DNA of 64,000 nt from positions 202,560 through 266,559 of the forward strand of contig WLXD01000005.1 in NCBI GenBank assembly GCA_012103255.1. Reading direction: 5' to 3'. The notes beneath the pieces were generated by a model. That model had not been told where the DNA came from and did not search any database. It saw only the letters and a program-made list of their open reading frames with translations. This document shows, one piece after another, positions 1 to 64,000 of the stretch. A program made the translations under genes and the position numbers. The DNA comes from Acidobacteriota bacterium. Lineage in GTDB: Bacteria; Acidobacteriota; UBA890; WLXD01. The first letter of the stretch is position 1. The number at the start of each line of letters is the position of its first letter.

Positions 1-1
1 T

Positions 2-832
2 TGCGCCTGTTGCAGGAATCGCGCGAACTCATCGAGACGCCCGATCTCGACTGACGGCGAGTTCTTCGTCGAGATCCTCGGCGCGGGCAACGGTCGGCCC
101 GGGGCGATCCGTGACACGGCGGGTCTTCTTCTCTGCGGCGGTGGCCGACGTGTCCTGATCGACTGCCCGGGCGGAATTGTCACCAAGCTTGCGCGCCTCG
201 ACGTGGCGCCCGAGAGCCTCGCGGCGGTGGTGATTACTCACGATCACGTCGATCATGTGTATGGATTTCCACATCTGGTTCACGCGCTCGCCATTGAACG
301 GTGTCTCGATCCGGTGATGGTTCTGGCCCCTGCGGAAGCACTCGACACGATTGATCGAGCCCTCGCGGCGTACGGGTTGATTGGCGATAGCTATCCGGTC
401 GTGCAGGGCGACGTGGTGGACCCGGGCGAGCGCTCTGGGCGCCAGGTGGCTGGCATGCATCTACGCACAGGCTGGGCGCGTCACTCGCGTCCAACGCTTG
501 CCCTGCGCTGTGACATCGGCGGCACGAGCGTGGGCCTGACGTCGGACACACTCGCGACGACCAATCTGGATGGCCTCTTCGATGGCGTGCACACGCTGTT
601 TCACGATTGTGGTGGGTCACGTTCCACAAACGGTGGTTGGAGGGCGCATCATGCCACCGCTCACGACGCGGGAGTGATGGCGGCACGCGTCGGTGCTCAG
701 CGCCTTCTTCTGACCCATTTACCGCCGCTGAACGGCGATCTGGGGGAGCGATTACTCGAAGAGGCCGGGGCCGCGTTCGCCGGCCAGGTCGTCCTGGCGA
801 CAGACGGCGAGCGCGTCAGATTCGACACCTGA
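2..832 (+). CDS. MBL-fold metallo-hydrolase (RNase Z/ElaC-like superfamily); 5' end runs off the window start
   Basis: The frame is open from nt 2 and the upstream in-frame translation ...EFFVEILGAGNGRPGAIRDTAGLLLCGGGRRVLIDCPGG... looks like a beta-lactamase-fold N-terminus. The ORF-track start at 203 is a GTG inside this frame. The metal-binding motif VITHDHVDHVYG (HxHxDH) is present. The stop is TGA at 830-832. Confidence 0.7.
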   Translation, partial: CACCRNRANSSRRPISTDGEFFVEILGAGNGRPGAIRDTAGLLLCGGGRRVLIDCPGGIVTKLARLDVAPESLAAVVITHDHVDHVYGFPHLVHALAIERCLDPVMVLAPAEALDTIDRALAAYGLIGDSYPVVQGDVVDPGERSGRQVAGMHLRTGWARHSRPTLALRCDIGGTSVGLTSDTLATTNLDGLFDGVHTLFHDCGGSRSTNGGWRAHHATAHDAGVMAARVGAQRLLLTHLPPLNGDLGERLLEEAGAAFAGQVVLATDGERVRFDT

Positions 833-870
833 CGCCGCATTGTCTCGCGGTGCGGTAACCTCACGCCGCT

Positions 871-1494
871 ATGGAGGAAATGGACCTTGAGACAGTCCGA
901 CGCGCCTACTCGAGATGGGCGCGCGTGTATGACCTGGCGTTCGGGCCGGGAATGGTCAAGGCACGCAAACGGGGCATCTCGATGTTGCAGCTTGGGCGCG
1001 AAGCCAAGGTCCTCGAAGTCGGAGTTGGAACCGGACTCTCGCTGCCCTTTTTCCCATCTGATTGCCATGTGTACGGCGTCGACATCTCCAGGGACATGCT
1101 CGCGCGAGCCCACGAGAGGGCAGCGCATCCGCGACGGGGCTTGATCGAAGGGGATGTCGCACACCTTCCGTTCGATGATGGGACGTTCGACGGGATCCTG
1201 GCACCGTATGTTGTCTCGGCGGTACCCGATCCGGTTGCCATGCTGCGCGAGGTCCGTCGGGTGGCAAAAGCGGGTGCTCGTATCGTTCTCCTGAATCACT
1301 TTGCCAGCGAACACCCACTGCTCGCGGCGATCGAGCGGGCCATCAATCCCGCAACAACCCGGATGCTGGGATTTCATGCGGATTTTGATGTGCAGCCGCT
1401 GCTCGACGAGGTTGGACTCGCGGTGAGCGAGTCGGAGAAAGTGCCGCCGTTTGGCTACTGGCGCGCCCTGCGCGTTGACGGAGCAGAGGTATGA
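871..1494 (+). CDS. class I SAM-dependent methyltransferase (UbiE/COQ5-like, Methyltransf_11 type)
   Basis: It has the Gly-rich SAM motif VLEVGVGTGLSL. The acidic loop GVDISRDML and the downstream ...DGTFDGIL... block are typical of small-molecule methyltransferases. The start has an RBS-like ATGGAGGAAATGG context. The stop overlaps the next start (ATGA at 1491-1494). Confidence 0.8.
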   Translation: MEEMDLETVRRAYSRWARVYDLAFGPGMVKARKRGISMLQLGREAKVLEVGVGTGLSLPFFPSDCHVYGVDISRDMLARAHERAAHPRRGLIEGDVAHLPFDDGTFDGILAPYVVSAVPDPVAMLREVRRVAKAGARIVLLNHFASEHPLLAAIERAINPATTRMLGFHADFDVQPLLDEVGLAVSESEKVPPFGYWRALRVDGAEV

Positions 1495-2510
1495 GCGACA
1501 TTGTCGCGAGTGCGCCCCTGCGCGTCGATCTCGCTGGCGGGACGCTAGACCTGTGGCCGCTGTCGGTGCTGCACGAGGATGCGAGTACGGTGAATGTCGC
1601 GCTGAGCCTTCGCGCGCGCGCGTCCTACACGTCGACTCGCGGTGGGTGGCACTTCGAAGCGAGAGACCATGAGGCGGAGCTCAGGGTTGCTGCAGAAGGG
1701 CTACGCAAGGCTGCCGCGGCGGCCACCGATGGCGACTTCTTTGCGCTCGTGCTTAAGGTGCTCGACCACATCGACTGGAATGAGAGTGGGCACGTCGTGA
1801 CAAGCGTAGACGGCCCTCCTGGGGGCGGCCTCGCGGGTTCGTCGGCGCTGATGGTGGCGCTCCTCGGATTGGCGCACACGGGCGCCGGGCGTCGCCTGGA
1901 CCGCAAGCGGTGTCCCGCTCTTGCGCGTGACCTCGAGGCGCGCGTTCTTGGGCTGCCCACCGGGGTCCAGGACTACTACCCGGCGATCCATGGTGGTGCT
2001 CTTCACCTCGAGTACCAGCCCGGTGCGACGCACTGCAATCGGATTGCGGCCGATTTCGACGCGCTCGAGGCCCGGGCCGTCCTCGCCTACAGCGGCAAGC
2101 CACATGCCTCGGCGCCGTCCAACTGGAGCATCTATCGGCGGCGCCTTGAAGGGGAGCGGTTGGCCGTCGAGTCGTTTTCGGCCATTTCCCATGCTGCGGC
2201 CGCTGCCGCGAGCGCGCTGCGTAGGTCCGACTGGCGCCGACTGGGCGAGGCGATGACTAGCGATTGGGAGGCCCGGAAACGCCTCGATCCGGCGCTGGCA
2301 CCGCCAGCTCTGGTGGACCTGGAGACGGTTGGGCTCGAGGCGGGTGCGCGGGCCGCCAAGTGTTGCGGCGCTGCCTCGGGCGGAACGATGCTCTTCCTGC
2401 TCAAGCGACCGCGGGATCGCAGGCGGGTCGAAACCACCCTCAGCGAAGCGGGCGCGCGGATATTGCCCTTCAAGGTGGCCCGGACAGGACTCACGGTTCG
2501 CCGGCGATGA
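1491..2510 (+). CDS. GHMP-family sugar kinase, HddA/COG2605-like (sugar anomeric/7-phosphate kinase type)
   Basis: The N-terminal APLRVDLAGGTLDL motif is characteristic of HddA-like GHMP kinases. The ATP-binding GHMP motif PPGGGLAGSSALMVALLGL is present. The start overlaps the upstream stop and the stop overlaps the downstream start (ATGA at 2507-2510). Confidence 0.75.
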   Translation: MSDIVASAPLRVDLAGGTLDLWPLSVLHEDASTVNVALSLRARASYTSTRGGWHFEARDHEAELRVAAEGLRKAAAAATDGDFFALVLKVLDHIDWNESGHVVTSVDGPPGGGLAGSSALMVALLGLAHTGAGRRLDRKRCPALARDLEARVLGLPTGVQDYYPAIHGGALHLEYQPGATHCNRIAADFDALEARAVLAYSGKPHASAPSNWSIYRRRLEGERLAVESFSAISHAAAAAASALRRSDWRRLGEAMTSDWEARKRLDPALAPPALVDLETVGLEAGARAAKCCGAASGGTMLFLLKRPRDRRRVETTLSEAGARILPFKVARTGLTVRRR

Positions 2511-3322
2511 CTCTGGATTGGGCCGTGATTCCAGTCGCGGGGAGTGGTACGCGCATGCTTCCAGCGAGCGCCGTGATTCCCAAGGCGCTATTGCCGGTCG
2601 GCGCCTGGCCGATGCTTCATTGGGTCCTGGATGAGTGCGTGCGGGCCGGGATTGGCGGCGTCGCGATGATCGTGGGCCCCGATCAGCCATTGGTTCGCGA
2701 ATACGTGGAGGTTGCGATTGCAAGAGGTCGCGGCGCTGAGAACGATGATCTGGCCCGGTTGGGCAGGGGACTCGCGGAGCTGGAGCTTGAGTGGGTGGTT
2801 CAAACCGAACCTCGCGGCGTGGGCCACGCCTTCATGTTGGCCCGGCCCATCACCGGAGACTCACCGTATGGCGTGCTGTTACCGGATAACTGGTTTGAGG
2901 CCAAGCCGGGGGCGATAGCGCAGGTGACGACCGCATTCGAACGCACCGGCCATTGTGCGTTCGGTTTGACGCGCGTCGACCCGGAGGAGGCCTGGCTTTT
3001 CGGTAATGTGGGCGGCGTCGAGTTGGATTCGGCCGGAGGGGACACCTACAGGGTCGTCGGTCTACAGGACAAGTTGCCGGGAACCTTCGACGCCGAGCAG
3101 CCTGTACTACGGGGCTGTGCGCGCTACGTCGTTGATGGGCGCTTCTACGACGCGCTCGACGCTACCGGGCCACCGCCGGACGGAGAGTGGGATGACGTGC
3201 CCGCGTTCCAGGCATTGATCGCCGCAGATGGGTTAGCCGCGCAGCATATTCAAGGTCGCCACTACGACGTGGGACACATGGCCGGCTATTTGAGGGCGGC
3301 GGCCTATCTCGCTGAGCGATAG
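2507..3322 (+). CDS. sugar-1-phosphate nucleotidyltransferase, GalU (UTP-glucose-1-phosphate uridylyltransferase)-like
   Basis: The start is re-assigned to ATG 2507. The ORF-track 2264 start lies inside the upstream kinase and gives a non-protein-like extension. The N-terminus AVIPVAGSGTRMLPASAVIPKALLPV matches the GalU signature A(V/I)IPxAGxGTRxLPxTKxxPKEMLP. Confidence 0.75.
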   Translation: MTLDWAVIPVAGSGTRMLPASAVIPKALLPVGAWPMLHWVLDECVRAGIGGVAMIVGPDQPLVREYVEVAIARGRGAENDDLARLGRGLAELELEWVVQTEPRGVGHAFMLARPITGDSPYGVLLPDNWFEAKPGAIAQVTTAFERTGHCAFGLTRVDPEEAWLFGNVGGVELDSAGGDTYRVVGLQDKLPGTFDAEQPVLRGCARYVVDGRFYDALDATGPPPDGEWDDVPAFQALIAADGLAAQHIQGRHYDVGHMAGYLRAAAYLAER

Positions 3323-3924
3323 TCGCGAATAGCGCCGGTGATGACGCCGCGGACCTGAATTTGACCGTCAGGAATGTAGAGAGGCTCGCGACCATCCACG
3401 GTCGGTTCGAGCCGGACATGTGACGACTCGCGGTAGTAGCGGCCGATGGCCGTGACGTCTCCGCGAAGAAGCGCCAGAACCACCTCACCATCGCGAACAC
3501 CGGGTCGATCCTCGACGATCAGAAGGTCGCCCTCGGCCAGGGATTCGTCGGCGAGAGACGCCCCACGCACCCGCAGAAGAAATACGGGCACCGACGAAGC
3601 GAAGGTCGCTGGTACCTCGATGGTCTCGGTGGTGCCTACCGCTTCAATGGGGCGACCGGCGAGCAACTGGCCAAGCACGGGCGCTGCAAAGGAACTTCGC
3701 GAGTCCGGTTCGACGATTTCGAGTCCCCGTCCCTGATGCCGCGTCTTCCGGAGGTAGCCCTTTGAGACCAGTTGCTGCACATGCTTGTAGACGGTCGCGG
3801 GCGAGCTCAGGCCGAAGTGTTCGCCGATTTCCTCAAGGGTGGGGGCGTAGCCTCGATCGCGCACATAGCCGGCGATGTAGTCGAGGGTCTCTTTCTGCCG
3901 TTTTGTGAGATACATGGCTCGCAC
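3304..3924 (-). CDS. lexA: LexA repressor (SOS regulator, S24 peptidase)
   Basis: N-terminal wHTH: LTKRQKETLDYIAGYVRDRGYAPTLEEIGEHFGLSSPATVYKHVQQLVSKGYL. C-terminal S24 domain with the GASLADESLAEGDLLIVE ... ALLRGDVTAIG motifs (Ser/Lys dyad region). Confidence 0.9.
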   Translation of the reverse strand: MRAMYLTKRQKETLDYIAGYVRDRGYAPTLEEIGEHFGLSSPATVYKHVQQLVSKGYLRKTRHQGRGLEIVEPDSRSSFAAPVLGQLLAGRPIEAVGTTETIEVPATFASSVPVFLLRVRGASLADESLAEGDLLIVEDRPGVRDGEVVLALLRGDVTAIGRYYRESSHVRLEPTVDGREPLYIPDGQIQVRGVITGAIRDYRSAR

Positions 3925-4011
3925 AAGAAGAGTCGGATCCGGGAAGCATCGTCATGGTGAAGCGAAAGTCAAGTGAGTCGCGTTTCAGGCGAGGCGTTGT
4001 ACCCTCGTCAC

Positions 4012-4458
4012 ATGCGCTATCTAGCTCTGGATATCGGCACGAAACGTACCGGGCTGGCGGTCTCGGACGCCACCGGACTGATCGCTCGCCCGTACGACGT
4101 GATTACCGGCGCGGGCGATGTTGATCAACTTGTGGCGAGGCTACGCGAGGTCGTGGAGACGGAAGAGGTGGAGGCGGTCGTGCTCGGCCTTCCGCGGCGG
4201 CTCGGCGGAGAGGAGGGGCCAGAGGCCACTCGTGTTCGTGCCATCGCAGGGCAGATCGCAGGCGCGTTCCCGGTTCCGGTGTCCCTGTGGGATGAGCGCC
4301 TCAGTACGGTCGAGGCGACTGAACGGTTGATCGAAGCCGGCGTCCGTCGCAAAGCCCGCAAGGGCATGGTGGACAAGGTTGCCGCGGCGTTGATCCTGCA
4401 GAGTTTTCTGGACGCCGGTTCGCCTGATTCGGCGCGCCTCGCGGAGGCGCCAGCATGA
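4012..4458 (+). CDS. ruvX: Holliday-junction resolvase-like / pre-16S rRNA nuclease RuvX (YqgF)
   Basis: MRYLALDIGTKRTGLAVSD matches the YqgF/RNase H-like N-terminus. The ORF-track start at 3973 is an upstream extension. The conserved ...ERLSTVEA... motif is present. Confidence 0.85.
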   Translation: MRYLALDIGTKRTGLAVSDATGLIARPYDVITGAGDVDQLVARLREVVETEEVEAVVLGLPRRLGGEEGPEATRVRAIAGQIAGAFPVPVSLWDERLSTVEATERLIEAGVRRKARKGMVDKVAAALILQSFLDAGSPDSARLAEAPA

Positions 4459-5465
4459 AGCGCATATTGATCGGACTCGCCGTAGTTCTGGTGGTTGGGT
4501 GTGGCGCTGCCCTTTTCGGTATGCGGTGGATCGATAGTCGAATCTCATCGCCTCACGCTCCGGAGGCCGGGGCAACCAGAGACATTACCATCGCGCGCGG
4601 CATGAACGCGCGTTCGGTTGCGGCCGCGCTCGAACAGGCCGATGTTCTCGAAGACGGACGCGATCTCGTGTGGTGGCTGTGGTGGACGGATCTTGGCGCG
4701 TCCATCCAGGCGGGGGACTATCGCTTTGATGAAGCCGTCTCAGTGGAAGATGTCACGCGAATCATCACGGAGGGACGCGTTCGTCTCTTTCCAGTGACGC
4801 TTCCGGAGGGCTCGAATCGCTGGCAAGCGGCCATCGCGATCGCGTCTGCAGGGTTCGGTGACGAAGAAGCGGCCCTACGATCCTTCATGCGGGTCGACTT
4901 GATCGCAGATCTAGATCCCGAGGGGACCGACCTGGAGGGCTATCTGTTTCCTGAGACGTACCTCGTTCCGTCGGGGACGACGACGGATCAAGTTGTCGAC
5001 CTGATGGTAGCGGCGTTCAGAGAGACGTGGGACGCGGGACTCGGCGCCAGGGCCTCCGAGCTCGGATGGTCGGTTCGTGAGGTTGTCACGCTGGCGTCGC
5101 TGATTGAGGCCGAGACGCCGAGCGCGGACGAGCGGGGCCTGGTTTCCGCAGTGTTCCACAACCGGCTCGAGCGCGGCATGCTGCTGCAAACGGATCCGAC
5201 GGTTCTATACGCGCGCTGGCTAGCCGGCAAGGATGGCCGCACGATCTACATGTCGGACCTGCGGCGTGATTCCCCGTACAATACGTATCTCTATCCAGGC
5301 CTTCCCGCCGGTCCGATCGGCAGCCCGCGTGCATCGAGTCTGGATGCCGCTCTCGATCCCGCTGAATCCGATTTTCTGTATTTCGTGTCTCGCAATGACG
5401 GGACGCACGCCTTTTCGACGAATCTGCGCGATCACAACACACTGGTCAACGAGTACCAACGCTGA
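4455..5465 (+). CDS. mltG: endolytic murein transglycosylase MltG (YceG-like)
   Basis: There is an N-terminal TM helix. The conserved YceG blocks LPEGSNRWQAAIAIAS ... YLFPETYLV ... SLIEAETP ... LQTDPTVLYA ... YNTYLYPGLPAGPIGSP are all present. Confidence 0.9.
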   Translation: MKRILIGLAVVLVVGCGAALFGMRWIDSRISSPHAPEAGATRDITIARGMNARSVAAALEQADVLEDGRDLVWWLWWTDLGASIQAGDYRFDEAVSVEDVTRIITEGRVRLFPVTLPEGSNRWQAAIAIASAGFGDEEAALRSFMRVDLIADLDPEGTDLEGYLFPETYLVPSGTTTDQVVDLMVAAFRETWDAGLGARASELGWSVREVVTLASLIEAETPSADERGLVSAVFHNRLERGMLLQTDPTVLYARWLAGKDGRTIYMSDLRRDSPYNTYLYPGLPAGPIGSPRASSLDAALDPAESDFLYFVSRNDGTHAFSTNLRDHNTLVNEYQR

Positions 5466-5495
5466 CTCGTGAACCCGGTGCCAGGTACGAGACCC

Positions 5496-5978
5496 ATGAG
5501 CGACGACGGATACACGGTGACCCTCGAACGCGATGCGGCTGCCGGTTGGCGGTTCGGGATCGTCGTCAGCCGTTTCAACGAGGACATCACCAAGAGCTTG
5601 TTGGCGGGTGCGCGAGAAACGCTGCGCGAGTACGGCGCTGCTGGCAAGGATGTGGAAGTAGTCCACGTGCCGGGAGCTTTCGAACTTCCGATGGGAGCGA
5701 TGGTGCTAGCGGCGCGTGAGGACATTCATGCGGTGATTTGCGTGGGAGCGCTGATCCGCGGTGAGACGCCGCATTTCGATGTGCTCGGCATGTCCACGGC
5801 CCACGCCGTGCAGAACGTAGCGCGCGAGTACGGCCTTCCGGTGACGTTCGGGCTGATCACGTGCGACACGATGGAACAGGCCAAGGCACGGGCAGGCGGT
5901 GACCGCGGGAACAAGGGTTCGGAGGCCGCGCTCGCGGCGATCGAGATGATCGGAGTCTACTCGGCGGCCGGGGAATAG
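5496..5978 (+). CDS. ribH: 6,7-dimethyl-8-ribityllumazine synthase
   Basis: FGIVVSRFNEDIT ... HVPGAFELP ... ICVGALIRGETPHFD ... GLITCDTMEQA is the classic RibH signature. The ORF-track start at 5469 lies 9 codons upstream. Confidence 0.9.
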   Translation: MSDDGYTVTLERDAAAGWRFGIVVSRFNEDITKSLLAGARETLREYGAAGKDVEVVHVPGAFELPMGAMVLAAREDIHAVICVGALIRGETPHFDVLGMSTAHAVQNVAREYGLPVTFGLITCDTMEQAKARAGGDRGNKGSEAALAAIEMIGVYSAAGE

Positions 5979-5982
5979 AAGG

Positions 5983-6438
5983 GTGGGCGCACGGCATCGC
6001 GGGCGCGAGCGCGCAGTCCAGGCACTCTACGAGTGGGCGGTCACGGGACGGCGCCTGGACACTACTTTCGAGCGTTTCTGGCGCGTGCGCGACGAGTCGG
6101 ATGATGTTCGTCGTTTCGCAGAGCGACTCGTGCGCGGGGTCGCCGACAGCGCGGAGCACATCGATCGCTTGATCGATCATCAGGCAGTGAACTGGCGGCT
6201 CGACCGATTCAGCAACGTCGATCGGAGCATTCTCCGCATCGCGATCTGGGAAATGCTCAACGAGCCGGACACACCGTCGGCGGTGGTCATCGATGAAGCC
6301 ATCGAGCTGGGCAAGAAGTTCAGCGGCCCGGCGGCGGGTCCGTTTATCAACGGAATCCTGGACGGAGTACGGAAACGGCTCGCCGAGGAACCCGCGACGG
6401 CCGAGATGGAACATACGAACGAGGCAGGGGACGGATGA
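5983..6438 (+). CDS. nusB: transcription antitermination factor NusB
   Basis: RERAVQALYEW...RLDRFSNVDRSILRIAIWEML is the NusB fold signature. It sits directly after ribH, the conserved ribH-nusB synteny. Confidence 0.9.
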   Translation: MGARHRGRERAVQALYEWAVTGRRLDTTFERFWRVRDESDDVRRFAERLVRGVADSAEHIDRLIDHQAVNWRLDRFSNVDRSILRIAIWEMLNEPDTPSAVVIDEAIELGKKFSGPAAGPFINGILDGVRKRLAEEPATAEMEHTNEAGDG

Positions 6439-9209
6439 GCGAGTATCGACCTGCGGAATTCGAAGAGAAGTGGCGCGAGCGATGGGAACGCGAGGGCGTT
6501 TACCGTAGCAAGGTGGACTGGGAGCGGCCGAAGCACTACGCGCTGACAATGCTTCCTTATCCCAGCGGGGATCTGCATCTCGGGCATTGGTTCGCCATGG
6601 TCCCGTCCGATGCCCGCGCGCGTTTCAAACGCATGAAGGGATTCAACGTGCTCTTCCCGATGGGCTTCGACGCCTTTGGCCTTCCGGCCGAGAATGCAGC
6701 GATCCAACGCGGCATTCATCCGTGGAAATGGACCTACGAGAACATCGAGAACATGCGGCGCCAGTTTCGCAGCATGGGCGCAATGTTCGACTGGGAACGC
6801 GAAGCGGTCAGTTGCACCCCGGAGTTCTATCGTTGGACGGAGTGGTTCTTCAATCGGTTCCTCGAAGGAGGCCTGGCCTATCGCGGTGAGGCCCTGGTGA
6901 ACTGGTCAGAGTCGCTGCAGACCGTATTGGCCAACGAGCAGGTCATCGACGGAAAGGACGAGCGAACGGGTCAACCCGTCGTCCAGAAGCTCATGTCCCA
7001 GTGGTTCTTTCGCATCACGCAGTATGCAGACGAACTGCTCGAGTTCGACGAGATGGACTGGCCCGAGGCTATCCGCAAAGCGCAGACGAACTGGATCGGT
7101 CGGAGCGAAGGAGCGCGCGTCGCCTTCACGATCGAAGGCGAGACGTCGATCGAGGTCTTCACCACGCGGCCCGACACGTTGTGGGGCGCGACCTTCATGG
7201 TGCTCGCGCCCGAACACGACCTTGTCGATCAGCTCACCAGCGAAGACCAGCGTGAGCAAATCGCCGAGTACGTGGCTGCGGCCGCGAAGGCGAGTGAGAT
7301 TGAACGCAGTGCTGAAGACCGCGAGAAAACGGGCGTCTTCACGGGGAGCTACGCGCAGAATCCGGCCAGCGGCGAGAAGATTCCGATCTGGATCGCAGAC
7401 TACGTAATGGTTGGCTACGGGACCGGCGCGATCATGGCGGTTCCGGCACATGACCAGCGCGACTTCGAGTTCGCGCGGAAGTTCGATCTTGAGGTGCGGC
7501 CGGTGATTACCAGCCCTGAGGGGGTCGTAGACGCCGCAGCCATGACCGAGGCATACGTTGGCGCAGGGGCGATGTTCAACAGTGGTCCGATCGACGGCAC
7601 TCGCTGCACCGACTCCAAGGGTCGGTCCAATCCGGCGATCGCGGCGGCGATCGAGTGGCTTGAGGATCATGAAGTCGGCCGCGAAGCGATCAACTATCGG
7701 CTGCGCGATTGGTTGATCAGCCGGCAGCGCTACTGGGGATGCCCGATTCCGGTCGTTCGACGGGCGGATGGTGAATACGAGACGGTCCCGGACGACTCCT
7801 TGCCGGTCGAATTGCCGCAGGACGTCGAATTCATGCCGACGGGCAGAAGTCCACTGAAGTCGAATTCTGACTTCATGGCCGCCGTGGCCAAGGACGGTGG
7901 CCCCGCGGAGCGCGAAACGGACACCATGGACACCTTCATGTGCTCCTCCTGGTACCAGTACCGGTATCTGAGTCCCGGATACGACGGGGCGCCGTTCGAC
8001 CCTGAGGAAGCCGCGTACTGGTTGCCTGTGGATACGTACACAGGCGGCGCAGAGCACGCGACCATGCACCTGCTCTACACCCGGTTCTTCACGAAGGCGA
8101 TGCGCGATCTCGGCATGTTCGAAGACGCCGCCACGGTGATGCGCCAGCGCGGCCGGGATCCTGGTCGGATTTTCGATGAACCCATGGTTGTGCTGCGTAA
8201 CCAGGGACAGGTTCTAGGCGGAGAGCGCTCGGGCGATGTGGTTCGCGCAACGGGGTCGACTGTCGGCAACGTGTTGCATGCAGATCGTGTGGAGGTCGTC
8301 GGCGACGCACCGGCATCTTGCGAGCCCGACGAGATGGTTGGCGAGATTATGCGGCGTACCGAGAACATTCTCACCCTCACGGCTCCGGATGGCGGTCTGA
8401 TGACGGTTGAGGTCGAGCCTGATGCAAGCATCGATATCCCCGGAATCGACGGGGTCAACTCGGTCGGGCAGCTGCGCCATCACCTCGAAGTCCAACGCAT
8501 GTCCAAGAGCAAGGGCAACGTCGTCAATCCCGACGTTTGGGTCGATCGGCACGGTGCCGATGTGCTCAGGGCCTATCTGATGTTCGGGTTTGACTGGGCG
8601 AAGGGAGGTCCGTTCGACAGCGGCGGAATGCAGGGGGTCGCGCGCTGGCTGCAGGACGTCTGGGCGATAGGTACGACCCCTCCGACCGGACCTGGTGATC
8701 CCGAGCAAGAGGCGATGATCGAGCGCCGTCTCCACCAGACGATCGAGCAGGTTGAGCGAGGGCTCGAGGAGTTCAGCTTCAACACAGCGATTGCCGCCCT
8801 GATGGCGTTCCGGAACGACCTCCGGGCGGCACTGCGCGAAGATCATCTCGGGGACGACGCCTGGCGCGCCACGATGGACGTGATGGTGCGGCTCCTCGGC
8901 CCGTTCGCTCCGCATACAGCCGAAGAACTCTGGGAGCGACTGGGCGGCGACTTCAGCGTGCACGCGCAGGAGTGGCCGGCCTACGATCCGGAGAAGGCGG
9001 CCGAAGATACGGTCACGCTGGTGGTTTTGGTGAATGGTAAAGTCCGGGATCGGGTGGACGTCGCGGCGGACGTCGGACAAGACGAGGCCAGAACTCTGGG
9101 ACTCGCCACGGAAGGCGCGCGTCGCTACATTGGCGACAGTGGACCGCGGAAGGTGATCTTCATTCCGGCACGCAAGGGTCAGGAACCGAAGCTCAACATC
9201 GTCGTTTGA
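6435..9209 (+). CDS. leuS: leucyl-tRNA synthetase
   Basis: A 924-aa class I aaRS. It has the HIGH-type motif (PYPSGDLHLGHW) and the KMSKS motif (QRMSKSKGNVV). It is an intact long ORF. Confidence 0.97.
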   Translation: MSEYRPAEFEEKWRERWEREGVYRSKVDWERPKHYALTMLPYPSGDLHLGHWFAMVPSDARARFKRMKGFNVLFPMGFDAFGLPAENAAIQRGIHPWKWTYENIENMRRQFRSMGAMFDWEREAVSCTPEFYRWTEWFFNRFLEGGLAYRGEALVNWSESLQTVLANEQVIDGKDERTGQPVVQKLMSQWFFRITQYADELLEFDEMDWPEAIRKAQTNWIGRSEGARVAFTIEGETSIEVFTTRPDTLWGATFMVLAPEHDLVDQLTSEDQREQIAEYVAAAAKASEIERSAEDREKTGVFTGSYAQNPASGEKIPIWIADYVMVGYGTGAIMAVPAHDQRDFEFARKFDLEVRPVITSPEGVVDAAAMTEAYVGAGAMFNSGPIDGTRCTDSKGRSNPAIAAAIEWLEDHEVGREAINYRLRDWLISRQRYWGCPIPVVRRADGEYETVPDDSLPVELPQDVEFMPTGRSPLKSNSDFMAAVAKDGGPAERETDTMDTFMCSSWYQYRYLSPGYDGAPFDPEEAAYWLPVDTYTGGAEHATMHLLYTRFFTKAMRDLGMFEDAATVMRQRGRDPGRIFDEPMVVLRNQGQVLGGERSGDVVRATGSTVGNVLHADRVEVVGDAPASCEPDEMVGEIMRRTENILTLTAPDGGLMTVEVEPDASIDIPGIDGVNSVGQLRHHLEVQRMSKSKGNVVNPDVWVDRHGADVLRAYLMFGFDWAKGGPFDSGGMQGVARWLQDVWAIGTTPPTGPGDPEQEAMIERRLHQTIEQVERGLEEFSFNTAIAALMAFRNDLRAALREDHLGDDAWRATMDVMVRLLGPFAPHTAEELWERLGGDFSVHAQEWPAYDPEKAAEDTVTLVVLVNGKVRDRVDVAADVGQDEARTLGLATEGARRYIGDSGPRKVIFIPARKGQEPKLNIVV

Positions 9210-9222
9210 CAGGAGTGCCTGG

Positions 9223-9759
9223 ATGTTCAGGAAAGTAGCCGGCTGGCGCAGCCGCGCGGTATTCCTGTTGGTCGCTCTGCTCAGCGTGGAGAGCTGCGGA
9301 TACTCACTGGTTGGCCAGGGGGCATTCCTACCTGACTACGTGCAGGTCGTTGCGATTCCCACGTTCGTTAACAACACACGACGATTCGAACTCGAAGTGC
9401 GTGTGACCGATGCGGTGACCCGGGAGTTCGTGTCACGCGGCAACTATCGCGTCGTCGGCCAGCAAAATGGTGCGGATGCTGTGCTCCTCGGTGAGATTCA
9501 GTCATTCGATGTGCGGCCGATCGGTTTGGATGAGCAAGAGGCAGCGGATACCTGGCAGGTCACGATTAGGGCCCGGGTGACGTTCCAGGACCTGGTGGCC
9601 AACAAGATCCTCTTCACGGCGAATAACTTCACCTATCAGGATCAGTTCGAGTTCCCGGCGACCGGGGCGGGGCAGATTGATATCGAAGTTGGCTCGATCG
9701 ACGAGATCTCGCAGGAGTTCGCAAGAGCTGTTGTTGCGAGCATTCTGGAAGGCTTCTAG
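9223..9759 (+). CDS. lptE: LPS-assembly lipoprotein LptE (RlpB)
   Basis: A signal peptide with a Cys (…LLSVESCGYSLVGQG) resembles E. coli LptE CGWHLRD. The size is about 178 aa. Its position between leuS and holA is the conserved leuS-lptE-holA order. Confidence 0.75.
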   Translation: MFRKVAGWRSRAVFLLVALLSVESCGYSLVGQGAFLPDYVQVVAIPTFVNNTRRFELEVRVTDAVTREFVSRGNYRVVGQQNGADAVLLGEIQSFDVRPIGLDEQEAADTWQVTIRARVTFQDLVANKILFTANNFTYQDQFEFPATGAGQIDIEVGSIDEISQEFARAVVASILEGF

Positions 9760-9791
9760 CCCGGCACGCAGGGCACAGAGCAAGGAGCGGT

Positions 9792-10859
9792 ATGGCCCGA
9801 CGAGGTCAGAAGGCGGCGGGGATCACGTTGCCCGCCCTCAGGAAGGCAGTTGCAGCGGACGATGTCGCCCCGGTGTATCTGCTCCTTGGCGAAGAGCCGG
9901 CGCTGCGACGGCGCGCTACCGAATGCCTGAGAACCCTCGTTGACGATGGCGAGTCACCCGGTGCGATAGTTCAGATCGACGGGAGTCGGGCGACGCTGGC
10001 AGAGATCGTCGACGAGGCCAGGTCGCTGCCGCTCTTCAGCTTGATGGCCGAAGGCGTCGTGCGGATAGTCACGGTGCCGAACTTCGACAAGCTTCTCGGC
10101 AGCGATGAAACTGAAGAATTCCTCGCGTACCTGGCCGATCCGGTTGGCGCGACGTGCGTTGTTCTGGAAGCTGACAAGGTCGACAAGCGGAAGACGTTGT
10201 ACAAGGCCGTTGCGAAAACTGCTGTCATTGTCGACTGTGCCCCGCCCACGTCGGAACGAGACGTCTCGATCTGGATCGAGGCGACGCTGCGCAACGCCGG
10301 TTACTCAATCGAGCCCGACGCGGTGGCGTATCTACTGCAGATGGCCGGTACCCGACTCACCGTGCTCGAGCAGGAAATCGAGAAAGCCATGCTGTACGTC
10401 GGCGAGAGCGGGACCGTGCGGGCAGCGGACCTCGAGGGCATCATGGGGCGCACGCGGGAGCACTCGGTCTTCGAGCTCACCGACGCGCTCGTAAAAGGGG
10501 ATCAGGAGTCGGCGCTGCGACTGCTGAACATCCTGCTCGACGATGGTGAGTCTCCGATCGGCGTGTTGGCCATGATCGGCTGGATCTGCCGGCAACTCGT
10601 CGTGGCCGGGGATCTGGTTGCTTCGGGAATCCCGCGCAAAGAAGCCATGCAAGGGATCGCCGGGCGATGGCAGCAGCGCGGCGAAATACTCGATCGCGCT
10701 CGACGAGCGTCACGCGGTGCGCTCGCACGCACTTTGATCGGGTGCGCCGAGGCAGACCTGTTCATCAAACGGATGCGTGATGCTCGGCTGGGTGCGGACA
10801 GACTACGTCCCGCACGGGGCAGATTGGAGGCGCTGTGCCGTCAGATCTGTGCCGCGTAG
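9792..10859 (+). CDS. holA: DNA polymerase III delta subunit
   Basis: The 355-aa protein begins ...PVYLLLGEEPALRR..., a delta-subunit-like N-terminus. It occupies the expected position after lptE. Confidence 0.75.
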   Translation: MARRGQKAAGITLPALRKAVAADDVAPVYLLLGEEPALRRRATECLRTLVDDGESPGAIVQIDGSRATLAEIVDEARSLPLFSLMAEGVVRIVTVPNFDKLLGSDETEEFLAYLADPVGATCVVLEADKVDKRKTLYKAVAKTAVIVDCAPPTSERDVSIWIEATLRNAGYSIEPDAVAYLLQMAGTRLTVLEQEIEKAMLYVGESGTVRAADLEGIMGRTREHSVFELTDALVKGDQESALRLLNILLDDGESPIGVLAMIGWICRQLVVAGDLVASGIPRKEAMQGIAGRWQQRGEILDRARRASRGALARTLIGCAEADLFIKRMRDARLGADRLRPARGRLEALCRQICAA

Positions 10860-10866
10860 GGCAGGC

Positions 10867-11136
10867 TCAGCTCGATTCGAGCTTGCTGATCCGGCGCGAG
10901 AGTCGCGCCTTCTTGCGGGCAGCCTGATTCCGGTGAATCACGCCGCGCTGCGCAGTCCTATCGAGAAGAGACTGGGCCGCAGTCCAGCTTTCGCGGATGC
11001 GGTCCATGTCACCGGCCTCGATGGCTTCATCAAGCTTCCGAAGCGAGGTGCGGAGAGCGGAACGGCTACCGCGGTTGCGGTCGCGGCGCACCACGCTCTG
11101 GCGCATACGCTTCTTAGCAGAGGCAATATTGGGCAT
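10867..11136 (-). CDS. rpsT: 30S ribosomal protein S20
   Basis: MPNIASAKKRMRQSVVRRDRNRGSRS... matches S20 (E. coli MANIKSAKKRAIQ...). The start is moved to ATG 11136; the ORF track starts at 11160. Confidence 0.9.
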   Translation of the reverse strand: MPNIASAKKRMRQSVVRRDRNRGSRSALRTSLRKLDEAIEAGDMDRIRESWTAAQSLLDRTAQRGVIHRNQAARKKARLSRRISKLESS

Positions 11137-11275
11137 TGGGTTCGAGATCTCCTTAGACAAACGCTCGAATGTGGAAGGTTAGGATGAGCGTCGGCGGCCG
11201 TCAAACGTCTATTTGCGCAAAAAGGGTACGGGGTCGAAGCGCGTCGTCGGGCCCTAACTTCCGCGCGAGGTTGCG

Positions 11276-12889
11276 TTGAGTAAGACAGGCACCGACCAGA
11301 CCGGCAGATTGCTCCGAGCGGCCGGCACCGTGGGCGGAATGACTCTAGTGTCGCGAGTTCTCGGATTGGTTAGGGATATCGCTCAGTCCACCTTGCTGGG
11401 TGCCGGGGTTGCTGCGGATGCCTGGTACGCGGCCTTCGTGTTGCCCAGCACGCTACGACGGCTGGTCGGCGAGGGAAACATCTCCGCCGCGTTCATACCC
11501 GTCCTGGCTCGTCAATCTGCCGAGCACGGTGATGAGCGTGCACGCGAGCTGTCGTCGAAGTTCTTCACCGTTGTACTCGTTGCCGCGAGTGGCCTGAGCG
11601 TGATTGGGATCCTGGGCGCTCGCGGGATCGTCTGGGTCATGTACTCCGGCTACGCGGCCGTGCCCGGGAAGTTCGAGCTAACGGTGGATCTCACTCGCGC
11701 GGTGTTCGGCTACCTGCTGTTCATTTCACTGACAGCGGTCTTGATGGGGATCTTGAATGCCCGGCAGAGGTTCGCCGCCGCAGCATTTACCCCGGTGCTC
11801 CTGAATATCGCGCTGATCGCCGCGGCCTTCCTCGCCTGGGGCGAGCTACCGGAGACGGCTGTCTGGGTAATCGCTGGCGGCGCGATGGTCGGAGGGGTTC
11901 TGCAGTTCCTATTCCTGGTTCCCTTTGTCCGCCGATTCGGGGTTTCGCTGCGACCATCATGGCCGCTCGGTGATCGAGGCGTCTCGGAGATCGGGCGGCT
12001 CATGATCCCCGGGGTGGTCGGCGCCAGCGTGGTGCAGATCAATATCCTGGTGGGGCGATCGCTGGCCAGCGATCTGCCTGAGGGAACGATGACGTCCCTC
12101 TACTTCGCATCGCGTGTGAATGAACTCACGCTCGGCGTGTTCGCGGTTGCGGTCGCCACCGTCGTGTTGCCGTTGATGTCTCAGCAGGGCGCGGCCGGAG
12201 ACACCGCCCAGCTTCGGGGAACACTGGGATTTGCACTCCGCCAGGTCACGGCGGTGACGCTTCCTGCAGCCGTCGGGATCATGGTTCTGCGTCACGACAT
12301 CATCGCCACGCTTTTCGAGTACGGGCAGTTCTCGGCCGGAGCGACAGCCCTTACGGCGGCGGCCGTTTGGGGGTATGCATGGGGACTAGTGGCCACGGCG
12401 GGGGTCCGGATCGCGGTGCAGTCTTTCTATGCGATGCGGGATACACGCACACCGGTGATCGTCGCGACGGGGTCGATGGTGGTCAACGTGGTCGGTTGCG
12501 TGCTACTGCGCGGGCCCCTCGAGAATGCCGGCATCGCGCTCGCCAACTCGATCGCGGCGGCATTCTCGCTGGCAGTGCTCCTGTGGTTGCTGCGCGGAAA
12601 GCTGGGCGGTCTCCCGCTTCGTGAGCCTCTCGCGAGCTTTACCCGGGCTGGTGTCGCCGCTGCGGTGATGGCCGCCGTGTTGCTGGGAATTCGAGATTCC
12701 CTGATCGTTGCTGACAGCGGTGTCGTTGAGGCCTGGGTTCGGCTTTTCACTGTCGTGCTCGTCGGTGGGATGGTCTATCTGGCGGGGCTTGCGGTTCTGC
12801 GAGCTCCGGAAATCGCCGAACTGCGACAAATTGGACGGCGACAGGCGCCTGCTACTCTGGTTGGCGGATCCACCGAAGAGGAGCGGTAG
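11276..12889 (+). CDS. murJ: lipid II flippase MurJ (MviN)
   Basis: It has the MurJ N-terminal signature ...RVLGLVRDIAQSTLLGAG...DAWYAAFVLPSTLRRLVGEGNISAAFIPVLA and 12-14 predicted TM helices. The start is TTG. Confidence 0.9.
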   Translation: MSKTGTDQTGRLLRAAGTVGGMTLVSRVLGLVRDIAQSTLLGAGVAADAWYAAFVLPSTLRRLVGEGNISAAFIPVLARQSAEHGDERARELSSKFFTVVLVAASGLSVIGILGARGIVWVMYSGYAAVPGKFELTVDLTRAVFGYLLFISLTAVLMGILNARQRFAAAAFTPVLLNIALIAAAFLAWGELPETAVWVIAGGAMVGGVLQFLFLVPFVRRFGVSLRPSWPLGDRGVSEIGRLMIPGVVGASVVQINILVGRSLASDLPEGTMTSLYFASRVNELTLGVFAVAVATVVLPLMSQQGAAGDTAQLRGTLGFALRQVTAVTLPAAVGIMVLRHDIIATLFEYGQFSAGATALTAAAVWGYAWGLVATAGVRIAVQSFYAMRDTRTPVIVATGSMVVNVVGCVLLRGPLENAGIALANSIAAAFSLAVLLWLLRGKLGGLPLREPLASFTRAGVAAAVMAAVLLGIRDSLIVADSGVVEAWVRLFTVVLVGGMVYLAGLAVLRAPEIAELRQIGRRQAPATLVGGSTEEER

Positions 12890-12895
12890 AAAACG

Positions 12896-13375
12896 ATGAT
12901 TGCAGTACTGCAGCGCGTTTCGCACGCTCAGGTGACCGTGGCCGGCGAGTGTGTCGGCGCGATTGGGCCGGGGATTCTCGCGCTCATCGGAGCAGTCGAT
13001 GGCGACGACGGGGCCGATGTGGATTTCATGGCTCGGCGAATTCCGAACCTGCGTTTCTTCGCTGATGAAGACGGACGAATGAACCTCTCGGTGTCGGATA
13101 TTGGCGGAGCGATCCTCGTCGTTTCGCAATTCACGCTCGCCGGGGATACCCGAAAAGGCCGGCGCCCCAGTTTCGTGCGGGCGCTGGCTCCTGATCTGGC
13201 CGCCCCGATGATCGAGGATCTGGCTGGCCGATTCGAGGCGGCGGGACTGGAGGTGGCGACCGGCGAGTTCGGCGCGAACATGCAAGTCGAATTGCTCAAC
13301 GATGGTCCCGTGACGCTCCTGCTCGACTCCAGGCAGACGCGTCGCGGCAACGATCGTGACGCGGGAGGGGCCTGA
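12896..13375 (+). CDS. dtd: D-aminoacyl-tRNA deacylase
   Basis: MIAVLQRVSHAQVTV ... SQFTLAGDTRKGRRPSF ... is the Dtd signature (SQFTL, GxRPSF). Confidence 0.9.
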   Translation: MIAVLQRVSHAQVTVAGECVGAIGPGILALIGAVDGDDGADVDFMARRIPNLRFFADEDGRMNLSVSDIGGAILVVSQFTLAGDTRKGRRPSFVRALAPDLAAPMIEDLAGRFEAAGLEVATGEFGANMQVELLNDGPVTLLLDSRQTRRGNDRDAGGA

Positions 13376-14284
13376 GTGGAGAGGGTCCGACTGGGCGGAT
13401 GGGAATTGGACTACCTGGAGTACCTCCGGGTAGAACTCGGTCGCTCGGACCGTACAATTCGGTCCTACTCGGCGGATCTCCGACAGTTCGACACATGGTG
13501 CGCCGACGCCAACGTCAATCCGTTGGACCTCAGGGCAAGCGACCTCCGCTCGTGGCTCGGATGGTTGGAGCAGCAAGGATGCTCCGGGCGAACTCGCGCC
13601 CGGAAGCTCTCTGCGCTTCGAGGTTTCTACAGGCGCCTCGTGGCTTCCGGCCGCGTCGAGGTTGATCCCACCGAACTGCTGAAGGCACGCGAGCGGACGC
13701 GTCCGCTCCCGAAGACACTGAGCTGGGACGAAGTCGAGCGGATCCTCGCCCAGCCGAATGTCGAAGGCCCATCAGGGCTCCGGGATCGGGCGATGCTCGA
13801 AGTGGCCTACGGTTGTGGGTTGCGGGTCTCCGAAGTGATCAGCCTGCAGCTCGGCGACATCGACGAGGAAGAGGGCTTTGTTCGCTGTTTTGGCAAGGGA
13901 AGTAAAGAACGTCTGGTTCCGATCGGCGATGAGGCGGCGCATTGGATTACGCGGTACGTCGAGCGCGGACGGGATGCCTTCGCCCTCGATTCGACAGAAC
14001 AGACGATCTTCCTGGGTCGTCGCGGCCGGCCGCTCACGCGGCAGTGGTTCGCCAAGCTCCTCAAGCGCTACGCGACCGATGCGGGCATCCCCCGATCTCG
14101 AGTAAGCCCTCACGTGCTTCGACACTCTTTCGCCACGCACCTCTTGGAAGCTGACGCTGATCTGCGGGCTGTTCAGGCGATGCTTGGCCACAGTCGCATC
14201 GCCACGACCGAGGTGTATACGCACGTGGATCGAGCCCGATTGAAACTTGTCTACGAGCGCCACCATCCGCGAGCGCATTCGTGA
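13376..14284 (+). CDS. xerD: site-specific tyrosine recombinase XerC/XerD family (chromosome dimer resolution type)
   Basis: The N-terminal SAM-like domain (LSALRGFYRRL) and the catalytic residues R...HVLRHSFATHLLEADADLRAVQAMLGHSRIATTEVYTHV (R-H-R-Y) are present. XerC versus XerD cannot be resolved by eye. It is not flanked by phage or IS genes. Confidence 0.8.
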   Translation: MERVRLGGWELDYLEYLRVELGRSDRTIRSYSADLRQFDTWCADANVNPLDLRASDLRSWLGWLEQQGCSGRTRARKLSALRGFYRRLVASGRVEVDPTELLKARERTRPLPKTLSWDEVERILAQPNVEGPSGLRDRAMLEVAYGCGLRVSEVISLQLGDIDEEEGFVRCFGKGSKERLVPIGDEAAHWITRYVERGRDAFALDSTEQTIFLGRRGRPLTRQWFAKLLKRYATDAGIPRSRVSPHVLRHSFATHLLEADADLRAVQAMLGHSRIATTEVYTHVDRARLKLVYERHHPRAHS

Positions 14285-15510
14285 AGGAACTACTGGGGCG
14301 CCTCGATTCCGGCGACTACAGCCTGGTGCTCCGCTGCGGCGAGATCGCTGCGCAGAGGGGATACACCCCGTACCTTGTAGGCGGTGTCGTCCGTGACCTG
14401 GTTCTCGATACCCCGTCACCGGACATCGACATCGTGGTCGACGGCGACGCGATAGTCGTCGCCCAGGATGTTGCCCGCGCACTTGGTGGAGAGGTTCTTC
14501 GACATCACGCCTTCCAGACGGCGACCGTGACCCTCACCGACGGTCGTCGAGTGGATTTCGCTACAGCGCGCTCGGAGACGTACCCGAAGCGGGGCGCGCT
14601 GCCGTCTGTGGCCGAAGGGAACATTGAAGAGGACCTGGCCCGCCGGGATTTCACCATCAACACCATGGCCATCGCCATTGCGCCCGCAGCCGTCGGTGCT
14701 CTGGTCGACCCTCATGGCGGCCGGGAAGATCTGGCCGCGCGCCAGATCAGGTTCTTGCACGAGCAATCGTTCAGCGACGATCCGACACGGCTGTTGCGAG
14801 CGCTTCGATTCGCGCTGCGGCTCGACTACGAGATAGAGACGCGGACGTCGGCTGGCATTCGTGTTGCGGCGCAGGGTGGGTTTCTGGGAGATATTTCTGG
14901 CGATCGAATGCGACGTGAACTCGAGAAACTCCTGCGCGAGCAGCCCGTGCACGGGCCGAAGGCACTGCGCGAATGGCAACTCCTGGATGACATCTTCGTG
15001 GGACTCGAGGTTGATTTGGATGCGCTCCGCCTGCTGTCGGGCCGAGAAGAGGACGTTGCCTGGCAGGTCCTCGCCGTGATGGCCGTATCGCTGGCGCCTC
15101 AGGAACGCTGGGAGCTCGGCCGTCGGTTGCGCCTGCCAGGTGCCGCACAGGACATCGTCGTCGACTCCGGAGTTGCATGGGATCGGGCTCGGGCCGCGCT
15201 GAGTCGATTGGCGCTGGACGCTCCGCGGAGCGCTATCGCCAGCGCGTTGGACCCCCTGTCCGAGGCCGTGCTGGAGGTGGGCTCGGCGACGTGGCCGGAG
15301 GGTCGAGATCGTGTGCTGCTGTATATCCGTGAGGATCGCGGTGTGACCAGCGAACTCGACGGCAATGATCTGTTGGAAATTGGCGCGCCGTCAGGTCGGT
15401 CGATCGGCGCAATGCTGCAGACCTTGCGGTACGCGCGTATCGACGGCGCGATCAGCGATCGGGCCGGTGAAGAGCGTCTGGTTCGCACGATGCTCGACGG
15501 GCCAAATTGA
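14281..15510 (+). CDS. cca: CCA-adding tRNA nucleotidyltransferase / poly(A) polymerase family
   Basis: YLVGGVVRDLVLD...DIDIVV is the Pol-beta NTase motif (GGxVRD, DxD) of the CCA/PcnB family. Confidence 0.8.
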   Translation: MKELLGRLDSGDYSLVLRCGEIAAQRGYTPYLVGGVVRDLVLDTPSPDIDIVVDGDAIVVAQDVARALGGEVLRHHAFQTATVTLTDGRRVDFATARSETYPKRGALPSVAEGNIEEDLARRDFTINTMAIAIAPAAVGALVDPHGGREDLAARQIRFLHEQSFSDDPTRLLRALRFALRLDYEIETRTSAGIRVAAQGGFLGDISGDRMRRELEKLLREQPVHGPKALREWQLLDDIFVGLEVDLDALRLLSGREEDVAWQVLAVMAVSLAPQERWELGRRLRLPGAAQDIVVDSGVAWDRARAALSRLALDAPRSAIASALDPLSEAVLEVGSATWPEGRDRVLLYIREDRGVTSELDGNDLLEIGAPSGRSIGAMLQTLRYARIDGAISDRAGEERLVRTMLDGPN

Positions 15511-15643
15511 CCGTTTCATGAGCCCCGTGTAGGCTTCGTTCAGATCCGCGCGAGGCCCCGTACCGGGCCGTACGCGCCGGCCTCGAGGCCTCAACGAAGA
15601 TTCTTACCGAGCACGCAATACTGCTCCTGGAACAACGAATTTC

Positions 15644-16816
15644 ATGGACAATCAGACGTTTCTTCTGACCTCCGAATCCGTCACCGAAGGGCACCCGGAC
15701 AAAATCGCGGATCAGGTGTCCGACTCGGTGCTCGACGCCATCATGGCGGAGGATCCGACGGGTCGTGTGGCGTGCGAGACCATGGTCACGACCGGTATCG
15801 CGATCGTTGCCGGTGAGATCACCACCAACGCGTACGTCGACATCCCGAGCATCGTGCGCAAGACGATTCGCGAGATCGGGTACACCCGCTCGGAATTCGG
15901 CTTCGACGCCGACACGTGCGGTGTGATGACGAGCATCGACGAGCAGTCGCCGGACATCGCGATGGGCGTGGATCCCGGCGGCGCAGGCGATCAGGGTTTG
16001 ATGTTCGGCTACGCTTCGGTGGAAACCGAAGAGCTGATGCCCATGCCGATCAAGCTGGCGCACGGTCTCTGCCGCCAGCTCTCGACCGTGCGCAAGGACG
16101 ACACGCTCGACTACCTGCGGCCTGATGGCAAGGCTCAGGTCACCGTCGAGTATGTAGACGGTCGACCCCACCGCGTGGATTCAGTGGTGGTCAGCACGCA
16201 ACATGGCGAGGAAGTCTCCCTTGGCGTGATCCAGGAAGATCTTCTCGAGAAGGTCGTGAAGCCGGTCGTTCCGGAAGAGCTGCGTGACGAGAACACCAAG
16301 TACCACATCAACCCCACGGGTCGCTTTGTTGTTGGCGGCCCGCAGGGTGACTGTGGGCTCACAGGCCGGAAGATCATCGTCGATACCTACGGCGGTGTCG
16401 GAAGCCACGGCGGTGGTGCGTTCTCGGGCAAGGACTGCACAAAGGTCGACCGCACGGCGTCCTACATGGCCCGCTACGTGGTGAAGAATCTCGTGGCGGC
16501 GGGCGTTGCGGAGCGACTTGAGCTTCAGCTCGCCTACGCGATCGGCGTTGCCGATCCGGTTTCGGTGATGGTGAACGCACGTGGAACCGGGCGCGTCGAT
16601 GAGGCGCGGATCGTCGAGGCAGTGCGCGAGATCTTCCCACTGACCCCGAAGGGGATGATCGAACACCTGGATCTGCGGCGTCCGATCTATCGTGAGACCG
16701 CGGCGTACGGTCACTTTGGTCGTGAAGGCTTCCCGTGGGAGGCCACCAATCTGGCCGACGACGTCCGGCGCTTCCTGGACCTTTCGGAAGCCGACATGCC
16801 CGGCGGAGCGGCCTAG
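15644..16816 (+). CDS. metK: S-adenosylmethionine synthetase
   Basis: [22 protein letters not shown] ... [10 protein letters not shown] ... GGGAFSGKD is the canonical MetK. Confidence 0.95.
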
Positions 16817-16829
16817 TTCTTCGCCGCCT

Positions 16830-19175
16830 CTAGGTTCTGACGCCGATAGCCTGGTACGTCCCTAGAGATAGGAACAACAGGTGTGGCGCCCATGCCGACA
16901 GAGGCGGCGGCAGTTGGTTCGCGTAGCCGAGAGCCTGGAAGACGCCGAACGCGATCCAGTAGGCGGCTACGAGTGCGACTGCGACGGCCACGCCCGTAAG
17001 CGTGCCGTGGCGGCCCATTCGGAATGCGAATGGAAGGCCGACCACGGTCATGACAAACACGATGGCCGGCGTGGCGATCTTCTGATGAAAGTCGACCAGC
17101 GCTCGGTGGGTTTCGTAGCCCTGCCGCTCGAGCAATTGAATGTGTCGACGCAGATCGAGCAGGCGCATCTGTTCAGGTAGCAGCTCGTTCTCGCGGAAAT
17201 ATTCCGGGTCGCGTTCCAGGTGCCCCATGCGGGCGAAACTGAACTCCTCGAGCGGTGACGGCTTGACCCGGTCGCCTTCACGGACGAAGAAGCGTCGCCA
17301 GCCGTCGCGAGCCTCCCAGGTGCCCTCGCGCCACTCGGCGATATCAGCGAACTCCATCCGAGCCATCGAGTTCTCGTCGCCAAGATAGAAGACCCGCAGA
17401 CCCAGGAACTGCGAGCTCGACTCCACGAATTCGTCGAAGTGGTAGACCACGTTGCCCTCGGCGAACACCCAGTTCTGCGACTGCAGCAGAATGACTGTGT
17501 CCGACGGGTCCATTGCTTCCTCGACCACCTTGGCTTGCTCAGCCGTGTACGGCAGCACGTACTCCTGGAGGGCGTACTGCCCCGCGGTGAGCAGGAGTGC
17601 CGGGACAAAGATCGGGACCATCAGTCGATAGAGGCTCACCCCGCCTGCCATGGCGGCCACGACCTCGCCGTGCTTCGCCATGAGACTGAAGACGGCCAAC
17701 ACCGTAACGACCGCAGCCATCGGCGTGATGTCGAAGACGATCTCCCACACGTAGTAGCTCAAGAAGGTGGGGATCAAGCCGGGATTGGTTACGTAGGACG
17801 CCTTGTCGATCCAGGTGCCCATGATGAACAGAACGATGAAGGCCGAGAACGTGAGCCCGTAGATGCTCAAGTAGTTGCGCATCACGAGCCTGTCGAGCGT
17901 CCGCGGGAAGGACGCACCGGTGTGGCTGGAGCGGAGCCGCACGGAACGGTGCAGAACACGCTTCGAGTACCAAGCGCGCAGGCCGTCCGCTGCCTGGAGC
18001 CAGATGGGCTCGATACGCCGCCATATGCCGAAGTCGACTTCGCGACTCTTCTTCCAGAGCAGCACGAGGGCTGCGATGGCCAGCACGACGTTGCCAGCCC
18101 AGATTCCCACGATTGGTGAGATCTGCCCCAGATCAGCTTGTTGTTCGCCGTTCTGCGCGAAGAAGTAGTACACGGCGATCACCACGATGCCGATAGCGAA
18201 CCCGCTTGCCGTTGTCTGTCTCTGAGTTGAGATGCCCAGCGGAAGCGCGATGAGGCCCATCACGATGCAGGCGAAGGGAAGCGCAAACTTCTTCTGGACC
18301 TCGACCCGCAGATCCCACGCCGGCTCGCCATTCGAATGACGCGCCGCGATCGCTGTGCGTAGTTCCGAGAGGTTCATCGAGCGAACGTCCTTGCCGAGCT
18401 CTCCGATGAAGGTGTTCTCTTCAGACCACACGAGTTCGCTGCGCGACTCGAACTCGGTCAGTGTCACGTCCGCCGGGTCGGCTCGCGATGCAATGACGAC
18501 CCCGTTGACCATCTCGATGTATGTCCGACGGTTCTCGGCATCGATCCGGGGGTAGGCGCGCTCTGCGCGGAGAATCGTCGGCGGATTCGAGTCCGTTCGC
18601 GCCGTAAACACACCGCGCCACTCGCTACCTTGATTGACGATGTCCTCGACGTAGAGGACAAGGTTCGGGAAGTCGTTGTTGAAGACGCGAGGTTTGACCT
18701 CGTTGGACAGCGCTCCGCCCTCGGCGATCTGTTCCCACTGAATCTCCACGAGTGATTGATTGCCCCAAGGCATCATCACGGTGTAGATCCAGCTTGTCGC
18801 TCCCCACAGTAGAGCGGACGCGATGAGTACCGGCGGCAGTAGGTGAAGCAGGCTGACCCCCGCGGCGCGAAGCGCGACGATTTCGAAGTCCGCCGACATT
18901 CTGCCGAAGGCGATCAACGAACCGACGAGGAGCCCCATTGGGATGGTCAGAACCATGATGTGAGGCAGGCTGTAGACGATGACCCACAACACGCTACTGA
19001 GCTCGGCGCCGTACTCGATCCACAGCTGCGAGACGCGGAGTAGCGCGCGCATCAGAAAGAGGAACGTGAAGACACAGAACGCCAGCAGGGTGGGGGTCAG
19101 GAGTTCGAGGATCACGTGGCGCCACAGGATCAATGCGGGACGCGCTCTGAGGATGGACGCCGCGGCTGCGCTCAT
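16830..19175 (-). CDS. fused LptF-LptG-type LPS export permease (two YjgP/YjgQ domains in one polypeptide)
   Basis: The start is moved to ATG 19175 (MSAAAASILRARPALILWRHVILELL...). The first half carries a YjgP/YjgQ-like TM segment (RHVILELLTPTLLAFCVFTFLFLMRALLRVSQLW). The second half (RLVMRNYLSIYGLTFSAFIVLFIMGTWID...) repeats the same domain. The ATG overlaps the stop of the upstream GT2 gene (ATGA). Confidence 0.75.
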   Translation of the reverse strand: MSAAAASILRARPALILWRHVILELLTPTLLAFCVFTFLFLMRALLRVSQLWIEYGAELSSVLWVIVYSLPHIMVLTIPMGLLVGSLIAFGRMSADFEIVALRAAGVSLLHLLPPVLIASALLWGATSWIYTVMMPWGNQSLVEIQWEQIAEGGALSNEVKPRVFNNDFPNLVLYVEDIVNQGSEWRGVFTARTDSNPPTILRAERAYPRIDAENRRTYIEMVNGVVIASRADPADVTLTEFESRSELVWSEENTFIGELGKDVRSMNLSELRTAIAARHSNGEPAWDLRVEVQKKFALPFACIVMGLIALPLGISTQRQTTASGFAIGIVVIAVYYFFAQNGEQQADLGQISPIVGIWAGNVVLAIAALVLLWKKSREVDFGIWRRIEPIWLQAADGLRAWYSKRVLHRSVRLRSSHTGASFPRTLDRLVMRNYLSIYGLTFSAFIVLFIMGTWIDKASYVTNPGLIPTFLSYYVWEIVFDITPMAAVVTVLAVFSLMAKHGEVVAAMAGGVSLYRLMVPIFVPALLLTAGQYALQEYVLPYTAEQAKVVEEAMDPSDTVILLQSQNWVFAEGNVVYHFDEFVESSSQFLGLRVFYLGDENSMARMEFADIAEWREGTWEARDGWRRFFVREGDRVKPSPLEEFSFARMGHLERDPEYFRENELLPEQMRLLDLRRHIQLLERQGYETHRALVDFHQKIATPAIVFVMTVVGLPFAFRMGRHGTLTGVAVAVALVAAYWIAFGVFQALGYANQLPPPLSAWAPHLLFLSLGTYQAIGVRT

Positions 19176-19855
19176 CGGGATGCCTCGTAGAAGCGCGCGA
19201 GAGTTAGTGGGCTCATGCCGAGCGCGTGGGCCGCGCGCAGGAGCCACATCTTCAGGATGGTCCGGACCGGGCCACATTGCTCCCAGCGGCGAGCCGACGT
19301 GACGACGGTGTCGTTGAGCCGCGCGACCCTGCCGGTGCGTCGCAGTTGAGCGCTAAACTGGACGTCTTCGAAGAGCGGCAACGGCGGGAACCCGCCGAGG
19401 TGGTCGAAAACGTCTCGCCGGACGAACATGGCCTGATCGCCTGTCGCAATCCCGGTCAGCCGACTACGGATCGTGATCATGCGGCCGATAAGGCCGAGAA
19501 GAGGGCGAACCGAGTTGAGTCGCAGCCGAAAGAATCCGCCTGAGGCACCATCATCAATGGCGGCACGGATGCTCTTGAGAGCCCCTGCGGGCAGTTCGGT
19601 GTCGGCGTGAAGAAACAGAATGATCTCTCCGTCGCCCAAGGCGGCACCCGCGTTCATCTGACTGGCGCGGCCTCGAGGAGCTGCGGCGTAGGGGAGTCCT
19701 GAGCTGCGCAGGGCGCTAGCGGTTCCATCCGTGCTCATGCCGTCGACGATCACGACGTCGGTCGCGGCCGCGGCATGCATGTCACGGAGTCGATCGAGCA
19801 AGAGCGGCAGAGCGCTCGACTCGTTGTGTACGGGGACCACGACGTTTACGCGCAA
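19172..19855 (-). CDS. family-2 glycosyltransferase (GT-A fold)
   Basis: Only the C-terminal ~230 aa of the 540-aa ORF-track entry is protein-like: RVNVVVPVHNESSALPLLLDRL ... DVVIVDGMSTDGT ... ILFLHADTELP. The upstream part is antisense to rnz. The start is tentatively TTG 19855; an alternative is ATG 19969. The stop TGA overlaps the LptFG start. Confidence 0.6.
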   Translation of the reverse strand: MRVNVVVPVHNESSALPLLLDRLRDMHAAAATDVVIVDGMSTDGTASALRSSGLPYAAAPRGRASQMNAGAALGDGEIILFLHADTELPAGALKSIRAAIDDGASGGFFRLRLNSVRPLLGLIGRMITIRSRLTGIATGDQAMFVRRDVFDHLGGFPPLPLFEDVQFSAQLRRTGRVARLNDTVVTSARRWEQCGPVRTILKMWLLRAAHALGMSPLTLARFYEASR

Positions 19856-19978
19856 GACGATCCGCAGCGTTGGTGGAGGAATGTGCCGGATGCGGCACGC
19901 TGTGATTCTAGCAGTCACCGCTGGGGCAGTCCGTGACGACACGCCCGGATCGAGGGGGTGCGTTACCATCCGGCGATC

Positions 19979-20878
19979 ATGTTTCGGGCCGTAGTTCTGG
20001 GCAGCGGCGCTTCGCTGCCAACGCTCCAACGCCAGACTGCCGCTGTGGCGGTGCAGTATGAAGGCGACGTCTATCTGTTTGATTGCGGCGAAGGCACGCA
20101 GTTGCAGTGGCGTCGCGCCGCGCTGCGCTTTGGGCGACTGCGTGGGATCTTCATCTCGCATCTGCACGGCGACCACCTGAACGGTCTGGTAGGCCTTCTG
20201 CAGACGCTCTCGCTGGGCGATCGGGACGAGCCGCTTCGTCTTTTCGGGCCGCCCGGAATCGAGGCCTACTGGAAGGCGATCCAGCGCTATCAGGGCGTTC
20301 GACTCGGCTATCCTCTCGAGATTGTCGAGAGCGAAGGCGGGGTTCTCGTCGAAGGGCGCGGCCATGCGATCGAGTGCGCTCTGCTCGATCACGGCATACG
20401 GACGCTGGGCTTTCGACTGGCCGAGGACGAACGACCCGGGCGCTTCGACCCGGTCGAAGCCGAACGTCTCGGGGTGGCGCCGGGCCCGGACTTCGGGCGG
20501 CTTCAGAGCGGGGAGGCCGTTGACGGGACGTCCGGGACGGTCTTGCCGGAACAGGTGATGGGACCAGCCCGTCCGGGTCGGAGCGTCGCATACACCGCGG
20601 ATACCCGGGCTTGTCCGGCAGTTGTAAAACTGGCGCACCAGACGACGCTGTTCCTCTGTGACTCCACATTCGGTTCGGAGCTCGAACGCGAAGCCGCGGC
20701 GCGTGGGCATTGCACCGCCGCGCAGGCCGCTCGGATGGCTCATGAGGCCGGAGCGGAAAGGCTCGTCTTGACCCACATCTCTGCCCGCTACCACGACACG
20801 CGACCGCTGCGCGCCGAGGCCCGGGAGATCTTCAAGAACACCGAGGTCGCCAGAGACCTCATGGAGTACGGGCTATGA
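19979..20878 (+). CDS. rnz: ribonuclease Z
   Basis: MFRAVVLGSGASLPT ... FDCGEGTQ ... ISHLHGDHLNGLVGLL is the RNase Z (ElaC short form) signature. The ORF track starts at 19958, 7 codons upstream. Confidence 0.85.
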   Translation: MFRAVVLGSGASLPTLQRQTAAVAVQYEGDVYLFDCGEGTQLQWRRAALRFGRLRGIFISHLHGDHLNGLVGLLQTLSLGDRDEPLRLFGPPGIEAYWKAIQRYQGVRLGYPLEIVESEGGVLVEGRGHAIECALLDHGIRTLGFRLAEDERPGRFDPVEAERLGVAPGPDFGRLQSGEAVDGTSGTVLPEQVMGPARPGRSVAYTADTRACPAVVKLAHQTTLFLCDSTFGSELEREAAARGHCTAAQAARMAHEAGAERLVLTHISARYHDTRPLRAEAREIFKNTEVARDLMEYGL

Positions 20879-21384
20879 CGGCGGACTTCGATACGGACGC
20901 GAACACCACTCCGAGGGACGCGAGACCAATGTCGGGGTCTCAGGCGAGCATGACGGAGATCGTGATGCCGAACGACGCCAATCCTCACGGGTCGGTAAGC
21001 GGTGGCCGTGTGCTCCATCTGATCGATATTTGCGCTGCGGTCGCGGCGTTGCGTCACGCACGCCGCCCGGTGGTGACCGCCTCATTTGATGATGTGGCAT
21101 TTCTCGCACCGGTTCCCATTGGACATGTTCTCTTGCTGGACGGGCAGGTTACGGGTGTCGGGCGAACCTCGATCGAGGTCCGGGTCGCCGTGCGCGGTGA
21201 GAACCCGGTGACCGGTGATCTTCGCCACACGACGACGGCGTACGTGACGTTCGTTGCGCTCGATGACGCGGGCCGGCCGGCGACCGTCCCTGGACTCGTG
21301 GCGTCGACCCCCGATGAGGAAGCGACTCTGGAACGGGCGCGCCAGCGCCGCTCGGCGAGATTGGATCGCATTCACCGCGACTGA
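20875..21384 (+). CDS. acyl-CoA thioesterase, hotdog fold (YciA/4HBT-like)
   Basis: IVMPNDANPHGSVSGGRVLHLID ... resembles the YciA-type motif (ANxxGxxFGG). The size is about 170 aa. The start overlaps the rnz stop (ATGA). Confidence 0.7.
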   Translation: MTADFDTDANTTPRDARPMSGSQASMTEIVMPNDANPHGSVSGGRVLHLIDICAAVAALRHARRPVVTASFDDVAFLAPVPIGHVLLLDGQVTGVGRTSIEVRVAVRGENPVTGDLRHTTTAYVTFVALDDAGRPATVPGLVASTPDEEATLERARQRRSARLDRIHRD

Positions 21385-21506
21385 GCACCGGGGCGTTTGT
21401 GGCCCTCGGACACCCGAGCTAGACTCGAATAGATCGATTTTCTGCGCCCTGGCGCGTGCCTGCGCTGGCGCTGTTTTATTCCGTGGCTACTCCCAGGAGA
21501 GAAGGC

Positions 21507-22280
21507 GTGCGCATTGCCGTCTGCATGAAAGCCGTTGTCGACTCCCAGGCTCGCATCGAGCTCGATGGGGACGGCAACTTGCGTCAAGATCAGTTGCGCT
21601 TCGAGGTCAACGAATACGACCTCTACGCGGTCGAAGAAGCGATTCGACTCGCCGAGAGCGATGAAGGTCACGTCACGGTGATCTCGGCAGGGACTGCCGA
21701 CGCCGTCCAGGGACTCCGAAAGGGGCTTGCCATGGGAGCGGCCGACGCGATTCACGTCGATTGTGATCCCGACGACCTGGACGCCAGCGGCGTTGCCGCC
21801 GTGCTGGCGGCTGCGCTGCACGACGGCGGCTACGATCTCGTGCTCGCTGGGGTCGAGTCGGACGATCTCGGTGGCTCTCAGGTGGGCGTGCTGCTCGCCG
21901 AGGCCCTGGGGTACGCGTCGACGACACTCGTCGTAGGGACGAACGAGCCCGTTGATGGCGCGATGCAAGTTCGGCGCGAACTCGAGGGCGGCGAGCACGC
22001 GAACGTCCAGGTGCAGTTCCCAGCTGTGCTCACGATTCAGAGTGGTATCAACGAGCCGCGCTATCCGAGTCTCAAAGGGATCATGGCAGCGAAGCGCAAG
22101 GACCTGGCGGTGAAGGGCCTGGCCGATCTTGGCTTCGACGGAGCGCCGGCGCGCCGCGTCGAATCGCTCGGCCTCACCATCCCGCCGCCGCGTGAGCTTG
22201 CGCGGATGCTGGAGGGCGGTGCGGAAGAGACTGCCGCTGAACTTGTGCGGATCCTGCGCGAAGAGGAGAAGGCACTATGA
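21507..22280 (+). CDS. etfB: electron transfer flavoprotein beta subunit
   Basis: The start is re-assigned to GTG 21507, preceded by AGGAGA (21495-21500). VRIAVCMKAVVDSQARIEL ... matches the EtfB/FixA N-terminus (MKIxVCxKxVPD). Confidence 0.85.
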   Translation: MRIAVCMKAVVDSQARIELDGDGNLRQDQLRFEVNEYDLYAVEEAIRLAESDEGHVTVISAGTADAVQGLRKGLAMGAADAIHVDCDPDDLDASGVAAVLAAALHDGGYDLVLAGVESDDLGGSQVGVLLAEALGYASTTLVVGTNEPVDGAMQVRRELEGGEHANVQVQFPAVLTIQSGINEPRYPSLKGIMAAKRKDLAVKGLADLGFDGAPARRVESLGLTIPPPRELARMLEGGAEETAAELVRILREEEKAL

Positions 22281-23227
22281 GCCGTTCGATCTGGATCGTT
22301 GCTGAGCATCAGGACGACAACCTCCATACCGGCGCCGCCGAACTGGCCGGCGCCGCCCGGAGTGTGGGCGATCATGTAGCCGCCGTCGTCTGCTGCGAAG
22401 CTGGCAGCACGGTGCCGGCACAAGCCGCACCCTTCGTCGATCAGGTGCTTGTGATAGAGAATGCCGCGCTCAGCGGCTACACCGCAGGGCTCTGGGCACA
22501 GGGAATTGTCGGTCTTGCCAAGGAGAGCGCACCGGCCGCGATCCTGTTGCCGCATGCTCCGCTTGGGCGCGACCTCGCTCCATTGCTAGCGGCGCGGCTC
22601 GATGCAGGCCTGCTGACTGATTGCCTGGAGTTGCAGTGGGAGGAGGGGCTCGTTGGCCTGCGTTCGGTGCATCGGCGCAAGCTAGTGTCCCGCGAGCGGG
22701 TTGCAACACCGATCGCAATCGCGACCTGCCAGCGGGGCGCGTTCGCCGCATCTCCAGCCGGTGATGCAGCGGCAATCGAGACCGCGTCGGTTGCGATTGA
22801 TGACACCGCGGCCCGCACGCGGCTCCTGTCCATGGAGCGCGCCGAGGTCGGAGAGGGAAGTATCACCGAAGCCGAAATCGTCGTCGCTGGCGGACGTGGC
22901 TTGGGCGATGCGGAGAAGTTCGCCCTGGTGCAGGAACTCGCCGACGCCGTGGGTGGCGTGATGGGCGCCAGTCGACCTGTGGTGGACCAAGGCTGGGTGC
23001 CGCACGATCGGCAGATCGGCTCCTCAGGCGTCACCGTGCGCCCGCGACTGTACTTCGCACTCGGCATTTCCGGCGCTGTGCAACACGTTGTCGGGATGCG
23101 CGAGAGTGATGTGATCGTAGCGATCAACAAGGATCCCAAGGCGCCGATCTTCGAATACGCGCACTATGGAATCGCGGACGACGTGTTTAAGGTTGTCCCG
23201 GCGGTGATCGCGAATCTGAACAGCTAG
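22277..23227 (+). CDS. etfA: electron transfer flavoprotein alpha subunit
   Basis: IWIVAEHQDDNL ... and the C-terminal FAD-binding region (...SRPVVDQGWVPHDRQIGSSGVTVRPRLYFALGISGAVQHVVGM...) match EtfA. The start overlaps the etfB stop. Confidence 0.85.
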   Translation: MSRSIWIVAEHQDDNLHTGAAELAGAARSVGDHVAAVVCCEAGSTVPAQAAPFVDQVLVIENAALSGYTAGLWAQGIVGLAKESAPAAILLPHAPLGRDLAPLLAARLDAGLLTDCLELQWEEGLVGLRSVHRRKLVSRERVATPIAIATCQRGAFAASPAGDAAAIETASVAIDDTAARTRLLSMERAEVGEGSITEAEIVVAGGRGLGDAEKFALVQELADAVGGVMGASRPVVDQGWVPHDRQIGSSGVTVRPRLYFALGISGAVQHVVGMRESDVIVAINKDPKAPIFEYAHYGIADDVFKVVPAVIANLNS

Positions 23228-23278
23228 TCCGTGGCAAGACGCGGCGGCGGTTTGGCGGATCCGTCCTATCGCGACGGG

Positions 23279-23791
23279 CTAGTCGCAGAGAAGCGAGTCT
23301 AGCCAGTGTGCCAGGGCGCGTTCATCAGCCAGACCGACCACGCTATCTGGCCGCTTCGGGTCGAGGGTCATTCCCGCGATCTTCTCGCCCCAGCCTCCGG
23401 CGGGGAGGTACGCGGCGAGGCGCCGTCCCTCCTGCCAACTGTGTGCGATCTCGCTCAAAGTGCCGGCACCGCCGCCGACGGCGACGACCGCGTCAGCCGA
23501 GAGTACGATCGGCAGGTTGCGGGCGTGCCCGATTCCCGTGGCGATTACGACCTCGGCCCAGGCGTTCGCGGACGAGGTGTCAGTGCCTGGAAGGATGGCC
23601 ACCGTACGCGGCGTCGGCCCGGACGGCGCGTTGACCGCGCCCCGGCACGCTGCGGACATCACACCGCCCAGTCCGCCACAGACACCTGCGAAACCAGCGA
23701 CGGCGATCGCGGCGCCAACATCCTCCGCGTGCGCGGTGAGGGCGTCGTCGGCAGCTCCACTGCCAATGACGGCGATCATACGTCGTCGCAT
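23279..23791 (-). CDS. TIGR00725/SLOG-superfamily (LOG/DprA-like Rossmann) protein
   Basis: IAVIGSGAADD ... AGFAGVCGGLGGVMSAACRGA ... TVAILPG ... VVAVGGGAGTLSEIAHSW is the TIGR00725/LOG-like pattern. The start ATG overlaps the ligase stop (TGATG). Confidence 0.7.
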   Translation of the reverse strand: MRRRMIAVIGSGAADDALTAHAEDVGAAIAVAGFAGVCGGLGGVMSAACRGAVNAPSGPTPRTVAILPGTDTSSANAWAEVVIATGIGHARNLPIVLSADAVVAVGGGAGTLSEIAHSWQEGRRLAAYLPAGGWGEKIAGMTLDPKRPDSVVGLADERALAHWLDSLLCD

Positions 23792-25423
23792 CAGGGAGCC
23801 TCGCCCCCGGGTGTGCGCGCGCGGCGGTACAGCCGGTCGAGGTCAGCAACGGTACTGATGTCGTCGATCTCGAGGTCCTGCCGCCAGCGGACAATGCGTG
23901 GAAACCGAAGGGCGAAGCCTGCGGGATGGCGCCGACTTATTTGCACATCGTCGAACGCGACCTCGAGAACGATGTCGGGGTGTACCCGGCGCACCGACCC
24001 TGTGGTGCGCTAGCGTGTTGTCCTTGAAATGGTCGGTTAGCTCGCGGATCTGCTGATCCGTCAGGCCGCTGTAGGCACGCCCGGCGTCGATCAACTCGCC
24101 CTCCTGCCGTACTGCGAAGATCAGGTCCGAGAGCATCCCGGCGCGCTTGCCTCGGCCCCACTCCGCGCCCGTGACGACTACATCCAGAGTTCCGAGTGGC
24201 CGCTTGAGTTTCACCCACGCCCGCCCACGCCGACCAGGTTGGTAGGTGCTCCCGGGAAGTTTGAACACAGAGCCCTCATCACCGGCACCTGTCGCCGCCT
24301 CGAATGCCTCGGTAACACTCTGGCGGCCCTCGATCTCTTCCCACGGCGCCCGGCGGACGGGCCCGTCATAGGGAAGCACGCCCGAGAAATTCCTTGCGTT
24401 GCGTGAGCGGTTGGTCGATCAGGTCTTCGCCGTCGGCTCGAAGGGCGTCGAAGGCCAGGAACACGACGGGAGCATCGAGGAGCAGCGTGAGTGGCACCTC
24501 CTTACGTCCGAGGCGCCTCTGCAGCGTGCCGAAGGAAAGCGCTTGTCCCTCGTACCAGGCAACAACCTCGCCGTCGAGGATCCACTCGCCGGACATTCCT
24601 GGTGGCGTCATTCGGACCTCGGGGAAGAAGTGTGTGAAGTCCTCGAGCGCTCGGGAGTAGACGCGGACCACACCATCGCGAAGGTGCCACTGAGCCCGAA
24701 TGCCATCGTATTTGTGTTCGGCGACAATCGGGCCCTGCAGGAGTTGGCACACCTCTTCAGCCGATGTGGCTGGATTGGCGAGCATGACGTGAATGGGTCG
24801 ATGTGCTCGAAGTGTGATGTCACGGAGTGCGTTCGTGGCGGCACGCTCTGCAGTTGTGCCGATGTCACCGAGGAGCATGTGAGCTCGGCGAATGTCGTCG
24901 AGCGGCCTCGCAAACGCCATCGCGAGCGCCTCTTCCACGCGCGCGGCCTGCATGCCGGTTCGCAGCGATCCGAGGAGGAGCTTGGTGAGATACTTGGCCT
25001 CCATGGGGGTGGCCCGCTGGTACAGACCGCGCAGGCGTCGTCCGCGGTGCATGCGGGCCAAGCTCGCCGAGCTCTGCGAGCGACACAGCGACCTCGTCCA
25101 GGCGTAGCTGTTCTACCTCCGGCCGTTCGATGCCGGCCAGAATTTCTGCCACGGCGACGCCCAGGTCGCCGCGCGTGGTTGCCTTGCGCAGCAATGTTGT
25201 GCGCTCCGCGCCACTGAACGCCGCGACGATATCGACGACCGTAGGACCGTCCGACTTTCGTCGCCGGCGTACCGCGGGGCAGGGGAGTGCCGGCAAGGAA
25301 ACGAGCCGCGACCGCCACGGTTCCCTGCGGCTGGCTGGCCAGGTAGGCAGCTGCTGCCTGCACCTTGTTTTCGGTGCTCGTGTGGCCCGCAATCGTCTCG
25401 AACGTGAGAGCAAGAGCTCGCAT
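23791..25423 (-). pseudogene. ATP-dependent DNA ligase (LigB-type, ~540 aa) broken into at least five reading-frame segments
   Basis: The ligase-like segments lie in different frames. In order along the minus strand they are:
- N-terminal DNA-binding-domain-like MRALALTFETIAGHTSTENKVQAAAAYL... (frame of ORF 24608..25579).
- ...PTVVDIVAAFSGAERTTLL... (frame of ORF 24865..25413).
- The adenylation domain with the KxDGxR motif EHKYDGIRAQ, plus YLTKLLLGSLRTG (ORF 24366..25061).
- The OB domain with RAWVKLK and LDVVVTGAEWGRGKRAG (ORF 23843..24379).
- The C-terminal FALRFPRIVRWR (ORF 23791..23994). Confidence 0.7.
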
Positions 25424-25482
25424 GTCGCCGGACTCTAGCGGCCGTGTCGGATGGGTGCAAACACGGCCGGAAGACGTGGGGC

Positions 25483-26877
25483 CTAGAGGCCGCCGCCGGC
25501 GATTGCTGCCGCGCGCGTGGCCCGGCCATCCTGCAGGCGCTGCATGGCGTCGTCGCGCTGCGCAACGAAGCGGCCCCAATGTTCGCTGGGAACAGGATCC
25601 GCCGCGGGGAATTGCAGTCGAAGCGGGTCAACGTAGTTGCCGCCCTGGAGCAATCCATAGTGCAGGTGATAGCCCGTGGCGTTGCCGGTCTTCCCGACGT
25701 AACCCAGTACCTGCCCCTGCCTGACTTCAGATCCCGGACTCACGCCGTCGGCAATCCGCGACAGGTGCATGTAGATCGACGAGTACGACCCACCGTGACG
25801 CAGCTTCACATAGCGTCCTGGCTCGGCGCCGTAGCGTGCCTCGAGTACCACGCCGTCCGCGGTCGCCTGGACGGGCGTCCCGGGGTCCGCGGCATAGTCG
25901 ACGCCACGATGTGCGCGGGCCACGCCGGTGACCGGGTGGACTCGGCGGTTTGAGAACCGCGAAGAGATTCGCGAGTACTTCACTGGCGATCGGAGAAAAG
26001 CTCGCCTGAGCGACTCTCCATCGGGCGTGAAGTAGCTCCCGATGCCGTCCGGATCGCGGAACCGGACGACCGGCAGTGTACGGCCGTTGACCTGAAACTC
26101 CGCCGCAAGGATTTCGCCGTAGCCGATGAACTTGCCTTCGACGTAGCGTTCTTCGACCACGAGATCGAGCCGGTCGCCGTAGCGCAGGTCGTACTGGAAG
26201 TCGACGTCCCAGCCGTAAATGTCACCGATCTTGGCCACGAGATCGGCCACCGCCGCATTGGACGGCGCGAACTGAGCAAGAGACCGGTGCAGACTGTCGG
26301 CGATTTCCGCCGAAACATAGCTCGCCCTTGATTCGATCGGAATCGCGACCTGGGTGGCGACCCATTCGGCATCGCGACGCGCTACGAACCAGGCGGTCTG
26401 ACGCTCGAACTGGTAACGGAACCCGATCAACTGCTTGGCCGCGTCGAAGTAGAGCTGGTACTCCTGGCCGGGCCGGATGCGCCGAACATTGATGGACTCG
26501 GTCACCACGTCCAGCAGGTTGCCCAGATCGGACCCGGAAACGCCGGCGCCTCGGAGAATCCCGTCGAGTGTGCTCCTGGACCTGAAGCGCGCGCTGACGG
26601 CTCGGTCGGCGTCTACGGCAATGGACTGCGGCCACGGTAGCGGTAGATCTGGCGTGGCCATCACCGTGCCTTGTACGGCGAGCGTCGGTTGCGTGGCCTG
26701 CGTGAATCCAACGGACGGAAGATAGGGGACCGCGAGCAGGAGTCCCCAGATCGCGAGAAGCCCACCCAGAACCGCGCGCGGGTAGGGGATCGGCAGCACG
26801 CCGTCCTCGGGGACGTAGCGCAGGCGCAACCTGAAGCTGCGCGGCGATTGCACTGTGAGGCGGAGTTTGAGACTCAA
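25483..26877 (-). CDS. M23 family metallo-endopeptidase (LytM/NlpD-like) with an N-terminal TM helix
   Basis: The C-terminal HRGVDYAA ... GRYVKLRHGGSYSSIYMHLS ... GNATGYHLHY carries the HxxxD and HxH zinc motifs of M23 peptidases. Confidence 0.85.
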   Translation of the reverse strand: MSLKLRLTVQSPRSFRLRLRYVPEDGVLPIPYPRAVLGGLLAIWGLLLAVPYLPSVGFTQATQPTLAVQGTVMATPDLPLPWPQSIAVDADRAVSARFRSRSTLDGILRGAGVSGSDLGNLLDVVTESINVRRIRPGQEYQLYFDAAKQLIGFRYQFERQTAWFVARRDAEWVATQVAIPIESRASYVSAEIADSLHRSLAQFAPSNAAVADLVAKIGDIYGWDVDFQYDLRYGDRLDLVVEERYVEGKFIGYGEILAAEFQVNGRTLPVVRFRDPDGIGSYFTPDGESLRRAFLRSPVKYSRISSRFSNRRVHPVTGVARAHRGVDYAADPGTPVQATADGVVLEARYGAEPGRYVKLRHGGSYSSIYMHLSRIADGVSPGSEVRQGQVLGYVGKTGNATGYHLHYGLLQGGNYVDPLRLQFPAADPVPSEHWGRFVAQRDDAMQRLQDGRATRAAAIAGGGL

Positions 26878-27124
26878 GGCGCCGTTAGAAAGCTGGGCCC
26901 GCGGGGGCGGATTCAGGGTCCTCGGAACTCCGACCTGAGGGCGATCGAAGCGTCCCGGAAGAGCCGCGCCATTATATGGGTTAGAGGGCGGGTCGCCAAA
27001 CCCGCGTTTGACGGGTCATGACCTCGGGAGGGTGGGGATTGCGCCGGTTGGGCCGTACTTGTTTCAATGAAGCGGACTTGCGGCCGTGAATCACAATTCG
27101 GCCGCCAACTGAGCAGGAGCAGGA

Positions 27125-28341
27125 ATGACGACGGGTAGGGGTGTGATCGTGTCAGTCGTGGCATCCGTGATGGCGATCCACGCGCCAGCGGCAGTGCCTT
27201 CCATCGGAGGCTCGGTTACCGCGCAGGAGAGCACGGCGTTCGAGGAAATCATGCCCCTCGACGATTTCTCGCCCGCGATTCTCGGCATTTTCCGCAAGCT
27301 GATGCTTATCGAAGAGGATATCGAGCGCTACGCCTCGCGCTATCAGGTCGATTTCGACCTGGCCCGAGCGACCTGCATGTACGAGTCGGGCGGGAATGCG
27401 AATCTGACCTCCTGGGCTGGTGCGAAAGGCTACTTCCAGGTGATGCCGGCCACGTTCCGAGGCCTCAATGTCGATACCAACATCGAGGCGGGCATTAAGT
27501 ACATCGGCCAGCTCATCCGGCAATTCGAGCGCGAGGACTACGCGCTTGCGGCCTACAACGGTGGCCCAGGCAACGTCGGACGCGGCCGTGCGATGCGCCT
27601 CGAGTCGCTGCAGTACGTACTGGGCGTGGGCTACTACCGAACGATGTTGAAGTTGCACGGGCCATCGATCCGGCACCACGCCTCAGGTCTCGAGCTCACG
27701 GAGGTGCGTGACGGCGAGGAATGGTGGGATATCGCGGAGCGACTGAATATCTCGCTGCTCCAACTGCGCCTCCACAATCCGTACCTGGCCGTGCGTCGAC
27801 CGAAAGCGGGCCAGTTCATCGCGTATCCGCCGGTGCCGCGCGACAACCTGTTCGAGCCTCAGGGTGACCACTTGGAGTATCGGTCGCGGCTGGGCGACAA
27901 CTACTTCAACGTTGCTTTCACGCTCGATGTCGAACTGGACGACCTGCGTGCGGAGAACGAACTCTGGCACCTGCAGACACTGCCGACCGGTATGTTGCTG
28001 CGGATCCCGTTGACGTGGGAGGACGATCACAGCGTCCATCGGGTGCGACCTGGCGATACGGTGGCTGCGGTCGCCGAGGAATTCGAATCAACGCCATGGC
28101 GAATCTTGCGCGACAACGGACTGCTGTGGGACTCGACGCTGGATGAAGGCATGATGCTGCGGGTGCGCGAGGTCCCGAAGCCGCCGCAGTTCGTGACGCA
28201 CCGCGTTCGCAGCGGCGAGAACCTGTCGCGAATCACTACGGCACGACGATCGCCACGATCCAGGCAGCCAACGGCATGGGCCGCCGCACCGTGATCCGAA
28301 TCGGTGAAAGTCTGCGCATTCCGGCCGCAGCCGAGGAATGA
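27125..28341 (+). CDS. membrane-bound lytic murein transglycosylase with LysM repeats (MltD-like); C-terminal frameshift
   Basis: The SLT domain is MYESGGNANLTSWAGAKGYFQVMPATF. It is followed by LysM-like repeats (HRVRPGDTVAAVAEEFEST..., HRVRSGENLSRI...). The last LysM continues in the +2 frame (NHYGTTIATIQAANGMGRRTVIRIGESLRIPAAAEE*), ending at 28341. The frameshift is near 28236 and is consistent with loss of one copy of a GCGAATC direct repeat. Confidence 0.8.
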
Positions 28342-28410
28342 CCTCGACCCACTCGGGGGCAGAGGTTTGCGCTGAGGCTCGGAGTAACTCGCGGGCGCCC
28401 CATGGTCGTT

Positions 28411-28448
28411 CCGTGGGTGTCTTGATAAGGATTCTTATGGAAACTAAG
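28411..28448 (+). promoter_or_regulatory. AT-rich promoter-like element (TTGATA-17-TAAGAA)
   Basis: The local AT-rich island is gtgtcTTGATAaggattcttatggaaacTAAGAAat, upstream of the glycoside-hydrolase-like gene. This is a weak sigma70-type match only. Confidence 0.25.
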
Positions 28449-28481
28449 AAATCCAACAACCAAGGGTTGTTGCGGATTTTC
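28449..28481 (+). terminator. candidate rho-independent terminator / 5'-UTR hairpin
   Basis: aaATCCAACAACC-aag-GGTTGTTGcGGATTTT is an ~11-13 bp near-perfect inverted repeat with one bulge. It is followed by a T-tract and sits ~110 nt downstream of the lytic transglycosylase stop, inside a locally AT-rich patch. Confidence 0.45.
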
Positions 28482-28505
28482 CCGGAATCTGGACTGAGAG
28501 AGCGC

Positions 28506-29891
28506 TTGCCGCTGCGATATCGCGGCTTCAAGAGCGTGCTGCTGGCCGGGCTGGCGGCCTTCTGCGCCGCTGACGCTGCGGAGATGCACGGTCAGGAGCG
28601 GGTGCCACCCGTCGTTCCCGCGCTGTTTGGGGCTATCCAGGTCAATGAGCCGAACCACGACCGCTGGGCCACTGCGCTCGTGGACGCGGGCCTCGACGCG
28701 GTGCAAGTGACTCTGTACGCGCGACAGCAGGAATGGAACGGTAGCGAGTTGCACTGGGATCGCGCCGCTCCGTGGGTGGTTTCCGAGATCAGAGCCGCTC
28801 AACGCGCGGGATTGAACGTGACGCTGGTGATGCGAGTCGCGCTCGAGCATGGGCTAGAAGCAAATCGTCACCTCTGGCACGGCATGATCTGGCCGCGTGA
28901 CGACGTCGTGGACAGCTGGTTCGCAAGCTACGCCGAGTTCGTCGCCTGGGGCGCCCAGATCGCGGCCGACGAGTCGGTGGATCTGTTCACGATCGCCAAT
29001 GAGCTCTCATCGATGACTTCCACGCGGGTCGTGACCGAGCTGCCCGATCTGTACGCGTATTACGCGGACAATGAACGCACGGCGATTGTTGATGACCGGC
29101 TCGCAGCGTGCGCGACGCGGGTTCGCGCGGCTGGGCATGAGTCGGACTTGGTTGAACTCGATGGAGGTCGCTTTCCGGATCTCGAGAGTCTTCTGGCCGA
29201 AGCCACGCGCCGACGCGCCGCGTGGGTCATGGAGGTGGCGCCCACCCTCGCCAGATTCAACGTGCGGCGACAGGGGCACGAGGCCGCCTGGCGGGAGCTG
29301 ATAGCCGGGGTGCGGGACATTTACACTGGTCCCCTCGCCTACGGCGCGAATTTCGATCAATTCGAGGAAGTCGGTTTCTGGGACGATCTTGATGCCGTCG
29401 GCGTCACGGCCTACTTCCCGCTGTCGGAGTACGGCGCGGATCGAGCAGCCCAGGCCGCCAGGATGCGCGATCGTTGGGCAGCGATCGCCACTCGGCTGGA
29501 CGCGCTCGGCCGTCCCGTCTTTCTGGTCGAGTTGGGCTGGACGCGCAAACTTGGCGCCACGGTCCGTCCCTATTCGTACTCACGGGTTGAGGTACTCGAA
29601 ACCGTCGGAGGCTCAGAACTGACCTGCGTGCACTGGGCCAGTCAGCCGCTAGAGCCCTTCGAGCGCGTCCGAGCTCTGGTGAGCCTCGCTGAAGTCGTCG
29701 AGTCAGGTGCGTTCACGGCCTTGCGCGGTCTTTCGATGTGGAAACTTTCAACGAATCCGAACCACCGCGACATCGAACCCTTTGTGGCCATTCTCGGAGC
29801 ACCGATGGGCGGAGTTGCGGAGGATCATGCGGACCGCGAATATCTCGCCGCGGTGGCGCGCATACGCTCGGCAGTGCTGAGCCGGCGTTGA
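28506..29891 (+). CDS. putative secreted glycoside hydrolase, clan GH-A (GH5-like TIM barrel)
   Basis: DLFTIANELS is an NE acid/base-like motif and VFLVELGWT is a nucleophile-like ExG motif. The start is uncertain. TTG 28506 gives a signal-peptide-like N-terminus (MPLRYRGFKSVLLAGLAAFCAADAAE). ATG 28437 and ATG 28338 (an ATGA overlap with the upstream gene) are in-frame alternatives. Confidence 0.45.
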   Translation: MPLRYRGFKSVLLAGLAAFCAADAAEMHGQERVPPVVPALFGAIQVNEPNHDRWATALVDAGLDAVQVTLYARQQEWNGSELHWDRAAPWVVSEIRAAQRAGLNVTLVMRVALEHGLEANRHLWHGMIWPRDDVVDSWFASYAEFVAWGAQIAADESVDLFTIANELSSMTSTRVVTELPDLYAYYADNERTAIVDDRLAACATRVRAAGHESDLVELDGGRFPDLESLLAEATRRRAAWVMEVAPTLARFNVRRQGHEAAWRELIAGVRDIYTGPLAYGANFDQFEEVGFWDDLDAVGVTAYFPLSEYGADRAAQAARMRDRWAAIATRLDALGRPVFLVELGWTRKLGATVRPYSYSRVEVLETVGGSELTCVHWASQPLEPFERVRALVSLAEVVESGAFTALRGLSMWKLSTNPNHRDIEPFVAILGAPMGGVAEDHADREYLAAVARIRSAVLSRR

Positions 29892-29905
29892 TCCTGGCAT
29901 AATCG

Positions 29906-30340
29906 ATGCGAGCGATCCCTTTCCAAGCACCAGGAGCTCTCGCCTTGATCAGGAACCGTTTGCCACAATTCGTCGCTGGCGTCGCGCTCGTCGCTGCGGG
30001 GTCCTTCATTGCATCGGCGCTAGTCGGTCACGACGCTCATGCCCAGGAGCAGGATCAGCTTGGTCTCGAGGTGTATCAGACGCAGTGCGAGTCCTGCCAC
30101 GGCCAGGGCGGCGAAGGCGACGGACCGGCTGCCCGGTTCCTTGAGACCCAGCCGCGTGATCTGACGGCAGGCAGCTGGATGTACGTGGAGTCGATTTCGC
30201 AGGCGGAGGTTGAACGCGTCATCAAGGACGGCATCACAGACACGGAAATGGAACCCTTCGGCGAGCTTCTTCTCGAGGAAGAGATCACCGCTGTCGCCGA
30301 ATACGTACTCGCCAACTTCGTGCCTTCGGAATCCTGGTAG
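29906..30340 (+). CDS. class I c-type cytochrome (periplasmic, mono-haem)
   Basis: There is a signal peptide and a single CxxCH haem motif (CESCHG). The size is about 144 aa. Confidence 0.8.
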   Translation: MRAIPFQAPGALALIRNRLPQFVAGVALVAAGSFIASALVGHDAHAQEQDQLGLEVYQTQCESCHGQGGEGDGPAARFLETQPRDLTAGSWMYVESISQAEVERVIKDGITDTEMEPFGELLLEEEITAVAEYVLANFVPSESW

Positions 30341-30559
30341 GCCGTCTGGTCTTGACAGTTTGACCGCGATGCGCAGACAATAGCGGTCAATGGGCTGGGC
30401 GCCCCACTTTCTCCCTCCGGCGCCGGCCTTCTGCACCTTCCCGGATTTCAGCGCGGCAGAACCGCGCGTATCTGAGAACTCTTCACCGGATCGTCGGAGC
30501 CGTCTCGCACCCGACTCGGCTGCGCGCCCGATCTCTCCCAATCGGGGTTGGATCATTTA

Positions 30560-31984
30560 ATGTCAGAGCAGCAACGCCAGCAGCAGGACCAGAAACCCAA
30601 ACGCCGCCGTGGCCGGCGGCGGTCTCGCGGCGGCCGTGGCAGGCGGCGTGGTGGACACAAGCGTCAGCCCAAGTTCACGCCTCCGAATGAAGAAGACACA
30701 GCAGCACTTCTAGAGAACTGCCACTCGATCGAGTATCTGTTCGATGCGAAGCCGGCCGATCTGAAAGCGATTGCTGCCGAGCTGGAGGTCGCAGATACCG
30801 ACGGCATGGCACCGGACGTTCTGGTGCAGGCGGTTCTCCACGCGCAGGCCGAGAAACACGGCCTGGTCTACCGAGACGGCGTGCTCGACGTGCTCCCCGA
30901 TGGTTATGGTTTTGTACGCTCGGCCGAGAACTCCTACCTGCCTGGCGATCAGGACATCTACGTCTCCCCTAACCAGATTCGGAAATTCAGTCTGCGCACC
31001 GGTGATGCGGTTACGGGTTCTGTCCGGCCGCCGAAGGACGATGAGAAGTACTTCGCTCTTGTGCAGATCGACGAGATCAACTCCGAGACCCCGAGCGCAG
31101 CCCTCGATCGCGGCCTGTTCAAGAACCTGACACCGCATCACCCTGAACGACAGATCCTCGTCGAAGGGCAGGAAGGCGAAGACCCGGCCGGCCGAGTGAT
31201 TGATCTGCTTTGCCCACTGGGTTTCGGTCAGCGCGCCCTGATCGTGTCGCCGCCACGTGCAGGGAAGACGATTCTTCTCAAGGCGATTGCTCATGGGCTC
31301 GCCGAGAATCACCCCGATGTGAAGCTCATCGTCCTGCTAATCGACGAGCGTCCTGAGGAAGTCACCGACATGAAGCGGTCGGTGCGGGGCGAGGTCGTCT
31401 GTTCGACCTTTGATGAGCCCGCCAATCGCCACGTAGCGGTCGGTGACATCGTTCTCAACAAGGCTCGCCGACTCGTCGAGAGCGGTCACGACGTGGTGAT
31501 CTTGCTCGATTCCCTGACGCGCCTTGCGCGGGCCCACAACACCGTGACGCCCTCTTCCGGTCGAGTGCTTTCCGGCGGCGTCGACGCGAATGCACTCGAG
31601 AAACCCAAGAAGTTCTTCGGCTCGGCGCGTGCCTTCGAGGAAGGTGGTTCGCTAACGATCATAGCCACCGCGCTGATCGAGACCGGAAGCCGAATGGACG
31701 AGGTGATCTTCGAGGAGTTCAAGGGAACTGGCAACTCGGAAATCGTCCTCGAGCGCAAGCTCGCCGACAAGCGGATCTTTCCTGCGATCGAACTGAACAA
31801 GTCCGGTACCCGGAAGGAAGAGTTGCTTCTGGATCCCGATTCGCTCCAGGCGATGTGGATGCTTCGCAAGGCTCTGGCGGCGGTTCCGGCGGACGAGGCG
31901 ATGGAGTTGCTCCTCAAGCGGCTCCGGCAGACCAAGAACAACGAAGAGTTCTTGTCGTCGCTCTCTGAAGGCGGCGTCGGCTAA
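30560..31984 (+). CDS. rho: transcription termination factor Rho with an RG-rich N-terminal extension
   Basis: The cold-shock-like RNA-binding region is GYGFVRS. The Walker A motif is PPRAGKT. The Q/R loops and the C-terminal ...[36 protein letters not shown] are present. The N-terminal ~40 aa are basic and low-complexity ([19 protein letters not shown]). Confidence 0.95.
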
Positions 31985-31985
31985 C

Positions 31986-32540
31986 GTGTTCTGGGCGGGG
32001 ATCACCCTCGTCGCTTTGGCGGCCTGGCTCGCCTTCACGTACAACCGTCTGGTTGCGCTTGCCCGACGTGGCGACGGCGCGTGGGCTGACATCGACACGC
32101 AGTTGAAGCGACGATCGGATCTCGTCCCCGCTCTTGTCGAGACCGTCAAGGGTTACGCGTCGCACGAGCGAGAGACTCTCGAGGAAGTGGTTCGGCGTCG
32201 CACGGTCGCTACGGATTCGCCACACGCCCCCGACGCAGAGACTCGCGCCGCAGAAAACGGCCTCGCATCGGCGATGCGAGGCCTCTTCGCGCTCGCGGAA
32301 GACTACCCCGAGCTCCGCGCCAACGACCGCTTTGGGATGCTTCAGGGGCAACTGGCGGAGATCGAGGACGCCCTCCAGGCAGCGCGTCGCTACTACAACG
32401 CCGTTGTGCGCGATCTGAATACGCGTATCGCTACATTTCCGACGGTTCTCGTCGCGGGTCTTCTCGGCTTCGGCCGTAGAGACTTCTTCGAGCTCGACAG
32501 CCCGTTGGAGCGAACTGTACCCAAGGCGGACCTGGGATGA
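31986..32540 (+). CDS. lemA: LemA family protein
   Basis: An N-terminal TM helix is followed by the LemA core (YNRLVALARRGDGAWADIDTQLKRRSDLVPALVETVKGYASHERETLEEV...). The start is GTG. Confidence 0.85.
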   Translation: MFWAGITLVALAAWLAFTYNRLVALARRGDGAWADIDTQLKRRSDLVPALVETVKGYASHERETLEEVVRRRTVATDSPHAPDAETRAAENGLASAMRGLFALAEDYPELRANDRFGMLQGQLAEIEDALQAARRYYNAVVRDLNTRIATFPTVLVAGLLGFGRRDFFELDSPLERTVPKADLG

Positions 32541-34300
32541 GATCTATTGGTTTGGTCGACTTCGGTTCACGAGGTCGGATGATCTGCGCGGCACTTTCGC
32601 TCGCGGTACTCCTGAATGTCGCGCCCGACGCCCATGCACAGGAGCGTGAGTACTGGGTCGAGTCGATGCACGTTGACGTGACCGTCGATGCCGACGGTTC
32701 TCTCGATGTCACCGAACGACTCACATTCGCGTTCCGAGGCAGCTTCAACGGAATCTATCGGGATATCCCGTGGCGATACCGGACGCCATGGGGGCTCAAC
32801 TACGAACTGCGCTTCTCTCCCCTGGCGGTTCTGGGCGAAGACGGCACAAGCCTCGAGCATGAGGCCGGCCGTCGCGGTGACGACTACCGCTTCAAGGTCT
32901 GGGTGCCCGAGGCTCAGGATGCGGAGCGCACCGTCACCCTCCGCTATCGGGTAGAACGCGGTCTGCGTTTCTTCGACGCGGGGGACGAAGGCTTCGAGTC
33001 GCCAAGAGATGAGCTCTACTGGAACGTGACGGGCGATCGCTGGGATGTGCCAATCCGTCGTGCAACGGCTCGTATACGACTACCGGAACAAGTTCGAGAT
33101 GGCCTCACGGTGCGCGCCTTTGCTGGCGCGTACGGCAGCACAGAAGGTGGCGTGCGCATCGACCAATCGACACCCGGTGAAGCGGTGTTCATGGCCGAGG
33201 GGCAGTTGGATCCGGGTAGCGGAATGACGGTAGTGGTCGGCTGGCCTGCCGGTGTGGTTCATCGGCCAACGAAGGCCGACGCCGCGCGCGACCTCTTCCG
33301 TGACAACTGGCCGCTGTTCATTCCCTTCATCGTCTTCGGACTCATGTTCACCGCCCACCGTCGCTGGGGACGGGACATCGCCGTGAACCGCTCGGTCGCT
33401 GTCGAATACGAGCCACCAGGTGGCTACCGTCCCGCCGAGCTCGGCACGTTGATCGATGAGAAGGTCGATCTACGAGACATCGTCGCCACAGTGATCGATC
33501 TCGGCGTGCGGGGGTACCTGCGGATCGAGGAGACCACTGAGAGTGGCTGGCTGTCTGACTCGACAACAACACGGCTGATCAAGTTAAACGAACCGGAGAA
33601 TGATCCTCTGCGTGACTACGAGCGGACAATTCTCGACGGCCTGTTCGAATCGGGAGACGACGTCGCTCTGGATGATCTTGAAACCGAGTTCTACAGCCAT
33701 GTCGCAACGGTGAAGGAGTCGCTCTACAGCGGGCTTACCGAAGCCGGCCTGTTCCGAGGGCGACCAGACAGGGTGCGATTGTTCTGGATGCTTGGCGCGT
33801 TACCGGTTGGGATAGCGATGGGTGTCCTCGCTGCGGCGTTGGAGAGCCTGGCGTTCGTCGTGGCCTTGCCGTTTACCGTGATCTGCATCATGTGGTTTGG
33901 CTGGTACATGCCGTCACGGACACGCGCCGGCAGGGTTGCCTACCTGCAGCTGAAGGGGTTCGAGGAGTTCCTGGCGAGGACCGATGGCGAGCGCATGCGG
34001 GCCCTCGACCTGCCCGAGACAACGTTCGAGAAATACCTGCCCTACGCTATGGCCTTCGGGGTCGCGAGTCACTGGGCAACGGCATTCGCCGGCCTGGTGA
34101 CCGAACCGCCTCAGTGGTACTCAGGCAATCGTGGCGTGTTCGATACCCTGGCGTTTACCCATCACATGCAGGGACTCAACTCACGAATGGGAACTGCGCT
34201 GGTGTCGCAGCCCCGTAGCAGTAGCGGAAGCTCCGGCTTCTCCGGCGGTGGCGGTTTCTCCGGCGGCGGTTTCGGCGGCGGTGGCGGAGGTGCGTTCTGA
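32537..34300 (+). CDS. DUF2207-type membrane protein (LemA partner) with a Gly-rich C-terminal tail
   Basis: It has a signal peptide, a large extracytoplasmic domain, several TM helices, and a C-terminal SSGSSGFSGGGGFSGGGFGGGGGGAF. Its start overlaps the lemA stop. The LemA/DUF2207 pairing is a well-known conserved gene pair. Confidence 0.7.
   Translation: MRSIGLVDFGSRGRMICAALSLAVLLNVAPDAHAQEREYWVESMHVDVTVDADGSLDVTERLTFAFRGSFNGIYRDIPWRYRTPWGLNYELRFSPLAVLGEDGTSLEHEAGRRGDDYRFKVWVPEAQDAERTVTLRYRVERGLRFFDAGDEGFESPRDELYWNVTGDRWDVPIRRATARIRLPEQVRDGLTVRAFAGAYGSTEGGVRIDQSTPGEAVFMAEGQLDPGSGMTVVVGWPAGVVHRPTKADAARDLFRDNWPLFIPFIVFGLMFTAHRRWGRDIAVNRSVAVEYEPPGGYRPAELGTLIDEKVDLRDIVATVIDLGVRGYLRIEETTESGWLSDSTTTRLIKLNEPENDPLRDYERTILDGLFESGDDVALDDLETEFYSHVATVKESLYSGLTEAGLFRGRPDRVRLFWMLGALPVGIAMGVLAAALESLAFVVALPFTVICIMWFGWYMPSRTRAGRVAYLQLKGFEEFLARTDGERMRALDLPETTFEKYLPYAMAFGVASHWATAFAGLVTEPPQWYSGNRGVFDTLAFTHHMQGLNSRMGTALVSQPRSSSGSSGFSGGGGFSGGGFGGGGGGAF
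34214..34297 (+). repeat. (GGC/GGT)n simple repeat encoding the Gly/Ser/Phe-rich tail
   Basis: It is visible directly as ...agcggaagctccggcttctccggcggtggcggtttctccggcggcggtttcggcggcggtggcggaggt... Confidence 0.8.
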
Positions 34301-34311
34301 TCGGACCCGGG

Positions 34312-35161
34312 ATGCGCTTCGGGTCCTACACCGTTCGGGCCTTGCTGGACTCGCGGTTTGCCCTCGATGGGGGCTCGATGTTCGGCGTGGTTCCGCGCGC
34401 GCTCTGGCAGAAAGTGGTTGAGCCGGACTCTCAAAACCGTATCCCGCTCGTGTCACGTCTCCTGTATGTCGAGGGCGAGGGACGTCGCATCCTCGTGGAC
34501 ACAGGACTGGGTGACAAGTGGGACGACAAGCGTCGGGCGATGTTCGCGATCGACCTTGTCGAGGGCGGCGCAGCGGCGCAGCTCCGCAACTTTGGCGTGG
34601 AGCCTGACGACATCACGGACGTGGTTCTAACCCACCTTGCACTTCGATCACGCCGCCGGGACCACGTTCACGGATGCTGATGGCGAGCTGGCCCTGCGCT
34701 ACCCGAATGCGGTGCACCATGTGCAGTCCGCGCATTGGGACTGGGCGTGGAGTCCGACTCTGAAAGACGCGGGATCCTTCCGGCGTGAGGACTTCGGCAA
34801 GCTAGCCAGCAGTCCCAAGCTATGCCTCGTTGATGGCGAAGTCGAAATTGCGCCGAGCATCAAAGTGTTCCCGCTGGATGGTCATACCCGCGCGATGCAG
34901 GCAGTTCGCATCGGATCTCCGGGTGCCGATCTGCTCTTCACCGCGGATTTGGTGCCAACGGCCGCCCATCTGCGCTGGCCATACATCATGGGGTTCGATA
35001 ACGAGCCGCTCACTACCCTGGCGGAGAAGCAGCATTGGCTGAGCCAGGCGGCGCTTGGCGGTACCGTCCTCGTGTTCGAACACGACCCCGTGATCGCGGC
35101 AGCTCGGCTCGTCGAGAACGATCGTGGCGGCGTGCAGGTCGGCGAACAGGTGAGCCTGTAG
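34312..35161 (+). CDS. MBL-fold metallo-hydrolase (AHL-lactonase-like); single-nucleotide frameshift at ~34639
   Basis: ORF 34312..34680 ends ...DVVLTHLALRSRR. ORF 34637..35161 begins MHFDHAAGTT. Removing one G at ~34639 restores ...VVLTHLHFDHAAG... (the HxHxDH motif). Confidence 0.7.
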
Positions 35162-35177
35162 TGGCCGGCGGCTCAGG

Positions 35178-36320
35178 CTAGTTGCTCGAGCCTAGTTCTG
35201 GCACAACGTCGAAGGGCAAGCGGTTGCCAATCGCTGCAGCGGCCGGACCACGTTCTGCACCTGGCTGGTGGAAGAAATCCAGGTAGAGCTGGAGATCTGA
35301 CACTGCTCTGAGGCCGTGGCTTGCCTGTGCTCCGAAGAAGATCGCATTCGGGTACGCCGGCTTCACCAGGAAACAGTTCGCCCCGTGTCCTGCGGGCCGG
35401 AGGCCGAGAACCTGACGCCATCGCTCGAGAGTCTCTTCGAGATTTCCGTTGAGATCCGGCACGTATACGTGAAGATCAAAGGGTAATCTTCGCTGGCCGC
35501 GCCGCAGTCGCATCGCATGCACAGCCGACTGCAGAGTCAGCGCGTAGCGCGACGCGAGGTCAGAATTGACCGTGCGAAGCTTCTGGAGCACGAGTTCGGG
35601 CTCCCCTTCCTGAAGCTGGAACGGGAAGATCTCGTTCACTTCGAAGGCGTACTCACCCAGCCAGTCGCTGACCAGCCGCTTCGGCTGAACGAGACGCGAA
35701 CCACCCCCGGCCTTGCGTTCGATGTAGCCGTCCGCGTGCATCTGCTGCAGGATTTGCGACACCCAGCCCAGGCTGAGACTGCCGCGTTCCGCGATCTCAC
35801 GAGTTGTCAGCCAATCGCCCGGGCGCTCCAACAGAACGCGTAGCGGAATGGTGGCCTTGTCGTGGAACAGCGTCCGGATCTGTTTGCGCTCGCTGAATCG
35901 GTTCCGGTTGCCGCTGATCTGCACGAAGACCGCGTTGAAGCGCAGAAACGCGTTGCCACAGCAATCGAGGTAGCCGATGTTCGCTTCGCGTGCGAGCCGT
36001 GCGCCAGCCGCCCCCATGTGGGGCACGACCAGGAGTACGGAAACGCCCGGCGTCAGCGCGAGCCGGCGTAGACGCGGCAGGAGGCCGCGTACCTGACGAG
36101 GTTCTCCGGACATCGCGGGAAGACAGAGCAGCCGTCGCACTGCACCCGTGGGGCTGAGGAGCTCGACCTCCACCATCGCCGGGTCTTCCGGCGCCGTGCC
36201 AACACGCACCCCCGTCACGAGGATCTCCGGGACGATGTCGCGCCAATGAGTCAGGAAGTGGGCGCGGACCTCCGATGCGGTCCTCATGAGGGGAACGTCG
36301 ATGGCGCGTCGTTCGCGCAT
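35178..36320 (-). CDS. hypothetical protein with a central wHTH; family not recognised
   Basis: The central LTTREIAERGSLSLGWVSQILQQMHADGYIERK is a wHTH recognition-helix pattern. An N-terminal ~170-aa domain (…LLVVPHMGAAGARLAREANIGYLDCCGNAF…) and a C-terminal ~150-aa domain match nothing I can name. Confidence 0.45.
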   Translation of the reverse strand: MRERRAIDVPLMRTASEVRAHFLTHWRDIVPEILVTGVRVGTAPEDPAMVEVELLSPTGAVRRLLCLPAMSGEPRQVRGLLPRLRRLALTPGVSVLLVVPHMGAAGARLAREANIGYLDCCGNAFLRFNAVFVQISGNRNRFSERKQIRTLFHDKATIPLRVLLERPGDWLTTREIAERGSLSLGWVSQILQQMHADGYIERKAGGGSRLVQPKRLVSDWLGEYAFEVNEIFPFQLQEGEPELVLQKLRTVNSDLASRYALTLQSAVHAMRLRRGQRRLPFDLHVYVPDLNGNLEETLERWRQVLGLRPAGHGANCFLVKPAYPNAIFFGAQASHGLRAVSDLQLYLDFFHQPGAERGPAAAAIGNRLPFDVVPELGSSN

Positions 36321-36416
36321 GGGTTGAGGTGTGTTCGACGTGTCCGCATCCGCGAGTTTATAGCAAACCCGCGGGTGTCCCGCGAGCCGGTATCTGAGGT
36401 GAGGCGCGGATACTTC

Positions 36417-36776
36417 CTATCGTTGAGCCGCCGGCTCCACATCGAAGCGGTACGACACGACATCCTGAGCCCTTGCGTAGTCTAGCGAGCCCTCATGTGA
36501 GACCCGAAGAGTTGCCCCGGCAGGTACGCGCTCCTGGGTGGTATCGGTGTGCACCACACGGTCATCGTCGTCGAGCAGTACAGCGGAGACGTCGACGGTG
36601 ACCTCGGTGTCCGCGCTGTTGATGACTTCCGCGAACCAGCTGAAGTAGGCATTTTCGTTGTCGGCGTCAGGCCATTCGAAATTGCTCTTTCCTAGCGTCA
36701 GCTCGGCGGACGCACTGGCCGCGATGGCCAGACACAGGCAAAGGGCTGTCGCGATGCTGCGAATCAGAATGCGCAA
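36417..36776 (-). CDS. small secreted hypothetical protein (signal peptide)
   Basis: MRILIRSIATALCLCLAIAASASA is a typical Sec signal peptide. The mature part is acidic and about 95 aa. Confidence 0.45.
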   Translation of the reverse strand: MRILIRSIATALCLCLAIAASASAELTLGKSNFEWPDADNENAYFSWFAEVINSADTEVTVDVSAVLLDDDDRVVHTDTTQERVPAGATLRVSHEGSLDYARAQDVVSYRFDVEPAAQR

Positions 36777-36864
36777 TGTAGCGACCCCGCGAGTTTCACT
36801 GAATCGATGCTCGAGAACTTACCCACTACCAAAGCTAGCACGCGCCCAAAAACCGGGTCAAAAC

Positions 36865-38955
36865 TCAATCGAAGTAGGAGTCGTCGTCCCACACCGGGTC
36901 TACGTTGGGGTCCCAGTCGGCATTGTTCCGCGGCGCGGGCGCGGGTCGCGACTCCTGACTCGCTGGTGCCTCGAAAACTTCCCAAGGTTCGATGAGCTGG
37001 CGAGGCAATTCCTGAAGAAATCGTGACGGCTGCTGCAGCAACGCGCCACCCGACCCGCCGGGCCGGACGATGGGATAGCTCAAGTAGAGCTCTTCGCGGG
37101 CACGAGTGGTGCCGACGTAGAAGATGCGACGCTCCTCTTCCTCGCCGTCCGGCTCCCCAAGAGCGCGAGGACTGGGCAGCGCGCCCTCAACGAGATGAAC
37201 GAAGAAGACAACCTTCCACTCCAAGCCCTTCGATTGGTGAACTGTTGAGAGCACCAACGGCCTCTCATCGGAGTCCCCTCCCCCCTTCACGTCTTGCCCG
37301 TACATTTCGCCGAGCAGCACCACCTCTTCGAGGAACCCCGCCAGTGTGTCGTATTGGGAGGCAAAAATTGCGAGCTGTTCGAGATCCTCGAGTCGCGAGT
37401 CGAAGTTGGTGAACTGCGCTCGAGCGAAATCCGCGTAGACCTCGAGTACCGCATTGATCGCCGCTTCGGGCGCGTCACGACACTCCACCACGGTTGCCAG
37501 GAGGCTCGTGAAGGCCGACCACCCGGCTCGCGCGCGGGTTGGTACGCCGGCCAGGACTTCCGAGGAAGCCAGCGCGTCCACAAATAGATCTGCCTCATCG
37601 TGACGCGTCAGCAGATCCCACAGGCGATCTGCAGTGACGTTCCCGATGCCCTGCTGCAACAACAAAGCGCGTCGGAAGGCCACCTCGTCGCGTGGGTTCA
37701 GCGCGAGTCGAAGATGCGCCGTGACGTCCTTGACGTGAGCTTGTTCGAAAAACCGCACTCCACCGCGGACGTCATACGGGATGTCCGCTCGCAGAAGGGC
37801 AGTTTCCACCGTGAGCCGATGTGAGTGCGCGCGATACAAGATCGCGATCTCGTGGAACGGAACGCCCTCGTCCCGCAGCTGCAGGGCGCGTTCCACAACG
37901 AAGCTCGCTTCCTGATCGGGATAGTTGCATGGCACCAGCGCGGGCAGCATCCCTGATTCGCGTCGCGAGAAGAGTTCCTTCGCATACTGGTTCACGTTGG
38001 CGGCGATGCTGGCGTTCGTCAGCGCGAGAATCTCGGGGGTCGACCGATAGTTCTCTTCGAGCTTGAACACTTCGGTGCCGGGATTGCGGTCCGGGAACTG
38101 CAGGATGTTGTCGTAGTGCGCTCCCAGGAACGCATAGATGCTCTGACAGTCATCGCCCACAACTGTCAGATTGCCGCCATTAGCCGACGCGAGCGTCTCT
38201 ACGATTTCGCCTTGCACCATGTTGGTGTCCTGATACTCGTCGACCAGGATGTAGCGGAATCGCTGTCCATAGCGCTGCAGGAGCTCGGGCTCGTTACGAA
38301 GGAGCTTGAGCCAGAGCGTAAGCAGGTCGTCATAGTCCATCGCATTGGCGTTTCGCTTCCGCTCTGCGTAGCGACCCGCGATGGCCACGACTTCCTCCTC
38401 CCACTCAGCGAACTGCGGATAGCGATCCACGAGCAGGTCCTCGAGTGGCGCCCGAGTGTTCGTATGCAGCGAGATCAGGCCGCCCAAAACCTTCGGTGTC
38501 GGAAAACGGCGACGCTCGGCTTTCACCCCCACGTCGGTGACGCAGAGTTTCAACAGATCTCGCTGATCCGAATCGTCGAGAATCGAGAACGTCTCGCTAA
38601 ATCCCAGGGCGGTGCCGTGCCGGCGTAGAAAGCGCGCGCCGACGGAGTGGAAGGTGCCGCCCCACAACCGTGCTGTGTCGACGTGGGTCAGTTCGCGAAC
38701 TCGCTCGACCATTTCCCGTGCGGCCTTGTTGGTGAAGGTCACCAACAAGATGTTGTCCATGGCAACGCCTTGCGACAGCAGCCACGCCACGCGATATGTG
38801 AGCGTGCGTGTCTTACCGGTCCCGGCTCCCGCAATAACGAGCTTCGGGCCCTCGCCGGCTGTCACGGCCAAGCGCTGCGCCTCGTTGAGGTCGGCGCCGA
38901 AATCTACTGCAGGAAGCTGACTAGGGCGTCGCTGTAGGACGAAACGTCGGGCCAT
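36865..38955 (-). CDS. UvrD/PcrA/Rep-family ATP-dependent DNA helicase (SF1)
   Basis: LNEAQRLAV... is followed by Walker A GAGTGKTRTL. The protein is 696 aa. Confidence 0.9.
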   Translation of the reverse strand: MARRFVLQRRPSQLPAVDFGADLNEAQRLAVTAGEGPKLVIAGAGTGKTRTLTYRVAWLLSQGVAMDNILLVTFTNKAAREMVERVRELTHVDTARLWGGTFHSVGARFLRRHGTALGFSETFSILDDSDQRDLLKLCVTDVGVKAERRRFPTPKVLGGLISLHTNTRAPLEDLLVDRYPQFAEWEEEVVAIAGRYAERKRNANAMDYDDLLTLWLKLLRNEPELLQRYGQRFRYILVDEYQDTNMVQGEIVETLASANGGNLTVVGDDCQSIYAFLGAHYDNILQFPDRNPGTEVFKLEENYRSTPEILALTNASIAANVNQYAKELFSRRESGMLPALVPCNYPDQEASFVVERALQLRDEGVPFHEIAILYRAHSHRLTVETALLRADIPYDVRGGVRFFEQAHVKDVTAHLRLALNPRDEVAFRRALLLQQGIGNVTADRLWDLLTRHDEADLFVDALASSEVLAGVPTRARAGWSAFTSLLATVVECRDAPEAAINAVLEVYADFARAQFTNFDSRLEDLEQLAIFASQYDTLAGFLEEVVLLGEMYGQDVKGGGDSDERPLVLSTVHQSKGLEWKVVFFVHLVEGALPSPRALGEPDGEEEERRIFYVGTTRAREELYLSYPIVRPGGSGGALLQQPSRFLQELPRQLIEPWEVFEAPASQESRPAPAPRNNADWDPNVDPVWDDDSYFD

Positions 38956-40700
38956 CTACGGAAGTGCGCTCGGCACGGCGAGATCCGACAGCGCCCAGGC
39001 TTGCCCGCCCGCACGGAGCCACCGCACGAGGTCGAAGCGCGCAGCCAACTGGTCGAGCGGTTCGGCGCTCGTCGAGGCTTCTATCTTCGCCTGGCTGGCG
39101 AACATGACTCCACGGAGCTGCTCGAAGAGTCCGGGTTGCTGGGGGTAGACAACTATGGCCGTGTCCGTGCCGGGGGCGAGGTCAGCTTCTCGCCGAGCTA
39201 CGCTCAGGGCAGCACGCAGCCCGCCGATCTCGTCGATAAGGCCCCGCTCGAGGGCCTGACGCCCCGTCCAGACGCGTCCCGAGGCCAACGCCTCCACGTC
39301 CCTGAGTTCCATTCCACGAGCCTCTGCGACCTTCTCAAGGAACGCGGCGTAGGTCGTATCGACCGAATTCTGGAGTCGCTGTCGCTGCTCGTCGGTGAGC
39401 GGTCGGGATTCATCGAAAATATCTGCGTTGCGGCCGCGCTTCACAGCCGAGTTTCCGACACCGAGTTTCTCGTAGGTCTCAGCTACATTGAAACGTCCCA
39501 TCACGACACCGATCGAGCCGGTGTACGTTCCCGGCATGGCGAGGATTCGGGGGTGCCGGCCATGGCGATCCAGTAGCCTCCCGATGCCGCGACGTCGGAC
39601 ATGCTGATGATCACAGGTAGTTCGGCGGCGGTTCGCTCGACCTCGCGCCAGATCACATCAGAGCCAGTCACGGCCCCTCCCGGGCTATCAACCCGGACCA
39701 CCACAGCACGCACGTTGCTGTTGCTTCGGGCTGCGCGGAGGGCAGCGGCAATACGATCGCCGCCGGCTAGTGTCCCTGACCCGAGGAATCCGGGCGCCGG
39801 GTTGCCCGGGACGATCATGCCGTCGACGTGCACGAGAGCGATGGCTGGCCGTCCGAGAGCCCACGTAGAGCTGCTTGCTGCGTTGTAGGTGCGGACACTG
39901 ACACGTTGCCCGGCCCCCACCAGGTCGTCTACCGCATCGTCGAATCCGAGGACGTCGACCAACTCGAGTTCCGCCGCCTCGGCAGCGGAGAGGAGCCCAA
40001 GGTCGATGGCGTGGCGGACAGCATCCGGCTCGAGACCGCGATCTTCCGCGATGCCGGAAACGAGCTGCTCGTAAAGGTCGTCCAGGAGAACTTCGATCGC
40101 CTCTCGTTCCTCTTCGCTCATCTCCGAGGCGGTGTAGGCAGACATGGCCGTCTTGTACGGGCCGGTGTGGAACGCCTCGAACTCAACTCCAACCGTGTCG
40201 AAGAGTTCCCGGTAATACTGGCGTCGACTGGAGAGGCCGAGGAGGTAGTTGCCCGAAGGAATCTGGACGATCGTGTCTGCCGCGGAGGCCACATATAGAT
40301 CGAGTAGTGACCCGATCTCGAGACGTGCGACGACTGGCTTCCCGGACTCGCGGAACGCGTGAACCGCGGAGCGGATCTCTTGGGCCTTGCCGAACCCGGA
40401 GAGCAGCGGCCCGATTCGAAGCACCACCCCGCTGATCCGGCTGTCATCTGCTGCGCGCCGAAGCGCAGAGTCGATCTCGCGGAGCGACAGAGCCCCTACC
40501 GGGTCGTCGCCGAAGACACGGCCAGGTTGTTCGACCACAGGACCTGACAGCGAGACAGTCAGGACGTTCTCGCCGGCAAGCGAAACCGATTCGCCAAGTA
40601 GTGCATCGACGAAACTGGTCGTGACCCAGAAGGCCATGATCATCACGCCGAAAATAAAGATCAGCCAGATCCACGGTCGTCGACGTGCCCGTTCGCTCAT
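38956..40700 (-). CDS. sppA: signal peptide peptidase SppA (S49, two-domain 67K type); frameshift at a G5 homopolymer
   Basis: There is an N-terminal TM. The S49 motifs are ...DVAASGGYWIAMAG... and ...MPGTYTGSIGVV.... The frameshift is at the GGGGG run at 39549-39553. Confidence 0.8.
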
Positions 40701-40717
40701 CCCCCACTCCCCACTGT

Positions 40718-40999
40718 TCAGCTTCGGACGTCGAATCCGTCGCCAAGGCCGTCGCTGCTGTCCAGATCACGGATCTCGATTCGCAGAACGTTGGCCGCCG
40801 GTGAACCTCGATGGCACCACTCGATGTAGCGCTCGATCGCCGCGGAATCTCCGCCTGCGTGAGCCTCAACCGTTCCGTCTTCGACGTTCCGGACCCAGCC
40901 TCGTAGCCCGAGGCGAGCGCCCGCCGCGCGTGCGTTGGCGCGGTAGAAGACACCCTGAACGCGTCCGTGGATTCGAAGTGAAACGCATCGATCAGCCAT
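40718..40999 (-). CDS. acyP: acylphosphatase
   Basis: LRIHGRVQGVFYRANARAAGARLGLRGWVRNVEDGTVE is the AcyP signature (VxGxVQGVxFR ... GWVRNxxDGxVE). Confidence 0.85.
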   Translation of the reverse strand: MADRCVSLRIHGRVQGVFYRANARAAGARLGLRGWVRNVEDGTVEAHAGGDSAAIERYIEWCHRGSPAANVLRIEIRDLDSSDGLGDGFDVRS

Positions 41000-41025
41000 C
41001 CCGGCAGATTGTACCGGGTCGGGGC

Positions 41026-42789
41026 TTACTCGCGTCGCCAGTCGCTCACTCGGACGGTGTACACGTGGGGGGTGAACGGCGGCAGGTTCGCGACGTCGAG
41101 GAAATCCGTGTCGAAGGCCCAGTCACGACCCGGCGCTTGATAGACGGGGCTTCCATACTTCCATGCGCCGATCGCTTGCTCGGCGTACCACAGATCGATG
41201 ATGCTGCCGCGGTAGACAAGCGTTTTGCCACTCCACTTCTCCACGAAGCGCAGCACGTTCTCGACGCCGCCGTTGTAGCTGCCCCACTGGGTCTCGGTGT
41301 TGCCGAGCATGACGGCCGCGTTGAGCTGCGTGTTTCCCGCGACGCGGCTGGACATCGACAGCGCGGAGTACGCAAGATCATCATCGGGGTCTGCCGTCGG
41401 TTGCCCGACGCGGCCCCAGTTGTTGCTCAACACAGTGATCGCGTCCGCCATCAACGCGGCACCAACCTTGTTCACGGTGTTGTAGTCGCCGCGAACGTAG
41501 AGTGGATTGTCGCTGGCAACTGTGAGCGGCGCGGTCAGGTCGGAGCCATTCGTCACCTTCACCGCGAAGCCGGTGCTGGTACTCGTCCACGGCTCCGCAT
41601 AGCCGTCCCAGTCGGCAGGGCCCCAGCAGCCCGCGCATCCGGACGTCCAGGCGGGCATGAGATCAGCGGGTTCGTCGGACGCCACGTAGATCAGGCCATT
41701 GGCAGGCCAGGCCGGCGAGCGCCCGAGCTTCTCCATGTCGACTTCGATCGTTAGCATGTCGCGCTGCTCGCGGGGGTCGAAGAGGACTGTCGCGCGCACC
41801 GCGTCGTCACCCGTGATGGGATCGGTGGTGCTGATCGGAATTCCGAGCCCGTCTACGGCGATCCCATTGAGGATCGTGAGATCTGCTTGATGCGACATCT
41901 TCGACGCCTGCATCTCCGTGGTGTCCGCTGACAGCGGCTTTTCGATCATCGACCGCGGATCCGTCGGGTCGGCGATTGTGAGATTCAAAGGCTCGATGCC
42001 ATGGACGGCGGACCGGACATTTCCGTTCCAACGATCGAGGGCATCTTCGTACCAGTCGGCGTCGTCAGAATCGAGTCCGTTCATGGAGGCGAATACTCCC
42101 GAGGACTCGCGGACCTCAACGTTCCCCTGCGACGCGCTCTTGTCTTTGCGGCGATGGTAGACGTCGCCGGCGGTGGTCAGCGAGGAGTCAATCGTCAACG
42201 TATTCCCGGTGTTCAGGTAGATGTCGTGATTGCTATGTACTCGTCCGTTCAAGAGCATCGTTGGGCCCGGGAGAATCTCCAGGTCGTAGTGATAGAAGAT
42301 CGCAAACTGGAAGATCGGGATGATGTCGAAGAGCACCCCCATTCCGACCGACGAGCGCCCGAGCGGCCAGTCTGTGGTTTCCGCCGTCACGTCGATGCTG
42401 AACGGCATCGTGTAGGCGTTGAGACCCTGGTAGTAGCCCGACTGCAGTGGTTCGATAACCTGGACCCCATCGTGCAGCACCGTGTGTGTAGTGAACGACG
42501 TGCCGGTTACTGTGGGCGCGGCGATAGACGACAGTTCGCCATCGGTAGGGAATCGACCGAGGCCTCGCCCGATTGTCACCATAGAGTCGACCGCTGCCTG
42601 GGCGGCCCCGTCGGCGCTGTAGAACGCCCGCGAAAGGCCACGGTAGTTACCCACGACTTCCATCTCGGTGGATGCCACGCGGGCACTGGCGCCTGCGATC
42701 GTTGCTACAAGCATGACGAGCAAGAGCGTCATGAGAAGACCGAACCCGCGTTCGTCGCGGAAGTGGCCGGATGGCGCTTGATCTTGCAT
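41026..42789 (-). CDS. type IV pilus minor pilin, PilX-like (PilX_N domain) with a large C-terminal domain
   Basis: RGFGLLMTLLLVMLVATIAGASARVASTEMEVVGNYR resembles the PilX N-terminal domain (GxALxxxLxxLxxLTxLGxxAxxxS). The protein is 587 aa and is the last gene of the minor-pilin operon. Confidence 0.6.
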   Translation of the reverse strand: MQDQAPSGHFRDERGFGLLMTLLLVMLVATIAGASARVASTEMEVVGNYRGLSRAFYSADGAAQAAVDSMVTIGRGLGRFPTDGELSSIAAPTVTGTSFTTHTVLHDGVQVIEPLQSGYYQGLNAYTMPFSIDVTAETTDWPLGRSSVGMGVLFDIIPIFQFAIFYHYDLEILPGPTMLLNGRVHSNHDIYLNTGNTLTIDSSLTTAGDVYHRRKDKSASQGNVEVRESSGVFASMNGLDSDDADWYEDALDRWNGNVRSAVHGIEPLNLTIADPTDPRSMIEKPLSADTTEMQASKMSHQADLTILNGIAVDGLGIPISTTDPITGDDAVRATVLFDPREQRDMLTIEVDMEKLGRSPAWPANGLIYVASDEPADLMPAWTSGCAGCWGPADWDGYAEPWTSTSTGFAVKVTNGSDLTAPLTVASDNPLYVRGDYNTVNKVGAALMADAITVLSNNWGRVGQPTADPDDDLAYSALSMSSRVAGNTQLNAAVMLGNTETQWGSYNGGVENVLRFVEKWSGKTLVYRGSIIDLWYAEQAIGAWKYGSPVYQAPGRDWAFDTDFLDVANLPPFTPHVYTVRVSDWRRE

Positions 42790-42800
42790 TGGATTGGCTC

Positions 42801-43625
42801 CTAGAACAGCACCAGCGATCTGGGTGTTACGCGCGTGGTGAGTTGAATGGTGGGCAGGCCGTCTCCGGCAAGGCGAGGGCCCTCAGTGCGGACATCCAAG
42901 CGGGCTTCGATGACCCGGATGAGCAACTGCTGAGCCGTACCGGTTGGGCTGAACTGCGCGGGCGGGACGGCGTTGTCGAAGAACGTGAAGCTCACTTGCG
43001 TCAGGTTTCTGGCGACGACTGCGCCGCTCCCTCCGTCGACTTCGCGGATCAAGTCGAAGATGCCGCCGCCCGCATCCTGCGCGCGGTACGAAACCGTCTG
43101 CACCACGGCCGCCGCCGCGCCATCATCCGGTGAATAGAGCTTGCTGAGTCCCGCGTGGGAGATCGTGTCCGGCCCGGTAGTGAGACCGGTGATCTGGACC
43201 ATGTCGATACTGCCGGTGGCGTCGTAGACCGCGATGAACTGCCCAATCGCGAACTGCGCGGCGTCGTCGACCACTAGCGCATCGGTCGTGCTGGCCATGG
43301 CGGTTGTCACGAACGTGGTGACTTGCCCACGATTTACGCGCATGTCGATGCCACCGTCGACGCGCGGCACGATAATCGGGAAGGGAGGTTGGAGGCGCGA
43401 GAGTCCGACTCCTGCCACCTGCAGGTCGCGCTGTACCTGTTCGAGCGCGATCCGCGCTGTCTGCTGGGCGTCGATCTTCGCTGCCGCATCTTCATAGTTG
43501 TCGCGAGTTGTTCCGAACAGCGTCGACACCCCGCCCAAGAGCATCAAGAACAGGGCGCTAGCGATCATCGCCTCGATGAGACTGAAACCTGCTTCGCTCG
43601 GGCGATGGTTAACGGAGATCTGCAC
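42801..43625 (-). CDS. type IV minor (pseudo)pilin, PilW-like
   Basis: The prepilin-peptidase motif G|FSLIEAMIASALFLMLLGG is present. The start is tentatively GTG 43625 (leader MQISVNHRPSEAG); the ORF track starts at 43688. Confidence 0.6.
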   Translation of the reverse strand: MQISVNHRPSEAGFSLIEAMIASALFLMLLGGVSTLFGTTRDNYEDAAAKIDAQQTARIALEQVQRDLQVAGVGLSRLQPPFPIIVPRVDGGIDMRVNRGQVTTFVTTAMASTTDALVVDDAAQFAIGQFIAVYDATGSIDMVQITGLTTGPDTISHAGLSKLYSPDDGAAAAVVQTVSYRAQDAGGGIFDLIREVDGGSGAVVARNLTQVSFTFFDNAVPPAQFSPTGTAQQLLIRVIEARLDVRTEGPRLAGDGLPTIQLTTRVTPRSLVLF

Positions 43626-44049
43626 GGAACGTCTCCACTCGGACTTCTCGGGTCGGACCGACAACGGAATTGCGTTCGCCGGCCACAAGAATGATGCGTT
43701 TCAAGATCGCCGACTCATCGGCGACCTCCCACCGGACATAGCGATCGGCGTCGCCGCCGTGGGGATCCTCCGAATAGCCTGTTACCGAGGTGGCGACACC
43801 ACCCCCGGCCGCCAGGGCGGGATCGTCGAACGGCAGTGCTGCGAGGTACTCCAGTCGGTCACTCGCGGCCACCGAGAGCTCGGTGGCGTCTTGAGCTGCC
43901 GACGACGTCAACGCCCCCATCATGAGCATCGGCGTGATCGCTAGGGCCAGGAACGACAGCAACATCATGGCCACGACAAGTTCGAGCAGCGACATCCCGT
44001 CGCCTGCGGCGTGCGCCGATGAGGGGGGTCTGATTGCTGAGCGGTCCAT
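43609..44049 (-). CDS. type IV minor (pseudo)pilin, PilV/GspH-like
   Basis: The leader ends in G, followed by MSLLELVVAMMLLSF (class III signal, Glu5). The protein is 146 aa. Confidence 0.6.
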   Translation of the reverse strand: MDRSAIRPPSSAHAAGDGMSLLELVVAMMLLSFLALAITPMLMMGALTSSAAQDATELSVAASDRLEYLAALPFDDPALAAGGGVATSVTGYSEDPHGGDADRYVRWEVADESAILKRIILVAGERNSVVGPTREVRVETFRADLR

Positions 44050-44100
44050 GTCGTTACTCCCGGCGGTTGACCCGAGGTTTCGGGCGCAGCCTGACTGAAC

Positions 44101-44127
44101 CTAGTGCAGGCACATGGGGTGCACTAG
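44101..44127. promoter_or_regulatory. 8-bp perfect inverted repeat CTAGTGCA-N11-TGCACTAG in the divergent pilin / O-antigen-ligase promoter region
   Basis: ctagtgcaggcacatggggtgcactag lies ~55 nt upstream of the PilV-like start (minus strand). It is divergent from the O-antigen-ligase-family gene. Confidence 0.3.
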
Positions 44128-44357
44128 GGGCCCAAGCGGTCCCGGTTTAACCTCGTCGGACACGAGCGGCAACCGCTCGCTACGCGTCAGCAGCGGTAGG
44201 CAAACAATTCTCTCAGGTGCGACCGCTGCGCCGGCTGAGATTGCCGTGCGAGTGCGGACTGGATATCGTCAACAAGGGCTTCCGATGTTTCGGAACTCCC
44301 GGGGCATCATCGCCTGGAGGCGAGCCGATTCGATTTCCTGCTTTTGCCACGTCATGG

Positions 44358-45659
44358 GTGGGCCGCGATCCCGCCGGCCAGGCGTTCCTCGCCCTGGGGC
44401 TCCTGTGGACGATTTCGATGCCGGTTTCGATCGCCGTGTCGCAGGCGGCGCTATGGCTCGCCGGCATCGTCTGGTGCGTCAACTGGTTGCGTAGCGAGCT
44501 GAACACCGGCGGGTATGTCCCGCAGCCGCAGCGTGGGCCGGCTGGCGACATCTTCTCCCTGGTAGGTACGCCTCTCATGGCCTTCTGGGGGCTCTCGGTG
44601 ATCTCGGCGCTTGCCTCAAGAGCGCCGGTTGAAAGTATGTGGACACTTCGGGATGTGTTCCTGTTCGCTGCTCCTCCGATCACCTACCTCGCTTTTCAGC
44701 ACCCGCGCATGCGGAATCTCGGAGTTCGGGTGTTCGCGATCGGCGTCCTCGCGGCCATTCTCCTTGGGCTCGGAGGGACACTGCTCGCGTTGCAGCGTGG
44801 CGAAGCGGTTGGCGTTTATCGACCCGATGGCGCCTTCGGCCATTACATGACCTACGCGGGCGCTCTTATGCTATCGATTCCCCTACTGCTTACCGTGCAG
44901 GGCCGGACGAGCTGGATTTGGCATCGTGCGATCGCAGTCGGCGCCGTGGTGCTGCTGGGCCTTACCATGACGAGGTCGGGGTGGATTGGATGCGCCGTCG
45001 GGCTGTCCGTGTGGGTGGCGAGCCGCTTCGTCAAGAGTTCGGCCGGGCGATCCGATGAGGCACCGCGTCGCAACTGGGCGGTCTACGGCACCGTGTTCTG
45101 CGTGTTGATTCTGGTTGCCATCATGGCTCTGTTGTCGCTGGCTGGGCCCGACACCCTCTTCGAGCGCGGCGCCTCGATCTTCTCGCTCGACAACCCGACC
45201 AACGTCGATCGACTGGCCATGGCAGCGACGGGGTTGCGGATCATACGAGCCCATCCCTGGCTCGGGATTGGTCCGGGGTTGATGGAGCGAGTCTACCCCG
45301 CATGGCGGGTGGACTGGGCGGTCCAGGAACACAATCCGCACCTGCACAACAACGTCATCCAGATCGCGGCTGAGCGGGGCCTCGTAGCATTGGCGGCGTG
45401 GGCGTGGCTGATGGCTGCGATTTGCGTTGGTGCGTGGCGGGTCCTGCGCTACGCGGGGCCGTTCGGTGAGGGCGGCCCCGAGGCGCGTGCTGCTCTCGCG
45501 GCCCTGGCGGCGTTCCTGACGATGGGACTGTTCGAGTACAACTTCAGCGACTCTGAAGTCCTGATGATCCTGCTGTTCGTGGTAACGCTGCCGTTCGCGG
45601 CAAGCTCCGGGATCGTCCAGGGTCGGCAGGCTTCGGATCCTGAAGCTGTCGGCGACTGA
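44358..45659 (+). CDS. O-antigen ligase family (Wzy_C) polytopic membrane protein
   Basis: It has ≥10 TM helices and the Wzy_C-type loop ...TMTRSGWIG ... NPHLHNNVIQIAAERGLVALAAW ... GLFEYNFSDSE. The start is uncertain: GTG 44358 is chosen, with ATG 44418 as alternative and the ORF-track start at 44217. Confidence 0.65.
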   Translation: MGRDPAGQAFLALGLLWTISMPVSIAVSQAALWLAGIVWCVNWLRSELNTGGYVPQPQRGPAGDIFSLVGTPLMAFWGLSVISALASRAPVESMWTLRDVFLFAAPPITYLAFQHPRMRNLGVRVFAIGVLAAILLGLGGTLLALQRGEAVGVYRPDGAFGHYMTYAGALMLSIPLLLTVQGRTSWIWHRAIAVGAVVLLGLTMTRSGWIGCAVGLSVWVASRFVKSSAGRSDEAPRRNWAVYGTVFCVLILVAIMALLSLAGPDTLFERGASIFSLDNPTNVDRLAMAATGLRIIRAHPWLGIGPGLMERVYPAWRVDWAVQEHNPHLHNNVIQIAAERGLVALAAWAWLMAAICVGAWRVLRYAGPFGEGGPEARAALAALAAFLTMGLFEYNFSDSEVLMILLFVVTLPFAASSGIVQGRQASDPEAVGD

Positions 45660-45689
45660 GACGGGTGAGACGCCCCATCGGGGCGGTGC

Positions 45690-46256
45690 TCAAGCCAGTC
45701 CGAGTTCGTCCGAGATTCCGGCGAGGGCGCCGACCACAACTTCGACGTGGTCCCGCATCTCGACGTCGAATTCCTCTGCGGCTGCCCGAAGGTGGCCACG
45801 ATCGATGGCACGACAGAAGCCCTTGTCCTTGAATTTCTTGGTCACGGACTTCACGGGCAGGTCGGTGATCGACTTCGACGGGCGAATCAGTGCCACCGCG
45901 ACAACAAAGCCGACAAGCTCGTCCACCGCATAAAGCGCTCGCGCCATTTCGGTGTCGCGAGCGACGCCGGTGTGGTCGGCGTGCCCGAGTACGGCGTCCA
46001 CGATCTCGTCCGAGTAGCCGGCATCGCGCAGAATCTGCGCGCCGACAAACGGGTGCTCCTCGAGCGACGGATGTTTCTCGTAGTCGAGGTCGTGGAGCAG
46101 CCCAACGATGCCCCAGAGGTCGGTGTCGCCACCACGCAGCGCTGCGTATGCGCGCATGGCGGCCTCGACACCCAGCCCGTGTTTGAGCAGGTTGGCGTTC
46201 TGGGTGTGCTCCGTCAGCAGAGCCCAGGCCTGCTCACGGGTTGCTCTCACCTGTGA
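45690..46256 (-). CDS. HD-domain phosphohydrolase
   Basis: The ...GLLHDLDYE..HP... HD motif is present, with additional His/Asp motifs. The start is placed at GTG 46256, directly after the upstream gene's stop. The ORF-track N-terminal extension is low-complexity Arg-rich and overlaps the upstream gene. Confidence 0.65.
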   Translation of the reverse strand, partial: SQVRATREQAWALLTEHTQNANLLKHGLGVEAAMRAYAALRGGDTDLWGIVGLLHDLDYEKHPSLEEHPFVGAQILRDAGYSDEIVDAVLGHADHTGVARDTEMARALYAVDELVGFVVAVALIRPSKSITDLPVKSVTKKFKDKGFCRAIDRGHLRAAAEEFDVEMRDHVEVVVGALAGISDELGLA

Positions 46257-46258
46257 CT

Positions 46259-47359
46259 CTAGATGCCGCCGAAGCTGCCGATCGGATCTTCGAGGCTGAT
46301 CACGATGGAACCGTCCGGTGACAGAATCGCGTAGCCGTCGATCACAGCCTGGACATTGTCGTTGGCCTCGATCTCGCGCAGCTGGCTCGGCGTGAACTGC
46401 CGCAGGGTGCCGCGGATCACGACTTCCTGTCCTCCGAGACGATCCTGTGCCCAGTACCACTCGGACAGGAGACGCGAGTTGAAGAACACCTGGGCCCGAC
46501 GACCTTCGCTGTCGCTGACAACGAAGTAGGGCTGGCGTTCCTCGAAGAGCTTCTCGTCCAACGTGACGCTGTGGACGTCGACGCTGCCACCGGCAAGCCG
46601 GGCGAACGTCTGAATATAAGTCGTGTCGTTCGAGAGCGCCTCGAGCGTGATCGGCTCGCCCGCTGCGTGGAGGTTCGAGGCGAAGCGAAGTTCGTCGACC
46701 TCGACGTAAGGAATCTCCACGACGCTACCGTTCGCGTGCACCTTCATGAGCTCGAGTGCGTCGAGCTCTTCCTTCGTGAAGAGCTCTTCCTGGTCCGTTC
46801 CGGCGAGCGTCGGGTTCAACGGGACCCAGCCGTTCGGCGTCTCGTGCAAGCCGTGCACCTGAATGTCCACCGTCTGGCCGACGCTCAGCGCGAGGAGATC
46901 GAGGTTGTCGCCTGCGATCAGAATCTGGTTGCCCGGAACTGCGGCTTCGGGGCCGAAGTTGAGCATCACCTCGCCATCGTCCTGCGCCGCGGCTTCTGCT
47001 CCATCGTCCGTGTCATCACTGGACGCCGGTGCGGCCGCGGGAGCCGCGCTGGCCGAACCACCCATGCTCGGGTCCGTCAAGAGAACGGAATCCTGATCGA
47101 TGTGTGCTACCTCAAGACCGGTGATCGTGATCTCGACGCTGGCGGGCGGAGCGCTTAGGGCGTGGAGCATGAACTGACGTGGATGACTTGGGCTGGCCAA
47201 GTACTCCCCGAAAGTCATGGTCTGGGGCGTCTTCAGATAGAGGTTCGTGAAGTACGGCACCGCCATGATGTAGTAAACGAACGCGGCAGCCAATAGCAGG
47301 AGCAGCCAGTTCAGGGGGTCTGTGAGACTTTTGGTGAGACCCTTTTTGGGGGACGCCAT
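46259..47359 (-). CDS. hypothetical membrane-anchored protein (N-terminal TM, Ala/Asp-rich linker, beta-rich C-terminal domains)
   Basis: There is an N-terminal TM (LNWLLLLLAAAFVYYIMAV). No catalytic motif was recognised. Confidence 0.4.
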   Translation of the reverse strand: MASPKKGLTKSLTDPLNWLLLLLAAAFVYYIMAVPYFTNLYLKTPQTMTFGEYLASPSHPRQFMLHALSAPPASVEITITGLEVAHIDQDSVLLTDPSMGGSASAAPAAAPASSDDTDDGAEAAAQDDGEVMLNFGPEAAVPGNQILIAGDNLDLLALSVGQTVDIQVHGLHETPNGWVPLNPTLAGTDQEELFTKEELDALELMKVHANGSVVEIPYVEVDELRFASNLHAAGEPITLEALSNDTTYIQTFARLAGGSVDVHSVTLDEKLFEERQPYFVVSDSEGRRAQVFFNSRLLSEWYWAQDRLGGQEVVIRGTLRQFTPSQLREIEANDNVQAVIDGYAILSPDGSIVISLEDPIGSFGGI

Positions 47360-47513
47360 CAGCCGCTCCTCATCAACGCGTAAAAGGCGGAAGCCGTGAA
47401 TTCAAGGGGAGTCAGCGCAACGATTCGGCGCCGGTCCGGTTCAAAGGCCCGCGAATTATAAGTGGGTTTACCGTACCGTGTCGAGCGGCGGCCATGCACG
47501 GCCTCGGACGCCG

Positions 47514-48551
47514 CTATTTGAGGCTCTGCACAAAGCGCTCGATATCGGCGTGTTCGCCGAGAACCAGGAGTGTGGACTCGGCATCGATTGTAACGCCGGG
47601 GGGCGGATTGAATAGTGTCTCACCGCTCGTCGCAACGATGCCCACGATGATCAGTCCGTAGTCGCGACGCACAGCACATTCCTCGATCGTCTGTCCGACC
47701 AAACGAGACTCCGCACCGATCTTGAGTTCCTCGATTTCCAGCGGGAGCCCGTGACGGGCGGTCAGGATTTCGGTGAAGTCCACGGCGTTCGGTCGGAGCA
47801 CCGAGTTGGACATTGATCGCGCACCGATGCGCTCTGGCGATACGACACGATCTGCCCCGGCGGCGCGCAGCCGCCGCTCGCCTGCCGCAGTCGTGGAGCG
47901 CGCGATCACGTACATATCACGGCTGGCTTCCTTTGCACTGAGTGTCACGTAGACGTTGTCGGCCTCGTGAGGTAAGGACAAGAGAATGCCGCGAGCACGT
48001 CCGAGACCCGCTGCCTGCAGGGTGTGGTCATCGACGGCGTCGCCCAGCACGTGGGGCAGGCCGGTTTCTCGGAGCAGCTGGATCTGATCCGGTGACTGCT
48101 CCACGACCACAAGGTCCACTCCGTCGGCTACCAGGTTGCGGCATACCTCCTGCCCTACCCGGCCGTAGCCGCACACGATGAAGTGTCCCGCGAGCCCCGC
48201 AATCTCCTTGTCCATTCTGCGCCTCCCGACAACACGTGTGAGTTCACCCTCGAGCGTCAGCCTGAAACCAGTCGCTACCACATACGCGAACGCCGAGACG
48301 CCAACCAGAACCAGGCCCGACGTGAAAATCTGTCCGGCGGGGCTCAGCGGGTGAACCTCGCCAAATCCCACGGTACTCAGTGTGATGACCACCATGTAGA
48401 TCGATTCGGTCAGAGTCCAGTCCTCGATCAGCATGTAGCCGGCGGTGCCGATCGTGAACAGCCCGACGAACGCAGCGACCCCGGTGAGCAGCGTCGAGCT
48501 GCGAGAGTCCCCTTCCGCCGGTTTCGCGCGGCGGGGCGGGGCCTGGATCAA
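47514..48551 (-). CDS. potassium channel with a cytoplasmic RCK/TrkA-N domain (Kch-like)
   Basis: Two TM helices flank the selectivity-filter-like TLSTVGFGE. A Rossmann GxGxxG motif (IVCGYGRVGQEV) lies in the RCK domain. Confidence 0.8.
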   Translation of the reverse strand: MIQAPPRRAKPAEGDSRSSTLLTGVAAFVGLFTIGTAGYMLIEDWTLTESIYMVVITLSTVGFGEVHPLSPAGQIFTSGLVLVGVSAFAYVVATGFRLTLEGELTRVVGRRRMDKEIAGLAGHFIVCGYGRVGQEVCRNLVADGVDLVVVEQSPDQIQLLRETGLPHVLGDAVDDHTLQAAGLGRARGILLSLPHEADNVYVTLSAKEASRDMYVIARSTTAAGERRLRAAGADRVVSPERIGARSMSNSVLRPNAVDFTEILTARHGLPLEIEELKIGAESRLVGQTIEECAVRRDYGLIIVGIVATSGETLFNPPPGVTIDAESTLLVLGEHADIERFVQSLK

Positions 48552-48556
48552 CGGCG

Positions 48557-49042
48557 TCAGCTCGCCTTGTCCGACTCGTGGATGGTCGTGAAGGAGATGA
48601 CCTCGTAGTTGCGCTCGCCGCGCGGCGTCACAACCGTGATCTCGTCGCCATCCACGCAGCCGGCCAGCGCGTGGCCGATCGGCGAAGTCATGGAAATCTT
48701 CCCTTGCTTCGGATCGGACTCGTCGGGAGATACCAGCTGGTAGGTGATCTCCTCGTCGTTGTCGAGGTCAAGAACCTCGACGGTCGACCAGAAGCCGACT
48801 GAGTCTGTTGAGATCTGAGCGGTATTCATGTTGGAGATACCCTGCCGGCGCTCATACATCTTGAGCAGCATGCCGGTGACGGTGTCTTTTCGCTCTTTCG
48901 CCGCTTCATGTTCGGCATTCTCGCTGAGGTCCCCGTGCGCGGCGGCTTCGGCCAGTTGGCGCGGTAGATCGACCTTCAGTTCACGCTCGAGCGTCGAGAT
49001 TTCGGCGTTCAACTTCTTCAGCAGATCTTCACGGATTCCCAC
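48557..49042 (-). CDS. greA: transcription elongation factor GreA
   Basis: The coiled-coil N-terminus carries ...HGDLSENAEHEAAKE... (the conserved GreA acidic tip DLSENAEY). A C-terminal FKBP-like domain is present. Confidence 0.9.
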   Translation of the reverse strand: MGIREDLLKKLNAEISTLERELKVDLPRQLAEAAAHGDLSENAEHEAAKERKDTVTGMLLKMYERRQGISNMNTAQISTDSVGFWSTVEVLDLDNDEEITYQLVSPDESDPKQGKISMTSPIGHALAGCVDGDEITVVTPRGERNYEVISFTTIHESDKAS

Positions 49043-49072
49043 GGGCTTCGTACTCGGTTTGTTAGACGGTAG

Positions 49073-50137
49073 CTAGCGGCTGAGGCGCGCCAGAGCCGCA
49101 GCTGCAGCGGCGAGATCGGGCTGCAGGTGGAGAGCCTGACGGTAGGCTCTTTCCGCTTCTGTCAGCTGGCCTTGCATCTCGTTGGCCAGTCCGAAGTTAT
49201 ACCAGCTACCCGCATCCCGCGCGCGGTATTCGAGCACCTGTCTGAACGCATCGGCGGCCTCGCGGTGACGTTGAAGGAGCAGGAGCGCCGTCCCCTTGCT
49301 GGAAAGAGCATCGACATCGCCAGGACGCCGCGCGAGAACCCGCTCCAGCAGAGGCAGCGCCGAGTCGGGACGTTCGTTCGCAAGGTGCGCGCGAGCCAGG
49401 TTGAAGTACGCGTACTCATAGTCTGGATCGATTTCGATCGAACGCCGGAAGTTGCTGACCGCGTCAGAAAAGCGCTTTTCCTCGAAGGCGGTGATTCCAC
49501 GCTGAGTCCAGTACTCGGGATTGTCCGCGTCGGGTCGGCCGATCCGGACGGTATCCGAGAGCACTTCTCCCCGACTCGGATCCTCGGCCGGCAAGTCTTC
49601 GGCCGGGACGGTGGTGTAGAGCACTGCGATCTCTCGCAGTGGCGATTCGTCGAAGACACGGACAAAGATCTCGGCCATGTAGATCTGATGAGCGCCTGCC
49701 CGGGCAACCCCGACACCGAGGTGCGTGAACGTTGGATCCATCCGGTTCACGCGATGTCCTGTGCTCCCCATGAGTCCCACATGGAGTGCATCCGGCGTCC
49801 GGTTCGCCGCGACGTTCTCACCGAACTGAAAAACGTTCGGGAAGGCCATCTCGATCCGCGTCTGCGTGCCCACTCCGTAGCGATACGAGTGGTGGGTCAC
49901 CGAGCCGCGCTCCGCCATTTCGTGGGCATGCTGGTAGGCCAGCAGGTCGAGATTCGAGTGGCGACTCAGAGAGTCCAGGTCTTCGAGTACCCGCGCCGCG
50001 TTCAACAGTTCGACGACCTCACGCGCGAGCGTCACCTCTTCGTCTGTAGGCTGCGTGGCGGCGACGCTGGGCGACTGTGCGTACACCGGCCAACTGATCG
50101 AGGCGATCAGAGTGATCAGTGCGATGAGGGTGGACAC
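49073..50137 (-). CDS. secreted CAP (SCP/PR-1-like) domain protein with C-terminal TPR repeats
   Basis: The start is moved to GTG 50137 (signal peptide VSTLIALITLIASISWPVYAQ), 1 nt after the upstream gene's stop. The CAP motifs are HHSYRYGVGTQTRIEMAFPNVFQFGENVAAN... and ...GHRVNRMDPTFTHLGVGVA. It has three or more TPR-like repeats at the C-terminus. Confidence 0.65.
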   Translation of the reverse strand: MSTLIALITLIASISWPVYAQSPSVAATQPTDEEVTLAREVVELLNAARVLEDLDSLSRHSNLDLLAYQHAHEMAERGSVTHHSYRYGVGTQTRIEMAFPNVFQFGENVAANRTPDALHVGLMGSTGHRVNRMDPTFTHLGVGVARAGAHQIYMAEIFVRVFDESPLREIAVLYTTVPAEDLPAEDPSRGEVLSDTVRIGRPDADNPEYWTQRGITAFEEKRFSDAVSNFRRSIEIDPDYEYAYFNLARAHLANERPDSALPLLERVLARRPGDVDALSSKGTALLLLQRHREAADAFRQVLEYRARDAGSWYNFGLANEMQGQLTEAERAYRQALHLQPDLAAAAAALARLSR

Positions 50138-50138
50138 G

Positions 50139-52907
50139 CTAGCGCTCTTCGGGGCGTACGCCGTAGTACCCCTCGCGCACCTGGACCCACACGCCGGGTC
50201 GTCCCGGCACTTCGATGCGCACACGGCGGAACGCACCGTCGTACCGAGTATTCCTCGGGTAGTAGGAGATCGCGTACTGACTGTTGAGCTCATCTGCGAT
50301 CAGCCCGTAGATCTCCTCGAGCTCGGTGAGCTGCAGGGGGAAGTACGCTGCACCGCCTGTCGAGTCGGCGAAGGCGCGAAGTTGTTCGACACCGCGTTTC
50401 ACTGCGCCGCTCGCGTCGCCGAGTTCGGTTCCCTCATGCATCAACTGGATACCGATGGTGTACACGAGCGGCTCGGATTGCCGCAGGTACTCAAGAACAT
50501 CCTCGTAAGCAAACTCGCTGTGCGTGTCGAGTCCATCCGATAGCACGATGACGGCGCGCTTCCCGGAACGTCGGTTGACCTTGCGGATCGACTCCGCGAG
50601 CGTGTCAAAGAGAGCGGTGGAGCCGTCCGGATCGATCGCAGCGAGACCGGCCTCGAGTTCGGCCTTGTCGTGAGTGAAGTCCGTATACATGTAAACCCGG
50701 TCGTCGAAACCGAGCACCATGGCGCGGTTGATGTCACTGACCAGAGAGTCGATAAGCCGCGCCGCACCGGCGCGCTCCGCCCGGATTCCGCCGCCAATCA
50801 TCGAACTGCTCTGATCAAGCAACAAAGCGGCTGAAACCGGTACCTCGCCGAAGTCGAATTGTTCGATCTCCTGTTGAACACCATCTTCGACCACCCGAAC
50901 CTCATCCGGCGATAGATCTCGAACAATCCGACCTGCGGCGTCGCGGATTGTTGCGTGCACGGTCACGAGATTGACCGTGCTCCCGAACTGGATGGCGGCG
51001 CGGTCCAGAATCGTCTCGATTGAGGCGACATTGTCGTCTGCCACGGCGACGGCGCGAATCACGAATACGCGCTCGTCTTCGGAGAACGTGTACGGCAGGC
51101 GGTACGGCGCGGCTTCGACCCGGCCGACGCGGCGTTCGTTCACGAAGAAATCCACGTAGTCGGCGTCGCCTGTGGTGACGACAGCCGTGAGGTTCACGTC
51201 GCCGATCGGCAAGGTGCCAGACTGAGGAGACGTGAGACGGACGCCGAAGCGCGTCGGATCGGGAACTGACTCGTTGGCCGAGGCATCGTCCGGTCCGCTC
51301 GCGCTGTCGGCAATCCTGCTGACAGGTGCTTCGGAGGCCCTCTCAGCGGGCTCGGTAGCGGCCTCTCCCTCAGTAGTGGAGATCGAAGGAGGGCGCAGAT
51401 AGAGCCCGCGCTGTGGCCGACGTGGCGCGTCCGGGGCCTCACGGACGACGATGTACGAATTCATGGCACCCGGCTCGGTGCCCACAATCTTGTCGGTGAG
51501 GTCCTCGACACTGGATGCTTCCCAGAATCGCGCCGTGACCTGAGCGTGCCCGGAGCCTCGGTTCGGATAGGCGAGCGCCTCATCCACGATGCGGGTTTCA
51601 CCAGGCTCCAGATCGATGAAGTACGCCCGTTGGACGCGTTCCGCTCGATCGAACCACTCTGCGCTCACGAGGATGCCCACGCCGCTGCGGTCGTCGGTCC
51701 GGTTGGTGAGCCGCAGACGGAATGACTCTTCCCTCTGCTGGGTCGGGTCCAGGCCGACTTCACCGTTGAAGACGAGTTCGCCGACGGAGAAGCGGTCGTC
51801 GAAGGCGAAGAATCGCCGGATCTGCTCAGCGTCTCCGAACCCGAACCGATTGTTGGCCCTGTTGATGTCCGGAACCAGCCCGAGCGGGTCGACCGTGACG
51901 CTCGTTGGCTCGCACGGCACGTCCATTTCGAAACGGACATCCTCGCGTCCGGCCTCGACCACGTGTTGCACGAAGCTGCCGTCCGCGCACTGCGCTTCGA
52001 TCACGACGGGCATGTCGATTGGTGATCGTCGCTTCAGTTGACCGCGGAGTTGCTCATTGCCATCGCGCAGCGCGACGTCCTGGAGACCGATGTCGATATT
52101 GACGGTCGGTTCGAGCCAGTCGCGCAGCGTGCGGTCTGGGTCCGGCGTCCGGTCGCGCCCAATCGCGTCAACGATTGCCGCGAGATCGTCGGAGGGCTGA
52201 CCAATCAGCCGCCCAATGGTGCTGGTCGACGCGTCCTGGCCATAGATCGCCTCGATGAGTTTGAACGTCGCATAGGCCTTGCCTCGCGCCGCGGGACTCA
52301 AGGGGCTCTCTGACAGGTCCACCGGCCGACGGCTCTGCGCTGCACGCGTGAAGTTGCCCTCAACGCCATATAGAACCGGCGTTGTTGCCTGAGATTCGCG
52401 GAAAATTCTGTCGGTCAGATAGAGCGCCGCACCCTCGGTCCACCACGGCGCGCTCCCGCCTGAGGCACCCATCGCCACGCGGCCAACGACGTACGCGCCG
52501 AGCCAGCGACCGTATCCCAGTGCGTACGAGGCGCCGTAGTCCTGTTGAAGCAATGGCACGTTGGTGCGGATCGTGACGAGCGTCTGGGCTCCGCGAGCCG
52601 ACACCTCAACGACACCATCAGCGCTGCTGCCCGGGCCGCTCGATGCGGGTTCCCAACGCACGGTTCCGGTCGGTATCGGGCTGCCGGTCATCTCGGTGAT
52701 TGTTGCGGCCGCCGCATCGGCGTAGGCCGCCAGCGACACTGCCCAATCGCGCCACGACTCGGGGTACTCGATCGTGATCGGAGCGTTCGAGAGACGAAGG
52801 GTTGCGGCCTGTGGTGTGCTCTGTCCCGCGCCCATGAGTGAGGCGGAGAAGAGGACTACGCACCAGGCTTTGGCCACACGGTTGCTGGTGCGCTTGCGCG
52901 CGCTCAT
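50139..52907 (-). CDS. large secreted multidomain protein with a C-terminal von Willebrand factor A (VWA) domain
   Basis: The start is moved to ATG 52907 (signal peptide MSARKRTSNRVAKAWCVVLFSASLMGAGQ). The VWA/MIDAS-like block is AALLLDQSSSMIGG ... GSTALFDTLAESI ... AVIVLSDGLDTHS. The ORF-track start at 53123 overlaps the FixC gene's upstream region. Confidence 0.6.
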   Translation of the reverse strand: MSARKRTSNRVAKAWCVVLFSASLMGAGQSTPQAATLRLSNAPITIEYPESWRDWAVSLAAYADAAAATITEMTGSPIPTGTVRWEPASSGPGSSADGVVEVSARGAQTLVTIRTNVPLLQQDYGASYALGYGRWLGAYVVGRVAMGASGGSAPWWTEGAALYLTDRIFRESQATTPVLYGVEGNFTRAAQSRRPVDLSESPLSPAARGKAYATFKLIEAIYGQDASTSTIGRLIGQPSDDLAAIVDAIGRDRTPDPDRTLRDWLEPTVNIDIGLQDVALRDGNEQLRGQLKRRSPIDMPVVIEAQCADGSFVQHVVEAGREDVRFEMDVPCEPTSVTVDPLGLVPDINRANNRFGFGDAEQIRRFFAFDDRFSVGELVFNGEVGLDPTQQREESFRLRLTNRTDDRSGVGILVSAEWFDRAERVQRAYFIDLEPGETRIVDEALAYPNRGSGHAQVTARFWEASSVEDLTDKIVGTEPGAMNSYIVVREAPDAPRRPQRGLYLRPPSISTTEGEAATEPAERASEAPVSRIADSASGPDDASANESVPDPTRFGVRLTSPQSGTLPIGDVNLTAVVTTGDADYVDFFVNERRVGRVEAAPYRLPYTFSEDERVFVIRAVAVADDNVASIETILDRAAIQFGSTVNLVTVHATIRDAAGRIVRDLSPDEVRVVEDGVQQEIEQFDFGEVPVSAALLLDQSSSMIGGGIRAERAGAARLIDSLVSDINRAMVLGFDDRVYMYTDFTHDKAELEAGLAAIDPDGSTALFDTLAESIRKVNRRSGKRAVIVLSDGLDTHSEFAYEDVLEYLRQSEPLVYTIGIQLMHEGTELGDASGAVKRGVEQLRAFADSTGGAAYFPLQLTELEEIYGLIADELNSQYAISYYPRNTRYDGAFRRVRIEVPGRPGVWVQVREGYYGVRPEER

Positions 52908-52992
52908 GCTGGAATCGAGTATAGCAACTGCACCCAGTCGGAATCCGGGCTCCTTTTCGCGCCCCAGACGCGCACTTCGCAGTGAATCGCCG

Positions 52993-54300
52993 ATGTCCTC
53001 TGATGAGCGTTTTGAAGTCGTAATTGTCGGCGCCGGCCCCGCCGGGGCTGCTGCCGCGCTTGCCCTGGCTCGGGAAGGCGTCGAAGTTCTGGTGCTTGAA
53101 CGGGGTGACTTTCCCGGCGCCAAGAATCTGTTCGGCGGAATCCTCTACACGAGCGTGGTCAATGAGTTGATTCCCGAATTCTGGGAAACCGCTCCGGTAG
53201 AGCGTCACATCGTCAACCGGCGATGGATGGCCCTCGACGAGGACACCCAGGTCGGACTGGATCTCAAGAGCGCGAAGTTCGACGTGCCGCCCTACAACAA
53301 TACGTTCACGGCACTTCGCGCCAAGTGGGATCGTTGGTTCGCCGAGCAGGCCGAAGAGGCCGGCGCGATGATCATCTGCGAAACCAACGTCGAGGAGATG
53401 ATTCTCGACAAGGGCAAGGTGGTCGGCGTTCGCACTGGTCGCGACGACGGCGACGTGTACGCGGATGTTGTGATCCTGGCAGAAGGAGCCAACGCGCTAC
53501 TGGCCGAGCGGGCGGGATTCCGCCCCCAGATGGCGCCGAAAAACCGAGTCAACGCGGTGAAAGAAGTCATCGCGCTGCCTCCGGAGATCATCGAAGACCG
53601 CTTTCATCTGGAGGGTCGCCAGGGCATGGCTCTCGAGTACTTCGGCGGTGCGGTGAAGGGAACGGTCGGCTCAGGCTTCATCTACACCAATCACGACAGT
53701 CTGTCCGTTGGCGTCGGCTGCCTCATCGAAGAGTTTCTCCGGTTGGAGATGGCGCCCTACGAGATGCTCGATTGGTTCAAGGCGCATCCCATGGTGGCCC
53801 CGCTGCTTCGCGGCGGCGAAACTGTCGAATACGCGACCAAGATGATTCCCGAGGACAGCTACGACAGTCTCTCGGATCTCTACGAGGACGGCCTGCTGCT
53901 CATCGGCGATTGCGCTGGTCTGGTTAACCCGTCGATTCATCACGAGGGCACGAACCTCGCGATGGCCTCGGGCGTGGCAGCGGCCGAAGCTGTCCTGGCC
54001 GCTCGCGAGGCTAACGATTATTCGAAGGCTCGATTGGCGACCTATCGCGAGCGCCTCGAAGAATCCTGGGTCATGAAGGACCTGAAGCGCTACCGCGACA
54101 CGGTGCACTTCCTGCTCGACAACCCCGAAATGGTGAGCGACTACCCTGATCTCACGATTCGACTGATCCGCCGGTATTTCACTATCGACGATACGCCCAA
54201 GGACGACGTGCTCCGCGAGCTGTGGAAGACGATTCGCGACGAGGTGAGTTTCTTCAAGATGGCGCGCCAGATGTGGCGGGCCCGCAAGACCATGTTGTGA
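52993..54300 (+). CDS. fixC: FixC-type electron-transfer-flavoprotein:quinone oxidoreductase (FAD-dependent)
   Basis: The start is moved to ATG 52993 (MSSDERFEVVIVGAGPAGAAAALALAREGVEVLVLERG is the FAD Rossmann motif GxGxxG). It is followed directly by fixX. Confidence 0.8.
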   Translation: MSSDERFEVVIVGAGPAGAAAALALAREGVEVLVLERGDFPGAKNLFGGILYTSVVNELIPEFWETAPVERHIVNRRWMALDEDTQVGLDLKSAKFDVPPYNNTFTALRAKWDRWFAEQAEEAGAMIICETNVEEMILDKGKVVGVRTGRDDGDVYADVVILAEGANALLAERAGFRPQMAPKNRVNAVKEVIALPPEIIEDRFHLEGRQGMALEYFGGAVKGTVGSGFIYTNHDSLSVGVGCLIEEFLRLEMAPYEMLDWFKAHPMVAPLLRGGETVEYATKMIPEDSYDSLSDLYEDGLLLIGDCAGLVNPSIHHEGTNLAMASGVAAAEAVLAAREANDYSKARLATYRERLEESWVMKDLKRYRDTVHFLLDNPEMVSDYPDLTIRLIRRYFTIDDTPKDDVLRELWKTIRDEVSFFKMARQMWRARKTML

Positions 54301-54304
54301 GGTT

Positions 54305-54619
54305 TTGATGTCCATCGATGTTCGCGAGTATCTGAAGCCGCACAAGGCACTCTCACTGGAGGAACGCCTCGGCCTCGTGAAGCGGCGGTTCGCCGACGAG
54401 AGCCACATCACAGTCGATCAAGATGCGTTTCGGGCCGATCCCACGAAGGCCGTTCTTTTCATGTGTCCTGCGCAGGTGTTCAAACTCAACGGCGAAGATG
54501 GGTCGTGCATCGTCAACTACGAGGACTGCCTCGAGTGCGGTACGTGCCAGGTGGCCCGTCGCTACACGACATGGAACAACCCGCAGGGCGGCTACGGCGT
54601 CACGTACCACTACGGCTGA
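54305..54619 (+). CDS. fixX: FixX ferredoxin-like protein
   Basis: The size is about 104 aa. Cys motifs (...FMCPAQVFKL... CLECGTCQVA) are typical of FixX. Confidence 0.8.
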   Translation: MMSIDVREYLKPHKALSLEERLGLVKRRFADESHITVDQDAFRADPTKAVLFMCPAQVFKLNGEDGSCIVNYEDCLECGTCQVARRYTTWNNPQGGYGVTYHYG

Positions 54620-54635
54620 GTTCGACCGTCCGGCC

Positions 54636-54962
54636 CTAGCGCGCCTTGGGCGCCGCTTTGCGTACGAAAACCCGCAGTTTGTCGGGCTCTCGGAGAACAC
54701 CGAGGTATTCGTTGCGGGTGCTGATGCACCAGGCGGGCAGGTCGATCTCGACACCTGCATCGTCGGCGAGGATCATGACCACCGTGCCGGCCGACAGTTC
54801 GCGCGCCGCGTTCTGCGTTCGGATCACGGGCTCCGGACAGAACGTGCCCATCGCATCGACGACTACATCGCAGGTGTCGACGAGTCGCTCGAGTTCGACG
54901 TCGGATTTGATGCCGTGGACGTACGCCGCGACGCCGCGGCGAGGCTTCGAGTCAGGTGACAC
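54636..54962 (-). CDS. TusA-like sulfur-carrier protein
   Basis: The CPxP active-site motif (DAMGTFCPEPV) is present, with a TusA-like beta-alpha-beta pattern downstream. Confidence 0.65.
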   Translation of the reverse strand: MSPDSKPRRGVAAYVHGIKSDVELERLVDTCDVVVDAMGTFCPEPVIRTQNAARELSAGTVVMILADDAGVEIDLPAWCISTRNEYLGVLREPDKLRVFVRKAAPKAR

Positions 54963-54971
54963 GACGAGCGC

Positions 54972-56027
54972 TCAGATCCGGATCTCGTCGAGCCGTCGAT
55001 CTTCGCCCAGCGGCTGGACGCGCAACTGCCCCTGCTCTCCGTCGACTTGCCAGTGCACCGGAATCTCGGACTCGTTTCGCCCGGCGCTATAGCGAGCCGT
55101 GATCTGGCAAGTGAACTCGAGGTCCGCGGCCGACAACGGGCCCTCTATCAGCGTCAGGGGCGAACTGTAATCCTCCACCCATACACTGCCCCTGCCGTCA
55201 CGGAAGCGCTCGAGGAAATCATTCTCGGACTCGTGACGACCGACGATGATCTTCACATCGTCGCCCAGGCGGAAGTGACGCCCGACTTTCAGCAGCATCA
55301 TGTCGTCCGGATCCACGTCCGGTCCATTGAAGGTCAGAAGATCGCGCAGTTTGCGTGAGTAGTTCTCGTCAGGCAGGAAGCAACATCCGCCAGCTGGCTG
55401 CGGGTAGTCCACGAGCCCGAATTCCTCGGCAAGCTGCATCTGCTTGTGGCGGCCGCGTCCCACGATGCCGTGCAGCTTGTCGCGGTCAACCCATCCTTTC
55501 TCTTCCGGAATCGTCGGGGGCATGACGTGCGCGGAAAGAGGCCGCAAAAGGAGTCCCTCGAGGCCGGTCTCCTTCTCGATCATGTGCATCGGTGGTCGTC
55601 GCTGACTCATCGGCCTCTGCCCCAGGACTTCGCCGGTGAAGATGAAGTCGTAGTCGCGCTCGGCCATGATCTCCTTCGCGCGATGCAGCATGAAGATGCG
55701 GCAGTCGATGCAAGGATTCATGCCCGACCCGTAACCGTGCTTGGGATTGAGCACGACCTCGGGCAGGTAGCGGTCTTTGATGTCGATGATCTCGACCGGT
55801 ACTTCCAGCTGGGCGCCCGCGTGGAGTGCGTCGTTTCGGTATGGCTTGTCGCGGTTGTTGAAATTCCCCAGAAGCCGATGGCGATCAGCGACGCAGAACC
55901 CGGTTGAGAAGTGAAGGCCAAGCACCTCAACGCCTAGGTTCTGGATGAGATTCGCGGCTAGCGTGGAGTCGAGGCCACCCGACATGAGGCCGAGGGCACG
56001 GATTTTCTTTTCAGGCATGGCAAACAC
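54972..56027 (-). CDS. PP-loop ATP pyrophosphatase, ThiI-like tRNA sulfurtransferase family (no THUMP domain)
   Basis: The PP-loop motif is LMSGGLDSTLAA. The ThiI-type motif is GEVLGQRPMSQ. There is a CxxC (CIDC). It is adjacent to the TusA-like gene. Confidence 0.65.
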   Translation of the reverse strand: MFAMPEKKIRALGLMSGGLDSTLAANLIQNLGVEVLGLHFSTGFCVADRHRLLGNFNNRDKPYRNDALHAGAQLEVPVEIIDIKDRYLPEVVLNPKHGYGSGMNPCIDCRIFMLHRAKEIMAERDYDFIFTGEVLGQRPMSQRRPPMHMIEKETGLEGLLLRPLSAHVMPPTIPEEKGWVDRDKLHGIVGRGRHKQMQLAEEFGLVDYPQPAGGCCFLPDENYSRKLRDLLTFNGPDVDPDDMMLLKVGRHFRLGDDVKIIVGRHESENDFLERFRDGRGSVWVEDYSSPLTLIEGPLSAADLEFTCQITARYSAGRNESEIPVHWQVDGEQGQLRVQPLGEDRRLDEIRI

Positions 56028-56137
56028 GAGATGGTGGTTCGTGGAGATACCGCTTGGCGGCTTGTCGGGCGCCTCGGATTGCGAGGCTGCGCGCTAGTCC
56101 GCGAGGGTAGCACGCACCCCCGGCAAGTCCTTGCCGG

Positions 56138-56716
56138 CTAGCGGGCTGCCGAAACCAGAAAGGGCTGCCAGGTGGGGTCCGGATCCTCCGTCGTTCTCAG
56201 CAGCGCGGACGGATGCCACTGTGGTGCCTTCGGTGTCTTGAGTAGTGGCATGCCGGCCTCGTCCGGCATGCGGTCGGCCTTGCGCGAGTTGCAACGGAAA
56301 CAAGAGACCACGATGTTCGACCAGTTGGTCGGACCGCCCCGTGATCGCGGCAAAACGTGATCAAGTGTGAGCTCCTCGGCGGCGCGCGTTGTACCGCAAT
56401 ACTGGCAGCGATGGCGGTCGCGGAGGTACACGTTCGATCGGGTGAACTTCACCCGTGGCCGCGGCATCCGGTCATACTCGAGTAGCTGAATTACCCGCGG
56501 TATCCGCACGGGACCAGCGGTCGTGAGCACGCTGTCGAGCGGGTCCGTGGCGTCCGTGCTGCGGCCGCACCACCCTTCCCACGAGTACACCGCGAAGTCC
56601 TTGCCCACGGCCATGCCACGGCCGACATAGACAAGAGACACGGCTCGTCGACCGCGGACGATGTTGACCGCCTGCCAGAGGCGGTTCAAGACAAGGACGC
56701 TCCGATTCAGCCCCAT
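56138..56716 (-). CDS. HNH endonuclease
   Basis: The HNH core is CQYCG ... LTLDHVLPRSRGGPTNWSNIVVSCFRCNSRK (the zinc-finger Cys pairs and the H-N-H/N residues). Confidence 0.8.
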   Translation of the reverse strand: MGLNRSVLVLNRLWQAVNIVRGRRAVSLVYVGRGMAVGKDFAVYSWEGWCGRSTDATDPLDSVLTTAGPVRIPRVIQLLEYDRMPRPRVKFTRSNVYLRDRHRCQYCGTTRAAEELTLDHVLPRSRGGPTNWSNIVVSCFRCNSRKADRMPDEAGMPLLKTPKAPQWHPSALLRTTEDPDPTWQPFLVSAAR

Positions 56717-56793
56717 GGGTTCCCCAATCTATCCAACAACTGCGACTAGCCTAGACGTCAGACGCTGGGGATTGGAAGGGGGCCTCAGTCGGA

Positions 56794-57999
56794 TCAGTCG
56801 TCCCGGCCGTATCGAGCCATGATCTCGCGCACTCGTTCCAGGTCGAGCGCTTCGACGGCGCCTCGCGGGCCTTCGTCGGTGTTCGCCGCGAACAGGCTGT
56901 TGTAGATCGCCTCTTCCGTGGCTTCGATTGCCGCGAGGAATACGGGAGAGAGGGAACCCGTCGGCAACGGGGACGTGCGCGGATAGGTCCGCCCGAGAGT
57001 TCCCTGCCGCAATCCCAAGTTCGTGGAGAACGCGATCACGTAGTCGCCACTTCCGTTGGACCCTGCCGCGCCGGTCCTGGCCATTCCCATGAAGCCACGC
57101 AGTGCCATCCGCTCCAGGTTCGCAGCATCGATCGGGGCATCCGTGGCGACGATGATCATGCATGAGCCGTCGCGCGATTCGGTGGTGGGAGCATCCCCTG
57201 CCCTATCGGTGGGCTCGCGATCGACATCCGAGGCCTCGATGCGCGATCGCAGGTAGTAGCGCCCGAGTTCCTGTCCCACGGGGACGCCGTCGATACTCAG
57301 GATGCCGCCAAAATTGGTTTGCACCAGAACGCCCACCGTCCAGCCTCCCAGGCTGTCGGGAAGTCGTCGAGACGACGTGCCGATTCCGCCCTTGAATCCG
57401 AAAGCGGTGGTTCCGGTACCGGCTCCCACACTTCCCTCGGGCACGGCGCCCGACGCGGCATTCATGATCGCGTGCTCGACGTGCCCGGCGTCGATGGGTC
57501 GTGCCCGTATGTCGCTCAGAAAGCCGTCGTTGGTTTCACCGACGACAGGATTGATCGAACGCACGTCCTCATTGCCAGGAAGTTCGAGCATGTAGCTGAG
57601 TAGCGCGTCGGCAGCCCGCGGCACGCTCAAGGTTCCCGTCAGAATGATCGGCGTCTCCAGGGTTCCCAGTTCCTGTACCTGGCTGATCCCGGTGAGCTTG
57701 CCGAATCCGTTGGCGACGAAGATCGCGGCCGGTGGTCTGTCGGCAAACAGGTTGCCGTGGTGCGGCAAGATCGCCGTGACGCCGGTGTTGATGCGCGTGC
57801 CATCGCGCACTGTCGCGTGACCCACGCGAACGCCCTCCACATCGGTAATCGCGTTGTTGGGGCCGGGCGAAAGTATCCCGGGCTCGACGCCATGGTCGCG
57901 AGCGCGTGCCCGCCCCATTTCCTGGGCGGCGCTTGACGTCACCGTTCCGGCCAGCAGCACCGAGACGGCCACCGCGCGTCGTCCGGGCAGGAGCCTCAC
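56794..57999 (-). CDS. S58 (DmpA/P1) family aminopeptidase/amidase, secreted
   Basis: There is a signal peptide. The block ...GHATVRDGTRINTGVTAIL ... and the self-processing Ser region GSVGAGTGTTAFGFKGGIG match DmpA-like proteins. The start is GTG, overlapping the upstream stop (GTGA). Confidence 0.8.
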   Translation of the reverse strand: MRLLPGRRAVAVSVLLAGTVTSSAAQEMGRARARDHGVEPGILSPGPNNAITDVEGVRVGHATVRDGTRINTGVTAILPHHGNLFADRPPAAIFVANGFGKLTGISQVQELGTLETPIILTGTLSVPRAADALLSYMLELPGNEDVRSINPVVGETNDGFLSDIRARPIDAGHVEHAIMNAASGAVPEGSVGAGTGTTAFGFKGGIGTSSRRLPDSLGGWTVGVLVQTNFGGILSIDGVPVGQELGRYYLRSRIEASDVDREPTDRAGDAPTTESRDGSCMIIVATDAPIDAANLERMALRGFMGMARTGAAGSNGSGDYVIAFSTNLGLRQGTLGRTYPRTSPLPTGSLSPVFLAAIEATEEAIYNSLFAANTDEGPRGAVEALDLERVREIMARYGRDD

Positions 58000-58622
58000 G
58001 AACCGAGGTCGCCCAGGCTGAACACGGAGCGTTCGAGCTCGTCGACAGAAACCGTGGGCATGCCGCGAGCAGTGCGCTCCTCTTCTACGGCCCTCATGGT
58101 CTGCAGAAGATCCGCGAGAAGACGCTGACCTGTCGGATCGACGGCCGCCTGGCGTGGCGTCATGCCTTGCAACCGTTGCTGGGGAGCGTCGGCCCAGCGC
58201 GAGTAGAGTGCGGAGTGGAACTCGGCCAGCACCTGCGCCTCATGTTCCTTCGAGAAATTCTCCGGACGATCCGCGGTACGGATGCGCGGGCGCGGGACAA
58301 ATCGACCGAGATCATCGCCCACTGCGACGCGAGCCTCTGCGACCGGTTGCAGGAGATCGTCGAGTTGCCGGTACGCCCGTCCGACCGCGCCCGGGTTGGG
58401 GCCCTCCAGGACGAGCCGACTGCCGCGAGTTCGGATGAGGAAACCCTGTGCGAAGGCGTCGGGTGGATACCACACGTACCAACGCCGTTCCGCATCGCTC
58501 AGGAGTTCCTGGGCGCCGGCGTCAAGCAGTCGGTCGCGCGTCCCGTCCGCCTCGCGGATCTCGAAGAAGGCTTTGCAAAAACGAAGGTTGGCGCGCTGTG
58601 GTCGCGTCCCGGTTGAGTCCAT
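57996..58622 (-). CDS. hypothetical protein
   Basis: It is a 208-aa ORF with protein-like composition. It is translationally coupled to the downstream S58 peptidase. No motif was recognised. Confidence 0.4.
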   Translation of the reverse strand: MDSTGTRPQRANLRFCKAFFEIREADGTRDRLLDAGAQELLSDAERRWYVWYPPDAFAQGFLIRTRGSRLVLEGPNPGAVGRAYRQLDDLLQPVAEARVAVGDDLGRFVPRPRIRTADRPENFSKEHEAQVLAEFHSALYSRWADAPQQRLQGMTPRQAAVDPTGQRLLADLLQTMRAVEEERTARGMPTVSVDELERSVFSLGDLGS

Positions 58623-58719
58623 GCCGCTGATTATAGGGACTTCGTGGCGGCGCGCGGTTCTCGCTGGACCGGCAATACGTTAATATATGATTTACGTATT
58701 GAATTCGTATTTGATTCAT

Positions 58720-58736
58720 CCACAGGTTATGCACAC
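58720..58736. repeat. 17-mer CCACAGGTTATGCACAC, copy 1 of a direct repeat in the divergent intergenic region
   Basis: It lies in a locally AT-rich stretch (58680-58740). A second copy is at 58831-58847. Confidence 0.6.
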
Positions 58737-58830
58737 CCTGTGGCACACGCATTCGATGGCACCGGAAGCCTGAATCGGCCCGCAATGCCGGGACCATCCA
58801 TGCACGCTTGCGTTGCGGCGCGCCGCGGCG

Positions 58831-58847
58831 CCACAGGTTATCCACAC
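58831..58847. repeat. 17-mer CCACAGGTTATCCACAC, copy 2 (1 mismatch)
   Basis: It lies 111 bp from copy 1. The 12-bp palindrome GCGGCGCGCCGC (58815-58826) lies between the copies, just upstream of the likely start of the 58867 gene. Confidence 0.6.
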
Positions 58848-58866
58848 ACGAGGTCATAACTCCGGA

Positions 58867-59493
58867 ATGGACGAGCACGGCGGACAAGGCGCTCTTGGCG
58901 ATCCCACCGCGGTGGATCCTGACGCAATGACGAGTCACGAACTGGAGGCGCTGGCCACGCAGCACATCGAGGACGCCGTGCGATGGATCAGCGCCATTGA
59001 TCGCGAGGTCCCGGCGCCCTACCGGGCGACAGTGCTCGAATCGCTTCTGGCGCTCGCGCGCGACTCGGAACTGCCCGAGCGATCGGAGGGCGCAACGCGG
59101 GGCACTCCCCGGGAGACTCGTCCCCCCACTGAGAGCGTCACCTCGTTGCAGGACGATCTCGGCATCGACCTCGAGCGTTACGCCCATGCGCTCGCTGGGC
59201 CTGGTCGCCTACGGTCCAAAGCGCTGATTACTCTCGATATTGTCGCCACGCAGCTCGGCGTCGACTGGATGACGCCAGGCGAGATAGAAAGGTTCCTGGT
59301 CGATAGAGCGCGCGCGACGCATGTCTATCGCACGAACGTTAGCAACGCCCTCCGCGGCGCGCGCGGCCTGGTGGATCGCAGGAGGCGAGGACGAGCGTAC
59401 GAATACCGGCTAACCGAAGCGGGGCGAGTCGTGGTCGATCGGGAGGTAGCGATTCTAGGGCCCGGTCGGCCAGACGGCAGCTCGGTCCGGTAG
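58867..59493 (+). CDS. hypothetical protein with a C-terminal wHTH-like region
   Basis: The start is tentatively ATG 58867 (MDEHGG...); the ORF track starts at 58813 and 58927 is an alternative. The C-terminus LITLDIVATQLGVDWMTPGEIERFLVDRARATHVYRTNVSNALRGARGLVDRRRRGRAYEYRLTEAG resembles a MarR/PadR-like winged helix. Confidence 0.4.
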   Translation: MDEHGGQGALGDPTAVDPDAMTSHELEALATQHIEDAVRWISAIDREVPAPYRATVLESLLALARDSELPERSEGATRGTPRETRPPTESVTSLQDDLGIDLERYAHALAGPGRLRSKALITLDIVATQLGVDWMTPGEIERFLVDRARATHVYRTNVSNALRGARGLVDRRRRGRAYEYRLTEAGRVVVDREVAILGPGRPDGSSVR

Positions 59494-59585
59494 CTCGGCC
59501 CAGCCGTGCGTGCAGACCGCGTGCGCACTTTCTGAGGAAACTTGAAGTGCTTTGCCAGCTATTGTCGGCGCGCCGACAATCCGAG

Positions 59586-60491
59586 CTAGTCGACTTCCGG
59601 CAGTCCGTTGGACCGCAGTTCCCTGATCGCTTCGAGCAGCGAGCGCTCGACGTCGGCCAGCGAGACCTCATCCGCGTTCAGGTAGACCGTCACCGTGATG
59701 CCGGCCTTCGAGCGGTACGTGACACGCCGAGGCGGGACGGGGGCGGTCCGAGTCGGCTCGGCTGCTTCCGGCTCGGCGTCTGACGCCTCTTCGATCTCGA
59801 TCACGTCGGCGACTTCCGGTGCCACGCCTCGTCGGAGGTTGCGTAGATCGTTCCGGGTCAGGCCTTCGTCGACAACGCGCTGTGCGAGGGCCAGCATGGC
59901 CTCTTCCCCGTCCGTCTTGCAAAGCTCCAGGATCACCGATTTGGACCGCACTCCGCCTTCCTGCAGCAGCGCGCGTACAGCGGCCGGAACGATCGTCAGC
60001 CGGAGCGATTCCGTCACGCTGGTGCGGCTCTTGCTCACACGCTCGGCGACTTCCTCGTGCGTGAATCCGTACTGATCGATCAGGGCCTGGAGTCCTTCGG
60101 ACTCTTCGAACGGCGACAGGTCCTGTCGCTGAAGGTTCTCGATAAGCGCGACTTCGAGGGCGCGTTGATCATCGATGTCCATGACGATGCATGGGACCTC
60201 GGTGAGCTCGGCTGCCCTTGACGCGCGGAAGCGCCGTTCGCCGGAGATGATTTCGTAGCCGGTTTCCGACCGGCGCACCAGCAGCGGTTCCAGGACACCG
60301 ACTCGCTGGATCGATGCGACGAGTTCCTCGAGGCCATCGAAGATGCTTCGTGGCTGGGCCGGGTTCGGCCTGAGCTGATCGATCGAGAGCATCTGGCCGA
60401 TGGCATTCGTCTGGTTGGCGGCCAGCTCTTCGACGAAGTGGGAGTCGTGGCGCATCCGCGTGGTCGTCGGTAGTCCTCGTCGGTTAGACAC
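59586..60491 (-). CDS. parB: chromosome partitioning protein ParB/Spo0J
   Basis: The ParB box is ...LVRRSETGYEIISGERRFRAS... The HTH is ...LQALIDQYGFTHEEVAERVSKSRTSVTESLRL... The start overlaps the parA stop. Confidence 0.9.
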   Translation of the reverse strand: MSNRRGLPTTTRMRHDSHFVEELAANQTNAIGQMLSIDQLRPNPAQPRSIFDGLEELVASIQRVGVLEPLLVRRSETGYEIISGERRFRASRAAELTEVPCIVMDIDDQRALEVALIENLQRQDLSPFEESEGLQALIDQYGFTHEEVAERVSKSRTSVTESLRLTIVPAAVRALLQEGGVRSKSVILELCKTDGEEAMLALAQRVVDEGLTRNDLRNLRRGVAPEVADVIEIEEASDAEPEAAEPTRTAPVPPRRVTYRSKAGITVTVYLNADEVSLADVERSLLEAIRELRSNGLPEVD

Positions 60492-61260
60492 GCGCCAGTA
60501 CCTCCTCGCCTAGTTCTGCATATTGAGCGGCGCCCGACGAAGCGGGCGCGTGGGTGAAGATCGCCTCCTTGTAGGCGGGGCTTTCCTCGAGTCTCACGTT
60601 GCGGGTGATGATGGTCTTGAAGACCTTGTCGCCGAATACCTCTCGGACCTGCGCTACGACGTCACGTCCGAGGACGGTGCGGCGGTCGAGCATCGTCACC
60701 AAGACGCCGAGTAGCTCCAAATCCTGGTTCACGCGCTGACGAACCCGTTGGATGGTATCGAGCAGATCGTCGGTGCCCTCAAGAGCGAGGTAGGACGACT
60801 GGATCGGGACGATGACGTGCGTTGAGGCGACAAGCGCGTTGATCGTCAGGAGCCCGAGAGTCGGCGGCGTGTCGATCACGACGAAGTCGTAGTCGCCGGC
60901 CACCACCGCGAGTTTGTCGCGCAGCCGGTAGTGACCGTCGAACTCACCCGATAGCTTGATCTCCAGTTTCGCGAGCCCGATGCGGGCGGGGGCAACGAGG
61001 AGTCCTTCGACACTGCCCTGGTACGTAACGTCCGCGAGGCCTACCTGGGCCTCGATGAGGGCGTCGTAGATCGATTGGTCGATCTCGGCGGCCTCGAGAA
61101 ACGAGATGCTCGAATGCGCTTGCGGATCGAGATCGATGAGAAGAGTTCGCTTGCCCTTTCGCGCCAGGGCGGCCGCCAGGTTCACTGCCGTCGTGGTCTT
61201 GCCCACCCCGCCTTTCTGATTGGTGACCGCGATAACGGGACCGCGGGTGGCAGGGTTCAT
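60484..61260 (-). CDS. parA: chromosome partitioning ATPase ParA/Soj
   Basis: The deviant Walker A is IAVTNQKGGVGKTTTAVNLAAALA. Confidence 0.9.
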   Translation of the reverse strand: MNPATRGPVIAVTNQKGGVGKTTTAVNLAAALARKGKRTLLIDLDPQAHSSISFLEAAEIDQSIYDALIEAQVGLADVTYQGSVEGLLVAPARIGLAKLEIKLSGEFDGHYRLRDKLAVVAGDYDFVVIDTPPTLGLLTINALVASTHVIVPIQSSYLALEGTDDLLDTIQRVRQRVNQDLELLGVLVTMLDRRTVLGRDVVAQVREVFGDKVFKTIITRNVRLEESPAYKEAIFTHAPASSGAAQYAELGEEVLARV

Positions 61261-61440
61261 CGACGGCGCATCCTGGCTGACGGCGTGAAACGAAGCCGCG
61301 TCGGGGGTTCACAGGCCGCTGGTGCAGTCTGCTCCCATGTCGCCAGCCTGCCCCAGCTCGCAGCGGCCAATAAACCACTGTCAGGCCGGCGCTGCAACCT
61401 TGTTCCTGGCTTTATTTGAAAACATAGACTTCATGGATAT

Positions 61441-61923
61441 TTACATCTCATACTTCGAGAAATCTTCAGGGTCAAGATTCTCGAACCATCGCTTCAAACG
61501 TTCAGCCTCGGAAGACGAGTCGGTGCCGTTCTCGGCTAGCTCGAGAACGGACGTTTCCACGAACACGGGGGCGTCGGCTCTGAGCGCCAGGGCGAGTGCA
61601 TCGCTGGGCCTTGCGTCGATGGACAACTGTTCGCCCTTGCGCTCCAGATCGACCCGAGCGTAGTAAGTGTTGTCGCGTAGGTCGGAGATGAGGATCCGAC
61701 GGATTTCGGCGCCGAGTTGCCCCACGACGTCGTGTAGAAGATCGTGCGTCATCGGGCGCGGCGGTGCGATGTCTTCGAGTTTTAGCGCGATGGCGTTGGC
61801 TTCGTAGACTCCCACCCAGATCGGCAGCACGTGCTCGCCGCTATCGTCCTTGAGTATCACGATCGGCATATTCGTCACCGGGTCGACCATCAGGCCGCTG
61901 ATCTGCATGCGAACCTGCATTTC
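61441..61923 (-). CDS. bifunctional nuclease (BFN) domain protein (DUF151)
   Basis: The start is moved to ATG 61923 (MQVRMQISGLMVDPVTNMPIVILKDDSGEHVLPIWVGVYEANAIAL...). This is the DUF151 pattern. The later ...ARPSDALALALRADAPVFV block is also present. Confidence 0.7.
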   Translation of the reverse strand, partial: EMQVRMQISGLMVDPVTNMPIVILKDDSGEHVLPIWVGVYEANAIALKLEDIAPPRPMTHDLLHDVVGQLGAEIRRILISDLRDNTYYARVDLERKGEQLSIDARPSDALALALRADAPVFVETSVLELAENGTDSSSEAERLKRWFENLDPEDFSKYEM

Positions 61924-61933
61924 AACTCCCGAG

Positions 61934-63358
61934 TTAGCGAGGCTCGCCGACGATCTGTCCGTACATACTGTGTGCGGCGTGCGCCGTGATCTCGACGTCA
62001 ACGAGATGGCCGATCAGAGCCTGGTCTCCCGACATGTTGACGATGTGGTTGGACGAGGTGCGTCCGGACACGTCGCGCTCAGATCGCTTGCTCACCGAAT
62101 CCACCAGTACCTCGGTGCTTTTTCCTACCCAGGCAGCGTTACGCTGAGCCTGGATGTACTGGCCGGTTTTCTGCAGTTCGATCAGACGAGTGCGTTTGAG
62201 CTCGTCCGGGACGTCGTCCTCGTACTGAGTCACCGCTGCGGTGTCGGGCCGTGGCGAATATTCAAACGAGTAGAACGAGTCGTATTCCACTGCGCGAACG
62301 AGTTCCAAGGTGGCTTCGAAGTCGGCGTCCGTCTCGCCCGGGAACCCGACGATCAGGTCAGTCGACAGCCCCACCCCCGGGACGGCCGCTCGGAGCGCTT
62401 CCACCTGAGCCAGGTAGCTCGTTGCGGTGTAGTGCCGGTTCATGTTGTGGAGAATCTGGTCCGAGCCCGACTGGACCGGAAGATGTAGGTGTTTCGCGAC
62501 GTGCGAAGCCGACGCCATGACCTCGATGAGGCGAGGCGACAGATCCTTCGGATGCGACGTTAGGAACCTCACGCGTTCGATTCGGCGCTCTCCGTCTGCC
62601 GCTTCCGTGCGAGCGATCGATTCATCGATGGCTTCGAGGAGTCCTGGGAATCCCATGCCCGTGGCGGGATCGACCCACGAGTTCACGTTCTGACCGAGCA
62701 GCGTGACTTCGCGGAATCCTCGCAGTCCCAAGCCGCGAATCTCGTCGATGATGTCATCCGCTGGTCGATACACTTCCATCCCGCGCGTCGCGGGCACGAT
62801 GCAGAAGGAGCAATAGTTGTTGCACCCTTCCATGATCGTCACGAAAGCCCGGACGGCATCCTGGCGACTGGCGCCGTTCGATTCGAAGTCAACGAGATCT
62901 GCCGTGTTGACGCAGGGTTGTCCCGTCTTGCGCACATCCTCGAGTACGTCAGGCAGGGTCTGGATCGCCCGAGTGCCAATGACGAAGTCGACCGCGGGTT
63001 GCTTGTCGACGATTCCATCGCCGCGCTGCTGCGCAATGCATCCGGTGACGCCTACGAGGAGTTCGGTAGGCCCCGACTGCTCTCCCTGTGCACGCTGCTC
63101 CTTGAGTATCCGCAGTCGACCTAGTTCCGAAAAGAGCTTGTCCTCTGCGCGCTCTCTCACACTGCACGTGTTCACGAGGACGACATCGGCATCTTCGGGG
63201 GCGTCTGCCGGGACGTAGCCCATTTCAGACAGAATGCCGGCGTACTTCTCCGAGTCGTGCACGTTCATCTGGCAGCCGTACGTCTTAATCCAGTAGCGCG
63301 GGCTTCGACCCGGCTCGGTCGGGCGATTCTGGATGATCTCTTCAATCGATTCGGCCAC
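61934..63358 (-). CDS. miaB: tRNA-i6A37 methylthiotransferase MiaB (radical SAM)
   Basis: The N-terminal MTTase domain is YWIKTYGCQMNVHDSE...NTCSVRERAEDK. The radical-SAM motif is CNNYCSFC. A C-terminal TRAM domain is present. Confidence 0.9.
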   Translation of the reverse strand: MAESIEEIIQNRPTEPGRSPRYWIKTYGCQMNVHDSEKYAGILSEMGYVPADAPEDADVVLVNTCSVRERAEDKLFSELGRLRILKEQRAQGEQSGPTELLVGVTGCIAQQRGDGIVDKQPAVDFVIGTRAIQTLPDVLEDVRKTGQPCVNTADLVDFESNGASRQDAVRAFVTIMEGCNNYCSFCIVPATRGMEVYRPADDIIDEIRGLGLRGFREVTLLGQNVNSWVDPATGMGFPGLLEAIDESIARTEAADGERRIERVRFLTSHPKDLSPRLIEVMASASHVAKHLHLPVQSGSDQILHNMNRHYTATSYLAQVEALRAAVPGVGLSTDLIVGFPGETDADFEATLELVRAVEYDSFYSFEYSPRPDTAAVTQYEDDVPDELKRTRLIELQKTGQYIQAQRNAAWVGKSTEVLVDSVSKRSERDVSGRTSSNHIVNMSGDQALIGHLVDVEITAHAAHSMYGQIVGEPR

Positions 63359-63426
63359 GGCGTACTCTGCAGGTTCGTCGATGGGACGGGCGCCAGGGCA
63401 TCGGAGTCGGCGCCGGGAACGCGCGA

Positions 63427-64000
63427 TTATACCAGCCGGCCGTCCAGACTCAGGGCCACCGAGTGCGTCGGAATGGCCCCTTCTCGGAGGATCCTCGCCG
63501 GTACGCAGGTCAGGTCTACGAGGGTGGACGGAGCGCCTCCCGGAGCGGCGCCCGAATCGACCGCGCCGGCCAGGCTTGCAGTGGGAAGGTCGATTGACGG
63601 CACGGTCAGCGCGGGTGGAGCACCTGTCCGATTCGCCGAGGTCCCGGTAATTGGCGCCCCGAGTTCACGAGCGATCCGACGGGGTGCGGGACAATCCGGT
63701 AGGCGTACCGCGACACCTCCGGACGACCCCACGAGTGCTGGATGCAGCCTGCCGCGCGCCGGTAGCACAACCGTGAGCGGGCCAGGCCAGATATCGCTCG
63801 CGAGAGCTTCGAGCCGTTCGTCTCCCCGGTTGGCAACGATGTCTATCTGTTTGACGTCGTCGACTAGCAGGAGAAGCGGGTTTTTCAGCTGTCGATCCTT
63901 CATCGCGAGCACACGTTCGATTCCCTGCGGCGACCGACAGTCGGCCGCAAGACCATAGAAAGTGTCGGTCGCCACCGCGACGACCCCGCCTTCGCGTAGA
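63427..64000 (-). CDS. tsaC: L-threonylcarbamoyladenylate synthase TsaC/YrdC family; 5' end runs off the window
   Basis: The frame stays open to nt 64000 (…REGGVVAVATDTFYGLAADC...). The YrdC motifs TDTxYGL and ...LLLVDDVKQ... DIWPGPLTVVLPAR are present. Confidence 0.8.
   Translation of the reverse strand, partial: LREGGVVAVATDTFYGLAADCRSPQGIERVLAMKDRQLKNPLLLLVDDVKQIDIVANRGDERLEALASDIWPGPLTVVLPARGRLHPALVGSSGGVAVRLPDCPAPRRIARELGAPITGTSANRTGAPPALTVPSIDLPTASLAGAVDSGAAPGGAPSTLVDLTCVPARILREGAIPTHSVALSLDGRLV

What the first reader, a model, noticed from the sequence alone, without database searches (positions are those of the whole stretch)
2..3322. Overlapping four-gene operon: MBL hydrolase, SAM methyltransferase, HddA-like GHMP kinase, GalU-like nucleotidyltransferase
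Four co-directional genes are packed with ATGA start/stop overlaps (1491-1494, 2507-2510) and a 38-nt gap, so they are very likely co-translated. A COG2605/HddA-type anomeric kinase (PLRVDLAGGTLDL, PPGGGLAGSS) directly followed by a GalU-type NTP transferase (AVIPVAGSGTRMLP) is the minimal kinase + pyrophosphorylase logic for making an NDP-activated sugar, or another nucleotide-activated metabolite, from a free sugar (salvage-type route). The coupled methyltransferase and beta-lactamase-fold hydrolase suggest the product is further tailored. I do not recognise this four-gene combination as a named pathway. The operon is convergent with lexA.
Basis: partly seen in the sequence, partly recalled or inferred. 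Interest (0 to 1): 0.5.

Follow-up and report, generated by a model that had tools for sequence, protein, structure and literature searches.

The report
Mixed tail of an envelope-gene string
The four overlapping genes are real, but they are the changeable end of a long run of cell-envelope and housekeeping genes in one group of Acidobacteria, not a dedicated four-step sugar pathway; only the sugar kinase and the GalU-like enzyme might work together, and that is untested.

Summary
There are four co-directional ORFs: an MBL hydrolase, a methyltransferase (MT), a GHMP kinase (KIN) and an NTP transferase (NT). ATGA overlaps sit at 1491-1494 and 2507-2510, there is a 38-nt gap, and lexA is convergent.

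- Fetched upstream DNA shows the genes close an 11-gene same-strand string: bamA-lpxD-fabZ-lpxA-lpxI-Gfo/Idh/MocA-ybdK(GCS2)-MBL-MT-KIN-NT.
- In about 35 related loci, GCS2 is always kept where the contig reaches it, and MBL and MT nearly always.
- The position between MT and NT is a changeable slot. It holds the kinase in one clade, and a FabG-like reductase, a membrane protein or nothing in the sister clade. Within the kinase clade, MT or MBL is sometimes lost.
- The MT is a close relative of R-type phospholipid N-methyltransferase PmtA, with 10 of 13 functional residues kept. It is not an obvious sugar tailor.
- The kinase belongs to a family spread across Acidobacteriota and sister to HddA/WcbL heptokinases. 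In 79 other species it has no nucleotidyltransferase nearby. In Vicinamibacterales it sits divergently next to nagZ-ldcA-mpl.
- The NT is a small, distinct GalU-like subfamily. It keeps the catalytic residues but has altered sugar-pocket and interface residues.

All substrates remain unknown. Interest is modest.

The parts
1..54 (+). 3' end of a ybdK-type carboxylate-amine ligase (GCS2) gene, the gene immediately upstream of the MBL gene.
   Evidence: L001 places the GCS2 gene at 7425-8564, and window position 1 equals L001 8511. The protein passes the NCBIfam YbdK subfamily cut-off, 259 vs 176 bits. GCS2 is conserved upstream of MBL in every related locus long enough to show it.
2..832 (+). 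MBL-fold metallo-hydrolase of the YhfI/RNase Z/Apyc1-like phosphodiesterase type. Its true start is uncertain.
   Evidence: Pfam Lactamase_B_2 scores 57 bits. NCBIfam RNase Z scores 83 bits, below the 252-293 cut-offs, and the cyclic-nucleotide phosphodiesterase model scores 59. The best PDB matches are 6kns, RNase Z, 1zkp and 7t28. The HxHxDH motif and all invariant columns are kept. There is no ATG, GTG or TTG at the homologous start. PGAP calls a 328-aa product that starts upstream of the window.
871..1494 (+). Class I SAM methyltransferase closely related to R-type phospholipid N-methyltransferase PmtA. The start could instead be the ATG at 880.
   Evidence: It matches the Legionella PmtA model over its full length at 150 bits, against a cut-off of 390. 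PDB 8ys9, Rubellimicrobium PmtA, scores 117.7 bits over the full length, while the next structure scores 46. Ten of the 13 Rt-PmtA functional residues named in PMC11446283 are conserved.
1491..2510 (+). GHMP-family sugar kinase, a member of an Acidobacteriota-wide family that is sister to HddA/WcbL heptose-7-phosphate 1-kinases.
   Evidence: Both Pfam GHMP domains are found. The HddA equivalog scores 73 against a cut-off of 600. The family profile matches 3k85, 4n3o and 4usk at 185, 167 and 160 bits. The WcbL catalytic residues R13, D22, the Ser loop, Q162 and D163 correspond to invariant R11, D20, S117/S118, Q160 and D161. At least 596 genome hits were found.
2507..3322 (+). GalU-like sugar-1-phosphate nucleotidyltransferase of a small distinct subfamily with the signatures PDNWF, GNVGGV, LRGCARY and GEWDDVPAFQ.
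   Evidence: Pfam NTP_transferase is found. GalU TIGR01099 scores 126 against a cut-off of 327. About 100 clusters share at least 46% identity, then there is a sharp drop to true GalU at 35% or less. The start at 2507 keeps the GxGTR loop and matches the N-termini of homologues.
3304..3924 (-). lexA, convergent with the string. Its 3' end overlaps the NT 3' end by 19 nt.
   Evidence: TIGR00498 scores 153 bits against a cut-off of 111. The convergent overlap recurs in L083 and L087-L089. lexA is absent in L003.

Best explanation
The four genes are the last four of a long, tightly packed, same-strand string of envelope and housekeeping genes. The string is bamA-lpxD-fabZ-lpxA-lpxI-Gfo/Idh/MocA-ybdK-MBL-MT-KIN-NT, and it is closed by convergent lexA. 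It is conserved in one lineage of Acidobacteriota. I read the tail as a mosaic, not a dedicated four-step pathway.

- **NT.** This is the defining terminal gene. It is a GalU-derived nucleotidyltransferase that keeps the catalytic Arg, Lys, Gln and Asp residues but has a remodelled sugar pocket. Inferred role: it makes a UDP-sugar for envelope glycans.
- **MT.** This is an R-type PmtA-like enzyme. Inferred role: it N-methylates a membrane lipid head group such as phosphatidylethanolamine.
- **MBL.** This is a YhfI/RNase Z-like phosphodiesterase of unknown substrate.
- **KIN.** This belongs to an Acidobacteriota-wide sister family of HddA/WcbL. It sits in a changeable slot between MT and NT, and the gene tree suggests it arrived there once, in the ancestor of one clade. 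Inferred chemistry: ATP-dependent phosphorylation of the anomeric hydroxyl of a sugar or sugar phosphate.

In this clade the kinase may feed the NT as a salvage branch (sugar to sugar-1-phosphate to UDP-sugar). I put that at about 40%. The NT does not depend on the kinase, and the kinase family does not depend on this NT.

Shown: gene identities at family level, the overlaps, the synteny pattern and residue conservation. Inferred: all substrates, co-transcription, and any kinase-NT coupling.
For: **Context.** Ten kb upstream carries bamA, lpxD, fabZ, lpxA, lpxI, Gfo/Idh/MocA and GCS2, with gaps of 5 nt or less or with overlaps from bamA through to GCS2 (the GCS2-MBL junction depends on the unresolved MBL start). 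Downstream lie ruvX, mltG, ribH, nusB, leuS, lptE, holA, rpsT and murJ. Promoter and terminator matches are no more frequent than chance.

**Synteny in about 35 loci that carry the NT subfamily**
- The slot upstream of NT holds KIN in L001, L003, L083 and L090-L097.
- It holds a FabG-like SDR in about 15 loci; this SDR passes the FabG subfamily cut-off, 266 vs 222 bits.
- It is empty in L088, L103 and L104.
- It holds a 307-aa membrane protein in L099 (and apparently in L098, where only the matching ~900-nt gap was seen).
- MT is lost in L083, L095 and L097, and MBL is lost in L093.

**Tree.** A neighbour-joining tree of NT shows that slot content follows phylogeny, with a single KIN clade. 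L100 (SDR) and L103 (empty) have nearly identical NTs.

**NT pocket.** The NT signature motifs are identical in both clades, so its substrate probably does not change when the kinase is present.

**Kinase elsewhere.** Of 80 genome loci, 79 have no GalU-family NTase among 1249 neighbouring genes.

**MT.** PDB 8ys9 scores 117.7 bits over the full length, and 10 of 13 functional residues are kept.

**Overlaps.** 4-nt overlaps also join unrelated genes in this window.
Against: - KIN and NT are directly adjacent in all clade-A loci, though overlapping only in this organism. GHMP anomeric kinase followed by an NTP transferase is an established two-step logic (HddA/HddC, FKP), so a real functional pair is not excluded.
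- The KIN clade is a single evolutionary event, so the synteny statistics say little either way.
- I could not test whether sister-clade genomes carry the kinase elsewhere, or whether these genomes have a separate canonical GalU.
- In L087 all five genes from GCS2 to NT overlap by 4 nt. That could still reflect one pathway that I do not recognise.
- No biochemical data exist for any of the four subfamilies.
Confidence: 0.6

Rival explanations
1. MBL, MT, KIN and NT form one dedicated pathway. The kinase and the pyrophosphorylase activate a free sugar to an NDP-sugar, and the methyltransferase and the MBL hydrolase then tailor it.
For: All four genes are co-directional, with two ATGA overlaps and one 38-nt gap. 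The domain families are compatible with sugar-nucleotide chemistry. The full set recurs in the distant relative L003.
Against: - MT is missing in L083, L095 and L097, and MBL is missing in L093, although KIN-NT is retained there.
- The sister clade keeps MBL-MT-NT without the kinase.
- The closest characterised relative of the MT, by a wide margin, is a phospholipid N-methyltransferase, and its lipid-binding and catalytic residues are kept.
- ATGA overlaps also join unrelated genes in this window.
Confidence: 0.08
2. This is an amino-sugar salvage model for the cell wall. KIN would be an anomeric GlcNAc/MurNAc kinase, and NT would uridylylate the product. Together they would be a non-orthologous counterpart of the AmgK-MurU peptidoglycan recycling shunt.
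For: - In 32-40 of 72 kinase loci, of the Vicinamibacterales type, the kinase is divergent from nagZ(GH3)-ldcA(S66)-mpl. The gap is 28 nt in L044, and murB and murA lie further along in L084.
- An independent arrangement, tdk> nagZ< KIN>, occurs in L070.
- A ROK kinase and a DedA/VTT protein lie near the kinase in Pyrinomonadaceae.
- The NT keeps Gln99, the counterpart of the uridine-binding Q109 of GalU.
- GHMP kinases can take HexNAc: GALK2 (2a2c) appears among the remote hits.
Against: - The nagZ adjacency is mainly one inherited syntenic block that also carries polX, rodZ and thiE.
- Other lineages place the kinase next to accA/Rce1-like genes or unrelated genes.
- The closest characterised relatives are heptokinases, not HexNAc kinases.
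- The NT is only remotely similar to MurU: 27 bits against a cut-off of 250, and 4y7t at E 4e-4.
- No paper in the library links a GHMP kinase to peptidoglycan recycling.
Confidence: 0.14
3. This is a heptose activation model. KIN would be a true heptose-7-phosphate 1-kinase with HddA function, and NT would make an NDP-heptose for the LPS core or a capsule. GmhA and GmhB would be encoded elsewhere, or the MBL would stand in as the phosphatase.
For: - The HddA-type structures are by far the closest: 185, 167 and 160 bits against 89 for the next class.
- All WcbL catalytic residues are invariant, including Q162, which the WcbL paper links to accommodating the heptose.
- The genes sit at the end of a lipid A and outer-membrane cluster.
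Against: - The kinase scores 73 against a cut-off of 600 for the HddA equivalog, at about 25% identity.
- No gmhA, gmhB or heptosyltransferase was found in the 10 kb upstream or in the annotated parts of the window.
- The NT is GalU-type, not HddC/ManC-type.
- MBL is dispensable in L093, and the NT persists without the kinase in the sister clade.
Confidence: 0.12

Closest known systems
[quoted passage not shown]
   Same: A GHMP kinase lies directly upstream of an NTP_transferase-family enzyme. The kinase family is closest to HddA-type structures, and the catalytic residues R13, D22, the Ser loop, Q162 and D163 are conserved.
   Different: The kinase is far below the HddA equivalog cut-off, 73 vs 600 bits, at about 25% identity. 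The partner NTase is GalU-like, not HddC-like. No gmhA or gmhB lies nearby. The pairing is confined to one clade.
GalU (UTP--glucose-1-phosphate uridylyltransferase)
   Same: The match covers the full length at about 30% identity. The counterparts of A16, G17, R21, K31, Q109, G114, D137 and K202 (E. coli and K. pneumoniae numbering) are conserved.
   Different: It scores below the TIGR01099 cut-off, 126 vs 327 bits. The substitutions are K27 to A, E32 to A, R108 to V and E201 to D, and VEKP becomes QDKL. The subfamily-specific motifs PDNWF, GNVGGV, LRGCARY and GEWDDVPAFQ replace the GalU sugar and lid motifs. The tetramer-interface residues are not kept.
AmgK-MurU (anomeric MurNAc/GlcNAc kinase plus uridylyltransferase; peptidoglycan recycling bypass)
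   Same: Both have a two-gene kinase-plus-NTP_transferase logic. The kinase family sits next to nagZ-ldcA-mpl in many Acidobacteriota.
   Different: From my own knowledge, AmgK has an unrelated aminoglycoside-phosphotransferase-type fold. The NT is only remotely similar to MurU, at 27 bits against a cut-off of 250. This is an analogy only, and it is untested.
FKP (bifunctional L-fucokinase/GDP-fucose pyrophosphorylase, Bacteroides)
   Same: It pairs a GHMP kinase with a nucleotidyltransferase for sugar salvage. The fucokinase domain is the second-closest structural class.
   Different: FKP is a fused protein and here the two genes are separate. The score is 46 against a cut-off of 721. FKP uses GTP, whereas the NT here has a GalU-like uridine pocket.
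R-type phospholipid N-methyltransferase PmtA (Rubellimicrobium thermophilum, PDB 8YS9)
   Same: The match covers the full length at 117.7 bits. Y10, W13, Y17, F21, R29, G53, D73, D99, S120 and H147 are conserved.
   Different: H117 is Y, V121 is A and W172 is F. The score is below the Legionella PmtA equivalog cut-off, 150 vs 390 bits. The lipid substrate is untested.
YhfI / RNase Z / Apyc1-type MBL phosphodiesterases
   Same: It has the MBL fold with the HxHxDH motif. The best PDB and NCBIfam matches are 6kns, RNase Z, 1zkp, 7t28 and NF041851. Homologues hit Pfam Anti-Pycsar_Apyc1.
   Different: It falls below every equivalog cut-off. From my own knowledge of RNase Z, and not checked here, it should also lack the RNase Z exosite. 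Its substrate is unknown.

Membership tests
GHMP kinase superfamily | Pfam GHMP_kinases_N and GHMP_kinases_C domains above their gathering scores, with the P-loop PxGxGLxSSA. | tested here: met
   The N and C domains score 40.4 and 31.8 bits against cut-offs of 22.3 and 21. PPGGGLAGSS is present.
[quoted passage not shown] | A score at or above the NCBIfam equivalog cut-off (NF049969, 600 bits). | tested here: not met
   The score is 72.9 bits.
[quoted passage not shown] | Catalytic residues equivalent to WcbL R13, D22, S118-120, Q162 and D163. | tested here: met
   R11, D20, S117/S118, Q160 and D161 are invariant in the 20-sequence family alignment. The WcbL residues are taken from PMC4691232.
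[quoted passage not shown] | Genomic association with gmhA, gmhB and an HddC-type guanylyltransferase. | tested here: not met
   None was found in the 10 kb upstream, in the roughly 40 kb of annotated downstream sequence, or in 79 other kinase loci. Whole genomes were not searchable.
GalU | A score at or above the TIGR01099 cut-off (326.8 bits). | tested here: not met
   The score is 125.8 bits.
GalU | Catalytic and uridine-binding residues R21, K31, Q109, G114, D137 and K202. | tested here: met
   R16, K26, Q99, G104, D127 and K189 are conserved.
GalU | Glucose-binding, ribose-binding and tetramer residues E201, E32, K27 and R108. | tested here: not met
   E201 is D, E32 is A, K27 is A and R108 is V. 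These positions vary or are replaced throughout the subfamily.
AmgK/MurU recycling shunt | An NTase that reaches the MurU equivalog cut-off (NF045761, 250 bits). | tested here: not met
   The score is 27.3 bits and covers only the N-terminal loop. PDB 4y7t matches at E 4e-4.
AmgK/MurU recycling shunt | Kinase activity on MurNAc or GlcNAc at C1. | not testable with these tools
   This needs an enzyme assay. The only evidence here is gene-neighbourhood association with nagZ-ldcA-mpl.
R-type PmtA phospholipid N-methyltransferase | Full-length homology to a characterised PmtA, with the catalytic Tyr10 and the SAM- and head-group-binding residues. | tested here: met
   8ys9 scores 117.7 bits over residues 4-195, and 10 of 13 residues, including Y10, are conserved.
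R-type PmtA phospholipid N-methyltransferase | A score at or above the NCBIfam PmtA (Legionella) equivalog cut-off (390 bits). | tested here: not met
   The score is 150 bits. The model is a narrow equivalog, so this is weak evidence against function.
RNase Z | A score at or above the equivalog cut-offs (252-293 bits). | tested here: not met
   The best scores are 83 and 82 bits, and they match mainly the N-terminal half.
Single four-gene operon or pathway | Conserved co-occurrence of all four genes in relatives. | tested here: not met
   The full set occurs only in L001/window and L003. MT, MBL or KIN is missing in the other 30 or so loci.
Single four-gene operon or pathway | Co-transcription as one unit. 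| not testable with these tools
   No RNA data are available. Consensus scans found nothing above chance. The string extends upstream to bamA with no sizeable gaps.

The most novel reading that the evidence does not exclude
The Acidobacteriota-wide GHMP kinase family would be a previously unrecognised anomeric amino-sugar (GlcNAc/MurNAc) kinase of peptidoglycan recycling. In this lineage it would be teamed with a GalU-derived uridylyltransferase. Together they would be a non-orthologous replacement of the AmgK-MurU shunt that makes UDP-MurNAc or UDP-HexNAc directly from recycled wall sugars.
Probability: 0.12. Interest if true: 0.6.

Novelty: new member of a known kind. Interest (0 to 1): 0.27.

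Why it matters
If the kinase and the NT do act in series, they would define a new sugar-salvage route into the envelope glycans of Acidobacteriota, a phylum that is abundant but poorly studied biochemically.

The kinase family has at least 596 species-level hits and no characterised member. Its repeated position next to nagZ-ldcA-mpl makes a role in cell-wall recycling directly testable.

The PmtA-like gene predicts methylated PE or phosphatidylcholine in these bacteria.

As it stands, the locus mainly teaches caution. In compact genomes, ATGA overlaps and shared strand do not imply a shared pathway.

Tried and rejected
1. **HddA/HddC orthology.** Rejected on NCBIfam cut-offs, the GalU-type partner and the absence of gmhA and gmhB nearby.
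2. **A four-gene block conserved in relatives.** Rejected by tblastn synteny tables over 80 genome loci and 34 metagenome loci, and by the NT tree.
3. **An NTase of another type next to the kinase in other Acidobacteriota.** A GalU-family HMM run against 1249 neighbouring proteins found only the NT of L003.
4. **Promoter and terminator scan to delimit the operon.** Nothing above chance.
5. **SOS-box-like inverted repeat upstream of lexA.** None found.
6. **Literature linking GHMP kinases to peptidoglycan recycling, or PmtA to Acidobacteria.** None found.
7. **First neighbour clustering.** Single linkage over all ORFs was swamped by spurious GC-rich ORFs. My first gene caller missed genes whose longest ORF overlapped a neighbour. 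Both were replaced.
8. **Other kinase contexts** (pabB-like, GT2/PMT_2, PRTase, PLP decarboxylase, HEAT). These were uninformative.
9. **UDP/CDP-heptose literature.** It concerns HldE-type beta-heptose enzymes and is not relevant to a GalU-type NT.
10. **Not attempted:** structure prediction, because it could not decide the substrates.

Full report
**Observation**

The window opens inside an ORF that runs to 832. This is an MBL-fold protein, and the frame is open from position 2. Three more + strand ORFs follow, at 871-1494, 1491-2510 and 2507-3322.

- The ATGA start/stop overlaps at 1491-1494 and 2507-2510 and the 38-nt gap are exactly as described.
- lexA (3304-3924, - strand) passes its equivalog cut-off. 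It converges on the last gene with a 19-nt overlap of the 3' ends.
- Pfam confirms Lactamase_B_2, Methyltransf_11, GHMP_kinases_N/C and NTP_transferase, all above their gathering scores.
- GC by codon position matches the neighbouring housekeeping genes.
- The N-termini of homologues, and PGAP's own calls, support the starts at 871, 1491 and 2507. Other gene callers start the NT at 2555, which would remove the essential GxGTR loop.
- The source is a metagenome-assembled Acidobacteria bacterium (GKS06_16715; NKB89855-NKB89858).

**What each gene is**

No protein reaches an NCBIfam equivalog cut-off.

- *Kinase.* It scores 73 bits against HddA (cut-off 600). A profile of its family matches the three HddA-type structures at 185, 167 and 160 bits, and the next class, fucokinase and mevalonate kinase, at about 89. 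The WcbL catalytic residues R13, D22, the Ser loop, Q162 and D163 (PMC4691232) are invariant in the family as R11, D20, S117/S118, Q160 and D161.
- *NT.* It scores 126 bits against GalU (cut-off 327). It belongs to a compact subfamily of about 100 clusters that share at least 46% identity, followed by a sharp drop to true GalU at 35% or less. I mapped it on the residues defined for K. pneumoniae and E. coli GalU (PMC11796359) using the alignments.
  - Kept: A16, G17, R21, K31, Q109, G114, D137 and K202.
  - Changed: K27 to A, E32 to A, R108 to V and E201 to D.
  - The GalU sugar and lid motifs are replaced by the subfamily-invariant PDNWF, GNVGGV, LRGCARY and GEWDDVPAFQ.
- *MT.* It matches the R-type phospholipid N-methyltransferase PmtA of Rubellimicrobium (8YS9) over its full length at 117.7 bits. 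The next structure scores 46 bits. Ten of the 13 residues that the structure paper shows to bind SAM, the head group or phosphate are conserved, including the essential Tyr10 (PMC11446283).
- *MBL.* It resembles YhfI/RNase Z/Apyc1-type phosphodiesterases.

**Surroundings**

A Logan contig that encodes the identical kinase supplied 10 kb upstream (L001).

- Upstream lie clp-type ATPase, bamA, lpxD, fabZ, lpxA, lpxI, a Gfo/Idh/MocA oxidoreductase and a YbdK-type GCS2 ligase, then the four genes. The oxidoreductase's best NCBIfam hit is UDP-GlcNAc 3-dehydrogenase (194 bits, cut-off 450). The GCS2 ligase passes its subfamily cut-off.
- From bamA through GCS2 the genes are on one strand, with overlaps or gaps of 5 nt or less. 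The GCS2-MBL junction depends on the unresolved MBL start.
- There is no isomerase or phosphatase upstream.
- Downstream lie ruvX, mltG, ribH, nusB, leuS, lptE, holA, rpsT and murJ. Further on are dtd, an integrase-family (XerC-like) gene, a polyA-polymerase-family gene, metK, an LptF/G ORF, a GT2, ETF genes and others.
- Consensus promoter and terminator scans show nothing above chance.
- 4-nt overlaps also join ruvX/mltG, nusB/leuS and the integrase-family gene with the polyA-polymerase-family gene.

The four genes are therefore the tail of a long envelope and housekeeping string, and an overlap here is not evidence of a shared pathway.

**Comparative synteny of the NT**

I combined contigs that encode NT homologues with a metagenome scan and mapped the neighbours by tblastn.

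- GCS2 is present wherever the contig reaches it, MBL and MT nearly always. lexA is convergent everywhere except L003.
- The position between MT and NT varies:
  - the kinase, in L001, L003, L083 and L090-L097;
  - a FabG-like SDR, in about 15 loci, which passes the FabG subfamily cut-off;
  - nothing, in L088, L103 and L104;
  - a 307-aa membrane protein with no Pfam hit, in L099 (L098 shows a matching ~900-nt gap but was not read). L099 also has a Mut7-C/PCMT fusion inserted between GCS2 and MBL.
- Within the kinase clade, MT is lost in L083, L095 and L097, and MBL is lost in L093.
- A neighbour-joining tree of NT shows one kinase clade and one SDR/none/membrane-protein clade. L100 (SDR) and L103 (empty) have nearly identical NTs.

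The kinase-NT adjacency therefore represents a single evolutionary event in a changeable slot. The NT signature motifs are the same in both clades.

**Comparative context of the kinase**

A genome scan found at least 596 species-level matches, almost all labelled Acidobacteriota. Of the 80 loci kept, only L003 has the NT, MT or MBL within 8 kb. A GalU-family HMM finds no other NTase among 1249 neighbouring genes.

- In 32-40 of 72 loci, of the Vicinamibacterales type, the kinase is divergent from nagZ(GH3)-ldcA(S66)-mpl. The gap is 28 nt in L044, and pxpBC-like genes, murB and murA lie beyond in L084.
- L070 shows an independent tdk> nagZ< KIN> arrangement.
- Pyrinomonadaceae have ROK<, Usp>, DedA/VTT>, KIN>.
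- Terriglobia have dnaE> accA> KIN> Rce1-like>.
- Other contexts are uninformative.

**Most likely mechanism**

I read the locus as a mosaic.

- The NT is a catalytically competent nucleotidyltransferase that probably uses UTP, since the uridine-binding Gln is kept. Its sugar pocket is remodelled. It probably supplies an activated sugar for envelope glycans.
- The MT probably N-methylates a membrane lipid head group.
- The MBL is a phosphodiesterase of unknown substrate.
- The kinase probably phosphorylates the anomeric hydroxyl of a sugar or sugar phosphate.

The kinase may feed the NT in this clade as a salvage branch. I put that at about 40%. Neither partner depends on the other across evolution. 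All substrate statements are inferences from family chemistry and gene neighbourhood.

**Comparison with known systems**

- The arrangement works like HddA/HddC, FKP or AmgK/MurU, that is, an anomeric kinase followed by a pyrophosphorylase.
- It fails the membership tests for HddA, GalU, MurU and FKP on curated cut-offs.
- For HddA/HddC it also lacks the pathway partners.
- For GalU it also lacks the sugar-binding and interface residues.
- The PmtA relationship is the strongest single functional lead.

**Novelty and score**

These are uncharacterised subfamilies of well-known superfamilies, arranged in a lineage-specific way. Nothing is mechanistically new.

The most novel reading still open is a GHMP-type peptidoglycan amino-sugar kinase that replaces AmgK. 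I give it about 12% probability.

Overall interest is 0.27.

Noticed in passing
window 1-210 (L001 8340-8720): The MBL gene has no ATG, GTG or TTG where its homologues start, about 10 codons or fewer before 'VEILGAG'. The only in-frame starts are 40 or more codons upstream, which would overlap the GCS2 gene by 95-209 nt (PGAP picks the longest, 328 aa), or the GTG at 203, which would delete conserved N-terminal strands. The ORF is otherwise intact, with all invariant residues. This could be a non-canonical start or a reinitiation event.
   Followed up: partly
window 3304-3322; L087 8848-8867; L088 and L089 8806-8825; L083 9878-9932: The 3' ends of the convergent NT and lexA genes overlap by 19-20 nt (55 nt in L083). 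The overlap is conserved across both NT clades, so there is no room for a terminator between them. lexA is absent in L003. I found no SOS-box-like inverted repeat upstream of lexA (3925-3972).
   Followed up: partly
L099 5062-5985 and 2362-3627; L087 7246-8004: The slot between the PmtA-like MT and the NT holds different genes in different lineages. These are the GHMP kinase, a FabG-like SDR, or a 307-aa multi-pass membrane protein with no Pfam or NCBIfam hit. L099 also has a Mut7-C RNase/PCMT fusion inserted between GCS2 and MBL. L100 (SDR) and L103 (no slot gene) have almost identical NTs.
   Followed up: yes
L044 6866-8001; L084 1-9000; L070 6076-9005: In Vicinamibacterales-type genomes the kinase family is divergent from nagZ-ldcA-mpl (28-nt spacer in L044), with pxpBC-like genes, murB and murA beyond in L084. 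A separate lineage (L070) has tdk> nagZ< KIN>. This is a lead for a role in cell-wall sugar recycling.
   Followed up: partly
L001 6442-7419 (upstream of the window): The Gfo/Idh/MocA gene that follows lpxI has UDP-GlcNAc 3-dehydrogenase as its best NCBIfam hit (194 bits, cut-off 450). From my own knowledge that enzyme is the GnnA type. This hints that the lineage may make lipid A based on GlcN3N. No GnnB-type aminotransferase was seen nearby.
   Followed up: no
window 16830-19277 (-) and 24366-25061 (-): An 815-aa ORF carries two LptF/LptG-type permease stretches, which may be an lptF-lptG fusion. A 231-aa ORF matches only part of an ATP-dependent DNA ligase, which may be a fragment or a miscalled start.
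   Followed up: no
window 4455-4458, 6435-6438, 14281-14284, 22277-22280, 32537-32540: 4-nt start/stop overlaps are frequent in this genome. Several join functionally unrelated genes: ruvX/mltG, nusB/leuS, and an integrase-family (XerC-like) gene with a polyA-polymerase-family gene.
   Followed up: yes

What the first reader, a model, noticed from the sequence alone, without database searches (positions are those of the whole stretch)
16830..19855. Fused LptF-LptG permease translationally coupled to a GT2 glycosyltransferase
LptF and LptG are normally two separate ~360-aa proteins. Here a single ~780-aa ORF carries two YjgP/YjgQ-type domains in tandem. Its ATG is embedded in the stop of an upstream family-2 glycosyltransferase (cgATGAgc, 19172-19175). 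This implies co-expression of an LPS/glycolipid-modifying transferase with the inner-membrane LPS extraction machinery. No lptB is adjacent. The operon is divergent from rnz.
Basis: partly seen in the sequence, partly recalled or inferred. Interest (0 to 1): 0.5.

Follow-up and report, generated by a model that had tools for sequence, protein, structure and literature searches.

The report
Fused LptF-LptG lipopolysaccharide export permease
An Acidobacteriota genome encodes the two membrane subunits of the lipopolysaccharide extractor (LptF and LptG) as one 781-residue protein, an arrangement found in every retrieved Acidobacteriota relative and already named in databases, and its start codon overlaps the stop codon of an upstream glycosyltransferase gene whose link to lipopolysaccharide is unproven.

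Summary
Window 16830-19175 (-) is one 781-aa ORF. Its N-half scores best as LptF and its C-half best as LptG. The predicted fold matches only LptF and LptG chains. Both glutamates that couple to LptB are present and invariant among fused homologs. The fusion is not an assembly artefact. The identical protein lies on 21 independently assembled contigs. All 118 full-length protein clusters among the best 120, and all 80 best genome loci of at least 597, are fused in the same order. These come from Thermoanaerobaculia, Aminicenantes, Holophagales and Vicinamibacterales. Databases already call it 'LptF/LptG'. I found no paper describing it, and one phylogenomic study reports lptF and lptG as apparently lacking in Acidobacteria.

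The upstream gene (19172-19855, -) is a 227-aa TIGR04283-family GT2. The ATGA overlap is real. An NTGA overlap is conserved in seven related taxa, so co-expression is plausible. The pairing is confined to that sublineage. Elsewhere TIGR04283 genes sit beside TIGR04282 and ArsS genes, and fused lptFG sits behind groEL or parB-like genes. 'LPS-modifying transferase' is therefore unsupported. Absence of an adjacent lptB is normal. This is a catalogued but uncharacterised variant of a known transporter, of modest interest.

The parts
16830..19175 (-). lptFG: one ORF of 781 aa (stop TAG at 16830-16832) encoding a fused LptF-LptG permease
   Evidence: ORF and sequence. Pfam PF03739 matches twice with 469 bits. 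TIGR04407 scores 305.7 and TIGR04408 scores 327.9 bits on the whole protein. The AF2 model has pLDDT 80.5 and pTM 0.71. Foldseek hits with E<=0.1 are only LptF and LptG chains.
18045..19175 (-). LptF-like half (aa 1-377): three TM helices, a coupling helix, a beta-jellyroll (about aa 165-251) and three more TM helices
   Evidence: LptF scores 216.8 bits against 146.7 for LptG. PDB LptF chains align aa 16-375 to chain residues 2-349.
18882..18884 (-). GAA codon for E98, the equivalent of the LptF E84 coupling-helix glutamate that contacts LptB
   Evidence: Ungapped alignment to K. pneumoniae LptF (5l75_F) places query residue 98 on chain residue 84. The residue is invariant in 24 fused homologues. 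The role of E84 is from my own knowledge of the LptB2FG literature.
17901..18044 (-). Cytoplasmic linker (aa 378-425) joining TM6 of the LptF half to TM1 of the LptG half
   Evidence: AF2 gives a helix at 384-412 and a low-confidence stretch at 409-421. In 24 homologues the linker is 47-97 aa, poorly conserved, and K+R exceeds D+E in 23 of 24, as the positive-inside rule predicts.
16833..17900 (-). LptG-like half (aa 426-781): three TM helices, a coupling helix, a beta-jellyroll (about aa 569-649) and three more TM helices
   Evidence: LptG scores 193.6 bits against 101.4 for LptF. PDB LptG chains align aa 436-774.
17664..17666 (-). GAG codon for E504, the equivalent of the LptG E88 coupling-helix glutamate
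   Evidence: Alignment to Enterobacter cloacae LptG (6mit_G) places C-half residue 96 on chain residue 88. The residue is invariant in 24 fused homologues.
19172..19175 (-). ATGA: the lptFG start codon overlaps the GT2 stop codon by 4 nt. A GAGG lies 7 nt upstream of the ATG.
   Evidence: Sequence. An in-frame NTGA overlap is present in all seven related taxa: ATGA in five, TTGA in L006 and GTGA in L084/L085.
19172..19855 (-). GT2 gene, 227 aa with a TTG start, a member of family TIGR04283
   Evidence: TIGR04283 scores 238.9 bits against a cutoff of 182, covering the model end to end. Pfam Glycos_transf_2 also matches. Orthologues share the N-terminus, and the putative DxD-type motifs D38/D43 and H83-A84-D85 are invariant.
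19856..19957 (.). Divergent intergenic region between GT2 and rnz, the presumed promoter region for GT2-lptFG
   Evidence: This is inferred from gene layout. The sigma-70 consensus scan found nothing. Relatives align to rnz only from residues 3-8, so its true start may be the ATG at 19979.
19958..20878 (+). rnz (RNase Z / metallo-beta-lactamase), divergent neighbour
   Evidence: Pfam Lactamase_B_2, Lactamase_B and the tRNase Z domain match. The gene is conserved next to the pair in L005, L006, L007, L012 and L084/85.
15644..16816 (+). metK, convergent neighbour whose stop lies 13 nt from the lptFG stop
   Evidence: Pfam S-AdoMet synthetase domains match. The convergent lptFG/metK pair is also conserved in more distant Acidobacteriota.
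9223..9759 (+). lptE, the outer-membrane Lpt component, in a leuS-lptE-holA arrangement. It is supporting context that an Lpt pathway exists.
   Evidence: A precomputed Pfam PF04390 LptE hit lies on the identical locus L001 19417-19953, between leuS and holA. NCBIfam gave no hit.

Best explanation
The locus is a two-gene unit, GT2 followed by lptFG.

The second gene encodes a single-chain version of the LptF/LptG transmembrane pair of the LptB2FG lipopolysaccharide extractor. The cytoplasmic C-terminus of an LptF-type subunit (6 TM helices and a periplasmic beta-jellyroll) is joined to the cytoplasmic N-terminus of an LptG-type subunit by a basic, poorly conserved linker of about 48 residues. 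The result is a pseudo-heterodimer with 12 TM helices. Each half keeps its coupling helix and the conserved glutamate. The protein should therefore dock two copies of an LptB ATPase encoded elsewhere. It should extract LPS from the inner membrane into the Lpt bridge towards LptDE, and lptE lies 7 kb away. The inferred effect of the fusion is to fix the 1:1 F:G stoichiometry and pairing.

The fusion arose from paralogues that had already diverged, not from a recent duplication. It is the form seen in every Acidobacteriota relative retrieved.

In this sublineage a TIGR04283-family GT2 gene was placed directly upstream. The lptFG start overlaps its stop (NTGA). The two genes are most likely co-transcribed from the rnz-GT2 intergenic region, with lptFG translated by termination-reinitiation coupling.

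The architecture, homology, conservation and overlap are shown. Co-transcription, coupling, the LptB partnership and LPS as cargo are inferred. Whether the GT2 has any role in LPS is unknown, and I judge the juxtaposition more likely to be operon happenstance than a pathway link.
For: Domain identity and order.

Fold: the AF2 model has pLDDT 80.5 and the expected pattern of helices, strands and helices repeated twice. Foldseek hits with E<=0.1 are exclusively LptF and LptG chains, with target TM-scores of 0.6-0.9.

Coupling glutamates: E98 and E504 align to LptF E84 and LptG E88 and are invariant in 24 homologues.

Origin of the halves: they are only 24% identical to each other.

Linker: it is basic and variable in length.

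Reality and spread: 21 contigs carry the identical protein. Of the best 120 protein clusters, 118 are 754-842 aa and cover 96-100% of the query. The best 80 genome loci of at least 597 are all collinear fusions from several Acidobacteriota classes.

Lpt context: lptE, murJ and a Wzy_C-family gene lie in the window.

Overlap: it is conserved in seven taxa whose fused proteins are 38-79% identical to the window's.
Against: No lptB, lptC, lptA or lptD is in the window (and the Pfam surveys). The partners are therefore assumed.

Scored alone, each half falls just below the curated equivalog cutoff: 216.8 against 230 for LptF and 193.6 against 240 for LptG.

No consensus promoter or terminator was found.

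Some relatives have alternative in-frame starts downstream of the overlap, so use of the overlapping start is not proven.

The GT2-lptFG pairing is absent from most fused-lptFG lineages and from most TIGR04283 loci. This argues against a necessary functional link.
Confidence: 0.78

Rival explanations
1. The GT2 and the fused permease form a functional module. The GT2 makes or decorates the glycolipid (LPS, or another lipid-linked glycan) that the permease exports, and the conserved translational coupling keeps the two in balance.
For: The NTGA start/stop overlap and the same-strand adjacency are conserved in seven taxa, down to 38% LptFG identity. In this clade lptFG occupies the position immediately downstream of the GT2. 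In other TIGR04283 loci that position is usually held by the partner TIGR04282 (40 of 60 loci). The GT2 has weak similarity to polyprenyl-phosphate glycosyltransferases such as ArnC (E from 4e-4 to 3e-7).
Against: TIGR04283 genes normally accompany TIGR04282 and ArsS, not envelope genes. Only 2 of the 80 closest metagenomic GT2 loci have lptFG downstream. Seventy-five of the 80 fused-lptFG genome loci have no such GT2; their upstream genes are groEL, parB-like and others. The clade's GT2s (49-64% identical to the window's) are no more divergent than unlinked family members (42-55%), so there is no sign of neofunctionalisation. Four-nt overlaps between functionally unrelated genes are common in GC-rich operons (my own knowledge).
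Confidence: 0.12
2. The fused permease does not move LPS. It moves another lipid or glycolipid, as proposed for Lpt-like fusion proteins in organisms without LPS.
For: Each half alone scores below the NCBIfam equivalog cutoffs. Identity to characterised LptF and LptG is low, at 15-20% in the structural alignments. A Thermotoga Lpt-like fusion permease has been proposed to move non-LPS lipids (PMC10160955).
Against: Acidobacteria are classed as true LPS diderms (PMC8871954). lptE lies in the classical leuS-lptE-holA position, and a Wzy_C/O-antigen-ligase-family gene is present in the window. Both halves cover the LptF and LptG models end to end. No other LptF/G-type gene was seen in the window that could serve as the real extractor.
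Confidence: 0.07
3. The long ORF is an artefact, either a missed stop or frameshift merging two normal genes, or a recent tandem duplication of one gene.
For: Another gene in this window, an ATP-dependent DNA ligase at 23843-25061, does show frame breaks. Indels or pseudogenes therefore exist in this assembly.
Against: The identical 781-aa product lies on 21 contigs from separate assemblies. All of the best 80 genome loci from different species read through the junction in one frame. The halves are 24% identical and score differentially as LptF and LptG, with margins of 70 and 92 bits.
Confidence: 0.01

Closest known systems
LptB2FG(C) lipopolysaccharide extractor of Proteobacteria (E. coli, K. 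pneumoniae, P. aeruginosa, A. baylyi; e.g. PDB 5l75, 5x5y, 6mhu, 8frl)
   Same: The family is the same (PF03739). Each half has six TM helices and a beta-jellyroll. The coupling-helix glutamates equivalent to LptF E84 and LptG E88 are present. The N-half resembles LptF and the C-half resembles LptG. lptB is unlinked.
   Different: Here F and G form one polypeptide joined by a basic cytoplasmic linker of about 48 aa, not two proteins of about 360 aa. Sequence identity to the solved chains is only 15-20%. Each half alone scores below the NCBIfam equivalog cutoffs.
Fused LptF/LptG proteins of other Acidobacteriota (Thermoanaerobaculia, Aminicenantes, Holophagales, Vicinamibacterales; named 'LptF/LptG' in IMG and 'LptF/LptG family permease' in NCBI, e.g. 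NKB89873.1)
   Same: The architecture and domain order are identical and the proteins are 754-842 aa long. The window protein is itself deposited as NKB89873.1, with an alternative 815-aa start.
   Different: Only the window's sublineage has the TIGR04283 GT2 gene overlapping the start. Others have groEL, parB-like or unrelated genes upstream.
Thermotoga maritima G4FGC1, a putative ABC permease with LptF/G-, LptA- and LptD-like domains (PMC10160955)
   Same: It is a published precedent for Lpt components fused into one polypeptide.
   Different: Different domains are fused there (permease, bridge and outer-membrane-like parts). The organism lacks LPS, and it is not a tandem F-G fusion.
TIGR04283 glycosyltransferases in ArsS / TIGR04282 ('arsenosugar biosynthesis') clusters
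   Same: The window GT2 matches the model end to end above the cutoff, at 238.9 against 182 bits. It is 42-55% identical to metagenomic members.
   Different: The usual partners are absent from the window and from the ±8-kb flanks of the syntenic loci. These partners are TIGR04282 directly downstream in 40 of 60 loci, ArsS, and a family of membrane proteins of about 280 aa that gave no NCBIfam hit (I labelled it TVP38-like by eye only). lptFG takes the downstream position instead.
Single-chain ABC permeases such as E. coli FhuB, with two homologous permease halves in one protein (recalled from memory, not tested here)
   Same: The principle is the same: two transmembrane domains of an ABC transporter are fused and serve two copies of a separately encoded ATPase.
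   Different: The transporter fold is unrelated (a type II importer), as are the substrate and the direction of transport.

Membership tests
LptF/LptG permease family (Pfam PF03739) | A significant match to the family model. For the fusion claim, two matches in tandem. | tested here: met
   The score is 469.2 bits against a cutoff of 27.9, in two stretches. The first covers aa 19-375 and model positions 1-353 of 353.
LptF (NCBIfam TIGR04407 equivalog) | Score at or above the curated cutoff of 230 bits | tested here: inconclusive
   The whole protein scores 305.7 bits and passes. The N-half alone scores 216.8 bits, below 230, although it covers the model end to end (2-347 of 347) and beats LptG by 70 bits.
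LptG (NCBIfam TIGR04408 equivalog) | Score at or above the curated cutoff of 240 bits | tested here: inconclusive
   The whole protein scores 327.9 bits and passes. The C-half alone scores 193.6 bits, below 240, although it covers the model end to end (1-346 of 351) and beats LptF by 92 bits.
LptB2FG transmembrane subunits | Six TM helices with a periplasmic beta-jellyroll between TM3 and TM4, in each subunit | tested here: met
   AF2 secondary structure shows helices 3-152, strands 165-251 and helices 287-377. The pattern repeats as helices 426-555, strands 569-649 and helices 690-778. Foldseek target TM-scores are 0.6-0.9 to LptF and LptG chains only. Hydropathy peaks agree, except that the last helix falls below my threshold.
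LptB2FG transmembrane subunits | Coupling helix with the conserved glutamate that docks into LptB (E. coli LptF E84 and LptG E88) | tested here: met
   E98 aligns to chain residue 84 of 5l75_F. E504 aligns to chain residue 88 of 6mit_G. Both are invariant in 24 fused homologues.
LptB2FG transporter | Association with an LptB ATPase dimer, and with LptC and LptA, and actual LPS extraction | not testable with these tools
   No ABC ATPase gene lies in the 64-kb window.
TIGR04283 glycosyltransferase family (GT2) | Score at or above the curated cutoff of 182 bits over the full model | tested here: met
   The score is 238.9 bits, with aa 4-223 on model positions 2-221 of 221. Orthologues in L004, L007 and L012 score 236-262 bits.
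ArsS / TIGR04282 / TIGR04283 'arsenosugar biosynthesis' gene cluster | GT gene adjacent to TIGR04282 and/or the radical-SAM gene arsS (TIGR04167) | tested here: not met
   tblastn with TIGR04282, ArsS and upstream membrane-protein ('TVP38-like', my label by eye) examples found nothing in the window or in L001-L083. By contrast, 40 of 60 informative metagenomic GT2 loci have TIGR04282 directly downstream. The probe identities were confirmed. These genes could still lie elsewhere in the genome.
Translationally coupled gene pair | Same strand, with the stop of the upstream gene overlapping the start of the downstream gene, conserved in relatives | tested here: met
   ATGA lies at 19175-19172. An NTGA overlap is present in all seven related taxa. 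Actual coupling during translation was not tested.

The most novel reading that the evidence does not exclude
The single-chain LptFG may be the ancestral, phylum-wide form of the LPS extractor in Acidobacteriota. That could explain why a published phylogenomic survey scored lptF and lptG as 'apparently lacking' in this LPS-diderm phylum. In the window's sublineage, a TIGR04283 glycosyltransferase may have been recruited from its usual ArsS/TIGR04282 context into an obligatorily coupled operon with the extractor, in order to modify the exported glycolipid.
Probability: 0.1. Interest if true: 0.55.

Novelty: new variant of a known kind. Interest (0 to 1): 0.27.

Why it matters
A natural single-chain LptFG could be a convenient object for structural and biochemical work. 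Its stoichiometry is fixed, and the two halves can be mutated asymmetrically without co-expression. It is also a clean phylogenetic marker for Acidobacteriota. It warns that presence/absence surveys based on one-domain orthologue detection may miss it: one such survey lists lptF and lptG as apparently lacking in Acidobacteria (PMC8871954). The GT2 coupling, if functional, would point to a lineage-specific envelope modification. On present evidence it is only a conserved operon junction. None of this overturns what is known about Lpt transport.

Tried and rejected
- Artefact or frameshift: rejected. Twenty-one contigs carry the identical protein, and the best 80 genome loci and 118 of the best 120 protein clusters read through the junction.
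- Recent internal duplication: rejected. The halves are 24% identical and score differentially as LptF and LptG.
- The longer 815-aa start at 19277, used by NCBI in NKB89873.1: disfavoured. Close homologues are 780-791 aa. The extra 34 residues would overlap the conserved C-terminal coding region of the GT2. The ATG at 19175 has a GAGG 7 nt upstream, and the NTGA overlap is conserved.
- The 523-540-aa 'GT2' ORF called on Logan contigs: rejected as an antisense read-through across the real rnz gene.
- Arsenosugar-cluster context for the GT2: searched for and not found locally.
- Consensus promoter and terminator scan: uninformative, with 0 promoters and 1 terminator-like site, no more than in shuffled sequence.
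- Rfam and tRNA scans of the window: nothing found.
- Literature searches for a described LptF-LptG fusion: nothing specific found. Searches on TIGR04283 function found nothing useful.
- Not attempted: the exhaustive representative-protein search, a second structure prediction (of the GT2), and a whole-genome search for lptB.
Full report
**1. What is in the sequence**

On the minus strand an ORF runs to the TAG stop at 16830-16832. From the ATG at 19175 it encodes 781 aa. An upstream in-frame ATG at 19277 would give 815 aa. Bases 19175-19172 read ATGA on the minus strand. The ATG is the start of the long ORF, and the TGA is the stop of a 227-aa ORF that begins at the TTG at 19855. The window has 63% G+C.

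**2. Identity of the long ORF**

- Pfam finds PF03739 (LptF_LptG) twice, with 469 bits.
- NCBIfam scores the whole protein above both equivalog cutoffs: LptG 327.9 bits and LptF 305.7 bits.
- Scored separately, the N-half (aa 1-408) gives LptF 216.8 against LptG 146.7 bits. The C-half gives LptG 193.6 against LptF 101.4 bits. All of these matches cover the models end to end.
- Each half alone falls slightly below the curated cutoffs of 230 and 240 bits. I report that as an inconclusive equivalog test rather than a pass.
- Against PDB sequences, aa 16-375 align to LptF chains and aa 436-774 to LptG chains.
- The two halves are only 24% identical to each other. This is a fusion of paralogues that had already diverged, in F-then-G order, not a recent duplication.

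**3. Structure**

An AF2 model built on 24 fused homologues has mean pLDDT 80.5 and pTM 0.71. It shows helices 3-152, strands 165-251 and helices 287-377. A helix at 384-412 and a low-confidence stretch at 409-421 follow. The same pattern then repeats: helices 426-555, strands 569-649 and helices 690-778. That corresponds to two copies of six TM helices with a beta-jellyroll.

Foldseek against the PDB returns only LptF and LptG chains at E<=0.1. The best E-value is 7.5e-15 and target TM-scores are 0.6-0.9.

The coupling-helix glutamates are present. E98 aligns to residue 84 of K. pneumoniae LptF. E504 aligns to residue 88 of Enterobacter LptG. Both are invariant in the 24-sequence alignment. 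Both halves should therefore still dock an LptB protomer. This last step is an inference from the known LptB2FG mechanism.

The linker (aa 378-425) is 47-97 aa long in homologues and poorly conserved. K+R exceeds D+E in 23 of the 24 homologues, as expected for a cytoplasmic loop.

**4. Is the fusion real, and how common is it?**

- The identical 781-aa product lies on 21 contigs from separate assemblies.
- Of the best 120 homologous protein clusters, 118 are 754-842 aa and cover 96-100% of the query. The two exceptions are a 622-aa sequence with 80% coverage and an 867-aa sequence with 45% coverage. Several clusters are labelled 'LptF/LptG' by IMG.
- NCBI holds this very gene as NKB89873.1, 'LptF/LptG family permease [Acidobacteria bacterium]', using the 815-aa start.
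- A scan of one genome per species found at least 597 loci. The best 80 are all collinear fusions. They come from Thermoanaerobaculia, Aminicenantes, Holophagales, Vicinamibacterales, Multivoraceae and unclassified Acidobacteriota. A few MAGs carry other labels that I could not verify.
- The relatives therefore do not have split lptF and lptG genes. The fusion was the only form among the Acidobacteriota relatives retrieved.
- I found no paper describing it.
- Léonard et al. [quoted passage not shown] The fused architecture may explain that result. This is my inference.

**5. The upstream gene**

It is a GT2 of family TIGR04283, scoring 238.9 bits against a cutoff of 182 over the full model. 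Orthologues share the N-terminus MRxxVVVP, which supports the TTG start at 19855. They also share invariant putative DxD-type motifs.

The 523-540-aa version of this ORF called on some public contigs is an antisense artefact. It runs across rnz (19958-20878, +), which is a genuine metallo-beta-lactamase/tRNase Z gene.

Among the 80 closest metagenomic relatives of the GT2 (42-55% identity), only L084 and L085 have lptFG downstream, and these two are one taxon. Of the 60 loci with enough downstream sequence, 40 have a TIGR04282-family gene immediately downstream. Several have the radical-SAM gene arsS (TIGR04167) upstream. None of these partners is in the window or in the syntenic genome loci.

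The GT2 thus belongs by sequence to a family that NCBI names 'arsenosugar biosynthesis glycosyltransferase'. Here it sits outside that context. Nothing ties it to LPS.

**6. The junction**

GT2-lptFG adjacency occurs in 5 of the 80 genome loci: L004, L005, L006, L007 and L012. Their fused proteins are 38-79% identical to the window's. The flanking synteny is thioesterase and rnz on one side and metK on the other. The adjacency also occurs in L084/85.

In all seven taxa an in-frame start codon overlaps the GT2 stop as NTGA. It is ATGA in five, TTGA in L006 and GTGA in L084/85. This holds although the N-terminal extension of the permease varies in length. Gene callers chose the overlapping start for L012, giving a 791-aa product (P0010). 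This conservation supports co-expression and probable termination-reinitiation coupling. Some loci also have alternative starts downstream, so the coupling remains an inference.

In other lineages the gene upstream of fused lptFG is groEL (Aminicenantes), a parB-like gene, or something unrelated. These were identified by eye from the translations. The convergent lptFG/metK pair is more widely conserved.

**7. Context**

- The window carries leuS-lptE-holA, murJ and a Wzy_C-family gene. This is consistent with an LPS-producing diderm.
- No ABC ATPase lies in the 64 kb. That is unremarkable. PMC8871954 notes that in Proteobacteria lptFG and lptABC lie at two loci.
- No Rfam family, tRNA, consensus promoter or convincing terminator was found.

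**8. Verdict**

The fusion and the overlap are real and conserved. However, the fusion is the form seen in all the relatives retrieved and is already catalogued. The 'LPS-modifying transferase' reading of the GT2 is unsupported.

The most likely mechanism is a single-chain LptFG that serves an LptB dimer encoded elsewhere. In this sublineage it is expressed from a two-gene operon behind an orphan TIGR04283 glycosyltransferase.

The novelty is modest. This is an uncharacterised architectural variant of a well-known transporter. Interest is about 0.27.

Noticed in passing
window 23843-25061 (-): An ATP-dependent DNA ligase gene (Pfam DNA_ligase_A_N/M/C on the identical locus L001) is broken across three reading frames, which means at least two frameshifts. 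Public gene calls split it differently, as 228 + 178 aa on one contig and as 257 aa on another. It is either a pseudogene or carries assembly indels.
   Followed up: partly
window 19172-20794 (-) versus 19958-20878 (+): A 540-aa ORF extends the GT2 frame antisense across rnz. Gene callers on the Logan contigs report a 523-aa 'Glycos_transf_2' protein and omit rnz altogether. rnz is the real gene and the GT2 is 227 aa.
   Followed up: yes
window 19175 versus 19277 (-): NCBI's deposited protein NKB89873.1 uses the upstream ATG, giving 815 aa and a 106-nt overlap with the GT2. Homologue lengths, the conserved NTGA overlap and a GAGG 7 nt upstream favour the 781-aa start.
   Followed up: yes
window 6435-12889 (+): leuS, lptE, holA and murJ lie on the + strand, with rpsT (about 10867-11160) on the - strand between holA and murJ. 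The leuS-lptE-holA order is the same as I recall for E. coli. lptE is recognised only by a precomputed Pfam hit (PF04390) and gave no NCBIfam hit.
   Followed up: partly
window 41026-45659: A possible surface-polysaccharide or pilin group. It comprises a 587-aa protein with a weak HpsA-like match (41026-42789, -), a protein with a prepilin N-methylation motif (42801-43688, -) and a Wzy_C/O-antigen-ligase-family membrane protein (44217-45659, +).
   Followed up: no
L004 4471-7321: In the closest genome relative (79% LptFG identity) about 2.8 kb is inserted between rnz and the GT2, yet the GT2-lptFG ATGA overlap is kept. The pair therefore travels as a unit independently of rnz.
   Followed up: no
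L040, L041, L048, L052, L060, L067, L072 (about 10430-11600 in each): The convergent lptFG/metK arrangement is conserved in distant Acidobacteriota that lack the GT2. Five of them, all except L052 and L072, have a parB-like gene upstream of lptFG. In Aminicenantes the upstream gene is groEL.
   Followed up: partly
literature: PMC8871954, section 3.4: [quoted passage not shown] The fused single gene found here in every retrieved Acidobacteriota relative may be why it was missed.
   Followed up: partly
L042, L050, L056, L062, L073 and several 'uncultured Eubacteriales' loci: Some fused-lptFG loci come from MAGs labelled Polyangiaceae, Acidimicrobiia, Smithella, Desulfaltia or Eubacteriales. This is either mislabelling or mis-binning, or the fusion exists outside Acidobacteriota.
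   Followed up: no

Follow-up and report, generated by a model that had tools for sequence, protein, structure and literature searches.

Introduction

Essential nick sealing in bacteria is carried out by the NAD-dependent ligase LigA. The ATP-dependent ligases closest to the locus described here are the three-domain enzymes of archaeal/eukaryotic type, which include those of Archaeoglobus fulgidus (3GDE) and Pyrococcus furiosus (2CFM), the bacterial LigB-like proteins and members of TIGR00574 (dnl1). Bacterial pseudogenes usually decay in a substitution-rich, deletion-biased manner, and under a typical bacterial mutation spectrum four or five indels would be expected to come with tens of substitutions.

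Here we analyse a ligase gene that is very probably a genuine, fixed, multi-hit pseudogene of the three-domain Lig1/archaeal type. Once four extra bases are removed, it has the same succession of DNA-binding (DBD), adenylation and OB domains and the same motifs I to VI as the enzymes above, and its product matches 3gde_A over residues 54-532 (E = 7.9e-76).

Data and methods

The window, i.e., the whole 64-kb stretch of DNA that was analysed, comes from an uncultured acidobacterium (Acidobacteria Subgroup 26, GTDB class UBA890) that lives as a symbiont in the sponge Mycale hentscheli. The matching metagenome-assembled genome (MAG), SAMN12903702, is an Illumina-only SPAdes bin, and the symbiont genome, at 4.8 Mb, is not reduced. 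Independent data came from Logan single-run assemblies of M. hentscheli metagenomes, which were made with an assembler different from the original one; the SRR100902xx/3xx runs are Illumina PE250/PE150, from different sponge specimens. Orthologs from eight related Acidobacteriota were used for frameshift-aware protein-to-DNA alignment. Because a GC3-filtered ORF map had little resolving power at 63% GC, segments were mapped by codon log-likelihood instead. A literature search recovered the source study, but no text dealing with the symbiont MAG or with pseudogenes.

A ligase gene spread over five reading frames

The ligase gene and its segments are the following.

23791..25423, minus strand: very probable pseudogene of an ATP-dependent DNA ligase, Lig1/archaeal type (DBD + adenylation + OB), ~542 codons plus four extra bases
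25244..25423, minus strand: segment A, codons 1-60 in frame -1 from the native ATG (25423-25421), 83-87% identity to orthologs
25057..25242, minus strand: segment B, codons ~61-122, frame -2, variable part of the DNA-binding domain
24382..25054, minus strand: segment C, codons ~123-346, frame -3, the last part of the DBD plus motifs I-IIIa of the adenylation domain, KYDGIR included
24011..24380, minus strand: segment D, codons ~347-470, frame -1, motifs IV and V plus the N-terminal half of the OB domain
23791..24009, minus strand: segment E, codons ~471-542, frame -2, motif VI (RFPRIVRWR) and stop TGA at 23793-23791

An earlier sequence-only reading had proposed that a ligase lies here in five successive minus-strand frames, with its motifs intact and in order and without stops inside the segments. 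Open reading frames, Pfam profiles, tblastn and ortholog alignment all agree with this description. Using intact 543-aa homologs as queries, tblastn returned five collinear HSPs in frames -1, -2, -3, -1 and -2 covering residues 1-542, and the codon log-likelihood map recovered the same five segments. Pfam searches found ligase similarity in the out-of-frame segments as well: DNA_ligase_A_N, A_M and A_C are spread over three frames with consecutive profile coordinates across the splits (A_M 2-143 then 152-204; A_C 1-55 then 63-93). No stop codon interrupts the correct frames, and motifs I, III, IIIa, IV, V and VI can all be read in the translations (EHKYDGIRAQ, ILDGEVVAW, VVFLAFDAL, DEGSVFK, AWVKLK and LRFPRIVRWRQD, respectively), motif I retaining as KYDGIR the KxDGxR signature with the adenylated lysine.

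When the four bases are removed, the stitched 542-aa product has the N-M-C domain order (PF04675 + PF01068 + PF04679) with each domain present end to end and above its Pfam gathering score (A_N 2-167, 60.4 bits; A_M 213-406, 134.3 bits; A_C 426-515, 52.2 bits). It also scores above the TIGR00574 cut-off (251.6; cut-off 217.8) and reaches none of the equivalog cut-offs of PRK03180, PRK09247, TIGR04120 (cisplatin-damage-response ligase) or LigD/NHEJ. As it stands in the window, no single continuous ORF holds all the domains, which lie in five frames separated by four 1-nt insertions. Gene callers start segment C at an internal ATG (25052) and report a 228-aa fragment.

Orthologs and insertion sites

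An intact ligase ortholog, encoded by one uninterrupted ORF of 540-543 aa, was found in all eight syntenic Acidobacteriota relatives (L001, JAJCXT010000073; L002, JAJCXS010000128; L003-L008; proteins P0001-P0009). These MAG orthologs are 54-72% identical to the window ligase over the full length and share the gene order GH113, SLT/LysM, M23, ligase, EtfA, EtfB, GT2, LptFG; they differ from it in that none carries any of the shifts. No full-length ligase above 72% identity was found in the protein database, and all matches in a scan of GTDB genomes were at or below 71%.

Frameshift-aware alignment with the eight orthologs placed four 1-nt insertions at ~25243, 25056-62, 24377-83 and 24001-10. 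These sites, along with a fifth known from a variant haplotype, are listed below.

25243..25246, minus strand: J1, extra base, TCC[T]ACG, where orthologs read ..VGRS|T..
25055..25057, minus strand: J2, C run lengthened by one, GGC[C]CGC, CC to CCC
24381..24383, minus strand: J3, extra G, GG[G]C, GG to GGG, polymorphic and missing in haplotype H2
24010..24011, minus strand: J4, extra base, CTA[G]CGC (CT[A/G]CGC), outside a homopolymer
24287..24287, minus strand: J3' site, T to TT in haplotype H2, ACAGGT[T]GCC, not in the window (haplotype H1)

The junction ranges of the sequence-only reading were right for J1 and J3 and held J2 at their low edge, but were slightly off for J4 (24010-11 rather than 23995-24005). 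Identical-base runs at the insertion sites are at most 3 nt, so none is a long homopolymer, and a by-eye check for restriction-site or palindrome patterns at these sites revealed nothing consistent.

All five ligase events (J1-J4 and J3') are +1 insertions. Of the positions that are invariant in the relatives, 9 of 237 are changed in the window's ligase, versus 47 of 1100 in seven neighbouring genes (Fisher p = 0.86). There is thus no excess of amino-acid substitutions in the ligase, and its decay is unusually indel-dominated. The usual deletion bias would not lead one to expect decay by insertions only. The intact catalytic motifs, the lack of a substitution excess and the uniform +1 direction are also features that speak against a pseudogene.

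Other disrupted genes in the window

Three other genes of the window, encoding an SLT/LysM protein, an MBL-fold protein and SppA, bear reproducible frame-disrupting indels; that of the MBL-fold pseudogene is a +1, and the others include a -1 and a -7. These genes fit relaxed selection in the symbiont. The sequence-only reading had held that the indel rate in the ligase is far above that of the rest of the window, which is true in degree, although the rest is not clean. Four of the seven frame-disrupting indels in the 64 kb fall inside the 1.63-kb ligase gene, a non-random clustering (binomial estimate ~1.5e-5 given a gene of the ligase's length, uncorrected for ~50 genes).

The codon log-likelihood map also flagged other candidate frame switches. 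Those at FixC/FixX (54294-54299; stop then ATG), at 46262 (stop, then GTG) and at 58002 are ordinary gene boundaries, as are those at ribH/nusB/leuS, LptFG/GT2, the pseudopilin genes, ParA/ParB and MiaB, and the one at 53000 is an antisense shadow of FixC.

Recurrence of the frameshifts and a second haplotype

The window is 100.000% identical to contigs of the Logan assemblies SRR10090329, SRR10090292 and SRR10987117 over 20.5, 11.3, 4.75 and 20.4 kb. Among 22 contigs bearing the neighbouring SLOG gene, 19 carry the exact 228-aa frameshift fragment and 16 the exact 178-aa fragment. A second haplotype, H2 (L010/L021, SRR10090328; one specimen), was seen on three contigs; it lacks J3 and has instead the +1 insertion J3', 95 nt downstream. 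J3 is therefore a true G insertion, and indels are still accumulating. Outside J3/J3', H1 and H2 differ by one synonymous SNP in 17.7 kb, and J1, J2 and J4 are common to all sampled sponges. Exact-pattern searches of JGI metagenome contigs for an intact or ancestral same-strain allele, one spanning J3-J3' with optional bases and one covering the motif I region, retrieved none. A 696-aa UvrD-like ORF that was also looked up was found on one short contig only, probably owing to another choice of start by the gene callers.

Neighbouring genes

The features flanking the ligase on the same strand are as follows.

23279..23791, minus strand: SLOG cluster-4 (TIGR00725-like) gene, intact, 170 aa, ATG overlapping the ligase stop (TGATG)
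25483..26877, minus strand: M23 (MepM/ShyA-like) peptidoglycan endopeptidase gene, intact, separated from the downstream ligase ATG by 59 nt
26971..26999, minus strand: sigma-70-like promoter match (10/12) upstream of the M23 gene, by consensus match only

As first described, the ligase stop (23793-23791) and the SLOG start (23791-23789) overlap in TGATG and the M23-ligase spacer is short. The SLOG protein scores above the gathering score of PF18306 (108.8; threshold 26.3) but just below the TIGR00725 cut-off (100.1; cut-off 106.9). The M23 protein matches PF01551 (103.5; threshold 28.7), with its zinc ligands HxxxD and HxH read as AHRGVD and HLH, and reaches none of the ShyC, ShyA or MepM equivalog cut-offs.

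The M23-ligase adjacency is kept in all eight relatives. Coupling of the ligase to the SLOG gene, in contrast, is not conserved: a SLOG gene directly follows the ligase in one relative (L002), lies 1.9 kb away in another (L008) and was not found within 10 kb in the remaining six (L001 and L003-L007). The adjacency in the symbiont should not be taken for a functional module. A single promoter-like site precedes the M23 gene and no terminator-like site was seen on this strand; the M23-ligase-SLOG genes may form a single transcription unit, a reading compatible with the data. The SLOG gene, which is preceded by a G-rich SD-like stretch, would now rely on its own ribosome binding, since no ribosome starting at the ligase ATG would reach the overlapping stop in frame.

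Discussion

The sequence-only reading had left a choice between a recently inactivated pseudogene and a sequencing-error hotspot; the recurrence of the same frameshifts in independent single-run assemblies from different specimens supports the former and refutes the latter. Four independent single-base insertions, each shifting the frame by +1, disrupt the gene. Since the first follows codon 60, a ribosome starting at the native ATG is predicted to leave the ligase frame once 60 residues have been made and to read out-of-frame sequence from there on, and full-length ligase would be impossible. The loss of function is thus inferred from the sequence. It would postdate the split of this lineage from its nearest sampled relatives, which retain an intact ortholog at the same position, and would predate the diversification of the present symbiont population, as J1, J2 and J4 are present in every sponge sampled. 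Decay is ongoing, two sub-lineages differing in the +1 insertion that separates segments C and D. The inactivation may be called recent in a relative sense, as sites invariant in the relatives show no excess of substitutions. LigA is presumably encoded elsewhere in the symbiont genome.

It is possible, if rather unlikely, that the remnant decays non-neutrally, lineages from different sponge individuals having independently gained different +1 insertions. The repeated hits would then reflect either selected knock-out of a harmful truncated ligase started at the internal ATG or a locus-specific or genome-wide +1-insertion mutator, i.e., a strongly +1-biased, indel-dominated spectrum contrary to bacterial deletion bias. 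Two near-identical lineages do carry different +1 insertions within 95 nt in the adenylation domain, against that single synonymous SNP; in addition, the ligase events are all insertions without a substitution excess and the MBL-fold pseudogene likewise has a +1. However, these counts are tiny (two indels versus one SNP), the window also holds a -1 and a -7, and neither toxicity nor a mutator genotype has direct evidence. Moreover, indels are tolerated only in already-neutral DNA, and their location in the ligase is therefore expected.

That the gene remains functional through recoding, by programmed +1 ribosomal frameshifting, suppressor-tRNA quadruplet decoding or transcript editing at each site, is very improbable. 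Every ligase shift goes in the same +1 direction, the segments contain no stop codon, have lost no motif and show no excess substitutions, and glycine GGN codons occur at three of six +1 sites (J2, J3 and J3'). Yet the site contexts (TCCT, GGCC, GGGC, GGTT, CTAG) are heterogeneous and share no slippery or quadruplet motif, and recoding of this kind is rejected for that reason. The shifts come with neither an in-frame stop nor a homopolymer tract, none of the eight orthologs carries them, a near-identical strain swaps one site for another 95 nt away, the other disrupted genes include -1 and -7 events and there is no tRNA gene in the window.

We give hardly any credence to the idea that a hotspot of local errors in sequencing or assembly hides one 542-aa ORF. 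The four indels do lie within 1.25 kb, metagenome-assembled sequences are prone to artefacts and a related long-read MAG (L005) has a split SLT/LysM gene; against this, the identical sequence was assembled independently, by a different assembler, from no fewer than three runs and specimens, and even the variant haplotype recurs on three contigs. No site lies in a long homopolymer, and Illumina data such as these rarely show single-base insertions elsewhere than in homopolymers. Equally implausible is a split but functional ligase whose fragments are translated separately and reassemble: gene callers do give 228-aa and 178-aa ORFs with adenylation and OB-domain pieces, but the breaks interrupt each of the three domains (DBD, adenylation and OB), segments A/B and E lack called genes of their own and evident start codons, the split point shifts between haplotypes and no relative has a split gene.

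For annotation, a fixed pseudogene means that the frameshifts of this sponge-symbiont MAG should be kept rather than repaired as assembly errors. A host-associated acidobacterium would have lost an accessory ATP-dependent ligase, and this, together with no fewer than three further disrupted genes in 64 kb of an unreduced genome, would be a sign of relaxed selection. Although the finding is that of an ordinary pseudogene, its small oddity, substitution-poor decay by insertions only, offers together with the two frameshift haplotypes a modest, testable way into the mutation spectrum and population structure of a symbiont that has not been cultured.

Unlike the archaeal/eukaryotic-type ligases, the symbiont gene is broken by four +1 insertions and therefore cannot encode such an enzyme. 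With programmed +1 frameshifting of the prfB type and the poly(A) transcriptional-slippage rescue of endosymbionts, it shares a +1 frame move after which coding sense goes on, but it has no conserved shift site, in-frame stop, rare codon or long homopolymer, and a single gene contains four distinct shift sites, not one of which is kept in orthologs. The multi-frameshift pseudogenes of host-associated bacteria also resemble it: an accessory gene is hit early and then gathers more indels, other disrupted genes lie close by, and the lesions are fixed across hosts while polymorphism continues. The symbiont ligase differs from these in having single-base insertions only, with no measurable substitution excess, and in residing in a genome of 4.8 Mb.

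Structure of the interrupted ligase gene

On the minus strand of the window, ligase similarity is spread over five successive reading frames between a peptidase gene and an SLOG gene. The features and the four insertions (J1-J4; inserted base in brackets) are as follows.

25483-26877, minus: M23 peptidase ORF (ORF listing, Pfam)
within 23279-26877, minus: five overlapping ORF pieces with ligase similarity, beside the M23 and SLOG ORFs
25243-46, minus: J1, TCC[T]ACG (ortholog codons)
25055-57, minus: J2, GGC[C]CGC (ortholog codons)
24381-83, minus: J3, GG[G]C (ortholog codons)
24010-11, minus: J4, CTA[G]CGC (ortholog codons)
23279-23791, minus: SLOG ORF, 170 aa (ORF listing, Pfam)

The Pfam domains DNA_ligase_A_N, A_M and A_C fall on three of the pieces, out-of-frame segments included, with consecutive profile coordinates; A_M is divided between two successive frames (profile positions 2-143, then 152-204), and A_C is split as 1-55 and 63-93. 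Searched by tblastn with five uninterrupted ligases, the window returned five collinear HSPs in frames -1, -2, -3, -1 and -2, and every shift is therefore in the same direction. Frameshift-aware protein-to-DNA alignment with eight orthologs called for four one-base insertions, no more and no fewer, and was otherwise nearly free of gaps. The five-frame split proposed by the sequence-only reading is confirmed. The insertion sites were placed by local comparison with ortholog codons, and local inspection of all four found no long homopolymer. A codon-usage log-likelihood map trained on the other genes of the window gave five abutting coding segments with the same boundaries as the ligase pieces.

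Removal of the four bases yields a 542-aa product that covers each of the three Pfam domains along its whole length, scores above the TIGR00574 cut-off, retains ligase motifs I-VI intact and aligns to archaeal three-domain ligases (best 3gde_A, E = 7.9e-76). A search with the stitched translation brings up thousands of ATP-dependent ligases, headed by uninterrupted proteins of 535-545 aa from Acidobacteriota metagenomes (63-72% identity, 98-100% query coverage).

The frameshifts are real mutations

An exact-protein look-up found the SLOG protein on 22 contigs of independent single-run assemblies. Four loci from these assemblies matched the window as follows.

L009, SRR10090329: 20.5 kb, 100.000% identity; covers all four junctions
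L011, SRR10090292: 11.3 kb, 100.000% identity; covers all four junctions
L012, SRR10987117: 4.75 kb, 100.000% identity; covers J2-J4
L014, SRR10090329: 20.4 kb, 100.000% identity; reaches only to J3

Two frameshift products were found again in identical form, the 228-aa one on 19 contigs and the 178-aa one on 16. Runs SRR100902xx/3xx belong to the work of Storey et al. 2020 (PMC7157528) on metagenomes of the sponge Mycale hentscheli; according to its Data Set S1, SRR10090292 is the Illumina PE250 library of specimen MH-PAT, and two further specimens gave the Illumina PE150 libraries SRR10090329 and SRR10090328. The window is also 100% identical to contig SRR10090329_3238 (245.8 kb) of an M. 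hentscheli metagenome, and probably belongs to MAG 18 of that study, a member of Acidobacteria Subgroup 26 (GTDB class UBA890; 4.81 Mb, 9 contigs, 64.3% GC; Data Set S2). Since the frameshifts occur in short-read data from different sponge individuals and persist with a different assembler, they are real mutations; of the two explanations first offered, pseudogene or local error hotspot, the former was right and the latter is refuted.

A second haplotype was found on 3 of about 22 contigs (SRR10090328 and two similar contigs), differing from the window haplotype at only three positions across 17.7 kb. It lacks the extra G of J3 (CTCGGCGTG), which restores the ortholog-like reading LGVLPYDGP and confirms the reconstruction of J3. 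It carries instead an extra T 95 nt downstream (J3'; ACAGGT[T]GCC, after window 24287), with stop codons directly behind it. The third difference, a synonymous C/T change at window 17699, is the sole strain SNP in this interval. J1, J2 and J4 are therefore older and common to both haplotypes; J3 and J3' arose later, and each haplotype carries only one of them, which shows that the ligase remnant is still gaining frameshifts.

Genomic context in related Acidobacteriota

In a scan of species-representative genomes, eight loci from Acidobacteriota MAGs were recovered, all sharing the gene order GH113-like, SLT/LysM, M23, ligase, EtfA, EtfB, GT2, LptFG. In all eight the ligase is a single ORF of 540-543 aa adjacent to M23. 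The SLOG gene directly follows the ligase in one locus only (L002), lies 1.9 kb downstream in another (L008) and is absent from the other six. The coupling to the ligase described earlier is an adjacency particular to a lineage and does not amount to a conserved module. The SLOG protein clearly belongs to PF18306; its TIGR00725 score (100.1) falls just under the cut-off of 106.9. The overlap of ligase stop and SLOG start in TGATG is present as described, and M23 does end just upstream of the ligase (59-nt spacer after its stop). One sigma-70-like consensus match lies upstream of M23, and no terminator-like site was found between the three genes on their strand; their co-transcription is possible.

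Other features of the neighbourhood were recorded. EtfB/EtfA (21456-23227, plus) adjoin the ligase locus; 30 kb away, at 53005-54616 (plus), lie genes for a FixC-like ETF-quinone oxidoreductase and a small FixX-like ferredoxin (Fer4_ETF_QO), whose boundary was rejected as a frameshift, being a stop followed by ATG. The GT2 ORF upstream of LptFG (19172-20872, minus) aligns with its counterparts in relatives as two blocks (residues 3-298 and about 332-566), which adjoin each other in L003 and L008 and are separated by about 2.8 kb in L001 (12212-16632); this region is variable or mosaic. LptF and LptG are apparently fused in a 781-aa ORF (16839-19184, minus) with two PF03739 stretches, as in most relatives; the L008 match is broken into pieces. 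Three pseudopilin-like genes (N-terminal methylation or PilX-like motifs) adjoin a Wzy_C O-antigen-ligase-like gene (41026-45656), and the window also contains genes for LexA (3307-3951), a UvrD-like helicase (36865-38955) and an HNH endonuclease (56141-56728).

Other disrupted genes in the window

Pfam split domains, ortholog tblastn and motif inspection revealed three further reproducible disruptions in the rest of the window.

34312-35161, plus: MBL-fold hydrolase gene, +1 insertion in the HxHxDH zinc motif at 34637-34639 (CACCT[T/G]CAC; THL, then HFDH)
38956-40700, minus: SppA (two-domain peptidase S49), -1 mid-gene in a C5 run at 39549-39553 (AMAGTP, then RILAMPGTYTGSIGV)
27125-28341, plus: SLT/LysM lytic transglycosylase gene, 7-nt deletion at about 28234-28237 relative to L001/L002

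The 122-aa MBL-fold fragment is present on all 22 contigs examined, and the SppA split into 399-aa and 193-aa ORFs recurs in the SRR10090329 assembly. The 7-nt loss turns IARRYG into ATC AC TAC and shifts the frame, truncating or replacing the last LysM domain, while the true C-terminus runs on in another frame to 28338; this sequence is identical in all independent assemblies. The remaining ORF pairs that had looked suspect turned out to be ordinary boundaries between genes. In one related MAG, L005 (contig_20, 7130-8232), the SLT/LysM ortholog gives two tblastn pieces overlapping at residues 278-280, suggesting a frameshift there, which may be either an error of long-read sequencing or a further disruption of independent origin.

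Of the roughly 50-55 genes, four are disrupted. The sequence-only reading placed the ligase frameshift rate far above that elsewhere; four of the seven indels do fall in the ligase, but three other genes are also hit, and a gene that has already died would be expected to collect indels in this way.

Age and mode of decay

The window ligase differs at 9/237 sites invariant among the eight relatives, compared with 47/1100 for seven flanking intact genes (Fisher p = 0.86), and its per-segment identities follow those between relatives; thus there is no measurable amino-acid-level relaxation. As had been proposed, inactivation is recent when set against the divergence of roughly 30% from the closest relatives. 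The inactivated ligase is nonetheless fixed across the sampled sponges.

All five ligase events (J1-J4, J3') are +1 insertions, and the two haplotypes differ within the gene by two indels and zero substitutions; the decay is therefore indel-dominated and insertion-only, albeit on small numbers. A mutator or +1-biased mutation spectrum is one possible explanation, and parallel selection against a truncated ligase started internally at ATG 25052 is another. The gene is unlikely to be read through recoding, whether by programmed +1 frameshifting, quadruplet decoding or slippage: the shift sites share no motif, lack in-frame stops and homopolymers and occur in no ortholog, one of them moves between haplotypes, the indels of the other disrupted genes include a -1 and a -7, and no tRNA gene is present in the window. 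It is likewise unlikely that the gene works as a split ligase, as the breaks lie inside domains and for two of the segments no ORF was called.

The locus adds one more case to the multi-frameshift pseudogenes of host-associated bacteria, here in a known enzyme family. In bacteria, indels are usually about ten times rarer than substitutions and are mostly deletions. The ligase departs from this pattern, and that is its one unusual aspect: it has decayed by insertions alone, with few substitutions, and exists as two frameshift haplotypes among the sponge individuals.
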